Shown piece after piece: positions 1-64,000 of a stretch of 64,000 nucleotides of DNA (positions are counted from its first letter, which is position 1; each line of letters starts with the position of its first letter). The position numbers were made by a program, and so were the translations under genes. Origin of the DNA: Antedon mediterranea (Eukaryota; Animalia; Echinodermata); NCBI RefSeq assembly GCF_964355755.1, contig NC_092670.1:25530795-25594794 (forward strand), written 5' to 3'. A model generated the notes under the pieces. It made no database searches, was not told where the DNA came from, and saw nothing but the letters and a program-made list of their open reading frames with translations.

Positions 1-632
1 ACATTTATATTTTTTTAATTTACACGTGCGTAGCCTGTCACATTTGACGTGCTCGTATAACGTAATTTCGAGTTGAAAATTAAGTCAAGAAAACAGAAAT
101 CGGGCAAAAAGTGTGCGCAATAACATTTAACGCGCAGTGCGCGCGCAAAAATCTGCGCACTCATGGCAATTTTGTAAACGCTTAAAATTGCCTGAAACGT
201 ACTCTTATTTCATCGAAAATAAATTTTGAAAATTTTAAGCGCGCGTACGCATGCGTTACATGCGCTACGCACGTAATTGTATTGCCATATGATGATTTAT
301 GCCCTGAAATTTATGAGTACCAAATTTTATTTAATTGTGATTCATGGTTGTTAAGATATGATTACAAACGTGATTTCGTTAAATCGTGCGTAGACCGCGT
401 AATTTTTTATTGCGCACCGTGAAAACATAACCACATCGATTCCTGGCCATAAGGAATATTCTGTGAAAAATTGACTTAGCTAGATTAAACTGATATCAAG
501 ATAAGGTCATAAAGCGATAAAACGCATAGTGATACCGGACCGACAGACAGACCGACAGACAGACCGACCGACAGACAGACAGACCGACCGACCGACTTAG
601 TGAACTATAGAGTCGCTTCTACGCGACTAAAA
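1..632 (-). mobile_element. Non-autonomous Helentron/HINE (DINE-1-like) element, truncated by window start
   Basis: (GACA/GACC)n microsatellite at ~537-597 followed by the terminal stem-loop AGTCGC-ttctac-GCGACT and an A run. Near-identical to 15635-16278 and related to 44820-45370. Superfamily call is inferred from the architecture. Confidence 0.6.
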
Positions 633-689
633 ATGCATGCTTATCTATTTATCGTCGATCGTTATCGTCCTAGTGTAAATGGGCTTTAA

Positions 690-964
690 GAAGGTGTTTT
701 CACACAGATCGCGAGGAAGTTTTATGATTATGAGTAGCCAAACAAGCGCGTTGCATTATGAGATATGTTTTGATAGAAAACTTTTGACTGGAAGTCAAAG
801 TTATTTTTTGAACAAAAAAACCTCTGTATTTCAGTTAAATGATTTTTTTTTCGACTAATTTTTAATGAAAGTTAACCTATTTTGATACTTCAAAATGACC
901 TACTTTTTTTTCGAAATCTTTTTTTTTTTATTTTTTTGGAATTAGTCAAAGGGACAATACATCT
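690..964. mobile_element. Partial copy of a TTAA-targeting (Kolobok-like) MITE
   Basis: Ends in GGGACAATACATCT followed by TTAA; homologous to the copies at 13543-14151 and 52657-53203. Confidence 0.7.
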
Positions 965-1254
965 TTAAAATTGGAATAGTTTATAACAATAACACAAATG
1001 TAAATTATGCGGTAGGGTGGTTAGTCGATTAGTATGTTATGTAAATCATTTGATTTGGTTTTATATTCCATTACTCACTGTATGTATTTTTTTCTTTTGT
1101 ATTTTAATTTATGGTTTATATTATGTTATATTTTGAAGGATGCACCTTTGTGCTATAAGTGTGCCACCGATCTAAAGGTGGAAATCCAAATAAATAAATA
1201 ACAAATTGTGTTACCAGGACGTAATTAGTAATTGATATAAATTATTTTTAATAG

Positions 1255-2777
1255 AATACCGTCATCATTTTTTAAAAATTACGAAATTACAGAAGACAAA
1301 AAAGGACAATTACGGTAAATGAATATTATTGTAACATTATTTCACCATTGTAATAATTGATTATTGATTTATTTATCAAAATAGAGCATCAGTGATGACA
1401 GTAGGAATAATTATCATTTGATTTCAGAACACTTGTGAAGAAATGTTTTCCACTAGATTATGCTTTTCTGATTTACAAAGATGCAGATGTAGGATTGAAG
1501 AAGTCGAGATTTAAACAAAAATTTACTTTTCGTGAATACATCTTTAGTTTGTTAACATCGGACAGGTCAAAATCTATGATTAACAAGAGCCATTTTAATT
1601 CCATTAACTTTCAAAGAGATTGTGCCATTGTCGGAAATGGAGGTATTCTTGTTGGTAGCAAATGTGGAAAAAATATCAACAATCATGCTTTTGTGTTGCG
1701 TTCAAATCTGGCTCCGATTGTGAATTACGAAGATGACGTTGGTACTAAAACAAATATGACAGTTTTAAACGGACAAATAATGGACGAAGTTATAGATACA
1801 GTAGATCAAGGTGCGCTGGGTAAAACATTTCTAGATCGAATTCAGTATTTGAATGATTCTATTTTATGGTACAGTAAAGCTACTGAAGTACAATTTAAGA
1901 AACATCAGTTACAATTCCTCAGTAAAATGCTGAAAAACAAATATAATCTTCCAATTCGATTCGGGTACAGTTGGAGAACCTTCGATCCACTAACAAGATG
2001 GTAAGTAAGCCTAGGCCTATTATATTGCAAACGTAAACAAATAGAATTAAACATATGAAAATATTCTGGACTGAGAAAATGTTAGATGAAACTCAAATGA
2101 GTAAACGATACAATTACGATAAAATTGTTCTTATTGCTCATAACGTCATTTGATTGGACTAATCTCTTTTTGTTCTAGTAAAGGGCCTTCTATAAGCTTG
2201 ATTTAGTAACAGATTTGAAGTTTTTTTTAACAATTATGAACATCATTTTTTGAAAATACGGGCGTTGACCTGGGTTCTTTCTTTTTCCCCCTTCTTTGTT
2301 GCATTGTGGGCCTACTTTCCGTTAGTGGAAAATGATGAAAGGAAGGATTTTAACTATGCGCAAATGTTCGATTGACGCGCCTAGCTAGTTGAAAACATTC
2401 CAGACACCGAGAAAGATTGCCGATTTCTCGCACGGAATAGGTATTGCGGTTCATGGGTATGCATCACATAGAAGATAGTAAGACATAACATTATTTATTT
2501 AATCATCAACAGGTTCTGGGGTACAGGTATTCGTGTTCCACATCTGACTACTGGATTTAACACGTTCACCGTTGCTGTGTCGCTGTGTGATAACATTACT
2601 CTTTACGGATTCTACCCGTTTAACTATGATACCAATGGAAAACCTCTACGTTACCATTATTATGACAAGACTAATGTTCTTGGAAATAACAGCGTACATA
2701 ATATGCCGAAGGAATATGAGTTACTTACTCAATTTAACGCGTCAGGTGTATTACGGTTGGTGACGAATTGTAATTGA
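1255..2777 (+). CDS. Alpha-2,8-sialyltransferase-like (GT29, ST8Sia family), paralogue A; 5'-partial
   Basis: Exons 1255-1314, 1428-2000 and 2513-2777 join in frame across phase-2 GT-AG introns. Sialylmotif L (CAIVGNGGILVGSKCG...RSNLAP...DVGTKT), motif S (TTGFNTFTVAVSLCDNITLYGFYPF), motif III (HYYD), motif VS (HNMPKE) and the C-terminal Cys typical of ST8Sia are present. The signal-anchor exon was not found in the window. Confidence 0.92.
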
Positions 2778-2879
2778 AATAAATTGGGAAAACATTTCAA
2801 AACTTCAATAACAACTTACTTTTTGGAAATATTATAAAATAGTATAATTGTATATCTGCATTTTAAACAGCCTCCATAT

Positions 2880-5742
2880 TCAAATACACGGTGATGTTTT
2901 TAAATGTAAAATGCCCATGTCGTTTAATCTCTGTAGTAATTTAAATTCTGTCGGAATGTTATGAATTCGATTGTAAGTATATTCCATTACAACATCTTCA
3001 TAATAGTGATGACGAATTGATCGACCTTTAGCGTCAACAACAAACGGATAAAATCCGTATAAGGTTATCTCTTTACAAAACGCAATGGCAACTGTGTACA
3101 TATTCAGTCCAGTTGTTGTGTATGGAACGTCAATTGACCAAAACCTAAAAAAAAACGAAACAAATGATTTTATATTATTATTTGTATTTCTCAAACATCA
3201 CTCAACGTTTGATGGGTGGGGGTGGGGAGCTTTATATTTGCGACACGCTATGAATTAACCTACTTTTCATTTTATCATTAGTGGGGAAACGGACATGTGC
3301 CTCCTTACTCAAATGATCGACACAATGTCGGTGGAGATCCAACCGCAACCAACGGTACACTATTATGCTTAGTAGATGTCCTGTTGGCCGTTGCTAATGT
3401 GACCACTCACGATTTAATGATTTTAAATGAATGTAACTTTAAATTGAAGGGAACAAAATTGGGACAGATTTTACTCTTAGTTTTAGTTAATGATGCGGCC
3501 ACTGAAAGTTGCAGGCGTTGGTGGACATTTGTGGATGACCTGACTCTAGGGGAAGTAACCAAATGTGATGCCCTTCTGAATTCCAGAATATTATTAATAG
3601 TATCGGTGAGTGGTCTACAGCAAATGATTTTCTACCAGAACCAGTCAAATGCCAACTTATTTAATTTTTTTTAAGCAACGGCAGATTAATGTAGCCTATA
3701 AAATCAATAATTTGGACCTTCCGATCTACTTGGTGTTTTCAACATGACCTCAGTTATGGTTATAATGTTAATGATATAGCACGCAAGCTATTTTCACTTT
3801 GTATCCTAAAGTGGTATAGTGCAGCACCAATCAGTAATATGATTACGGTTTTTACATCATATATCCAATCCAATAAAAAGAATACAGAAACGGGCAGCTG
3901 TAAGAATAATTCTTGACTCGAGTTCACGTTAGCTACGAATTACTCATAGAATATGCAGACTTTGCCTTCTTTAAAGATCCGCAGAGAAAGTCTTCTTAAG
4001 TTTGGCAATGATCTTTTTAAAGTCTACAATATTTAGGGATATGTTACCTCAATATTATAATTCTAATAGGAATGAGATCGTTAAGGAACAATACTTGCAT
4101 TTTTGCAGATGCCGTACTGAAAGGTATGTGAAATTAACAATCACGTACCTAGCACGGATCTTTTTTAACGTGTATGCTTTGTTTTTTGATTAAATTGTAA
4201 TCCAACTGTTTGAACTTTTGAATGTTTTTATATATCTGAATAACATGATTTATCGTATAAATAACTTCATAGCCTGTCGGCACAAATGCAATTGATACAA
4301 CAACAAGGTCGACAAGCTGTGGGATCTTCCATTTCATTGCTTGCGATATAGGTCAAATAATTTGCATTCACGAATGTACAACTAACGTAATAGTAGGCTT
4401 GACTTTTCATACATACCATTTTGTAAGATGCTCTATTCCTGTATACGTATAAGCTATACGTATTGGTAGATTATATGATACTTTTAGTTCCTTGGCTAAA
4501 TACCGTAACTTGTTTTTGGCCCAGAAACGCGTTCGCGCTCCTTTGTGATACCATATCACAGAATCATTTAACCACTTCAGACGTTCAATAAATTCTGCTT
4601 TTTCCAAAGTCCGACCTTCACTAGAAAGTACTGAATACAGCGTGCGTATGATATCATAGTTCAGAACAGTAAAATTCGTCTTCGTACCAACATCATCTTT
4701 GAAGTTTCGGATTGGTGCGATATTTGCCCTCATGACGTAATCGTATCGAGTGTCGATCTCCGAACCGCAACCACTGTTTTCCAAAATGCCACCGTTCCCA
4801 ATAATTGCACATTTATCATACATTTTCAGAGCATCTAACTTGCTTTTTATGTAAGTTCGCGTTGCGTTGTTTTGATTGATACTTTCAATTATATATTCGA
4901 TGAATCCTAAGCCTTGCTTAAAGTCCATTTCAGAAGACGGGACGCCTTCTTTGTACAGCATTACCGTCCAATCAATTGGAAAACATTTTAATATATGCTT
5001 CCTTTAAAAAAAAGAATGAATCGCAAAAACGTCAGTAATCCTAGATGTATCCTAAACTCACTGACCTTACTTAGGCCTATCCTCTTTTATAGTTAAAAAC
5101 AAACACATTTTGACAAACATTTACATTCATTTACGCCTGAGGTGGTAAGACACGAGACTATCCATGGAACATTTTGATCATTTAAAAATTACACCAACCT
5201 TAACATTTCAACTTTCTTATTCACATCAGGATCTTCATCTGGATGAGCAAAAAAAGTTTCATCCAGTCTATATTAAAGAGTAAGTATTTATACTGGACTC
5301 AGATAACCTCTCAAATGATTGTGGGGCAATGGGTATGGTGGTCGCCAGCTAGATTCAATGACAACTAATAGATTAGGGTTCAAAGAAAGAAACAGTGTTG
5401 ATCCTTTCACATCACACATAGATCTTCAAATTTTATGCATGCTATGCGACGTGAAAGTGGTATTATAAGCTGACACATGATCTATCGTCTATCTTGCTAA
5501 GTTTACCGGTCGTGATCTTTTTTGTTATTATTATATTTCATTTATCACTGGTTACAACTTTATTAAAAGATTGAAACGTGTAAAAAAATGCTAAAAAAAC
5601 ATAATATAGTATACCGTTTGCATTCGACAGGTACAGGTAACCCAAACGGTTCCTCTGTAATGATGGCCAATATGAGCCAGCTTCCAAACATTAGCAAACA
5701 AAAACACCGGGGACGGGTCAACAACGTCTTTGCCTTCATCAT
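2880..5742 (-). CDS. Alpha-2,8-sialyltransferase-like (GT29, ST8Sia family), paralogue B; complete, ~348 aa
   Basis: Exons 5742-5615 (MMKAKTLLTRPRCFCLLMFGSWLILAII..., type II signal anchor), 5267-5199, 5001-4417 and 3144-2880, with all introns phase-2 GT-AG. Sialylmotifs L (CAIIGNGGILENSGCG), S (TTGLNMYTVAIAFCKEITLYGFYPF), HYYE and HNIPTE are present, ending in SPCI. Confidence 0.93.
3700..4200 (+). mobile_element. Decayed 3' fragment of a LINE (CR1/L2-like) ORF2 in an intron of ST8Sia paralogue B
   Basis: Frameshifted remnants IQKRAAVRIIL, LLKFGNDL and CRTERYVKLTITYLARI resemble the C-terminus of CR1/L2-group reverse transcriptase ORFs. Confidence 0.5.
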
Positions 5743-6260
5743 AATATCATCGATATCAAACTAGAAAACACGTAGGTAAGCTGAGCTATTAAAAATGTGG
5801 TCGAGTTAAGAATACAGTCGAAAAAAAAGAATTCTTCAATTCAATTAAAATTTCAGACAATTGCCCATATGGTATAATACACTTACACAAAAAAAAGATG
5901 ATGAAGGAGAGACTTCTAAACCTGCCGCGTTCAATAATGTTTGTTTGTTTGTTTTGTTAAAATTATAATTACTATCTTTTTAGGGACCACATTGGAATTA
6001 AGTTGTTTTGCTTTAAACGACTTTATGTGTTTTCCCGTGCATCGTCAGACTTCATTAATCCCGCCATTTTTATTTGCTTTTTTGATGTACATGTATATTA
6101 ATATTTAAGGTGATTTTATATATTATTGATGTATTTTTAATGTTATTTATTGAGATGCCAAATAAATGAAAGAAAAGAAATGGTCTAGCCTACAATAGAA
6201 AGTAGTGCATTGTGTATGTACGGCCGCGCCTTGGCTGGCTATTTATTACAAGCACGCTAA

Positions 6261-7013
6261 AGCCCGGCGCACACTAGAGCTTCCGGTTGAGCCAACTGGC
6301 ACGAGTACATTTTGCTCACAGTGTGTGCGCCGGGGAATTCGTGAGGAATCGGCCACGCGTGCCGCTGAGAAAAATATCTAGCCTATCGTGTTTAATATTT
6401 TTTGGCACGCGTGTAATTTTCCTCAAGTGTGCGCCCAACGTCGTGAGCAGATAGCTCACAAAAAAATTCCACTGCGCATGACATGTTCTGATTTATTATA
6501 ATATGTCAGCGCGTGCCGTATAGCCTATTAAGTAACTATCCAATCAGAAAATCGCGTACTGAAGGCGTTTAGTGTGCGTCCGATAGAACGCGATCACAAT
6601 TTGCGGCAAATTTTTTAGTGAGCCAAGTGTTACTCGTGCCAAAGAACTTATAACACAAGAATCTCCTGTTCTTCAATTTGCATTCAAAACACAGTATCGG
6701 AAGTACAGGGTTAAAAGGTCAAACTGGGCGACGCCATTTCACAGCATGGAGCAGCGCCCCCTCCAAACTAGGAAGTCAATTACTCTACCCCCCCCCCCCC
6801 CCTAGAGTATTAGCAGATCCCCTCTATGATTTTGACTTTTTAATTTGATGTTGCCCTACTCCATGGCTCACAATGGCGTCACCCATAGCTCTATTCTATC
6901 CCACAATGCCTTTCGAAATTGTTACGCGCTTCGGACGAACAGGAGATTCTTGTGTTATAAGTTCTTTGCTCGTGCCAGTTGGCTCAGCCGAAAGCTCTAG
7001 TGTGCGCCGGGCT
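6261..7013. mobile_element. PIF/Harbinger-like MITE
   Basis: TIRs AGCCCGGCGCACACTAGAGCTT / AAGCTCTAGTGTGCGCCGGGCT flanked by a TAA duplication. Confidence 0.85.
6640..6968. mobile_element. P-element-like MITE nested in the Harbinger MITE
   Basis: ~32-bp TIR CAAAGAACTTATAACACAAGAATCTCCTGTTC, CA..TG termini, 7-bp TSD CTCGTGC (6633-6639 / 6969-6975). Confidence 0.85.
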
Positions 7014-7131
7014 TAAGTCACTTCAATATATCCGGTGGCGTAATGTCAAAGCCGGTGTTAGATTTTTGTACACATGGCGTGTCATACATATAGGTCAAAC
7101 CAGTGAGCTATTACAGATCACTGGATCAAAC

Positions 7132-7967
7132 CAAAGAATATATATCACAAGAATGAGTATTCCGCGATTTTTGCATGAGAAATTTGTAACAGAGAGCTCC
7201 AGTGAGTGATGCCCGCCCTCATAAGGGCGGATGTATACATACTAAATAAGACTTGATTTAATAGATATTATACATGTCACATTAAATAGAATTATGAAGA
7301 TAGTTTTTGCAATTGTAAACTATTTTATAATACATATTTATTAACAACCTAGTGTTTATTCACTTTTACAGACAATTATTTACTAACATGCTAAGTTAGT
7401 TCACAAAAAAGGCCTAACACAGCAACACCAAAAATCAACGAATATTACTCAGCACGGCCTATTCTTTACCATTGCCGTGTACTACTGTACGCCCGGTAAA
7501 TTAAGTATTGTTTTTATGATATAAATTAGTATAAAACACATGTTATTAATAGGAGAAAATGTTACATGTCATTAACATTTATTTGTTTTACCAGAAACAA
7601 GTTAAATATAGGAATATTATTAAACTATCCTTCGTGAAAACGCGTAAACAGCAACACGCCCGGTCACGCTATCGTAGCGCCCGGTTGATAAAGCAAACTG
7701 TTTATACGGCAGTTTTTACTAAATAAATTGCATAAAACGAACAATTAAATATCCAAATAGTATTTAACATGATGTTGGCATGTAGTTGATAACATTTTTT
7801 ATCATGAAAATACTACCGGTGGTCCAGCCTTTGATTAGTGAAACCGTCACAAAAAGTTGTATACATCCCAGATACATCCACACTTATGGCGGCGCCCTAC
7901 CACATGGACAATATTACTGTTACAGTGAAAATCGCGGATTACTCATTCTTGTGATATATATTCTTTG
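7132..7967. mobile_element. P-element-like non-autonomous DNA transposon
   Basis: TIR CAAAGAATATATATCACAAGAATGAGTA.TCCGCGATTTT, 7-bp TSD ATCAAAC (7125-7131 / 7968-7974); shares the CAAAGAA terminus with 6640-6968. Confidence 0.85.
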
Positions 7968-8526
7968 ATCAAACAAATCAAAACGCCCGCTGGTGGCGCT
8001 ACGTAAATATATATAACAGTATTAGTAAACAGATTACTGTAGCAAGTCATAAAACATTGCAATAACATTATGATACTTGTGTGGATAGATATAGATGAAG
8101 TGTAGATAATAAATAGCATTATTTATAGCAGAATTGCAGATTACAAATGGTTTATTTTTACTTCAGATGCTCTAGGCCTGGGGTGGGCAAACGCCTACCA
8201 CCACACAACAGACTTATTATAATTGACTACCACCATCCAGCAGTGGACGTGCATGTACTTATGGATGGTAGGCCTACACTATTACGTAGTCGTAGGACTC
8301 GCTCCGTGTTGCGGTGACAAATTACAAGCAACCAAAACAAATTAAAAGTAGTGATTAATTATTGTATTACCTATTATGTCATGACATTAATTGTGAATTC
8401 AGTGGAATGTTTCTGCCTCTTACGATTCTAAGAACACAATGTTGTCACCGAAAGTAAAGCCGAGTCAATCAAGCGTGTCAATAGCAGGTTGCATTCACAT
8501 TATTCATATTACAAAAGCGGACACTG

Positions 8527-11500
8527 TAGTCCAGGCAATCTATGTCGGGATCTATGTAAAAAAAGGAGGTAACCCAAAACAAATTGCAATAGTTTTTAAA
8601 CCTTTTTTATCTGATTCAGTACCTAGTAGGACACTTTCTTTTCAAAATCTGGTTAGTGGAACATATAATTTAGGGGTCATTAGAGGTCAATTATGTCAAA
8701 TTTGGTAATAATCACTTTTTTAGATATAACTTATGACTGGTATAACATATTTTATCAAATGAAGTATCATATAATAGCTATTTTAATTATCTATCTAATG
8801 ATAGAAAACTGAATATGTGTACAAGCACACATGGTATAATTTTTGGGTAAAAATTGTAATTTTTTTACATTTTTATCCAAAATTAAAAGTTTTCAATAAT
8901 TATATTTTAGTAAAAATATAACTTAGGAATGACAAAGTTTTATAAATATTTTGCCTATAATAGTGATGTATAATTTACAATATAAAAACTAAATCGTAAT
9001 TGGTACGGAATTACAGGCAGAAACACTCACAATTTCAGGTCAAATAGGGACAATTTGGTATTAATTACTTTTTAGTTAAAACTTTTGACTGATGTAACAT
9101 AAAATATGTTACATAAAGTTTCATATAATAGTCTAATTATCTATCTAATGATACCAAACATGATATGTTTACATGCACAAATTTTACAGTTTTTGGGTGA
9201 AAATAGTAATTTTTGAATTTAAAAAAAAAAACAATGTTTTTAGTAAAAATAAAATTTAATTACATATTTTTTATAACACCGTTTTACCAATATTTTCCCT
9301 ATAATATAGTCATTTTAACTTTACAATATCAAAAGCGAAACGCCATTTTGTACGGAATTACATACATTTAAATAGAAACACTCAAAATATGAGGTCCAAT
9401 GTTACACAAAACTGAGATTTTTTCCTGTCAAAGTTTTCGCAATAAAATTTTCCACTCGGAATTCTCATCCAAATACTGTAATCTTTTGAGCCACGCTTAC
9501 TTTTTTTCAAAATCCAAGATGGAATTCAAAATGGCTGCCAAAATGATATAAACTGTATTCATAATGGCTATTTTAATAATATTCTAAATTGAAAGATACA
9601 TCCTTGCTGGAGAAATTTCCCAAAAAGTTAAAATGGATATGTCATCATCAGCAAGCATGTATCTTTTAATTTAAAATGTAAGTTCGAATCCAATATGGCC
9701 ACCAACATTTTAAACGGCTGCTAAATTGACTTTTATTTGACATTTAATTTTTTTAAATAATGGTTATGTAAGCAGCAAGCATGTATCTTAAAATTAGCAG
9801 GAGACTCAAAATCCAAAATTGCTGCCAAATTCCAAAATGGCCACCATATTCATGAATTGTATGGGGTAAGAAGCGACTAACATTCTTAATAAAGGTACTT
9901 ATCTATTTCTTAGGTTTATCGAAAACAAAGACCACCCTATAGAACATAAATATTGAGAAATGTTGGTGAGGTCTCTACTCTATAGAACAAATATATTGAG
10001 AATGTTCATACATTCCAATAATTATCGATCTATAGTTTCCCCTATGTTTCATAATTTTTGAGATTTTATTTGTGTTACATGAGCTTGTTGAAAATAAGCA
10101 CTTTAGTGGGGTCAGTCTAGTCTTTTCAAGAAACCTTGATAACATAACCACCCTATTATACAACTAAATATTAGTCTGAGTGAGGCCACTCGTTTTTAAA
10201 AAATATCGAAAACATGAGGCTCCACCTAGTTAACACATGTTGAGAATTGTTAGTTGGAGGTCCCCATTTCAATTCAAGATTTATTTTTTTTTAAACAGAG
10301 ACCACCATCTAGAACACAATATTGTAGGGATTTTACAATTCATCGCAAGCAGAAACAAGACCTAGAACACACTTACAAAAATGTTAATGGCGTCTTTTTT
10401 GGGGGGAGGGACCCGGTCTCTATTTTCAAAAACCCGAAAACAGAGACCCGGTACAGAATACAATATTGAGAAGATTTTTGTGTTGAGATCTGTGTTCACA
10501 GTAAAATTTTTCAATAATTCTGTTTTCTTCCTACTACAAAAATCGTAAAACTTAAATATTGTAAACTTTTAGTGGCAGTCTCTGCTTTCGAAAACGGCAC
10601 AACAGAGACCCAGTATGAATACAATGAATATTGAAAATATTTTTAGTGGGGATCTTCGTTTTCAAGAAGTTCTGACAATAGCGACCCCCGCTATTAGACT
10701 ACACAAAACAATTAGTTTCAAAGATAGGTCATTAGGTCTGTTGTATTTTATATTGCTTGATCAGTTGTTAGTTAGTTCCAAGTTGATCACTAATGTAAAT
10801 ATTATATTGTTTTGCTTGTGTTTACTGCCAAGAAAACAATTATCACTATACTATGTATAAATGACTTAATATCGAATCTGAATCTGAAGCTGTGTCTTTT
10901 TGTGAGAAAAAAATGTGATGTGCCCATATATGGACATGATGATGTCATAACCACTACCCTAATTAAGCATATCACTACCATATTTTGGCACATTACATTT
11001 TTTTGTCACATAAAGTTTGATAGTATAGACAGAGCTTAACATTGTGGCTTGGTGGTTATGATGCTTGTCTACCAGTCCAAGGGTCCTAGGTTCAAGCCCC
11101 GTCACATGTCAGGATTTTTTCTAAGGACCAAATTACTCCACTCCCAAAGACTTGTAATAAGACTTTGTTTATGTAGAGCATCTTGTGTATATGTTTGTCT
11201 TGTGAACCTCTGAGGGTCCCTAATGATCAGCAATAGCTGGATGGATCACCCTCATTAAATATGGTTTTTAAAAAAAGAATTTCTAGTATTGCCTCAATAT
11301 TTTTTAATATTTCTCGAAAATAGAGACCACAGTAGGCCTATTGGGTTTTAATGGGGGTCTGTGTTTTCGAGATTTCTTGAAAACAGAGACAATCTTACTA
11401 ATATACCCATACTAAATATTTCAATATTTTATTCTACAAGGTGGTCTCGGTTTTCAAGATTTCTTAAAATCAGAACCCTTTGGTAAAGAACATAATATCG

Positions 11501-13015
11501 AAATGTTTATTGGTGATCTCTTATTTTACAAAAATCTCGGAGACGGACCCTAGAACATAAGATTAAGAAGTCTCAGTGAGGTTTTCATGAAATCTCAAAA
11601 ACAGAGACCACCCTATAGAACACAATATGAGAAGATTTAATTGGGGTATGTGTTTCGAGATATCTTATGGTCTCTTTCTGAAATTTATTTTAAAAACAGA
11701 GACCTTCCTAAAGAACACAACATTGAAAAGTTTAGTGGCGATCCATCTCTATTTTCGAGAAAAATCGATAATCACACACAATAATATTGGAACATTTAAA
11801 AAGATTCTCTGTTTTCAAGATTTCTCAAAAACACAGATCTTCATTGAACACAATATTTAGAAGCATATTTCATGAGCTTTCATTTTGATACACAACAGTT
11901 CTTCCAAACACTCTAATTATTGAATATTATATAAAAAAAAATGTGTAATTAAATTATGCACATTTTTTAATAGCTTTTATTAAACATTTTCAATGTTGTA
12001 GTCTCTATTTTCGAGAAATCTTTAAAAATACAGAGGCCCCCACTAGAAATTCTCAATATTGTGTTAAAGGTAGTCGCTATTGTCAGGACTTCTTCTAGTC
12101 TGGGCTCCAGACGGAGTTTTTTCTTAATATTAGTAAAAATACAAATATTTTTGCACATATGGCGTTTCATACGTGTATTACTTGAGTTTGGATAAAACAA
12201 ATAAATAAAAAAAAAATACAATACAGACTTGGGGCAAGTCTAGACTTCTTCAAAACGAAGATCCCACTAAAAATATTTTCAATATTGTATTCATGTGTCT
12301 GTGTTTTCCGGTTTTCGAAAACAGAAACTGCCACTAAAATTTGTCAATAGTAATATTATTATGTTCTATGTTTTTTTGTGGTTTTTTTTCAGTTTAAAGA
12401 ATAATTTAACGTGAATATGTATTTTTAAAAATGTTTGGGGTCAAAGGTCAGTAAAAGAATTTCCGGTCATTTTTTTTATGTATAAATATGTATATTCTGA
12501 ATAATTTAACAGCAAAAACAAATCTCTATGACAATGGTTATCAAGATATAAGAACCACACATTTTAGCCATTTTCTTCCCAGATAGAAAATTTTCCAAAC
12601 ATCCCATGTTCTTCTTTAGGGTCAAATTAACCTATAACAGTTGAGATATTCTCTCCTAAATTAATCAGGTTCTTGACTAAGAAGGAAATAATATTTTTTT
12701 CACAAGTGTTAAAAATAAAAATTCAGTTTTTACTGTAAAAATATACTTTAATCACATGTAAATGTGATATTCATATCATTGGGTAGATAATTGAAGTAGC
12801 TACCATGTGGTACCAAACATGATAGTAGATAATATATCAATCTTAGTTTATATCATTAAATATTGATTATTACCAATTTTAGACATAATTGACCTCAAAT
12901 GACCGATTTTAGTAGATTTTGAAAATAAAACACTCCAATAACTACAGAATCAGAAAAAATAAGTTTTGAAACTATTGCAATTTGTTTTGGGTCAATCCAC
13001 AGATTGCCTGGACTA
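8527..13015. mobile_element. Academ-like non-autonomous DNA transposon (4.5 kb)
   Basis: Termini TAGTCCAGGCAATCT / AGATTGCCTGGACTA, 3-bp TSD CTG, imperfect TIRs a few hundred bp long, and degenerate internal repeats (..AAACAGAGACC..AGAACACAATATTG..) in both orientations. No transposase ORF. Confidence 0.75.
11035..11280 (+). mobile_element. tRNA-derived SINE inserted in the Academ-like element
   Basis: Pol III A box TGGCTTGGTGG (11045-11055), B box GGTTCAAGCCC (11089-11099), A-rich end near 11270. Confidence 0.6.
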
Positions 13016-13542
13016 CTGGGCTACCGGTGTGAAGGAAGGGGCGTGGAACTGATCGTGTCGCAGCCACACATAAAACCCTTTATGATCTCTGTTGTTAGAT
13101 TTCCTTGATATGATTAAATTGATATTATATACACCACAGGCACTAAACAAATTCTTAACCGACCGGTGATAGGCATATACTGAAATGTATTAATTAATTT
13201 GATAATGTATTAATTAATAAAGATCTGTGAGAATGAGAATAGTTTTATTTTTTTAATTGTTCGATAAACTTGATTATCATGGAATTTTCTTTTATTAAAC
13301 CACTTTTAACAATATTGTATTCGATTATTTAGTACCGGTAGGCCTACGGTAATATTATTAAAATACGTGACGTAACGAAAGCGACTTGATCAATATTTTT
13401 ATATAATGCTCTATAATACTATTGTTAACTTTAATCGTAATGGAAATTTTAAGTTAAAGAAATAATCTGACATTTAGCGGAGAAATGATGAATGAATGAA
13501 TCAGAGGCCTATCAGGGCAAGCCTAAACTGCTTTTTCATTAA

Positions 13543-14151
13543 AGATGTATTGTCCCTTAATACACAAAAAATGAAGGTCAAAATATTCTAAATTTAAATT
13601 GGCCATATCAAAGTAATATTAAAGTTATTCACTTTAAGTTGAAAATTCGAGCCTAAAACAACAAGTTTACGTAATTAACAGGCATATACTTTGAACCAAT
13701 AAATTCCCTGAAAAGGGAAAAAAAGAAGGAAGGAACAGGTAAATTAATTTGATTACATTTCGTCTGGAAAATCGTTCCTACCGAAAGTAAACAAAGATTT
13801 CAAACCACGAGTGTGCATTATGCATAATGCTAATTAGGATTGTTTACAATTCGTCACGGTTGAGAGGGTGTTTTCACACAGATCACGAGAGAAAGTTTTA
13901 TGATTATGCATACAGAGTAGCCTAACAAGCGCGTTGCATTATTAAATTTGAGATATAATGATAATAATGTTGTGATCGAAAACTTTGACTGGAAGTCAAA
14001 GTTATTTTTTAACAAAAAAAAAAATCTGTATTTCAGTTAAATAATTATTTTTTCGACTAATTGTGTAATGTAAAATGTAAAAGTTAATAACTGTTAGGCC
14101 TATTATACTTCAAAATAACCCACTTTTTTTGGAATTAGGGATAATACATCT
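13543..14151. mobile_element. Kolobok-like (TTAA) MITE
   Basis: Starts TTAA|AGATGTATTGTCCC and ends GGGATAATACATCT; inverted homologue of 52657-53203. Confidence 0.75.
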
Positions 14152-15502
14152 AACATTATTCTGATATAAATTCAGGATATAAATAATATTTTCGATTTTA
14201 TTGAAACTGGTGTACAGATTACTGTAAACAGAGAGGCTATTGGCGCTCGAGTAGGCTAAGATTCGGTGCTAACATAAACAAGATCCCGTATAGGCCTACG
14301 CAGTCTTTTGATAGCCCATTAATATTGTTCTAATCTTAAACAGGGGCGGATCCAGGATTTTGTGAACAAAACTGTAGAGAGTCCAGACCGTACCAACTAA
14401 GAGTTTTGGCGATTTTGAAATATGACACCTCTAGATGGTCGGAAATGGCACTATGAAAACTGAGGCACTAGCCTATTAAAAGGTGACATTTTCCCTCATA
14501 GGCCTATTTTGACTAAAAGCGACAGAACAGGGCGCTTCACGAAAGTCAGCGTTTGCACGTGGCGGAAAAGAGTGCTTGTCCAGGGCCGTCGGGACCTGTG
14601 GCGAAGCGAACTTTGTGAAATGACGCTGTTCTAAAATTGTAGGTACCCCCGTAACAGAGTACGCCCCAGATGACCGGAAATGGTACTCTCGCACACAGAA
14701 TTCATGTGGCAACTCTAACTTGCAGGAAAAGGCAATCGTTCTCTGATTATGTAGCATATGCTGCCAAATGAGCAAAACGATCATACTTTTTCCCTCAGGT
14801 AAACACACACGCAATTAAAGGACGATTTTGTTGCTGATATCATTAGGCCTACTCAGTATTTTTTTTTATTGCGTTGCGTTGCGTTCAAGTTCATTGCGAA
14901 CATACGTCTAGGGAAAGCCCCGAAAAAAGCGCACTTTCGGTGAAAAGGCAAATCCAATGGTTATTATAGCTCAATTTTTATTTACATCAATTTTAATTTG
15001 TTGAGGAAATTAAATATATCAATATAAATAGGTATTGATACAGTTGAGTACGTATCGGCGGGTGCTAGAAAAAAATAGCAGCTGCTATAATGTAAACTAA
15101 AGTATATGTTACCAGTTATTATGTGTACTATATTAATATCAACATATCTTTTCATGATGATGATACACTATACTTCATTGTTTGACGTATATAGGCCTAC
15201 CGCTTTCTGACTATTTTTGTTCATCATCATTGTAAATCATGTTCGCAGTAACTTTATAATTTTATTATTATTTTGACAAAAACCTTTAAACAAATTGATT
15301 GTTTTGATATTAAATTCGATAGTTAAAACCTTTTGAACGTTATACATTTTCAAAACAAGACTCAACTCCATACTCCACATAGGAATAGTTGGACACAAAC
15401 ACGGCTTCTAATCCATTCAAAGTCATAACTCTTTATATGGCTCTGCAACTTTTTCTTATAATTAAAACAAGGCCAACAGCCATTAAGTCGCGTGCTACAA
15501 TG

Positions 15503-16278
15503 CATAGTGATACCGGACCGACAGACAAACAGACCGACAGACAGACAGACCGACAGACAGACGGACCGACCGACATAGTGAACTATACTGACCGAAATTA
15601 CTGAACATGTTTAAAAATGTTGAAATGTTTAAAAACATTTATATTTTTTTAATTTACACGTGCGTAGCCTGTCACTTTTGACGTGCTCGTATAACGTAAT
15701 TTCGAGTTGAAAAGTAAGTAAAGAAAACAGAAATCGGGCAAAAAGAGTGCGCAATAACATTTAACGCGCAGTGCGCGCGCAAAAATCTGCGCACTCATGG
15801 CAATTTTGTAAACGCTTAAAATTGCCTGAAACGTACTCTTATTTCATCGAAAATAAATTTTGAAAATTTTAGGCGCGCGTACGCATGCGTTACATGCGTT
15901 ACGCACGTAATTGTATTGCCATATGATGATTTATGCCCTGAAATTTATGAGTACCAAATTTTATTTAATTGTGATTCATGGTTGTTAAGATATGATTACA
16001 AACGTGATTTCGTTAAATCGTGCGTAGACCGCGTAATTTTTTATTGCGCACCGTGAAATCATAACCACATCGATTCCTGGCCATAAGGAATATTCTGTGA
16101 AAAATTGATTTAGCTAGATTAAACTGAAATCAAGATAAGGTCATAAAGCGATAAAACGCATAGTGATACCGGACCGACAGACAGACAGGCCGACAGACAG
16201 ACCGACAGACCGACAGACAGACAGACAGACCGACCGACCGACATAGTGAACTATAGAGTCGCTTCCACGCGACTAAAA
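15503..16278 (-). mobile_element. Non-autonomous Helentron/HINE-like element
   Basis: Two GACA/GACC microsatellite blocks and the terminal hairpin AGTCGC-ttccac-GCGACT; 15635-16278 is near-identical to 1-632. Confidence 0.6.
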
Positions 16279-16737
16279 ATATAATTGCACATTTTACGGT
16301 GGAATATCGATATGCACAGCGTACAGAAGTACTTGTAGCAAAGATGCTTTTGATGACTAAATAAAATAACAAAGTGTCGTGGATATATTTGTTAATATAC
16401 TGAAAAGGGTATGAACAATATTAAAATAATAATGGCAAATTATTACAAATGAAATGATGAACGAGTCTCTGAATTTATTAACGTTGGCGGCGCAGTTTGT
16501 TAAAAAACACACAGAGAGCCATGTTGTGTATAAAAAGAGGAGTGAAATTTGTGTGTTTTTTGTATTGGTTCATGCTGTATCCTAACTTCCATGCAGGCCC
16601 TAGCATTTATTCTTTTGTTATTATAGACACAATATATATATGTTACCAAATTAATACCATTAATAAAATTAATTACTAAAATAAAAACGGAATATAACAT
16701 AAGCGTTATTTCATAGACAAAAAAAATCTAAAAATAA

Positions 16738-18002
16738 GGCCAAATAAAAAAACATACTTGTTAAGCGTCACCGCCCGCTCCTGATTATCCAGCCGCCTCT
16801 CTTTTTATTTTTATTTTTTTTTTTACCGATATACAACGGAAAGTTCAGCGGCCCGGCCCAGCTCCAGAGTAGGGCTCGAAATTCACGCTAGCAAACTAGC
16901 ATTTTGCTAGTAGATTCTTCATAATTGCTATTTGAAAATTTTAAAACTAGCAAATGTTTGTTAGGCTAGTGTAATTTTTGAAAAATACGTACTTTTTAGC
17001 TTAGACAACGCTAGCCGCCGATCGCTCTATGTCGGCAACGGCAATTTGGTGAAAACAATTGTTTCATTTACACGCCGCCGATTTACGTCAAGGAAACGCG
17101 AATAGCACCGTGAATCATGTAATGTGGTAAACAGCATGCTTTTTCCCCAACACATTAAATCATGTGCATTTAGTACGTCGCTGAGAATTACATCATCAGT
17201 CACGTGATTACAGAATACGCGATTATCAATTTAGGGATTTAACGAAATAAATATTTTGCCTACATAGTGGTCGAAGCGCGTTTTTTTATAGGTTCGTAAA
17301 TAGGAAACACCCCATACATAATGGACTCTACCAATTTTGTTTACGATGATCTCGCGCTCGAGATCGGCACACCACGAGGTCCTGTTGGGCGATGGGTTTC
17401 CTTATGCCTGGTTTACCTGTGGAATAATTACATACACTTTTTGCATCACAACTTTAAATACTGATTTACACAGCAATTGGCAAAGGATTCATCAAAGAAG
17501 AATGAATACTTTGAACAAAAATTCACTTAAGAAATGCCGTAAGCTGTTTTCAAACTATAAATCAGCCCACTATTTAGTATTATTGAGACCAAATCATGCT
17601 TCTCGCGATAGGGAATTTCCTGGATAGATGAGTCGAGCGAGAGACGGCGGATTAGATGGCCGATGAGTGAGGTGGGGGTAGCAGCTTGGACGGATTAGTT
17701 AGCCTAGGCTGGGCCTACAATTTCGTTTGGTGGCAATTAAATTTAATGTTTTAATTACGTCTGGATATAAACAATACAAAACTCAATTTTGTCATAAGGA
17801 ATAATATTTCATACATAGTCAATTTTGTTCTGTTTCGCATTTTAAAAGTTTGACGTTTCTTTCTAAAAAGAGTGGGCCAAAACGTCCACCACGCAAAAAT
17901 ATACCTCTATAAAAAGTAAAAAAAAAAAAAAAAAAACCGTCCCCCCGCCCCTGAAAATGTATGAAGGTGTGACGCTTAACAAGTATATTTTTTTATTTGG
18001 CC
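16738..18002. mobile_element. Harbinger-like non-autonomous DNA transposon just upstream of ECI1
   Basis: TIR GGCCAAATAAAAAAA..ATACTTGTTAAGCGTCAC at both ends, TAA duplication. Confidence 0.75.
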
Positions 18003-18186
18003 TAATGCATGAACTACAGGAAAACGCTATACAAAATAGACGCGCGCGCCATCAGCGTGCGAATTCTTTGACACAAAAATGGCTTCTAATTTTCAATGTC
18101 GTAACTCTTTATTATATGGATGGCTCTGTAGTGTAGGTAACAGCGCCCTCCATCACACACAGAAAAAAAAACAGGATTGTACAAAA

Positions 18187-21100
18187 ATGTCTTCAAAAAG
18201 TTTGGTTTACAGTTAGTAAAACTGTTTAGTAGTCTCTTGTTAACACCAAACTCTTAACCTAGCCAACCTTTGGTATACCTATAACCTAGCCTAGCTAATA
18301 TAGGCTTAGCTACTAGAACTAAATTGATTAGTTTAGCTAGGAAGGCTAGCCTAGCCTAGCCCTAACCAACAAAACGGACCCACCAACCAAAACCAGGAGC
18401 CAGGCTAGGCGAGTAGGATTCCTAGACTAGCCTAGGCCTAGCTAGCGGATCACCCCTGTGATTGTTGGGATCTTATTCTTCTTTCTTTCCACGAATATTG
18501 TTTTCTAATCAATTTCACGTACATTTCAGGCCATTTTGAGAATTTCAAATTTTTGTTTGCATTTTGCGCACACAGCTCGTACAAGGCGTAGAAAAATTCT
18601 TTTTACAGTTGGTTTTTGTTTTTTATATCTACTGTAGTAGATTTCATTCATTTTGATAAACTTTAATTGCAAATTAACGATGCATGTGCATGTTAAACTC
18701 TAAAGTAGTTTAATGCAAATTTGTGCAAAATATACTATATTTAATCGGTTATAGCTCCTCAGGATGGCCGGTGACGCCTATTTGTTTTAATGTACTATGG
18801 AAGCTGACGAGTTGGAGATATCAATTCAATTTGTATCCTACCGGATGTTCTGACATCTCCATTGACCACTCGAAGTTAAATAGGATTTTTTCCTCTTTTG
18901 TACTAGTTAATCGCATTTAATAGAGCGCAGCATTGCGCTAATGCGTACCTAATTTTCTTCTGGATTTTTATATGTTCTTGCTTAATCAATTTGCTTTCAC
19001 ATGAGAGCTTCAAAAATTTAAATTTTACGTCGTCATATAAAAAAATTTTAATTTTTAATTTATCTATACAGTATATTTTAATTGTGTTAACTTGTTATGG
19101 AAGCTGTTGAATTGTAGATATGAATTCATATAAATATGTTGTCTATCTGATGTCATGACAAAAAAAGTCAGATTTTTATCTATTTCGTAAATGCATCTTA
19201 TTTTTACGAGCCCAAAATTCTTCACATTTTTATTAATGTAATTATTTACATAATTATCTTCTGAAATTATTAACTTCATGTTTCATTTGATTGGAATAAA
19301 AGATGGGTCTCATCATTTCTTTTATGCTAGACTGTATATAATTTTTAAATACAGTACAACATATTTAATTCATGTCATAGGAAGGCATAATAATTGTCGC
19401 CATTCATATTTTTACGTATGTGCATGTTACATTTCCGCATGTTAACATTTTTCCAGCCCTATCTAGTAATTTTGCCAAATTTTAAACCATTTCAACTTAA
19501 AATCACTTCATACGCGCACGTCAAATTAGACAATTTGTGCGCGTTTTTTGATGAAAAAGTTAACAACTTTGTCAAAATTATGTCTTTCTAAACTAAACGG
19601 TGAAATTTATTTTTTATACATATTCTGGAAGGTGATGAGTTGTAAATATCGGATCATGCATCAATATGGCTAACCGGACATTGTGACATCATCGTACGGC
19701 CACTCGAATATGAAATATAGGATATTTGTCTCTTTCATCATAGTAGCTCATCACATTTAATAGACCACATCTCTACTTATCCATATTCCATTTCCCCCCA
19801 GATTTTAGTATTGTCTAGGTCAATCAATATCTTTTGCATGATTTACCATTTTGTAAATTTTGATGTCACCATGTTCAAAAGCGGGAATTGAATGGGTCAC
19901 TTATTTTCATCATTTAAGTAAATTTCAATATGCTATAGCTCTTCAGAATGAAAAGTGATACTCATGATTAAAACGTTTCCTGGAAGTTGTTGAATTGTAG
20001 ATACGAATTAATGTTCACATTTTGTGCATAGGATGTTGTGATGTCATATGGCCAGTTAAATTATAAAAGTTGTATTTTCATATTTTGCCTAATTTTTGTC
20101 ATAGTTCATGACATTTAAAAGAGTGCGCGTCCATATTCTCCAAATTATTCAACATGTTAATAAGATAATTCCCTTCCAAAATTGCTATGTACATGTTTTA
20201 TTTTGATGACGTCATCATGTTAAAAATGTATATACTGTAGTGTATACAGTACTGTATATATACTTAGACACAAAATGGAGGGCACACTAACATTTTATTT
20301 TCTTCAGGTCAGAACACAATTGTCGTATTCGATTGGGAACTTTCGTTGTCAACGTAAAGATCGTTGAGTACTTTTTGTATTCGAATTGTAAATTTGTGCT
20401 CAACAGAAAGTCATCCGAATAGAGAACGTTGACAACGAAAGCTTTTTCGTTAAGAACAATCCCAACGCTCAAAATACTCCGTTAAAGAAGTACTCAACGG
20501 AAAAACTACTCAACGGTCCACTCGAATACGACAATTGACATAATTGTTTTTCTGTGCACAATATTCTAACGTATGACATGCACGTGGCATTTGCCGGCAG
20601 ATAACCTAACTCATATATAGCGACAAGTTCAAATCTAGTTTTAAATATATATCTTAAGTTAAATTTTTGACTAAAGCATCTTAATACATGTACTTGACAT
20701 TTTATATCATAAAACCATACCAAGCGATATTGGGCCCCTACCTAGTGAAACCGGACCCTATCGGGCAAAGATCACTATGACCGCACAGTTCAGTATATAT
20801 TTTCTATATTTTTTGTTCAGGTATGTATGCCTGGAGATTGTCGAGTCGTGGTCGACATATGTGCAATCCATTCAGAAACTGGCAAGCAACCACAGCATCA
20901 TTTACACAAATTAAGAGGTCATACACGGAGCGAGCAAACTATATTCATGTTGAGAATGATGAGCAGTTGAAAGGTCAGTGTGTACTGTAGGTGCATAATG
21001 ATTGGTTCCCACCAGGACGCAACACAGGGACCTAAGCGTAAGACAAGTGTGTGATTTGACCAATTACAAGTGGTGGATTATTTGAATCCTCTACACTTGT

Positions 21101-24100
21101 CATTGGTCAACTATTTTGCATTGGATCTACGTCCTTGTATTACGTCCTAGTGGGAACCAATAATGTAATTTATTTTTTTATATATTTTTATGCCAAGAAA
21201 GATTTTAAAAATATCTTAAATAATATCTTAAATAATGTTCTATATTTTGTTATCATATTTACTTAGATCCACCTAATGGTGCCATGACCCGCCACCAGTT
21301 GGTGCCATGACCCACCACCCGTTAGTGCCATCACCCGCCACCTGTTGGTGCCATGACCCGCCACCAGTTGGTGCCATGACCCGCCACCCATTGATGCCAT
21401 GACCCACCACCCGTTAGTGCCATGACCTGCCACCTGTTGGTGCCATTACACAACACTTTTTTTTTTTCAAATTTGATGGGATTTATTTTAATGTCAACAA
21501 ACTCATAATTTTTCTACAGAAATTGCTGACATTTGATCTTTTAAGAATAAAGATTGATAATATTTTGGATTGTATTTTTTTTTTAGGGGTATCGTTATTG
21601 AAGTTTGACAATAAACCAGTAAATGGATTGAGTAAGGATTTTTTGATTGAGTTGGATATGGCGCTAGAGAAACTAGAAAACAATCCAACATGCCGTGGTG
21701 TAATATTGACATCTGTTAGTTTGAATTTCTTCATTTTCTAGTAAAACTCAATGTTGTAGCCCTTCACAAAGTCTGTTAAAAGAATAAATGTTCTGTGAAA
21801 ATAAAGTAAGCTTTCTCCAAATCAAATAACAGCAAATTCGCATGCATGATGTAACACAAACAAACATGATGGCTCTCTTAGTGCTACATCTTTAATATTT
21901 TCCAATGCAGTCTACTTGTCATTATTTTTTGCCCAATAGCACACCTGTGTTAAGAAACCATCTCTGTCTTCTTTGCAATTATTTGCTAATTTTGTTCTAA
22001 ACATTAACCCTACACAAAATGATATATTAATTTAGTATTGAGTAGTGAATCCTGTAATGAAAAAATGAAATTGACAACATATACCGATTTTTGCAAATCC
22101 ATTTTCTATTAAACATTGATCCTACACACAATTTATACTGTACATGTTACATAACCAATTGAAATAGTAATAAATACAATGATATAAATTAACACCCATT
22201 TAAATAATATTTAGCAGATTTCCCATATTTCTCATACAGTACAATTTTTATTTTTAGGCTTTTCCAAAGATATTTTCAGCTGGCCTCGATATTTTAGAAA
22301 TGTATCAAAAGTCACCTGATTACACAAATGCATTCTGGCGTAGCCTTCAAAATATGTGGTTGCGATTATATGGGTCACGTCTCATAACTATTGCAGCTAT
22401 AAATGTAAGTATGAGGTTGAGATATAGAAATCGTCCGATTAATTCATTGTGTGCATGCAGGGACTTGACTTGATTACTTGACACACATTATGTATGTTGA
22501 TTCAGATGACGACTGATGACAGAATATTCATAGGACCAAGGTGGCCAAAATAAAAAATCTCCATATATGTTGACTTTAAAATGGATTTTACCTGTATCTA
22601 TTAAATTTAATTTATTGTACTCCTATTCCTTTAACAGTTCAGTTATTTGAACCTTTTCTTTTTAGGGTCATAGTCCAGCCGGCGGAGCACTTATGGCAAT
22701 GTCATGTGACTATAGAGTCATGGCAAGTGGGCCTTACACAATTGGTCTTAACGAAACATTATTGGTAAGTTTATTTTCCATTTAACTATTCTATTGCATT
22801 GCATACGTACGATTATGCTGATTATAAACGTGCCATATGTTTCTTGCGATACTTACTTACAATTATAACTAAAGTTTCTGTCTGCATTTTAGATATTTGT
22901 AAAGTTTTGTAGTTTTGTCTGTTATTTTTAACAGAACATCTTGTCGGTGTCTTTAATGTCTTGCATAACTTTCTCTTGTTTAAATTTGTTATAAACAATC
23001 ATCATATTACAATACATTATAAATAATATACATTTATCTTGCAGGGTATTGTTGCACCATTCTGGTTTATGGATGTAATGACCAACACGATTGGACACAG
23101 AAAAACGGAAATTTCTTTACAGTTAGGTTAGTATTACATTTACAAACAATGGCATAGTAATTTCCACTTGTCTTAAGAACATATAGTTATTGAAGGACTG
23201 GATTGTTTTGTTAAGCCTTTCTGGTGTATAATGAAAGTGCTCCCTCTATATATTATGGAATGTCAACAAACAAATTATTTTTTTCTTATATATTTTACAG
23301 ATACATTTTATCCTAAATTATATAAGTATATAATTATATATTCTAGGTTATTTTTATTTTTTTAGTAATGTGTTTTGTTGTGGGTCCCTACGAGACAAGT
23401 TTTTAACTTCTAGAAGGGATCCATGATAATAATGACTACCAATTACTGCTTTATCTATGTTCACTTTAATATCTTTTTTCTATTTTGTATATATTCATTC
23501 ATTATTATCTAAATAAATATTATCTGAATCTGAATCTGAATGAAAATGTTCTAAAAACTAAATATTGTTTACTCTAGGCAAGTTATACTCATCAGATGAA
23601 GCCTTGAAAATAGGTCTTGTAGATATGTTAGCTGAAGAGAATGAGGTGCTGGATGTGGCAAAGGTGCATATGAAACAATGGCTCAAAATACCAGGTTAGT
23701 TGAATTATAGGTCTTGTAGATACATTGAAGAGAATGAGGTGCTGGATGTGGTTAAGGTGCATATGAAACAATGGCTCAAAATACCAGGTTAGTTGAATAG
23801 GTCTTGTAGATACATTGAAGAGAATGAGGTGCTGGATGTGGCTAAGGTGCATATAAAACAATGGCTCAAATTACCAGGTTAGTTAAATAGGTCTTGTAGA
23901 TATGTTAGCTGAAGAGAATGAGGTGCTGGATGTGGCTAAGGTGCATATGAAACAATGGCTCAAAATACCAGGTTAGTCAAATAGGTATGTAGATACATTG
24001 AAGAGAATGGGGTGCTTGATGTGGTTAAGGTGCATATGAAACAATGGCTCAAAATACCAGGTTAGTTGAATAGGTCTTGTAGATACATTGAAGAGAATGA

Positions 24101-25902
24101 GGTGCTGGATGTGGCTAAGGTGCATATAAAACAATGGCTCAAATTACCAGGTTAGTTAAATAGGTATTGTAGATATGTTAGCTGAAGAGAATGAGGTGCT
24201 GGATGTGGCTAAGGTGCATATGAAACAATGGCTCAAAATACCAGGTTAGTCAAATAGGTCTGTAGATACATTGAAGAGAATGAGGTGCTGGATGTGGCAA
24301 AGGTGCATATGAAACAATGGCTCAAAATACCAGGTTAGTTGAATTATAGGTCTTGTAGATACATTGAAGAGAATGAGGTGCTGGATGTGGTTAAGGTGCA
24401 TATGAAACAATGGCTCAAAATACCAGGTTAGTTGAATAGGTCTTGTAGATACATTGAAGAGAATGAGGTGCTGGATGTGGCTAAGGTGCATATAAAACAA
24501 TGGCTCAAATTACCAGGTTAGTTAAATAGGTCTTGTAGATATGTTAGCTGAAGAGAATGAGGTGCTGGATGTGGCTAAGGTGCATATGAAACAATGGCTC
24601 AAAATACCAGGTTAGTTGAATAGGTCTGTAGATACATTGAAGAGAATGAGATGCTGGATGTGGCTAAGGTGCATATGAAACAATGGCTCAAAATACCAGG
24701 TTAGTTGAATAGGTCTTGTAGATACATTGAAGAGAATGAGGTGCTGGATGTGGCTAAGGTGCATATGAAACAATGGCTTAAAATACCAGGTTAGTTGAAT
24801 AGGTCTTGTAGATACTGTACATTGAAGAGAATGAGGTGCTGGATGTGGCTAAGGTGCATATGAAACAAGGGCTCAAATTACCAGGTTAGTTGAATAGGTC
24901 TGTAGATACATTGAAGAGAATGAGATGCTGGATGTGACTAAGGTGCATTATTGCACTACAGCTACAAATAAATCTATGTTTAAAATATCTTATACTTTAA
25001 AATGCACAATGATAACATTTTGAAACTAAAATTGTGTTTGTATAAAGACACAGACATTAAATAACGGGTGAATCTAAAATGGTGCAATAACAATGTAGCT
25101 ATACATCTAATTTTTAACTATCTTTGCATTTCATTTTAGTAAAATTGCTGGACAGTTCATTCTGCTTTACTTTCAAGTTTGAACATGTATTAATAATTTA
25201 TAATTTAATCATTATTTGCGAGATTTACGATATCAATGCGCGCTCTGGCTGTAAATTGCTGTGACTTCCTTTTTATGTTTACGTAATAATACTGCATGTT
25301 CATTACAAATGGAACTAGTGCATTAAACAATTAAAACATTGTCAAAAACTTGGTGTATAATGTCAATTTAATCATTATTAATGTCTAGAATGCGTTAATA
25401 TGCTTACTAGATTTATTTACTGTTCATTTCTGTTCATTATGCCAAAAACAATGGGTTTTTTTTGTTTTTGAATAGTACATGACTTTTTACTATTTGCCCT
25501 GTCTGTAGAAACAGTGAGCCAATTTATTACATCTAAAGCATATCCATGTTGAATGTTGGGGCAGAGGAGAAACGGCAAAGAATTACTAGTAGCAAAAAAA
25601 AGCTCCTTTGTCGTCAGAAAGTGAAAGAAAAATGTCCAGTAAAGAACTGTAGCAAAACAGTATAAATATTTCATTGCAAGATTTAGAGTAACCATGTAAC
25701 ATACTTCTCTGAATAAAAAAAAATGTTTTTTCCCCTTTCAGACCATGCTAGAGAAATAAGCAAACAGATGATGAGGAAGAAAACAATTGATAAATTACGA
25801 AGCAGACAAGAGGAAGATATTGCATACTTTACGAAATTTATCCAGAAAGATTCAATCCAATTATCACTAGGGAAATATCTTGAAAGTTTGAAGAAAAAGT
25901 AA
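18187..25902 (+). CDS. ECI1: Enoyl-CoA delta isomerase 1, mitochondrial (crotonase superfamily), ~303 aa
   Basis: Exons 18187-18211 (tentative; ATG 20823 is an alternative start), 20821-20973, 21587-21714, 22258-22404, 22666-22764, 23045-23126, 23578-23694 and 25742-25902 join in frame. Motifs KPVNGLS, IFSAGLDILEM, AINGHSPAGG, IGLNE (catalytic Glu), GIVAPFWF and IPDHAREISKQMMRK; Arg/Ser-rich transit-like N-terminus. Confidence 0.93.
18500..20230. repeat. Dispersed repeat family with internal degenerate sub-repeats (ECI1 intron 1)
   Basis: Inverted homologue of 26380-27500, for example AATGCAAATTTGTGCAAAA..ATAGCTC..GGATGGC.GGTGAC. Confidence 0.6.
21001..21161. mobile_element. Small MITE in ECI1 intron 2
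   Basis: TIR ATTGGTTCCCAC(C/T)AGGACG at both ends. Confidence 0.7.
21278..21445. repeat. 23-bp minisatellite, ~7 copies
   Basis: Unit GGTGCCATGACCCGCCACCAGTT with variants. Confidence 0.9.
23610..24948 (+). repeat. Exon-derived tandem array, ~90-bp unit x15, in ECI1
   Basis: The unit is the last 85 nt of ECI1 exon 23578-23694 plus the donor GTTAGT; period 89-97 bp. Confidence 0.95.
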
Positions 25903-26379
25903 AGACATTTTTGTCTAGATTTTTGCAATTAGTAGGTATACTTCAAGCAATCTACATCAGCTTACAAATATTGCAAATCAATGTGTAATACAGGCATGCA
26001 ACCTGAAGAGAAGTAGTGCCAATTATAGGACCTACTGTGACAGTGGTAATGATACACAATAAATAATATAGTGAGCATATTTCACGTTTTTTATTTCTCC
26101 TTGAAAACACTGATGGTCTGCTAAAATATATTTATGAACTTGTTTGATAGTTGTGTTATTTTTGCAATACTAACTGAAGAGTAGATTTGAACTCGTCACT
26201 TTGCAAACTCAACATGTGAGTATGTTAAAATATGAACTCCGAAAATGTATGACATGAAATAAAAATGTTTTGATGAATTGTGTTTTGTCATACATTATAC
26301 AGTATTTTTACAGAATACACTGTATAAATTATATATGTGTATTAATTATATACAGTGTATCATAGAAGAAATTACAAGA

Positions 26380-27500
26380 GCCATCTTTTATTCCAATTTT
26401 TAACACGACGTCATCAAAATAAAACATGTAGATAACAATTTTAGAAGATTATTATCTAAATAATTGAATTTTGGGCACGTAAAAGCAAGATGCGCACTCT
26501 TTTAAATGCGACAAACATTTACGAAAGAGATAAAAATCTGACTTTTTGAATTCAACTGACCGTATGACATCACAACATCCGATAGACAACATTTTTATAT
26601 GAATTCATATCTACAATTCAACAGCTTCCATAATAAGATGTTATCATGTTGGTCACCCTTCATTCTGAGGAGCTATAACAGATTGAAATATTATACTGTG
26701 TCGATCAAATTAAGTAACTCGCGTTATTTAACATTTTTTATATGACGACGTAATAAAAATCCAAATGTTTGTAACTCATGTGAAAAAGAATTGAGAGCAT
26801 ATTAAACTCTAGGATAGAATGGGATACGCATTAGTGCAATGTGCTCTATTAAATGTGATTAACAAGTACAAAAAGAGAAAAAAAAAATCCTATTTTTGAT
26901 ATTCGAGTGGCCATGTGGTGACATCAGAACATCCGGTAGATACAAATTTGACATGAATTTATATCTACAACTTCCTAAATAAGTTTTAAAAAATGGGGTC
27001 ACCAGCCATCCTAAAGAGCTATTATCAATTAAAATTAGGTATTTTTTGCACAAATTTGCATTGAATTACCCATTTTTTAGCACACGATTATTACATGCGT
27101 GTGCATTGTTTGAAATGCTCAAAATGACCTAACATGAAATTTACGCGAAATTGATTAGAAATTAATTTTGCGCATTTTGAAATTTTAAATACACATACTT
27201 TTTTTGCGTAGCATGCTGTTTTTATTATGTTAAAAGTTGCTCCATATTATGAAGTACACTTTCGTAAAGTTTCATTGAAAAACTAATTTTTTTTTAGAAT
27301 TTATGATCAACCATAAAATTGTATAAAATCGCACGTAACTTACGCTGCGCGACTTTAACCAAATCTTCTGTCAATGTTATACGATGTTTGTTGACAAGAA
27401 TTAGAGAACACAATTTTAGGAAAGAAAGAGATCGAAAAAACAAAAAGATCCGGACAATATCAAGAGGTTATTTGCCAAGTGCGGATAACCAACAAACGGT
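26380..27500. repeat. Dispersed repeat (Helentron-like family) between ECI1 and SIRT7
   Basis: Inverted homologue of 18500-20230; ends with CAAGAGGTTAT..ATAACC, like the hairpin end at ~45434-45467. Confidence 0.55.
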
Positions 27501-27969
27501 AAATACACTTGTCAATGTTTTTTCTATTTTTAATCTTGAATAAATTTCGTTACTATAGTCTGCACAGAAAAGTGTTAACATACTCACAACTAAATGATCA
27601 AAGCTTGTTGGTTTTCGTTTTATTTATAAAATATGATATTATAAAATAATAAGATAATAACTTTTAAAAAAACTAGTGTACCTGAACCTTACTTAGATAT
27701 AGAAATAATTAATGACTAAAACAAATGTCATAAATCAGTCACTGGGATTGGATGCAAATACAGAATCAACACTAACACACCATTTGTTCACTTTTCTTCC
27801 AATGTAAAAATTGAAACATAAATACTGTTGTTTAGAATATAACAAATTCTTTTTTTTTGCATAGCTAGATGTTTGATAATTTTATTTTATACAGCTTCCT
27901 ATAAGAAAAATATATTTCAAAACCAATTGTTTTAATGTTCTATTTTGACTGTCCTTTTGTTCTATTTAA

Positions 27970-29118
27970 TACTTGTGTTGACTGCATCCTTTGCCAAACC
28001 ATCCTGGCTTTGCCGGTGTTTTAATGTTCTGTTTTCACTGTTCTTGTTCTTTTTGGCCTTCTGGTTTGGTACTTGCATTGACTGCATCCTTTGTCAAACC
28101 ATCCTGGCTTTGCCGGTGTTTTAATGTTTTGTTTTCTCTGTTCTTGTTCTTTTTGGCCTTCTGGTTTGGTACTTGCATTGACTGCATCCTTTGCCAAACC
28201 ATCCTGGCTTTGCCGGTGTTTTAATGTTTTGTTTTCTCTGTTCTTGTTCTTTTTGGCCTTCTGGTTTGGTACTTGCATTGACTGCATCCTTTGCCAAACC
28301 ATCCTGGCTTTGCCGGTGTTTTAATGTTTTGTTTTCTCTGTTCTTGTTCTTTTTGGCCTTCTGGTTTGGTACTTGCATTGACTGCATCCTTTGCCAAACC
28401 ATCCTGGTTTTGCCGGTGTTTTAATGTTCTGTTTTCACTGTTCTTGTTCTTTTTGGCCTTCTGGTTTGGTACTTGCATTGACTGCATCCTTTGCCAAACC
28501 ATCCTGGCTATTTCGGTGTTTTAATGTTCTGTTTTCACTGTTCTTGTTCTTCTTGGCCTTCTGGTTTGGTACTTGCATTGACTGCATCCTTTGCCAAACC
28601 ATCCTGGCTATTTCGGTGTTTTAATGTTCTGTTTTCACTGTTCTTGTTCTTCTTGGCCTTCTGGTTTGGTACTTGCGTTGACTGCATCCTTTGTCAAACC
28701 ATCCTGGCTATTTCGGTGTTTTAATGTTCTGTTTTCACTGTTCTTGTTCTTCTTGGCCTTCTGGTTTGGTACTTGCGTTGACTGCATCCTTTGTCAAACC
28801 ATCCTGGCTTTGCCGGTGTTTTAATGTTCTGTTTTCACTGTTCTTGTTCTTCTTGGCCTTCTGGTTTGGTACTTGCATTGACTGCATCCTTTGCCAAACC
28901 ATCCTGGCTTTGCCGGTGTTTTAATGTTCTGTTTTCACTGTTCTTGTTCTTCTTGGCCTTCTGGTTTGGTACTTGCATTGACTGCATCCTTTGTCAAACC
29001 ATCCTGGCTTTGCCGGTGTTTTAATGTTCTGTTTTCTCTGTTCTTGTTCTTTTTGGCCTTCTGGTTTGGTACTTGCGTTGACTGCATCCTTTGCCAAACC
29101 ATCCTGGATTTGCTGGTG
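27970..29118 (-). repeat. Exact 100-bp tandem repeat x~11.5 derived from the SIRT7 C-terminal coding sequence and stop codon
   Basis: The sequence recurs every 100 bp. On the minus strand each unit reads ..[32 protein letters not shown]-stop, and the first unit is the true end of the SIRT7 CDS. Confidence 0.96.
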
Positions 29119-32100
29119 TCTTCTTGTTTTCGGTGTCATCTCCTAATGCTCCTCCCTCTTTCTTTAGTTGTAATATTTTTGTGGTGAAAGTTTTCATTTC
29201 TTTTGATTGTAAAGGAGTAGCAATGTTGAACAGTGGGTCTTCTTCTCTGTAAAGTTATTTATAAAAAAGTTTAGTCGGTAATAATAACATTTCCTACTCT
29301 TAATTTATAATTATTACTTTCCCAGTTTTTTAAAGTCCCTGAACATACATTTATAAAATGTATTAGATGTACCTTTTGTATTCATTCAGTTCAAGATCAA
29401 GTCGATTCATCACAATCTTCATTACATCATCACATTTAGCATTGATTTTTAAATCCGCTTTCAGATCTTTAGGAGTCCACTAAAAATAATAATAATTATA
29501 ATTTATATACAAAAGCACTCAACAATGCACAAATAAACTCTTTGGTGCTTTAAATAATGGACATATAGTTAAAACTAGGTACTATTGTAATAAAAATATT
29601 TTATGATCGAATAAAATTGTTTATATTACTGTGAAATGATCAAGAATAGCTGCAGAGGGCATGGGTATGAAATTTGGCAAAAATTACAGGGTAGGATTAC
29701 ATCAACAACAGATTTATCAAAGTCTTTTTTTTACTAAAGTTAGGGAATGGGATTATCTCAGTCGTGTATGGGATTATCTTGGTCGTTTATGGGATTATAT
29801 ATGTTATAATTAGTGGCTTTTATCTCAACAGAAATGAGATAAAAGATCAACCAATTTAGCCTATTACTTCTTACCTGCAAGTTTACTATGTAAAGTTTTG
29901 ATCGCTTCTTTGTGTTTTGGTTTGTGCTCCACAAACATGGATATTTCTTTAAAACCTGCAAAGAAATGTATTGAAAGCCATTAATATTATTAAGAAGTTA
30001 CTTGTAGCAAGTAGCAAGATTGCACATTTTTGGAACTAAAAACACTCATTGTCGGTTGAATCTCTTGAGGCCAATTTACACAGACAAGCGGTAACGGTAA
30101 GCAGAAAATCTTGTAGCTTTTCCTACGTAAAATCTGTATCCACCCTCGGCAGAAACTGCCCGTCTACTTCGCCCTTTGTGTAAATGGTCATAAGGAATAA
30201 CATAGATTTTATATATTTATTTACATTACCGCTCATCTGTGTAAATTGGCCTTTACAGTTGGTTCATCAGTCAAATTTCATAAATACATGACATACTCTG
30301 AGTAAAAATATTTTTCTTTAAAACGAATATTAAACCAAATTGCCAGCTACAAAGTTGCCTGATTATTTGCATCCAAGCTGTAATAAATGAATACCTTTAA
30401 ACTAGAGCCCATACAAAGTATCATGTCAGCTTTGTTGGCGGCTTCTATTGCCCCATGCCAATTCAGAGGCCATTCTAACGTTCCCTTCTCACCAAAATGC
30501 ACAATGGTATCCAGCAAAGGTGATAAACATTTTGTACATAACCTCCCTGTCTTGTGTCTTCTAAAAGACGTCTTTTCGGTTACGTCAAAAAGTCGGATGT
30601 ATTCTTGTTCGTCGTCGCATTCTGAACAAACCTACAGGGGATTAAAAAAGTTTGACAAATTGGAGAAAAAAGTTAGGAAAGACAGTTTCATTTTGTTTAC
30701 TACAATGGTAAGAAAATATAATGTTTTTGGATGAAATTTGATACCTCAATATACATATTCCCATGTAATTCTGAGAGCTGATATTTAGGAACACCACTCC
30801 TACGATGTAAACCATCACAGTTCTGGGAGACAACATGTTTTACCTAGAAAAATAACAATACTTAAATATCATCATCATTTTGGAATTGGTGGCGCCATAT
30901 AAATGTTTGGTTATTATTATTTACCTCTGCCAAGGATCGCGTGTGTTTGTTTGCTTGTTAATGCAAGATCTTTACCAAAATAAAAATAAAAATAGATACA
31001 GTATGTGGTCGAGAACCACTCCTTTCAATTTTGGAGGCAATTAGTATTTTCAAACCTGCTAGTGTTAAAAGATAGGAGAGAATTTTTAAAAGCCGGCGAG
31101 CAGTCTTAAAGTAACAAGTAAACTGAAATTGCATTTTGTCGAAGTACTTGTCCAAAAAAATGTTTGTTTAAGAGACAAGAGTTATAATTTGTGATTTGTA
31201 ATTTTAAAACATAATTTGACTTAATGTACAGGATTTTTGATGAGTTAAAAAAACCTATTTATTTTCAAATTCACCCGTTTGTTTTTGGCATTTCCTGTTC
31301 TATTGTTCGACAACTAAAACTTTTGTTAGTTGAAAGGCTGGTTACATAACTATTACACCAAAATCACATACACGTCATGCTTGTGGTGAATTAGCCTAAA
31401 TCACACACACAAAAAAAATATATATATTTTTTCGGAGAAATCTTATGTAGGAGAATTTTACAGCAGAGGTACTTTATTGCCTTTTTGGTTAATATTAAAA
31501 CAGTACGTTAGAAGATAACTTACAATATCCTGTTGACACAATCTAGCTAGGCTCATATGTGTGAATGTTGGATCAGCATCAGTCAAAGAACTAGACCTGT
31601 AAGGATTTATTTTCACACAAAGTATTTATACTGACTGTATTAATAAACTACATATTGTACTATTGGTGTAAGATAAGGTTTATTCAGGAAGAAATGTTAT
31701 AATAAATGCAGGAGAAATGTTAACACTAAGACCATTGTCTTTATCTATCAACATTATAAAGTTAATGCGACCACTATTAAATTGGATTTTGAATTAAATA
31801 TCTTATAACTGACAACATCTTATTAACTCCATCAATCTTTTCAAAAACCAAAACTTACGTCACAATTTGTCCTTTTTGAAGTAAAGTCCACACCCCATTT
31901 GGACCTCTATAATCTGGTATAGATGCTGCCTAAAATAAAGAAACTAGAATATGTTTAGTTTTCACAAATGCAAGTCTACTGTACTTCCTGTAATACAGAT
32001 TAGACCATAACAACATTTATGTTGCCCAATTAGTCCACAACTGACCCAAAATTTGGGGGTCAACCTTTGTTTTTGTAATTGTGTATTCTAATTTGTGTTG

Positions 32101-33001
32101 GTATAACATATAACATTCTTTATTTATTGCCTTAACATTACAGTACTAAATAACTCACTGTGCTTATTCCAGCACCACTGTATACAACACAGTACTTGGA
32201 TGATTTGATAGCATCTGCAAGTTCCTCTGCTTTTGTAATTATTTCTTCTGGTGAATCTTCTTTCTTTAAAGTAAATCATAAGTAAAATGTTGATACTTAT
32301 TTAAAGATAGTTGTTCCATGGTGGATGCTTATCCTGTCCCCATTCAAAGTCAATAAATGGTAATAAATCATTGATGTAATATAAAAGACAAAAAATTTAA
32401 ACCTCTTCTTTCTTAAGCTTGGCAAGATTTCTACGGACAGCACGTTTTTCTAATTCATTGACTATTAAATCATTCTCTTTGAGGAACTTTTCTTCAGTTT
32501 TTGTTCTTTGAGATTCTTTTTTCTTCATTATTTGCATCACCTACAATATACAATGAGAAAAAGACGTCTGATAAAAGAATCGCAATGTATAAATTAAATC
32601 ACAATTCAGGAATTAAATTTAATAATAAATTAATACTAGCTAGCCAGGCCTATGCCTATATAATTCTATATAAGTCTCTCGAGTCCTACTTAGTCTCTAG
32701 AGACATCTTTTTCTAAAAACTAGTAAGATGGTGGCACAACATCAGAGAATATTATAATATTGAATATATTTATTAATCTTATTAAAGCATTTCATCGAAT
32801 CCAATCCAGGCCCACATGGTCGGGTCTTGCTTCGGGTCTTCGGCCCGGGATGATTCGGCCCTGGGACGATTCGGCCCGGGACAATTTCGGCCCTGGAAAA
32901 TCTCTCCTCAAAACCCACTTTTTAATTTGTAAATTTCTAAATTGTTCTGTCTTTGTAAAGCGCATTGAGGCTTTCAGCATAATGCGCTATATCAAGTACC
33001 A

Positions 33002-33046
<45 letters not shown>

Positions 33047-35318
33047 GTTTTCATGTTTTACAAATAATATACCACTAAACACAGTAAAACATTGCGATGT
33101 AATACTTTGTTGAAACTATCACCGTCCTAGTCGATTGAAATAGTACAGTAGCCCCTACATGTAACGATACATCACTACGACGTGTATATGTTTATATAAT
33201 GTAAAACAATTTGTGAAAACCACCTCTATTCGGGGAAAATCATAAATTCGATTTAATCGTCAATAAATATTAAATTATCTAACTCAACTTAATTAGTAGG
33301 CCTAATGGTTTTCAATTGTTTCCTAGAGCCAATTCATACTTAAGTTGGTTCCTACCCTACCCACCAAAGTTGTTCTGCGTTTAGGGCATGTGATGTACCG
33401 TAGGCCTATCCTCTACTGGTTTTACAACGCTACTCATGCCAGTGAGGGAAGGGTGATGATGTGGGTGGTTTAACTGCAATAATAAAGATTTATACATAAT
33501 ATACGGCGAGAAAACGCTAGCTCTTTATCCGTTTAAAAAAAATTTATATCCAACCTCTGCAGCACAGATTGAAAAAAAAATGGATCGAATTTCTGTTATG
33601 AGTATACAGTACTTGCCTTTACGACGCCTGAGGGAATAGACACTTGTGGAACAGAGATTGGAATGTTCCATTCATCGCAAATCAATACATTTGTATAAAG
33701 TATATTAAATCTATCAAAATAGTATTTTTTAAAGAAAATCGGCCTGTCTTGAACATTATGATACTGTACTCGAGCTGTTCAACCGGTTTTCAGCCATTAA
33801 AAACAATTATCGTAGGAGGAGATAGGAAAATGCGAAGCATCCTCGTATTATCGTCTGCGGGTATTTTTCAAGACGGACATCCATTAGACAGTGTATACCA
33901 CGATCGAAAAACACCCCTATTTGAGGCAAATCGTTGAACCTAAATTCGTTTTAATCGTCAATAACTAATTATCGAACTCAATTTAATTAGTAAACAGGGT
34001 TACATCAGGCGGTTAAAATCAGTACCGAAAGTACGAACCAACTTTATATACCATCGAGTAAACATTCTAGAAATAACGCGCGATTTACCGAATTTTGCCC
34101 TTACGTAAATTTATATATAGAAATGTTTTCCATCAATTTACTAGAATTTATTTTACTTCTGCTGACACTGAATACATCATTTCATGTCTTCCATTTCTTC
34201 TTTTTTATCTTCTTTCCTGTTGTGTTTATTAAAATAAAATCAAATAAAACATTAAATAATGAAGCAACTATTCATTAACTTAAAATCCGTTTCACGAGGA
34301 ACATGTAAAAAATATTTTATTATCGCCATAATATGACCATAACAGCGTCCTCTATATATCGATGCCCTATGAGGCCTCCGTACTTTCATCGGCAGGCCTA
34401 GCGATGATTTTCGCGAAGCTAAGCTGGCGATGGATTTCTGAAGGGTGCTCAATTATTAATTGATTAAAAATAGTTATAAATAAGAAATTATCGATATTTT
34501 ACCATGTTATGCTTGCTGAATGTTGTAGACAACTCGTGAGTAGGTTAGATGAAGTATTGAAACCATTTTGAGTAATTTTAAGGGGTGGGTACGAAACATA
34601 CTATCGAATCTTTATGCAGTATTGCATTAATAATTTACGTACGGTATTGCCGAATCTTAATATCTCATTTACATACTATTGAATCTTTTTACAGTAGGCC
34701 TATTGCATTAATAATTTACGTATGGTATTGCCGAATCTTTATATCTCATTTACATACTATCGAATCTTTCTACAGTATTGCATTATATATCTAAGATTAC
34801 AAAACATTGAACTAGCGGCCGCTTTGGTTGGCGGCCGCTTTGGTTGGCGGCCGCTTCGACTGTAATTCCACGTCGTCCCTATTACACTATCATAACAGGC
34901 ACTTTTGGCGCTGTCGGCGGCCGAGATGGACCTAAGCCGGTACGAAACTGCATTAGCGCCGAAAACTTGATAAAAACCGAAAAAAAAACTGTATAACATT
35001 ATAATTAACATTAACTATCATTGGTTTTGTCAAAATGTGAGCCGAATAGTCCCAGGCCGATTCGTCCTGGAACCGGCCCTATAGCTAGGCCTATGTCATG
35101 GATGGTGCGTGTCACAGAGAAACGGCCACGGCACGACGAGAGGCTAGGCCTAGGCCTACTACTACTACTAGCCAGGCTTATAATTAACAATGTTTTACCT
35201 GTTTTTCTTTTAATTTAGATTCACTCTTTAGTTTAACCCATGATTTAGCAGCATTTTCTGCCGATTTTCGTCTAGGTGGGCGAGTAGTAGAAGAAGACGT
35301 TTGTTCGTTTTTCGACAT
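29021..35318 (-). CDS. SIRT7: NAD-dependent deacylase sirtuin-7 (class IV sirtuin), ~418 aa
   Basis: Exons 35318-35199, 32540-32403, 32263-32159, 31929-31859, 31596-31524, 30843-30745, 30631-30395, 29955-29875, 29479-29373 and 29246-29021 join in frame. Motifs [40 protein letters not shown], the Zn-binding [37 protein letters not shown] and the SIRT7-type C-terminal GWFGKG. Confidence 0.95.
30068..30252. mobile_element. Small Harbinger-like MITE in a SIRT7 intron
   Basis: TIR AGGCCAATTTACACAGA..AGCGGTAA at both ends. Confidence 0.7.
32825..35075. mobile_element. Probable decayed foldback/Mutator-like element in SIRT7 intron 1
   Basis: Subterminal repeats GATTCGGCCC(T/G)GG at 32840-32897, inverted copies at 35040-35073, and related sequence at 56065-56530. 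No TSD was resolved. Confidence 0.4.
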
Positions 35319-35574
35319 TTAAGCTGATCTCCGTTTCTTCTGTCTTCCTCGAGAATTTGGAATTAATTTGTAAACATCCAACATCGGAAAAAAATAATCA
35401 CAGTCACAAAATTAGCCTCCTTCCCTCTGTCGTCTTGCCAGTTTTTGTAATTAACATACGTACGTCGTCACCGGAGGTATATTCAGAGCGTCATTTCGAC
35501 GATCGAGCATTCTCTACTTCTACGGAGCGCCATTTATGCCTTTATTTACTTACGAAAATTTCGTAAGTAAATGT

Positions 35575-38440
35575 AGCTGCTCCAGTGGACCAAATTTAGC
35601 ACTAGTGATATAACATAGAAATAAGTCACTAATTTTAATATTCTTTTCGTATGTTAATACACTGTGCTCAAGTGGACCCAATTTGGCGCCAGTGAGGAGC
35701 ACAGTGATATAAAATAGAAATAATTGTCACTGAATTTTAATATCTTTTCGTATGTTAATACACTGTGCTCAAGTGGACCCAATTTGGAGCCAAGGGAGCA
35801 CAGTGATATAAAATAGAAATAAGTCACTGAATTTTAATATCTTTTCGTATGTTAATACACTGTGCTCAAGTGGACCCAATTTTGGAGCCAGTGGAGCACA
35901 GTGATATAAAATAGAAATAAGTCACTAAATTTTAATATTATCTTTTCGTATGTTAATACACTGTGCTCAAGTGGACACAATTTGGAGCCAGACGAGCACA
36001 GTGATATAAAATAGAAAAAAGTCACTGAATTTTAATATCTTTTCGTATGTTAATACACTGTGCTCAAGTGGACCCAATTTGGCGCCAGTGAGGAGCACAG
36101 TGATATAAAATAGAAATAATTGTCACTGAATTTTAATATCTTTTCGTATGTTAATACACTGTGCTCAAGTGGACCCAATTTGGAGCCAGGGGAGCACAGT
36201 GATATAAAATAGAAATAAGTCACTGAATTTTAATATCTTTTCGTATGTTAATACACTGTGCTCAAGTGGACCCAATTTGGAGCCAGTGGAGCACAGTGAT
36301 ATAAAATAGAAATAAGTCACTAAATTTTAATATCTTTTCGTATGTTAATACACTGTGCTCAAGTGGACACAATTTGGAGCCAGACGAGCACAGTGATATA
36401 AAATAGAAAAAAGTCACTGAATTTTAATATCTTTTCGTATGTTAATACACTCTGCTCAAGTGGACCCAATTTGGAGCCAAGGGAGCACAGTGATATAAAA
36501 TAGAAATAAGTCACTGAATTTTAATATCTTTTCGTATGTTAATACACTGTGCTCAAGTGGACCCAATTTGGAGCCAGTGGAGCACAGTGATATAAAAAAG
36601 AAATATGTCACTAAATTTTAATATCTTTTCGTATGTTAATACACTGTGCTCAAGTGGACACAATTTGGAGCCAGACGAGCACAGTGATATAAAATAGAAA
36701 AAAATCACTGAATTTTAATATCTTTTCGTATGTTAATACACTGTGCTCAAGTGGACCCGATTTGGAGCCAGGGGAGCACAGTGATATAAAATAGAAATAA
36801 GTCACTGAATTTTAATATCTTTTCGTATGTTAATACACTGTGCTCAAGTGGACCCAATTTTGGAGCCAGTGGAGCACAGTGATATAAAATAGAAATAAGT
36901 CACTAAATTTTAATATTATCTTTTCGTATGTTAATACACTGTGCTCAAGTGGACACAATTTGGAGCCAGATGAGCACAGTGATATAAAATAGAAAAAAGT
37001 CACTGAATTTTAATATCTTTTCGTATGTTAATACACTGTGCTCAAGTGGACCCAATTTGGCGCCAGTGAGGAGCACAGTGATATAAAATAGAAATAATTG
37101 TCACTGAATTTTAATATCTTTTCGTATGTTAATACACTGTGCTCAAGTGGACCCAATTTGGAGCCAGGGGAGCACAGTGATATAAAATAGAAATAAGTCA
37201 CTGAATTTTAATATCTTTTCGTATGTTAATACACTGTGCTCAAGTGGACCCAATTTGGAGCCAGTGGAGCACAGTGATATAAAATAGAAATAAGTCACTA
37301 AATTTTAATATCTTTTCGTATGTTAATACACTGTGCTCAAGTGGACACAATTTGGAGCCAGACGAGCACAGTGATATAAAATAGAAAAAAGTCACTGAAT
37401 TTTAATATCTTTTCGTATGTTAATACACTGTGCTCAAGTGGACCCGATTTGGAGCCAGGGGAGCACAGTGATATAAAATAGAAATAAGTCACTGAATTTT
37501 AATATCTTTTCGTATGTTAATACACTATGCTCAAGTGGACCCAATTTTGGAGCCAGTGGAGCACAGTGATATAAAATAGAAATAAGTCACTAAATTTTAA
37601 TATTATCTTTTCGTATGTTAATACACTGTGCTCAAGTGGACACAATTTGGAGCCAGACGAGCACAGTAATATAAAATAGAAAAAAGTCACTGAATTTTAA
37701 TATCTTTTCGTATGTTAATACACTGTGCTCAAGTGGACCCAATTTGGAGCCAGTGGAGCACAGTGATATAAAATAGAAATAAGTCACTAAATTTTAATAT
37801 CTTTTCGTATGTTAATACACTGTGCTCAAGTGGACACAATTTGGAGGCAGGGTAGCACAGTGATATAAAATAGAAAAAAGGCACTGAATTTTAATATCTT
37901 TTCGTATGTTAATACACTGTGCTCAAGTGGACCCAATTTGGAGCCAGTGGAGCACAGTGATATAAAATAGAAAAAAGTCACTGAATTTTAATATCTTTTT
38001 GTATGTTAATACACTGTGCTCAAGTGGACCCAATTTGGCGCCAGGAGAGCACAGTGATATAAAATAGAAATAAGTCATTGAATGTTAATATATTTTTGCA
38101 TGTTAATACACTGTGCTCAAGTGGACCCAATTTGGCGCCAGTGGAGCACAGTGATATAAAATGGAAAAAGTCACTGAATTTTAATATCTTTTCGTATTTA
38201 ATATACACTATGCGATTTGGAGCCAGGGGAGCACTGTGATATAAAATAGAAATAAGTCACTGAATTTTAATATCTTTTCGTATGTTAATACACTGTGCTT
38301 ACGTGGACCTAATTTGGCGCGCGCGCCAGTGAGCACAGTAACATAAAATAGAAAAAAAGTCACTAAATTTTAATATCTTTTCGTATGTTAATACACTGTG
38401 CTCAAGTGGACCCAATTTGGCACCAATGGGAGCACAGGGA
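35575..38440 (+). repeat. 97-bp satellite, left arm of the foldback element, ~30 copies
   Basis: Unit CACTGTGCTCAAGTGGACCCAATTTGGAGCCAGTGGAGCACAGTGATATAAAATAGAAATAAGTCACTGAATTTTAATATCTTTTCGTATGTTAATA; period 97-101 bp. Confidence 0.95.
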
Positions 38441-39799
38441 AATAGTCACATACAAAAACATCGAGAAAAAATACTTCTGGAATTAAAAAATATTTCAAAC
38501 TTGGTATATATGTTCGATATCGGTTACTCCATCCGTAAACCAAAAGAAAAAATAGTTACAAGCCACATCAGTGATTTTAATAACGTGCGTTCGCTTAAGA
38601 TAATACTTATGGAAAAACATACAATTCCGACACATATTATGTTAAACTCTAATAATGATTTTGACAACAACAACAAAAAAAAACGGTTAGGAATTCGATT
38701 TTTTCCCTGTAAATTGAGCAACTTAAATTTAAAATATACCAAGAAATATATATTGAAATCAAGGAGTATTTTTTTTTTTCTAAAGAAATGCTCGTATGTT
38801 AATACACTGTGCTCCAGTGGATCCAATTTGGCGCCAGTGGAGCACACGGAAATAGTCACATACAAAAACTTCTAGAAAAAATATTTATCGAATTCAAAAA
38901 TATTTCAAACTTGGTATATAAGTTAAATATCGGTTACTCCATCCGTAATGCAAAAGAAAAATTAGTTTCAAGCCATATCAGTGATTTTAATAAATTGCGT
39001 TTGTCTAAGAAAAATACTTATGAAAGAACATACAATTCCAACACATTTTTTTAAACTTTAGCGATTAAAAAAAAGACATTATGTTAAAAATATGAATTAT
39101 GTAGTAACATATTGAACGTGTAGTAACCTATTGAACGTATACTACCAAATTTCAAATGTGTAGGACAATTATTTTATGACGATCAAAATTTAAAGTTTAA
39201 AAAATGTGTTGGAATTCTATGTTCTATCATAAATATACATTTTAAACGAACGAAAATTACTAAAATCACTGATATGGCTTGAAACTAATTTTTCTTTTGC
39301 ATTACGAATGGAGTAACCGATATTGAACTTATATACCAAGTTTGAAATATTTTTGAAATCCAGAAGTATTTTTTCTTGATGTTTTTGTATGTGACTATTT
39401 CCCTGTGCTCCACTGGCGCCAAATTGGATCCACTGGAGCACAGTGTATTAACATACGAACATTTCTTTTGTAAACAAAAAATACTCCTTAATTTCAATAT
39501 ATATTTCTTGATATATTTTTAATTTAAGTTGCTCAATTTACAGGGAAAAATCGAATTCCTAACCGGTTTTTTTTTTGTTAAAATCATTATTAGAGTTTAA
39601 CATATGTGTCGGAATTGTATGTTTTTTTTCGTAAGTATTATCTTAAGCAAACGCAAGTTATTAAAATCACTGATGTGGCTTGAAACTATTTTTTCTTTTG
39701 GTTTACGGATGGAGTAACCGATATTGAACAAATATACCAAGTTTGAAATATTTTTAAATTCCAGAAGTATTTTTTCTCGATGTTTTTGTATGTGACTAT

Positions 39800-41320
39800 T
39801 TTCCTGTGCTCCCATTGGTGCCAAATTGGGTCCACTTGAGCACAGTGTATTAAAATACGAAAAGATATCATAATTTAGTGACTTTTTTCTATTTTATATC
39901 ACTGTGTGCTCACTGGCACGGCGCGCGCGCCAAATTGGGTCCACGTCGTGAGCACAGGGTATTAACATACGAAAAGATATTAAAATTCAGTGACTTATTT
40001 CTATTTTATATCACTGTGCTCCACTGGCTCCAAATTGGGTCCACTTGAGCACGGTGTATTAACATACGAAAAGATATTAAAATTCAGTGACTTTTTTCTA
40101 TTTTATATCACTGTGCTCCACTGGCTCCAAATTGGGTCCACTTGAGCACGGTGTATTAACATACGAAAAGATATAAAAATTCAGTGACTTTTTTCTATTT
40201 TATATCACTGTGCTCCACTGGCTCCAAATTGGGTCCACTTGAGCACGGTGTATTAACATACGAAAAGATATTAAAATTCAGTGACTTTTTTCTATTTTAT
40301 ATCACTGTGCTCCACTGGCTCCAAATTGGGTCCACTTGAGCACAGTGTATTAACATACGAAAAGATATTAAAATTCAGTGACTTTTTTATATTTTATATC
40401 ACTGTGCTCCTCTGGCTCCAAATTGGGTCCACTTGAGCACAGTGTATTAACATACGAAAAGATATTAAAATTCAGTGACTTATTTATATTTTATATCACT
40501 GTGCTCCACTGGCTCCAAATTGGGTCCACTTGAGCACGGTGTATTAACATACGATCGAAAAGATATTAAAATTCAGTGACTTTTTTCTATTTTATATCAC
40601 TGTGCTCCACTGGCTCCAAATTGGGTCCACTTGAGAACAGTGTATTAACATACGAAAAGATATTAAAATTCAGTGACTTATTTCTATTTTATATCACTGT
40701 GCTCCACTGGCTCCAAATTGGGTCCACTTGAGAACAGTGTATTAACATACGAAAAGATACTAAAAATCAGTGACTTTTTTTCTATTTTATATCACTGTGC
40801 TCCACTGGCTCCAAATTGGGTCCACTTGAGAACAGTGTATTAACATACGAAAAGATATTAAAATTCAGTGACTTTTTTATATTTTATATCACTGTGCTCC
40901 ACTGGCTCCAAATTGGGTCCACTTGAGAACAGTGTATTAACATACGAAAAGATATTAAAATTCAGTGACTTATTTCTATTTTATATCACTCTTCCTGTGC
41001 TCCCCTGGCTCCAAATTGGGTCCACTTGAGCACAGTGTATTAACATACGAAAAGATACTAAAAATCATTGACTTATTTCTATTTTATATCACTGTGCTCT
41101 CCTGGCTCCAAATTGGGTCCACTTGAGCACAGTGTATTAACATACGAAAAGATATTAAAATTCAGTGATTTATTTCTATTACTGTGCTCCTCTGTCTCCA
41201 AATTGGGTCCACTTGAGCACAGTGTATTTACATACGAAAAGATATTAAAATTAGTGACTTATTTCTATTTTATATCACTGTGCTCCACCGGTGCTGAATT
41301 TGGTCCACTGGAGCAGTTAC
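39800..41320 (-). repeat. 97-bp satellite, right arm (inverted), ~16 copies
   Basis: Reverse complement of the left-arm unit. Confidence 0.95.
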
Positions 41321-41547
41321 CGTAGTACTATTTCTAATTCGGAAGTAAATAAAGGCATAAATGGCGCTCCGTAGAAGTAGAGAATGCTCGATCGTCGAAA
41401 TGACGCTCTGAATATACCTCGTCACCGTACACAAACAATGTGACAACGTCTGGAGCGGGGAGAATTACTTTTTAACTAGGCATAATAGGCTTAGAAAAGG
41501 GCCAGGCCACCAGTTTTTTTTTCTGCTCTCAATACAATTTAGAAAAG

Positions 41548-44500
41548 ATGGCAAATTATGAATGGTAAGAATAAAAATTAACATTTATGATAAATTAGCC
41601 TAGTCTATTTGTATTAGTAGCCTAGACGAACTAGGCTAGGCCTATAGCTAAGCCTGGCTATAATGCCTCTCGGCTGGCCTCTATCTATTAGTATTAGTTA
41701 GGGTCACACTCACACAGTGCATATCGGCCGCCAGTCTATTCGGCCGCCGGTTATGGAACGCCTAAAATCATGAAACGCCAAAAAGGACAAAATATGTATT
41801 GTTCATTTCGGCCGCAACAATCGTCAATATTGTTAATGTATGGCACGCCTCAATTATAAAAAATGGTGTTATACATGTGCCTAGGCCTATCGCCTGAAAA
41901 TAGACGTGCGTATTCAAACAGCAAGCAGCAATCAACAAAAACGATCATACTTTTTGATTTGTATAGAGGGGTGTCACGAAACCTAAGACCACGAAAGCTA
42001 AGATTCCCTAAGACCTAAGATCACGAAAGCTAAGACCCAACCAAGAACTAAGATTACAAATTCTAAGATATACTACAGCTTAAAAACAATACTTGTTTAT
42101 CCATACATAATTTTAAACATAGTAGGTTTCATTTATTACCATAAATATAATTAAATACTACCGCAAAACATAGATAAACTCACGTTATTTTCGCCCGTTG
42201 AGTAAATGTATATTTTTTCTTTACAACAAACAAACTTGACGGGTTGTTTGTTGGTATATATTTACTCCATTGTGTTGGTTCAGAGGATGTTTTTCTTTCG
42301 CACCTGCCTTTCTTGTATTTTGACTCCAAATTTGTTAACTAACTTTATCCTGAATACCACACTTTAAAATTAGGACTTATAAGTACTTTCAGAAGGAGAA
42401 ACACATAAAAACAAACTAGATTTAATTCGTCACTATGACGAATTATAGGTTATAAGCATTGATTTAAATAAAGATAATTGATTTTTAAAAGATATATTGA
42501 TTGATTGATTTTCTCAGAATCTTTAATTTATAATATATGATAGGACCTTGCTAACGCGAACACCATAGCCGGTATCACAATCCGATCAAAGATCCCTCTG
42601 GGTATAATGTCATAAACCGCATTTGTTGTTACATAATAATAAAGACATAAAGTAACTTTTTATCTAGATTTCATTATAAATCATGTGTATAATCTATACA
42701 CTAAGAAATAAATTTGAACAAACAATACGGATAATAAAAAAAAAATCTTATTTCGTTTCCCAAGGTGAAACTCGAACTCGGTACCTTGAATGGCATAGAC
42801 ACGAGCACAGACCATCGAGCCATACACAACTGACTAAAAGTTGGAGAAAAATTCCTTCGTGTATTTACTATGCAGTAACCACTTTGGTGCAGATAGATTA
42901 TTACATACCGCAATGGATTATAATGTTTTACTATGATGACATCTTTAAAAATTGAAAAAAATGATGCACTGTCAAACTATATACTTTTAACTTTAATATA
43001 TGAACTTCTTAAGGAAGAAAGTTAATGTTAAAGGGGGATTCTGGGTTTAAAATTGGTTTTAAATATCGTTTATTTATTAAATAAAAAATATTATAACAAT
43101 ATAGACATGTCAGAATGAAGAAGTAATAACGAGGAATTAAAAAAATTAAATTTCATATACATTTTAGGGTAAATTCATGGAAAGTCTGTTTTTCAGCAGC
43201 TTAGGGAAGCTCATTAATATTCATGAGATATTCACAAAATCACGTCACCAGTGGATTCCAAACTCGCGACGTCATGTACGTTGTGTTTGTCAACTAATTT
43301 ACATCTCTCTCCCCTGTCAAACGACGACCACCCGATCATTGTGAAATACATTTTTTGTAGATTTTCTAAGCTAGGCCTAAAGTGTAATAATAACAGTAGT
43401 AGCATATATTTATTTGACATTTAATGAAATACAAAATTTAGTACAGATACGGAGTCATAAAATTATACTACAGTATTTTTATACCTCTATAGTACAGATC
43501 GTGTTATCGGCTTCACGTACAATACTACTCTAGGCCTAGCCTAATAATAATATGGGCGAGAGCCATTCTGACTAGGGATTCCATGCCACGATGGCTACGT
43601 TAAAACAATGGGGCCCATGGGCCTAGCTAGCCTACTACTAGACGATTGGCCCATAAATAACAAAACCCATCCTATCAACCAAACTCCTAAACAATCTAAA
43701 CCTAAAACGTTCTACAAAATCGGCTGTAAATATTGAAGCAAAACAAGGTCCGATCGCCGTCCACACGTATGGTGTCCCGATCGTCTAAGTAGGCCTAAAA
43801 TAAAATAGGCTTAGTTTACTCTCCAAAAAAGCGGATACTCGACTCATGCATCAAGCAAGTAGACCAGGTAGTAGGAAGGAGACCTAGCCGATCCGGCCCA
43901 GGTAAAAATTGAGCTAGCTAGTGTAGTAGACCCTATGCGAATTGATACTACCAGGCCTTTTACTATAGGCTGCACTACACAAATATTCCAACTCTCTCAT
44001 TCGAGCTATATTATCTATACCATTCCGGTAGGTCAAGTCGACCTTCAATCAAATACTGTACATCGTTCATGTTGTGATTATAGACGGGGTATACTCGACC
44101 CGACCAGTTTGGTATTGTTGTATCTGCTTATCACGTGACGATGCCAGGCATGGGCAGCAGAGAGAGCACGTGTATTTTCGTCTCGCTCGATCCTCAGCAG
44201 GAATGTACAGTATACGTTACGCTTCATTGATTTTGATTTTTCCCTAAGTCGGTGCGAAAATCGGCAAACGTAAAGTGCAAACATATCTAATTTTTCACTG
44301 TTTTGATGAATTTTCATAAAAAATTGACTTTATAAATGGGAAGACCGACTAAAATTACATCAGATAAGTATAATTTTACAAAAGTAATTGATATGGTTTA
44401 TGATAACGAGTCGTCGGAAGATGGACCATTTCACGAATTTCCTATTTTGTAACCACAGTGTGATTTTGCCGTAGCTGCACTTGTAATCTGGCCTGATTTC

Positions 44501-47500
44501 ACAGCCTTCGTTCTGCTTCACTGGGCGCTTATATAAATTGAAACTTTTACCGTTCAAGAGACAAACAAATATATTTTACATTTTTTACTATTCATTTTAA
44601 ACCCGGAACCCCCCTTTAAGTTTGTTATTTTGGCCTAAGAAAATGTTATAATTGTCGAAATTAATTTTGTTAAATTTAATATGCCATTAATGATGACTTA
44701 ATCAACTTTTGTTCTTCTAATTTCATAATAAATCATACATATGATACATACACTTCAAGAAAATTAAATAAAAAATAGGTGTTCCCGAGCATTCTAAAGA
44801 TATATATTAATTTTAAAATTTAGCATATTTTCACTATTTTGTTAACTTACACGTGCGTAGCCTGTCATTTTTGACGTGCTCGTATAACGCTGTTTCGCGT
44901 TGAAAAGTGAATAAAATATGATGATATTATAAAAAAAAGGTTATACAACAGTAATCGGACAAAAACAGTGCGCATTAACGTTTGACGCGCAGTGCACGTG
45001 CAAAAATCTGCGCACTCATGGCAATTTTTTAAACGCTTAAAATTGCCTGAAACGTACTCTAATTTCATCGAAAATAAATTCTGACAATTTTCAACATTTT
45101 AAGCGCGCGTACGCATGCGTTATATGCGCTACGCACGTAATTGTATTGCCATATGATGAAATATGACCTGAAATTTATGAGTACCAAATTTTGTTTAAAA
45201 GTGATTCATGCTTGTGAAGATATGATTACAAACGTGATTTCGTTAAATCGCGCGTAGACCGCGTAATGTTTGATTGCGCACCCTGAAAACATAACCACAT
45301 CGATTCCTGGCCATAAGGAATATACTCTGAAAAATTGACTTAGATAGATGAAACTGATATCAAGATAATTCACGGACAAAATAGTGCTAAGGAAAGAATA
45401 AATAAATAAATAAATAAAGATTTTGACAGAATCAAGAGGTTATATGCATGATAATGCATATAACCTAATAAATGAATCCTTTGAATTGATGATTTTACAG
45501 ACGTGTTTCTTTGTATACTGTAACTCCTCCCATTATGCTCAATGTTTTTGTTTCTATGGAGCGCCAAAAGAGCAACAATAATAGTACAAGTATAAAAACA
45601 GAAAGAATTAACGAAACAAAAAAACTTATTATCATGATTTTTAAATTGAAATTTATTTGCGAGTATTTATTTCTTAGTACTAGCATGATTATACTATTAT
45701 CATTACAATTTTAATTTTACATTGTTCCATCAACACTGTAGATGGACTCCACAGAGTTTTCAGCCCTCTATATAATTTTTGCTCTTTTGACGTTCCATAG
45801 AAACAAAAACATTGAACATGGGGTAGGCCTACTGTACTGTTAGGCTAGTCATGCGAAATTCGCAAACAGTATGTGTGCGAGAAAAACGTCTGTAAAATCA
45901 TCAATTTAAAAATGTATTTGTTACTTTTTATTTGATTCTTTTTCATAAAAGCGCTAATTCTAAGGTATGGTGTTCAGAATAAATGTTGGGAGTTAAAATA
46001 CAAGGCAGGTGCGAAAGATAAATATTTGTAATCTTAGTTCTTGGGTCTTAGCTTTCGTGATCTTAGGTCTTAGGGGTCTTAGCTTTCGTGGTCTTAAGTT
46101 TCGTGACACCCTTGTATAGAGTTGCGCTATTTTACTATCATTCGCCGGCTTCTTCCTGAGCCCTACTACTAATAACCATACTTTTAAAACGTCTATAGGC
46201 CTCCTGCACGTGTTTTTGTGAAACGATGTATATAATTTACGTATACTGTACGTCGATACTATAGATTTTAATTTTAAAAATATCTTTTATTTCTTTATTT
46301 ACAATAATCATTTAATGTAAATAATTAAGTAAGTAGTCTCACATAACATCCATACGACGTTCGTAAATCTAAATGTTTAAATATCAGTACCTCTTTGAGA
46401 ATCGTGTCCACCTTTATTATCCATACATTATTCTCACATCTATCATCATTGTACATCATAGACCTACTGTAGGGGTGGTAGATTGATTTATAACGGAATA
46501 TTATCTATATATTTTATTATTATCCTAAACCATGCTCACGTCAGAGTGGCGGATGCAAAAATCATCATCATGCAGGCCCGTAGCCAGGGGGGGTTTTATG
46601 GTTCGGGCGAACCCCCCCCCTTTACAGCGAACCCCCCTTAACCGACTGCGAACCCCCATCCCCGACATGCCCAATACCTCACCCTCATCTCCGAAAATCG
46701 TCCAAATACGTGCCCCACAGTACAAAAAGTTGTTCGTAAATTAAAAAATTCGTAAACTCGTTCGGAATAACTCATACAGTACCTTCTTCCCTGTATGAGC
46801 GTACTTCGAGCGATATAGTCTGTAAAGAGTTGCAAATGAATTGCCGATTTTAAATGTTTGGTCCCTGCATGTAACATGATATTGACGCGTCTCACAGCGA
46901 GCTGGGGGACGAACTATTCGTACAAAGGACACCGCCAGACAACTGCGTACCAATTGTTTAGATCACTGGCAGTCAGGCAGCATGCATAAAGTATATAGCC
47001 TTCCGACATACATCAGTATTTATGTGTGGCTATGAAGTATAATGTATCATAGAGGATTATAGTGAACATTAATATTTTACACTATAATATCTATGGTATC
47101 ATGTACTGTAGTTCACATTATGGCATCCGATTATTTTTTTCTAGACCACCAGCCGATACGTACTCAAATGTATCAATATCACCTATTTACATTGGCATAT
47201 TTAATTTCCTCAACAAATTGCTGTAAATAAATATTATAGATAGAGCTATAATAAAAATTGCATTTGCCTTCACCCAGTGTGCTTTTTTCGGGGCTTCTCC
47301 TAGACGTACGTTCGCATTGAACTTGAACGCAAAACAAAATATCGAGTAAATGATCAAACAATCGGCGGTTCCGCACAGAGCACGCGCATCTAACATACGG
47401 CAACAAATGTTATCGTTTAAATAGTCCACGAGTCCAAGTACGATCGTTTTGCTCATTGGTAGCATGCTGCATGAGAGTGTCTTTTCCGGCCATCTAGGGG

Positions 47501-50500
47501 TGTCATTTAACAAAATTTGCTTCGCCTCAGGCCCCACCCCAGGGGGGTAGGTATGGGGGTGGGGGTGACCCAAATACTTAGTGTGCAAACCCCCCCTTGA
47601 CAGATCCTGGCTACGGCCCTGTCATGCATCAAATTCCTTTATGGTATAAACCTCATTGAGCTGGTATCCACTTGCAGGTATAGAACGAGTTTCGTAATTA
47701 ACTGTGATTAAAAAATACGCAATAGGCGCGTCTACTTGTTTAACTATTAAATTATTATTTATTTTCAAAACCTTAAACAACGGCATGCTAAAAGAACACA
47801 TTACAATTCATTAAAACCTGTAAGATAAAATGGAAACACAAATTATTTATAAATAATGAGATAAATATTTATATTTACTGTACCTAAAAAATATCGATCG
47901 AGGTTTAAAAAAATGTCAAACAGTATTATTAGAAATTCCAATATTCAAAATTAACTAAAAACATAATGAACGTTTTCATTAAAAATGTATCTAATGCGCC
48001 ATATACAAATTAGCGCGACCAAAATAAAACGCGACCGATATCAAGCGTAACTAATAGGATAAAAAGCGTATCTAGCGGCGCTCCATACAAAATACCGGAT
48101 GTTTATTTTATCGCGACCGATTTCAAACACGATCGATTTCAAGCGCGACCGATTTCATCTGACACCATTTACACACGTATATTCAGGCGATAGGCACATG
48201 TATACACCCTTTTTGACAATTAAGGCGTGCCATACGTTATTAACAATATTGACGATTCTGGCGGCCGAAATGAACAATACATATAATAATAAAAAAATAA
48301 TAAACAGTATTTATATAGCGCCACCTAATGAATCACTGACCCCTCTAGGTGCTTTACATTAGACCTTAACTAATGGTAATAAACTATCCCCCGCCGGACA
48401 CCATTCCGGTATTTCTTAGTCAAGGTTTCGGGGATGGAGACAATCAATAATGTGAAAAAAAAATGTAACTAAGCTTAACTATGCTTAACTAAGGTAAAAC
48501 GTATTTTGTCTTTTTTGGCGTTTCATGATTTTGGGCGTTCCATAACCGGCGGCCAAAATGACTGGCGGCCGAAAAGATCAGACACATATGTGCCCTTTTT
48601 GACAATTAAGGCGTGCCATACGTTATTAACAATATTGACGATTCTGGCGGCCGAAATGAACAATACATATAATAATAAAAAAATAATAAACAGTATTTAT
48701 ATAGCGCCTAATGGATCACTGACCTCTCTAGGTGCTTTACATTAGACCTTAACTAATGGTAATAAACTATCCCCCGCCGGACACCATTCCGGTATTTCTT
48801 AGTCGAGGTTTCGGGGATGGAAACAATCAATAATGTAAAAAAAAAATGTAACTAAGCTTAACTATGCTTAACTAAGGTAAAACATATTTTGTCTTTTTTG
48901 CCGTTTCATGATTTTGGGCGTTCCATAACCGGCGGCCGAAATGACTGGCGGCCAAAATGATCAGACACCTATCTAAGACTCCCAGACCGTATATTATTAT
49001 TGATTTTGATCCAAGTCGGCCCTAAACCGTCTCGGCCAAAGTCAAGTCGGCCTCAAGTCAACTCTGCCTCAAGTCAACTCTGCCTCAAGTCAACTCGGCC
49101 TCAAGTCAACTCGGCCTCACGTCAACTCGGGCAAAAAATAATCGGTCAACTCGGCCCTGTTAAAGTATGGAATGCAAAAGGTGCAAAGGAAGGGGATTGA
49201 TAAAATAATATTTCTTCACATTTTAAATATTAATATTTAGACAATAATACATTTAGCAAAAAAAATAAGAAGGATTTCACCATCTTTCCTTTATTTACGT
49301 TTAATAAAATTAACAAACAATTGATTAATAAGCTAGCATTCATACTATTATTAATGATTACAATATGAACATTTGGAAAATAAATAGGAACACATTGTAG
49401 ACCCAATAATGATGATGCACGTACGTGGGCGCGTACAGTGGCGTATCCAGTATCCCCTGATTTCGTGTCCGTCGGCACACGTCATCGCGTCTGTCGGCAA
49501 ACAAAGGGAAAAAAATAAAGTTAGGCAAATAAGAATAAACTATTATTCTGACAATAATTGAACTGTAAACATAATTTTTTTTTTTTTTTTTTTTTTTATT
49601 CAGTATACACAGAGGCGCCTTACAAGATGGAACCACCTTAGCTTCAAGGCGCCTCAGATTAACAAATACAACATTTTAAAACAACTAACAGAAACATCAA
49701 TCAAATCTTCCAGAATTAACAAGAAATTGTTGTACATAATAAAATAATAAAGCATTTTCACAATTCGAAAGAAGATCGGAACCAAAAATAAAAATTTCAC
49801 TTAAAAATGTAAAATTAAATGTTAAAGAAAAATCCTTGGCTAAGATATCCTCAATAATTGAGTTAGCGCTTACAAGTAGAATATCTCTTTGTGTATTATA
49901 ATTAGGGCAGTAACATAAGAAATGAAGCGGATTCTCAACATTAAAGCCACAAGTACAATTTGGATTGTCCCGAAGTCCATGATGATGTAAGAATAAATGC
50001 GAATTGAGACAGCTGAAACCAAGTCGGATTCTAGTGTGAATTTGGTTAATCTTCTTATCACCTGTATCATAATAAGAACGTTTTTTTGTTTTAAACAAAT
50101 TGGATTTCAGTAGCAATTTTTTAAACTCAACAAGAGATGAGGAATTTTTTATTTCATTATTTAACTCATTCCAATGTGTTATAATAGATGGGACAATAAA
50201 TGATATGATGTGGTCTTACAAAATGGAATTATTATATTTCGGATGTTACGCAAGTTATAAACTTCAATATTCTCAGAAAAATTAAATAAGGAGTAAAGAT
50301 ACATTGGTGTTAACTTATGAATAATTTTAAAAAACAGTATTAGGTGAAGAAATTGTCTACGTTTTTTCAATGATAACCAGCCTAATTCTTGTCTTAATGC
50401 ATTATGACTTGTAATTTGTATGTTTCCACGCACCAGTACATATTCTACCTGCAGAAATCTGGATATTTTCTAGTTCATCACTTAATTTATCTGGAATATT

Positions 50501-53500
50501 ACACCAAACAGGAGCTGCATATTCCATTAATGGTCTAACGTGTGATATGTAAATGTGACAGAGAGCCTGTCGAGGTAGAATATGTTTGACACGACGTAGC
50601 ATATTTAAAGATAAAGCGAATCCCACTTGAGTTTTGCATTAAGCATTACACCAAGATGCCTATGATCATTTACAAATTGTAGATTTACATTATTGAAATT
50701 TAAACTAACATAGTTATCTAAATGTTTACGTGTAAACAGTATAGCTTTCGTTTTGTTAGCATTGAATGTTATTTTCCATTTTTTTGCCCAATTATAAATG
50801 CCATTTAATTTTTGTTCTGAAATATTACGATCTGTATCATATCACGAAGTATCATCTGCATATAAACTAATATTAGATTTGATATTATCAACCATATCAT
50901 TTATGAATACAATAAATAAAAATGGACCCAAAACAGATCCTTGGGGTACTCCTGCTGTAATGGTCACCCAAGGACTGGTAGTTCCTTCAATAATAACACG
51001 TTGCTCACGTGAGTTTAAGTAACTTTGGAACCATTTTAGAAGAGTGCCATTAATTCCATATTGATTTAATTTGTATATAATCCCATTATGCCAAACTTTA
51101 TCGAAGGCTTTGGAAATATCCAAAAATACCGACGTACTTCTTTCCTTAAATCTAAAGCTCTATTAAATGTATCTATAAGATAAAGAAGTTGATACGTTGT
51201 CGAGTCACCTGGTGTAAAACCAGATTGGAATTGAGGAAGTTTATTATCCACAAAGTATTTATATACTATATCAAAAACTGCACGCTCAAAAATTTTTGCA
51301 AAGTTGGAAAGTATGGATATAGGGCGGTAGTTCTCAATAAGGGATTTGTTGCCTTTTTTATGCAGAGGAATGACATTTGATTTTTTCCATTCCACAGGAA
51401 AATATCCTTGGCTTATGCAGAAGTTATAAAGCTTTGTCAAATGGGGTGCAATAATTTCAGCAGATTCTTTTAGTATGATACTGTGAATTTCATCAGGTCC
51501 CATCGCCTTGTTTTTATCCAGCATAGTTAATAATTTCATGATCTCATCAACAGATAATTTTAGAGTTGAGAGTCTCGATGCAGTTCTATATGTGAAGTCC
51601 GAAGGAAAATCATCATGATTAGGAATAAACGATTGAGATTTAAAATAATTGTTAAAAGCTTTAACTTTCTCACTATTTAAAGTTAGGACATCATCGTTTA
51701 ATTTGATTGGAGGAATCTTATAATATTGTTTGGAATTACAAACTGAATTTATGGTAGACCACCAAGTTTTTGAATCACAGTTTTTATTCATTAATAAATC
51801 AAATTGTTTATCCAAAAAAGTTTGTTTAGCTTTTCTTATTGCTTTAACAACTTTTGCGCGAATTTTCTTAAAATCGTCCAGTTTGAAACTTGTATTTCAC
51901 ACCTTATCACATCTGACAAGAGATCACTACAAATATGGGAATTAACTAAGTGTATAGAATTAGATATGTAAAGAGCACATCCTCCGCCATGGCGGTTTCT
52001 ATCATTTCTAATAGGTTCTTGATAACCGTCTAGTAAAATGTCATGGTTCAAGATAGTTTGATCTAGCCATGTTTCTGTTAAAGCAATAATATCATAGTTA
52101 TTTTAATTTGCTAGGTGTTGAATTTCAGCTAGTTTACCTGGAACGATTAGACTACGTATGTTAATATGGCAAACTGTAAACTGTTCCGAACCAGGATTTG
52201 GATGTATATCGCCGCACATTAAAAGCATGCACATTAGAATACTTAATTTGATAGCAACATTATTACGCCCCAAATTTGTGATAAATAAATTATCCATTAT
52301 CAGTAAAAAAAATAAGTAAAGTACTCACTTTAAAAACGCTAGCACATATGAGAACACTTAGCCAAACGAACATAGTAAACATTAAAATAAAAACAAGAGA
52401 ACACGTTTTTGCTATCTAAAATTAACAAATAATGGTCATATTCCGTCGGTAAGAAACGAACTGTTAATGACACCGCACAGTTTTAACGTTCTTAATGTTC
52501 AGCAATCAGTCGTTCAAAATCATTTTCATTCTTGATATGCTTGGTTTTTTCTTCACCTTTACACAGGGCCCATATCTTGCATCTGTTAGTCCAGGCACGT
52601 TGAACTCCATCATGGTGTCTTACCTTCCAAAAAAGATTGAAATTTGCTTTTGTTAAAGATGTATTGTCCCTTTGACTAATTCCAAAAAAATAAAAAATAA
52701 TAGATTTCGAAAAAAGGTGGGTCATTTTGAAGTATCATAATAATTATTAACTATCACCAAAAATTTTTCGAAAAAAAAAAAATTTAACTGAAATACAGAC
52801 GGTTTTTTGTTTAAAAAATTACTTTGACTTCCAGTCAAAGTTTTCAATCAAAACATATCCCATAATGAAACGCGCCTGTTTGGCTACTCTGTATGCATAA
52901 TCATAAAACTTCCTCATGATCTGTGTGAAAATACCTTCTTAACCGTGACAAGTTGTAAACAATCCTAATTTAGCATATGCATAATGCGTACTCATGGTTT
53001 GAAATCTTTGTTTACTTTCGCTCATGACGATTTTCCAGATGAAATGTAATCAAACTAATTTACCTGTTAATTACGTAAACTTGTTGTTTTTGGCTCAAAT
53101 TTTCGACTTAAAGTGAATAACTTTAATATTAATTTGATATGGCCACTTTAAATTTAGAATATTTTGACCTTCATTTTTTTGTGTTTCAAGGGACAATACA
53201 TCTTTAAGTCTTCCGAGATATAAACCGGCATACCCTTCAGTTTGGATTTGGCTGCAAACACATTGTTACGGGTCCTGATTGAATTGAACCGAACAATTAT
53301 TGGCCTAGGCTTGTCAGTAATAGGACCTATTCGATGAGATACTTCAATATCGTCGGACTTGAAAGTGATACCCAGTTTGTCGCGAATAACCTCCGCCACC
53401 AAATCGTCAGTTGACTTTGTCGAGTCCTGTAAACTGTAGAATCTAAGGTTATTACGACGTGAATATTGTTCTATATAGTCCACTCTGGTTTCTATATTAC

Positions 53501-56500
53501 TGATTTGCTCCTGCAGCTTATCAAATGCTTTGTTTAATGTTTCAGTAATAGAAGTATCAGCTCCTGAAGCAAGTCTTCCTTCAGCTTATCAACATCTAAC
53601 TTCGGGGCCATGATTACACTTGATTTTATACAGTACCACCGGTTAACTGTTTTACATATCAGGTCACAATCACAGCTGGTAATTTCGGCCAAATTTACTA
53701 ATTTGCATAAGTGACGCAGATGTTTGGAAACCTTTTTGAAGGATTTTGATTTGCATATGGCTAGCACAGTAATAGTTAACCTTGCAGTGTTTTCAACGGC
53801 GAGCCAATGGCAATAAATGCGGTATCATGGGGGTAAAATACTCACTGCTTATTTACACCGACAGAGCATTGACCATCATCTTTAAAAGTTTACATGATAA
53901 GTCCTAGATGCTATTTACGATGATAATGAAACAATCGGGGAAAAACAAAGATAAATGTCTCTTTGAAAGGTGAAAATCGAGAGCAAAAAAGTTGTACGTG
54001 CTCACTCACCCGATGTCTCTGTTTAAAACATACATAATTCTTTTGAGTGTTTGTTTATTTACACATATCATTCCCTTCAGATCAACTATTTTTTATTTTC
54101 ATTACATCTAACCAAACACGTAAAAAATTTGGTTAAAATATCTTATCATCTAGCACGTACGTACGGCCGTACGCGCTAGATTGTTTACTCAAAAGTCTTT
54201 GAACGGTCCGATGACCTTACTCTATTCAACCTTGTTTTTGCAGTTGAGCCTCTCATGACCAGGGATTTGTATGTCTTCCTACGCTGAGATTATATAGTTC
54301 CACATGCCATGTGCTTTTTTCTCTAAGATTTATTTATTATAAGTGCCAAAAACCCTTTTTTTTTCTCGATATGAGGCCTTTATTAATATTATTGAAATTT
54401 TTTAAAGAAAAAGCACACATACCATAAAAAATATCTATGTATTTCATTTTTGGAACAGAATATTCCGTGAGGCTCAACTACAAAACCACCATTTTGTGAT
54501 ATGATGTCATCGTAAGCCAATCAAAGCTGAGCTTTCTCGTGATTGGCATTGCTCACGGTTGAATGATTTTGGATTCTGGCTGATTTGATTGGTGGATGCG
54601 AATCACCCGCAGCGGAATGTTTTCTCTTGCGCGTGTACCATGAATAGAAGTCGATCATACGGTCTCTCTGAACGTTACTACACAAAGTTAGAGCAATGAA
54701 TTTGTCCGAATTCCGTTAAAACAACTTTATATATTTTATAAGCATTTAATAACATGTTTTATTGATATTTCCAATGGTGATATATAAAATAAATTACTAA
54801 AAAACGTAATAATATGTAATTATTTTAACCAAAAATGGCGTAGTTAATAGAATTGTCGACTGAGGCCGCAAATTGTTTTACTTCTTTCGTGGCTATAAAC
54901 GATAATTTTCGGCGATGTTTTAGACCCTATATTTCGAAAAATACAAGTCAGATTTCCTAATTTTTTTTCTTTATTGTAATATGAACACAACATACTAAAG
55001 CCGATTTTCCACTAGGCGAATTTGTTCGCGCGAATCGAACGCGCCAGCTTGTACGCATGTGTATTCATGTTTACGTCTTCCAAATCCTTCTCTACGCATG
55101 CGTATTAGCTGACGCCTTCGATTCGCGCGAACAAATTCGCCTAGTGGAAAATCGGCTTAACAGAGGTTTTGTTTTAATTTTGCATCGTTATCCCATATAG
55201 ACAATATGCAATCCTAGAACATATATTGATCAGGTGTATGTACAGATAATGAAACTAATTTTGTCGGCAAATTTGCAATTCCCGCCCCCCCCCCCCCCCA
55301 ACTTCAAAATCCTGGATACGCCACTGGGCGCGTATGTTCGTTCGTGCGTCAAATAAACATGTCCGATATGCGAGGACATTTATTACATTTATTAGGTGTA
55401 ATAAGATTGTTTGGTTGAATCATTGTGGTATTAAATAATGTTAACTCCATGGTTGAATCACACATAGATTTCTTCAGTGTATGCATTTGATTAGGCGACA
55501 ACATCTGAAACCAATTCGTAGCTGCGCATTTGGCAGCTATTTCGATATCTACAACTGCTATGTGTTTTTGCTGACCGGGGGATTCCCCTTTTTTTTAAAC
55601 GCAAATCATGGACAAAAACGATATGTACGATCATTTTTCTATGACCAAATGGTGGAAACATGGAGCTATAATAGCTCAATGGTGGAACGTAGGCCTACGT
55701 CTTCGATTTACTAAAATGTGGTACCTGCACGTGTTTTGTAACACGCGGGTACTTCTATTCATATTGGCAATGAGATCATTTTTTTATGAGTATTTTTCTT
55801 ATTTCTTAATTTTTTTTAAAGAGTGGATAGTAATAATCATAATAATATTAAGCACTTTTTGCGTTCCATACTTTATTGTGGCCGAGTTGACCGATTAGTT
55901 TTTGGCCGAGTTGACGTGAGGCCGAGTTGACTTGAGGCCGACTTGACTTGGGGCCGACTTGACGTGGGGCCGACTTGACTTTGGCCAAGACGGTTTGGGG
56001 CCGACTTGACCTGCACACTTATTATTATATATATCTGCTGAATGAGCCTCTGCTGTTCAGGTAAGGTTTCAGGACGATTCGGCCCTGAGACGATTCGACC
56101 CGGGACGATTTGGCCCACTTTTGGGCCGAAACATCCACTTTGTGGGCCGAAACGTCTCACTTTAGACCAAATTTATATTAATTTTTTTTGCTATTTATCA
56201 AGTTTTTAAAGGCGTTTAACAACCCGTATTTTATTGATATTGACAATGTTGATAATAAATTACTAAAACCATAATCATTTGGTATGACACAAGCAGGTAA
56301 ATTTATGGCCCTTGGGGGGATAAACTTAAAACCTTTAGGTCAACATTTACTTAAATAATGTAGTAGATATAAACAGTATTGCAATAGTAAGTTATAAGTA
56401 GTGTATAACTATAACAAATGTTGACAAAATAAATAATACATACATGCCATTTTACTATTTCAATCGACTGTATGACCGTGACAGTTTCAACAAAGTATTA

Positions 56501-59500
56501 AATCGCAAATTTAATAAAACATGAAAACAAATTAAATTTCATTACTGAATGGATAAAGAATATATTTCAATCTTCCTCCTTCAACCCTAATGTTACATAA
56601 AACACAAATTGAGTTTCTTTAAAATATGACTCAAACTCATTCTGACAAGTTTCTCTTTCGAAAGTAATTCCCAGGGTGCAACACTAATTCATTGTGTCTA
56701 TTCGTTCCCGTGAACAACTGGTATATAGTCCTGTGGTACCCAACTATGCATTGCATACATTTGAAAATTGCCAGTTTTTTACGCTGAAGTTATGTATTCG
56801 AGAACCATCTGTGGGCACAACCTACAGTAGATGGTAAGCGAGTGTACCATCTAGTTTATAATAAATCATCTAATATTATAGACTTCAGTTTTGAGAAGAA
56901 AAACAAACAATAAAATTAGCATAAATTTATTTTACTGTTTTTACTCGACTCACATTGTTTCAAATTTGTATTCACTTTATTGTGCAACCATTTTTTAAAG
57001 TTGAAAATTATGTATCCGCAGCATTTCTTTAATGTATAAAATTTGTACACAATAATTTGCAGGTCATCAAGACCACGTAACTATGAAAGGGAACGAAAAC
57101 AAACAGCACTAGCCTCAGAACCAACATTTGAACATCCTCTTAAATTGATAACGGTCAGTACAACTTCTTTTGATATTATTGAAATTCCAGGGTTGATTAT
57201 TATTACTATTATAGATATATATACTGTAGCGCTTTTCCAAGAGACCAAAAGCTCCTGAGATGTATATCCCTTCCTAATAAGGAAAGCATTGTGGATGAAG
57301 AGAAAAATGAAGAGAAGTGAGGTGTTGATATTCTTTGCCAATTTGAATGTGATTAGCAGAATGTGTGTAACAAACAGAATAATAGCCTTGATCTTCTTTG
57401 TATCCAGTCATAAAAGAAAGTTACAGGATACAAATTAGTTTCTTTGTATAGGTATCTGAAGTAAAAGTAAAGAAGTCAACTAAATCTAGCATCAAATCTA
57501 AGTCTACTCCTCTAGCGAAGAAACCATCAATATCAGCAGACCCTCTTTCTAGTGCCCTGGATGGCACAGATCCCCTCTCTCAACTTGCAGCTTCTTCTGT
57601 CATTGATCCTCTTTCCAGAGCTGCTGCTAGTGGGTCTATTGTAAAACCCGGAAGGAAAGATTCAGTAAGTTTTACTATTTTCCTTCTTTTTTTGACAGAT
57701 GTTGTTTTAGCAAAAATAACTGTTTTTATATGATTTGTTTATCTTTGTTAACATTTAAAAGAACCATTTATTAACTTTAGGATAGAATTGTTTGGTATTT
57801 GTTTTTTTTTTAAATTATTGTTTTATCTTTGTATGAGACAAACACCATTATTTCCACTTGTTCTGTGGATGAAATAAAATTATCTTATCTATTCCCTTAA
57901 AAAAAAAATCATTTTCTTCACTATATAAAAAGATAAGGACATACTGTAGCATGTGCAAGCAACAGTAGACAATTCTGATTATGCTCTTTAAGAACTCGCC
58001 TAAAAAGTAGTCTTTTGGCTTTCCAACTAAGTTATCTTCTAAAGTTTGAAGTTAATATCTATAAGAAAAGCAACTTACTTTGAAACTTGCACGAAAAAAA
58101 AAAATAAGGCCACTGAAGACTTACAAGAAAGAAATTTATTAACTTATGTTTTCAACTTTTAATAAAGAAGATGAACTGCAAGAATGTATGATTACTCTAG
58201 ATGATATTGTACTATGACACCAAACAATTCAGAACAAATAAAAACACAAATACAAACCTTGTAAACATCAGTGTTTTCACTGAATTGCCATAGTTTTTTT
58301 TCTCTTTTGTGGTTAACCACCACCTTTATTCATTCAATCTTTCATACATATTTCGTTCACATTTCATTTTCGTACATTAAATTTCCCTTTTCTACTTTTT
58401 TCGTTATTTTCTAATTTTTACACTTTTAACCTTTATACATAGTGTTTTGATTTATATGCATACAAAAAACCATACAAATCTACACTTCATTTTGTACATG
58501 ATGTAATACATTTTAAAATACAAATATGAATGCTACTTATAGGTTACAACATGCCTAGTGTGTTTATATCTTTTAAAATATATTTAAACTGAATCCAAGG
58601 ATTCTGGATTCTAATTGCCATAGTTTGGTAAATACATTTGATCACATTAAAAATTATATTTCAACTCTGAATTATCCATTTACAATAATAGGACTGACTG
58701 AAACCTGGCTATCTGGAAATTCTGATATGAAATTATATAACCTACGTAATTATGATGTTATCCCATGTAATAGAGCAACAAGAACCGGTGGTGCAATCTA
58801 TATTAATAATGATATAAGATATAAAATTAAAGAAATGATCAATTACTTGCTGGTGGTGCGAGTGTCTTTGTTGAAACTGTCAACAATTATTAGAAATAGG
58901 AAAATAGAATATTATGACAATAAAATCAAAAGAATGTTAATAACGTTAAAAATATGTGGAAAGTAATAAATAAAGTATTATGTAGAAATAGAAAAAAAAA
59001 ATATTCTTCTTGTTCTTCATGGCTGGCTGGCATCACTGAACACGATATTATGAAAGTAAATTAGATAAGAATAAGTCATGTGGTCATGATGATATAATGA
59101 TAACATATATTGTAAGTAATTATGACCTTATTTAAAAACCAATTGCTCATATTGTTAACAAATCACTTGAGAGTTAGTGGTATATTTCTAGATCAATTAA
59201 AAAAGCGAAAACTGTGCCTGTGTATAAAAAAGGGCAATAAAGATAAGGTCAGCACTTACAGACTGATATCTATCTTACCATGTCTATCTAAGATCTATGA
59301 GAGGGTAGTGTACTATCAGACAATGTCATTTTTACTGAAATATTATGTATTTAGCGAGTCGCAATATGGGTTTAGGGAGGATTCAACCAAACAAGCACTT
59401 TTCCAAACATAGACACATTGACTAAAGAAATTGATAATAAAAAGGAATAGGGGTTCCTAGATCTGTCAAAAGCATTTGACTATGAATCATGAAATACTGC

Positions 59501-62500
59501 TTGATAAACTAAGGCATTATGGTATATGACGCATTGCTCTAGAATGGTTTAGTTAAATAATAGGAAACAATATGTAGAAATCAAAGGAGGTAAATTGGAT
59601 TACACAGAGATACCACATGGAGTGCCTCAAGGCTCGATATTGGCACCGTTATTCTTCCTATTATATGTTAATGATATGCCTGGTATATGTACACTAACAG
59701 AAACAATAATGTTCGCAGATGACACAAATGTTTTATTAGAACATGATGATATTGATACTGCATTTAATATAATGAATAATAAAATACATCACCTAAGTAT
59801 GTAGTTCAAAGCAAACATGCTTACTGTAAATGTATCAAAAACGAAATACATATTGGTTAGAGGCAAAACTAAACCAATTGATATTGGCCTAAATAAACTG
59901 AAAATAACAATGGTGTATAGAACGTGTATAAACCATACGATTTCTTGGTATTGAACTTGACCAGTTCCTGTCGTTCTCGTATCATGTAAATGACATAGCC
60001 ACCAACATTTATTTTATGATTGTTCCCTTCTAAAAAAAATCCTTCTCTATAAACTCTTATTAATAATTATTTATTAAGTAATTCAATTATCAATTGTTTT
60101 TTTTTTATTAATAATTTAATAATTATTTTAAAATGTTTAAGTTCTAGTTGTTTCGCCATTGAGAGGGGCGACCAATTTAAAGCTTGCTTACTGTGGAGTC
60201 CCTTTTCCACTTATATATTTCTTTTCTTGCATTATATTCATTATCAGGACTTTTTATATTTATTATGTTACTCTGTGTTTTGCTCTATTATTGTGGAAAT
60301 AAATGTTATTTTTATTTTATTATTAAAGTAACATTTAAATTAAACAGATCTGATATTAAAAAGTGTTTGATATTTGTTTATAGACAGATTCAGTGAAATC
60401 AAGATCTGATAGTTTAGGTGATACGTTTGAGTCTTGGAATAGCAAGAAAGTCAATATTCTTACCAAGTATACAACATCTGAAAAGCTCTCAATCACTACA
60501 GTGAGTTACAATCATTTAAAAATAATAATATTTAATGGTTTTAAAAAGGTCATACCTATGTCAATACAGTAATTATAAAATATAAATACACATATTTTTA
60601 CATATTTTTTCTTTTTACACTTACTGTAAAACAATTTTTAAAAATAAATTTTGTTTTGTTTTTTAATAGAGTTTCTTGTCACAGTCAGACAGAGAGAAGG
60701 GTAAGTCTAAAGAAGTTCAAAGTAAACTTTAATACATTTGTTATTTACATCTGTAGCTAAGTACCATTGTAAAGCTGATCTTTGCTAAAATGTTCCATTA
60801 AACATAGAAGTAGATATTTGTTTCAATCTTTTGAAATAACTTTAGCACAATACAGAAACTGAAATTCCTAGTGTCATAGACAGTGGCAACAGAAGATACA
60901 TTATTACAAGTGAGTATTTTAAAAGGACAAGCAAAGCAGGAAAGGAAATACCTTACAGTATGCTGACTAACTGATATTTATAAAAAATAAAAATATATTA
61001 TTTGAATTACCGTACAATATTTAAATTGATATTTACAAAGAAGCAACTTTTAAATGTTGTTTCAGTTGTGATGAAGTCACAGATTGCACAAGGTACAGTG
61101 ACAGATAAAGTGAAGAATCGCTTGGAGCAGCTTGATGATTTTGAAGAGGTACAATTCTGTTCTTATTAGAGTCCTTGCTTGTTTGATTCCTCATCAATTA
61201 AACCATATCAAATTGCTTCCTTATCAATTAAACCATACCAAATTGCCTTGTTAATAGTTTATGTAATATTCAGTCATAGACAAATGAATAATGGTCTAAT
61301 TAAGATTTAAATTCTATTCTTTCTGGTGCAGCATTTTCCAAAAATGTTTCCACTTCTATTGTGTGTACATTTGTCCTGTTAAGGTCACTTCGTTGGTTTA
61401 ATCTTAGTTCATTGTTTTTTTATAGGGGTCAGTTAAGGAGATGTTGAACCTGAGTCAACAAGACTATGTAAACCGTATCAATGAACTTAATGACGCCCTC
61501 ATCACATCGTGGGAACAAGACCAGAAAGTGAAGGCACTCAAAATTGCTATTCAGGTGATATTCTTTTATTACAACTTTTAACATTTTAAGATCTTCACAT
61601 ACTTAATAATGGTCTTTAAATACACTTCATTTAATTTTTTATTTGGCCTGCGCATTTTCTCAGGCAATTAAACAACAAAATGTAAAGCTACATCTGTTAT
61701 CATCAGTGTGAATAGAAAACTATTAAAATATTTCATTTCAAAGTTTTTTAACAACAGTACTATAATGTTTGTTTGTGTTTCAGTGCTCTAAGCTTCTAGC
61801 GGACACATCTGTGATTCAATTTTATCCCAGCAAGTTTGTTCTGATTACAGATATTTTAGATACTTTTGGTAGGTAGACATTATTGCCAATAGAGTATACT
61901 GCCCTCTAACAGGTGACAATATAGACCCCCCCCCCCCCCTCCCTTCTCTGACCCCAATCAATTGAACTTGACATTGTCCTTTCCAATTTAAATTAAATAT
62001 AAATGTTTATATTCTTGGAGACTTTAACATTGACATTCTTAAACATGAGTCTGACAGTACTGCCCGTCAATTCATTAATGGTATCATCCAGAATAACGCA
62101 ATCCACAGCCTCATTATTAGATAATATTGATAGTCAAATAAATTTGATTGTTCTCACATAAGTGGTTTGCTATAAGTGATATCTCTGATCATCTCCCTGT
62201 TTTTAATATTTCCAACCTCTTTGATGCTGTAGCCACTATCTCAAACAAGGAAGAGATCCCTTCTGTCAGGCAGATTAACAATACGTCTCTTAACAACTTT
62301 ACCATGATGTTTCTAATGAAACTTGGTTTGATATCCTTAATTTTAATGATCCTGACTTTGCTTATGACCTCTTTGATAACACACTTAAAGCCCTTTATGA
62401 CCAACACTTCCCGTTACTGAAAAGGAACAATACAAACAATAATAACAAAATTAAATCTTGGATGTCAAATGGTCTGCTCTAATCAATAAAGCATAAACAT

Positions 62501-63946
62501 AAACTCTATGCTAAATTTCTTCAAAGCCTTTCTCCTGCCAATGAAATTAAATATAAACAATATTGTAATAAACTTAACTTCACTATCAAAAATGCCAAAA
62601 GAATCCACTTCCATGATATTTTCACCAAGAAAACAAAATATTCAAACTCTTTTTGACACCTTTAATACCAACATTATTTTACCTGTGTCCCAGTACTTTG
62701 CAGCTAACAAACTCTCCCTCAATTATTAAAAATGTAGCTACATCCTATTTGGAACCCCACAGTTGACTAGAGGTATTAATGTGTTCCCACTTAAAATCTT
62801 TATTGATAATCATGAAATCCTCTCTGTAAAGTCTATTAAATTTCTTGGTGTTAGCATTGACAACTGCCTCTCATGGAAACCCCATATCCAGGAAACTGAG
62901 ATCAAGGTTTCTAAGAACTTAAGATCATTTCTACCTTCCTCCCAACTAATATTCTCAGAACCCTTTATTGCACTCTCATTCTTCCTTATTTGAGCTATGG
63001 TAATATTGTCTGGGCAAACACTTACCCAACAAACATCAATAAACTCTCTATTCTACAAAAAAAAAGCTATATCTATATATAGACTATATCTGGCACTCAT
63101 GCACTTTTGAATTCCTCCCCATTTATTTTCCAAACTCGATCTTCTCAAACTCTCGGACATTAACCTATCCCAGCAAGGTGTTTTTGTTTTTTTGGCTACT
63201 CGCTCCATTCTCCCTTACCATCTCAATGACTTATTCGCTCCCAATAATACCGTTCATAAATATGACACTAGAAATAACATGTATATCCAAACCACAACAC
63301 AAACTATTTTCAACACAGCATTAAATATTCTAAACCACTCAGTTTTTTAGAATGTTGGTGTTGTGAAAAAAAGAATGTTTATTTCAGATTTGAACTCCCT
63401 AAATTCAGTTGCCAAGCATCTTCTTAACCACATATTTAAAAGAGTTCAATTTACTTTTTAAAGGCAAGCTTGTATACGATAGGATCCGCCGCAAGTCTAC
63501 CTATCAGCCATCTGGTAGCAGTATTCCTCAGATGTTGCCAGAGAAGTTCACACCAGATCAAGTGCCAGATTCAGCTAAAGAAACTTGTCGTAATTGGTTC
63601 TTTAAAATTGCCTCAATTAGAGAGCTCATACCCAGATTGTATCCTTTAATAATTCTTATTTTACAATTTGTTAAATAGATTGACTGCTTCTTTTTATTTT
63701 AATCTTAATTTTATTCTTAAAACAATAGTAATTTTTGGAACTGCTAAACTTGATATACTGTACGGTAAGATTACTCTTAGGGGAGGAGCATGTATTTTCA
63801 ATAATGATAATCTTGTCCATGATATTGTGTAAGCCGTTAAATAAATAAATATGCTTTACCAAAGTTTCTGTAAAATGTTTCCTCAACTCTCTTTTAAGAT
63901 ATGTTGAAGTGGCAATTATGAAATGCTATGGTTTTTTAACAACTGG
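41548..63946 (+). CDS. VPS35L: VPS35 endosomal protein-sorting factor-like (Retriever subunit, C16orf62); 3'-partial, continues past the window
   Basis: Exons 41548-41564 (MANYEW), 57063-57153, 57452-57664, 60384-60500, 60670-60700, 61066-61148, 61426-61554, 61784-61868, 63464-63638 and 63899-63946 join in frame. Motifs [89 protein letters not shown] and [25 protein letters not shown]. Confidence 0.95.
42413..45467. mobile_element. Helentron-like element nested in the Mutator-like element
   Basis: Starts AAACTAGATTT with the hairpin AATTCGTCA-cta-TGACGAATT and ends with the hairpin AGGTTATATGCAT-gata-ATGCATATAACCT. 44820-45370 is homologous to 1-500. It contains a tRNA-like A/B-box segment on the minus strand at ~42758-42825. 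Confidence 0.5.
43032..44615. mobile_element. Kolobok-like non-autonomous element
   Basis: TTAA|AGGGGGATTCTGGGTTTAAAAT ... ATTTTAAACCCGGAACCCCCCT|TTAA. Confidence 0.8.
46573..47621. mobile_element. hAT-like non-autonomous element
   Basis: TIR CAGG(C/G)CCGTAGCCAGG with the flanking direct repeat TCATG; the interior at 47240-47335 matches 14875-14972 inverted. Confidence 0.7.
48200..48968. repeat. ~385-bp direct tandem duplication
   Basis: 48200-48585 and 48586-48968 are near-identical, including an inserted retroposon tail. Confidence 0.9.
49575..54020 (-). mobile_element. Near-full-length but disrupted CR1/L2-group LINE (ORF1 plus APE endonuclease-RT ORF2)
   Basis: ORF1 pieces [23 protein letters not shown]; endonuclease [22 protein letters not shown]; RT motifs [37 protein letters not shown]; C-terminal [15 protein letters not shown]; poly(A) tail seen as a T run at 49575-49598. 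Many frameshifts and an internal deletion. Confidence 0.93.
52657..53203. mobile_element. Kolobok-like MITE inserted in LINE ORF1
   Basis: TIR AGATGTATTGTCCCTT with a TTAA TSD on both sides. Removing it restores ORF1 as ..VYISEDL|[12 protein letters not shown].. Confidence 0.9.
54999..55157. mobile_element. PIF/Harbinger-like (Tourist) MITE
   Basis: ~41-bp perfect TIR AGCCGATTTTCCACTAGGCGAATTTGTTCGCGCGAATCGAA, TAA TSD. Confidence 0.88.
58600..60010 (+). mobile_element. Decayed LINE (L2/CR1-group) ORF2 fragment in VPS35L intron 3
   Basis: [47 protein letters not shown] and FADDT lie in broken frames. Confidence 0.85.
61960..63320 (+). mobile_element. Decayed, internally deleted LINE fragment in VPS35L intron 8
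   Basis: [28 protein letters not shown] and [18 protein letters not shown]; the RT core is missing. Confidence 0.8.
63639..63898 (+). other. U12-type (minor spliceosome) GT-AG intron in VPS35L
   Basis: 5' site GTATCCTTT, branch-like TTTCCTCAAC at 63878-63887 close to the AG. The flanking exons join as ELIPRL|YVE. Confidence 0.88.
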
Positions 63947-64000
63947 GTAAGAATATTTTTTAATGAAAAATTGTGATTGTGTAGTTTTTGCTGCAAAGAA

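What the first reader, a model, noticed from the sequence alone, without database searches (positions are those of the whole stretch)
35318..41550. A 5.9-kb palindromic foldback element splits a ~275-bp bidirectional promoter between SIRT7 and VPS35L
Seen: the SIRT7 ATG (35318, -) and the VPS35L ATG (41548, +) diverge. Between them lies an element at 35474-41420 with perfect TIRs and a duplicated target GTCACCG. Removing it and one TSD leaves only ~275 bp between the start codons (155 + 120 bp), typical of a shared head-to-head promoter. Both ORFs look intact. Inference: because the element is a palindrome, each gene now has the same CpG-containing ~90-bp TIR in the same relative orientation, 130-155 bp upstream of its ATG. 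The TIR could therefore act as a symmetric, transposon-supplied promoter or insulator that uncouples or rewires the pair. The perfect TIRs suggest a young and possibly polymorphic insertion.
Basis: partly seen in the sequence, partly recalled or inferred. Interest (0 to 1): 0.85.

Follow-up and report, generated by a model that had tools for sequence, protein, structure and literature searches.

The report
Foldback transposon splits feather-star gene pair
A 5.9-kb gene-less insertion with long inverted-repeat arms sits in the middle of the short stretch between two back-to-back genes of a feather star; a close relative lacks it and both genes' transcripts appear to start outside it, so it is likely a tolerated jumping-DNA insertion of a known design rather than a new promoter.

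Summary
The insertion is real: 5,947 bp (35474-41420), 78-bp perfect terminal inverted repeats (not ~90), opposed 97-bp arrays (29 vs 14 units, so about 71% palindromic), and a duplicated 7-bp target. SIRT7 and VPS35L are confirmed, and the SIRT7 protein matches Antedon mediterranea. One DNA contig of a related organism joins the two flanks directly (empty site). RNA contigs of both organisms splice MANYEW to 57063 and begin within 3 bp of each other, about 91 bp outside the element; a SIRT7 contig begins 79 bp outside it. That is a weak hint against the TIR being the core promoter; an upstream or insulating role is untested. The ends recur at many other loci in both organisms. The one sample of the window's organism with a contig at the left junction looks homozygous, so 'young and polymorphic' is not supported. 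Best reading: a non-autonomous foldback transposon (Tetris/Rehavkus/Galileo design; superfamily open) that landed between two start sites and is tolerated. The scan's unchecked notes report similar elements between back-to-back genes twice in this genome and promoter-proximal insertions in three other genomes.

The parts
29021..35318 (-). SIRT7 coding region; exon 1 = 35318-35199
   Evidence: tblastn of P0001; Pfam SIR2; PDB SIRT7 E 6e-31
35319..35466 (-). Native SIRT7 side of the old shared intergenic region; RNA contig of run X8 begins at 35395
   Evidence: table 8 records 31, 15, 23
35467..35473 (+). Left copy of the 7-bp target duplication
35474..35551 (+). Left perfect terminal inverted repeat, 78 bp
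35598..38444 (+). Left array of 97-bp units, 29.1 copies, with a 978-bp-offset block duplication (458 bp exact)
38429..39054 (+). Left inner domain: about 1.5 copies of a 411-bp unit that contains a 97-bp-like piece
39055..39195 (.). 141-bp unpaired central spacer
   Evidence: (I15)
39196..39815 (-). Right inner domain, 93.5% identical to the left one
39930..41315 (-). Right array of 97-bp units, 14.2 copies, opposed to the left array, with its own variants
41343..41420 (-). Right perfect terminal inverted repeat, 78 bp; copies at other loci end at the same base
   Evidence: table 7
41421..41427 (+). Right copy of the 7-bp target duplication
41428..41547 (+). Native VPS35L side of the old shared intergenic region; RNA contigs begin at 41511 (X8) and 41514 (X9)
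   Evidence: table 8 records 23, 31, 15
41548..41564 (+). VPS35L first coding exon (MANYE plus split W codon)
   Evidence: loose ends at 41566
57063..57153 (+). VPS35L exon 2 (start shown by RNA contigs; end read from the sequence)

Best explanation
The element is a gene-less insertion with modular inverted-repeat arms, likely a non-autonomous foldback DNA transposon that a transposase encoded elsewhere likely pasted into the open DNA between the SIRT7 and VPS35L start sites, and both genes likely keep transcribing from their own native start sites on either side. Steps. Shown: anatomy, duplicated target, many other copies of the ends, empty site in a relative, both genes spliced in the window's organism. 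Inferred: (1) a cut-and-paste transposase recognised the 78-bp ends, with the 97-bp units as extra binding sites as shown for Muta1; (2) it chose this site because some TIR transposons (maize Mu, Drosophila P) home to Pol II start sites; (3) the two arrays changed copy number independently by unequal exchange or slippage; (4) the old ~160-bp gap between the two start sites behaves as two separable halves of 80-90 bp, so the insertion is near-neutral and has become common or fixed in this species after the split from organism B.
For: Anatomy matches Tetris (flanking domain, tandem-repeat domain, inner domain, non-coding middle; PMC4079207 passages). No coding remnant found: 0 Pfam hits for 3 element ORFs, 0 hits for the longest, 177-aa ORF among 1.84 billion proteins, 0 Rfam hits. 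Ends are a dispersed family: 35 contigs in four runs (10, 7, 15, 3) leave the TIR exactly at 41420 into unrelated flanks, agreement 0.43-0.57, and 14 more one base later. Empty site: X5 contig of 1,145 nt, depth 34.7, lies on 35119-35466 with letters 643-997 and on 41431-41596 with letters 478-637; X7 stops at the same left base and runs on for 80 letters. RNA contigs start outside the element and at nearly the same VPS35L position in both organisms; X8 has no cover in the bins 41423-41506. X2 contig 35150-35499 has depth 283 against 272-285 for five other low-mismatch pieces. In maize, 0 of 4 Mu promoter insertions changed expression and proximal-promoter MULEs are purged less efficiently (PMC7337890 passages).
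Against: No transposase was linked to these ends, and no second complete copy was seen because no whole genome is held. A 7-bp target is shorter than the 8-11 bp given for MULEs (PMC6446971). Organism B has 5 letters where the rebuilt empty site of the window has 10, so the site is not a clean match and direction (gain vs loss) rests on parsimony. The X2 contig reaches only 26 letters into the element, under the tool's 31-letter rule for bridging, and the right junction was not bridged in X1, whose contig stops at 41437. Genotypes of RNA samples S4 and S5 are unknown. Expression levels were not measurable.
Confidence: 0.75

Rival explanations
1. Co-option: the outward-facing TIRs, now about 80-90 bp upstream of each start site, replace the upstream activating sequence each gene used to borrow from its partner's side, or the AT-rich arrays insulate the pair; this would explain why an insertion at such a tight site became common.
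For: Geometry: each gene keeps only 79 or 91 bp of native DNA upstream of its RNA contig start, followed by the same 78-bp TIR; both are still expressed and spliced in organism A; the sample tested looks homozygous; MULE TIRs are reported to hold promoters (PMC6446971 passage).
Against: RNA contig starts lie outside the element and match organism B within 3 bp for VPS35L; TIR CpG is like the native flank; the same TIR sits at many unrelated loci; promoter-proximal Mu insertions were mostly neutral.
Confidence: 0.13
2. Reversed polarity: the element was present in the ancestor of both organisms and was excised imprecisely in organism B.
For: Organism B's site is 5 letters shorter than the rebuilt empty site, right at the insertion point; Muta1 excision can lose a few flanking bases (PMC5225508 passage); the TIR family is abundant in organism B too.
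Against: Indels are frequent in these flanks anyway (35 gap letters in 348 bp, 8 in 166 bp). TIRs and target copies show 0 differences in 85 sites (bound 3.5% pairwise), while the flanks differ from organism B by 2.6-7.1% in substitutions; this favours, without proving, insertion after the split.
Confidence: 0.07
3. Assembly artefact: a fold-back chimera or mis-joined repeat.
For: Long inverted repeats are artefact-prone (own knowledge); the left array has a 458-bp exact duplication at 978-bp offset, so its copy number could be overstated; no contig spans the element.
Against: Arms are not mirror copies (29 vs 14 units, arm-specific variants, longest exact arm-to-arm match 118 bp, inner domains 93.5% identical); the target is duplicated; organism B joins the two flanks; an X2 contig holds the left junction.
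Confidence: 0.03

Closest known systems
Tetris foldback element of Drosophila virilis (PMC4079207, passages read)
   Same: Long modular TIRs with an outer flanking domain, a variable tandem array and an inner domain; non-coding middle; no autonomous partner found
   Different: Tetris has 220-bp units and 8-10-bp TSDs; here 97-bp units, a 78-bp perfect end and a 7-bp TSD; no sequence link tested
Rehavkus and TfSat06 elements of Tribolium (PMC12581902, passages; PMC6446971, passages)
   Same: Satellite-like arrays forming inverted termini; mobile satellite behaviour
   Different: Rehavkus has a 9-bp TSD and a known PHD-finger transposase; neither is shown here
Galileo, P superfamily, Drosophila (PMC3573991, passages)
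   Same: 7-bp target duplication; long TIRs whose internal tandem repeats vary independently between the two arms
   Different: Galileo ends begin CA (recalled, not from a call), this one begins GAGG; no THAP transposase linked
Muta1 and its non-autonomous derivatives, Aedes aegypti (PMC5225508, PMC5499845, passages)
   Same: Foldback MULE whose derivatives have unequal repeat numbers at the two ends; more subterminal repeats raise binding and excision (the model used for the 97-bp units)
   Different: 12-bp repeats in 145-bp TIRs and 8-9-bp TSDs; far smaller
TSS-targeting ('type A') insertion by maize Mu and Drosophila P (PMC7337890, passages)
   Same: Insertion within 100 bp of Pol II start sites with little apparent effect on the gene
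   Different: Shown there from large de novo sets; here one site, and flanks of other copies were not mapped to genes

Membership tests
Foldback-type non-autonomous TIR transposon (structural class) | Long modular TIRs with internal tandem repeats | tested here: met
Foldback-type non-autonomous TIR transposon (structural class) | Target-site duplication and an empty site | tested here: met
   X5 contig (site 5 letters shorter than predicted)
Foldback-type non-autonomous TIR transposon (structural class) | Dispersed copies sharing the ends | tested here: met
   35 contigs leave the TIR at 41420 into different flanks; whether they carry the arrays was not tested
Foldback-type non-autonomous TIR transposon (structural class) | No transposase inside | tested here: met
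   3 ORFs; 1 ORF; shorter or spliced remnants not excluded
MULE/MuDR superfamily including Rehavkus | TSD of 8-11 bp (9 in Rehavkus) | tested here: inconclusive
   7 bp outside the element; a 9-bp repeat exists if the terminal TC is shared (chance about 0.05), which would need a later 2-bp loss; one site only
MULE/MuDR superfamily including Rehavkus | Mobilised by a MULE DDE transposase in an element with the same ends | not testable with these tools
   no genome held; no look-alike in the scan's notes; 0 matches in metagenome contigs
P superfamily (Galileo-like) | 7-bp TSD | tested here: met
   Galileo 7 bp from PMC3573991
P superfamily (Galileo-like) | Ends beginning CA (recalled feature) | tested here: not met
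   ends begin GAGG; the defining motif is from memory
P superfamily (Galileo-like) | THAP-domain transposase partner | not testable with these tools
   no genome held
Bidirectional (head-to-head) promoter | Divergent start sites under 1 kb apart in the empty allele | tested here: met
   275 bp ATG to ATG, about 162 bp between RNA contig starts; organism B contig joins both sides
Bidirectional (head-to-head) promoter | Shared cis-elements or co-regulation | not testable with these tools
   needs reporters or expression series
Transposon-supplied promoter (exaptation) | Host transcripts start within the element | tested here: inconclusive
   RNA contigs start 79 and 91-94 bp outside, which points against it; contigs cannot fix starts and sample genotypes are unknown

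The most novel reading that the evidence does not exclude
Feather-star foldback elements home to the nucleosome-free gap between divergent housekeeping start sites and carry, in their symmetric ends, upstream activating or insulating sequence that compensates both cut promoter halves. Here such an insertion has gone to fixation and permanently uncoupled SIRT7 from VPS35L. The family may also belong to an undescribed group with GAGG ends and a 7-bp target duplication.
Probability: 0.12. Interest if true: 0.62.

Novelty: new member of a known kind. Interest (0 to 1): 0.3.

Why it matters
As it stands it is a clean natural experiment. A 5.9-kb insertion cuts a ~160-bp gap between two start sites in half, a sister species keeps the empty state, and both genes are still transcribed in the species that carries it. 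That makes it a handy test of whether a head-to-head promoter is two independent halves. If foldback ends proved to compensate the cut halves, it would explain how large elements survive at start sites. The element design itself is already described in flies, beetles and mosquitoes.

Tried and rejected
Whole-genome search for other copies and the transposase: no genome held. TIR pattern in metagenome contigs: 0 matches. Scan notes by sequence: no look-alikes for the TIR or inner domain, nothing near the window. No second copy within the window. Coding remnant: none. RNA family: none. No run is on record as RNA; X8 and X9 are taken as RNA-derived only because their contigs are spliced. X1's contig stops at 41437, leaving the right junction unbridged; a hole proves nothing. 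Summed depth over the TIR is about 1,400 (X1), 1,700 (X5) and 2,100 (X2) times single-copy depth, which the tool says is not a copy number; I use it only as 'many'. Contig depths were not used to compare expression. TGTGAC lies upstream of both genes in the sense direction (35403-35408, 41439-41444) but is at chance frequency in the window (25 found, 25.35 expected) and was picked after the fact; not used as evidence. CpG richness of the TIR as a promoter sign: rejected. Paper searches for this element or for transposons splitting head-to-head promoters listed nothing on point by title or abstract start; the library is open-access only and no supplements were read.
Full report
Observation. The window holds a 5,947-bp element at 35474-41420 flanked by GTCACCG at 35467-35473 and 41421-41427. 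Its ends are perfect inverted repeats for 78 bp, then diverge. Inward lie opposed arrays of a 97-bp unit, 29.1 copies on the left and 14.2 on the right, then inner domains built from a ~411-bp unit (93.5% identical between arms), around a 141-bp spacer. The arms are 3,581 and 2,225 bp, 95.9% identical over aligned columns, and about 71% of the element can pair. It is a foldback element, not a full palindrome. Removing it and one target copy leaves 275 bp between the two ATGs.

The genes. The minus-strand gene is SIRT7 (Pfam SIR2; PDB SIRT7 at E 6e-31). The best of 209 database hits, P0001, is named SIRT7-like of Antedon mediterranea and is 100% identical over exons 1 and 2, so the window is from that feather star or a near-identical one (for lineage). 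The plus-strand gene is VPS35L: exon 3 matches human VPS35L at E 0.0003. I checked only the first three VPS35L exons.

Not an artefact. The two arrays carry arm-specific variants and their own block duplications, share only the boundary variants, and have no exact match longer than 118 bp. A mirror chimera would be near-identical. In run X5 (organism B) one 1,145-nt contig of depth 34.7 lies on 35119-35466 with letters 643-997 and on 41431-41596 with letters 478-637: the two flanks are joined with no element. Organism B has 5 letters where the rebuilt empty site has 10, which I cannot explain beyond the high local indel rate. The unit number of the left array is unverified; it holds a 458-bp exact repeat at 978-bp offset.

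A dispersed family. With the last 46 bp of the TIR in the query, 10, 7, 15 and 3 contigs of X1, X8, X5 and X9 leave it exactly at 41420 into unrelated flanks (agreement 0.43-0.57, no target motif), and 5, 4, 4 and 1 one base later (30 further rows not shown). So the terminal base belongs to the element, the family is spread in both organisms, and the duplication outside the element is 7 bp. A 9-bp direct repeat also exists if the last two TIR bases are counted (chance about 0.05), so an eroded 9-bp target is possible. No coding remnant was found: 0 Pfam hits for three element ORFs, 0 hits for the 177-aa ORF in 1.84 billion proteins, 0 Rfam hits. No genome was available to find the transposase.

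Age and frequency. Zero differences in 85 paired sites bound divergence below 3.5% pairwise, 1.8% per copy; flanks differ from organism B by 2.6-7.1% in substitutions. That fits insertion after the split but does not make it very young. In run X2 (organism A, sample S1, possibly the source of the assembly) a contig runs from 35150 through the target and 26 letters into the TIR at depth 283, like five other low-mismatch pieces at 272-285. An empty allele would be expected to fork the assembly graph at 35473 and end the contig there (inference). The same contig lacks 7 letters that the window has, as does the X8 contig, so it is not simply the window's haplotype. I therefore read S1 as probably homozygous. 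Caveats: 26 letters is under the tool's 31-letter rule for bridging, contigs show presence and not absence, and X1 did not bridge the right junction.

Is the TIR a promoter? The X8 contig for SIRT7 begins at 35395, 79 bp outside the element. The VPS35L contigs begin at 41511 (X8) and 41514 (X9), 91-94 bp outside, and X8 has no cover in the bins 41423-41506. In the empty state the two starts would be about 162 bp apart, with the insertion near the middle. Still, it points to unchanged native starts. TIR CpG (6 in 78 bp, o/e 1.73) is like the native left flank (8 in 155, o/e 1.48). What stays open is whether the TIR, now 80-90 bp upstream of each start, supplies upstream activation or whether the arrays insulate.

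Mechanism. Most likely (0.75) a transposase acting in trans bound the 78-bp ends, helped by the tandem units (shown for Muta1: more subterminal repeats raise binding and excision; PMC5499845 passages), and inserted into the open gap between two Pol II starts. Maize Mu and Drosophila P are strongly enriched at start sites, 0 of 4 tested Mu promoter insertions changed expression, and proximal-promoter MULEs persist (PMC7337890 passages). Independent change of repeat number in the two arms is described for Galileo (PMC3573991 passages). All of these steps are inferred by analogy. Rivals: co-option of the TIR or arrays (0.13), excision in organism B (0.07), artefact (0.03).

Comparison. The design matches Tetris (PMC4079207 passages), Rehavkus/TfSat06 (PMC12581902 passages) and Tm1 (PMC3169594 passages). 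It works like a foldback transposon and meets the structural tests. Superfamily is open: MULE TSDs are given as 8-11 bp (PMC6446971 passages; Muta1 8-9 bp, PMC5225508), Galileo has 7 bp but, from memory, CA ends. Repbase classes such elements by TSD and terminal sequence (PMC4455052 passages), which needs more copies. I read passages only and no supplements. Searches listed no paper on this element or on a foldback splitting a head-to-head pair. The scan's unchecked notes describe two 19-kb satellite foldbacks between back-to-back genes in this genome and promoter-proximal insertions in three other genomes; none matched this sequence. They were selected by readers for being striking, so they suggest but do not show homing.

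Verdict. Real, well-defined, a new member of a known kind. The regulatory claim is unsupported at the level of start sites and untested at the level of upstream control. Interest 0.3.

Noticed in passing
window 27970-29119: The 100-bp x 11.5 tandem array is the last ~36 codons and stop of SIRT7 repeated downstream; the 100-bp period breaks frame, so the protein ends in the first copy and the rest would lie in the 3' UTR.
   Followed up: partly
window 35467-35473 / 41428-41430 vs run X5: Organism B has 5 letters where the rebuilt empty site has 10: chance indel or excision scar.
   Followed up: partly
window 35197-35395: The window has 7 letters that contigs of X2 and X8 lack: an indel polymorphism in SIRT7 exon 1 or its 5' region.
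   Followed up: no
window 41431-41467: 37 bp next to the target are unchanged in organism B while 41468-41508 has four substitutions and three deletions; holds TGTGAC and a GC-rich box, a possible native VPS35L element. Weak.
   Followed up: partly
window 36253-36297 (each 97-bp unit): Each unit holds its own ~9-10-bp inverted repeat around a ~25-bp spacer, predicted DNA hairpin of -13.5 kcal/mol, no shuffle control; a candidate transposase binding site.
   Followed up: partly
window 41596/41597: Organism B carries 168 extra letters in VPS35L intron 1 here.
   Followed up: no
window 1411-2777 (+) and 2880-5003 (-): Two convergent sialyltransferase (GT29) genes.
   Followed up: no
window 21418-22473 (+): Exons of an enoyl-CoA hydratase/isomerase gene convergent with SIRT7; a 183/273-bp minisatellite lies at 23608-24948.
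   Followed up: no
window 49697-52324 (-) and 58577-63350 (+): Broken LINE-type reverse transcriptase elements in VPS35L introns (RVT_1 hit for 51069-51896).
   Followed up: no
runs X9 records 24 and 29: Two 1.6-kb contigs of high depth (234, 291) in the spliced run of organism B end in this TIR, so copies may sit at the ends of other transcripts.
   Followed up: no
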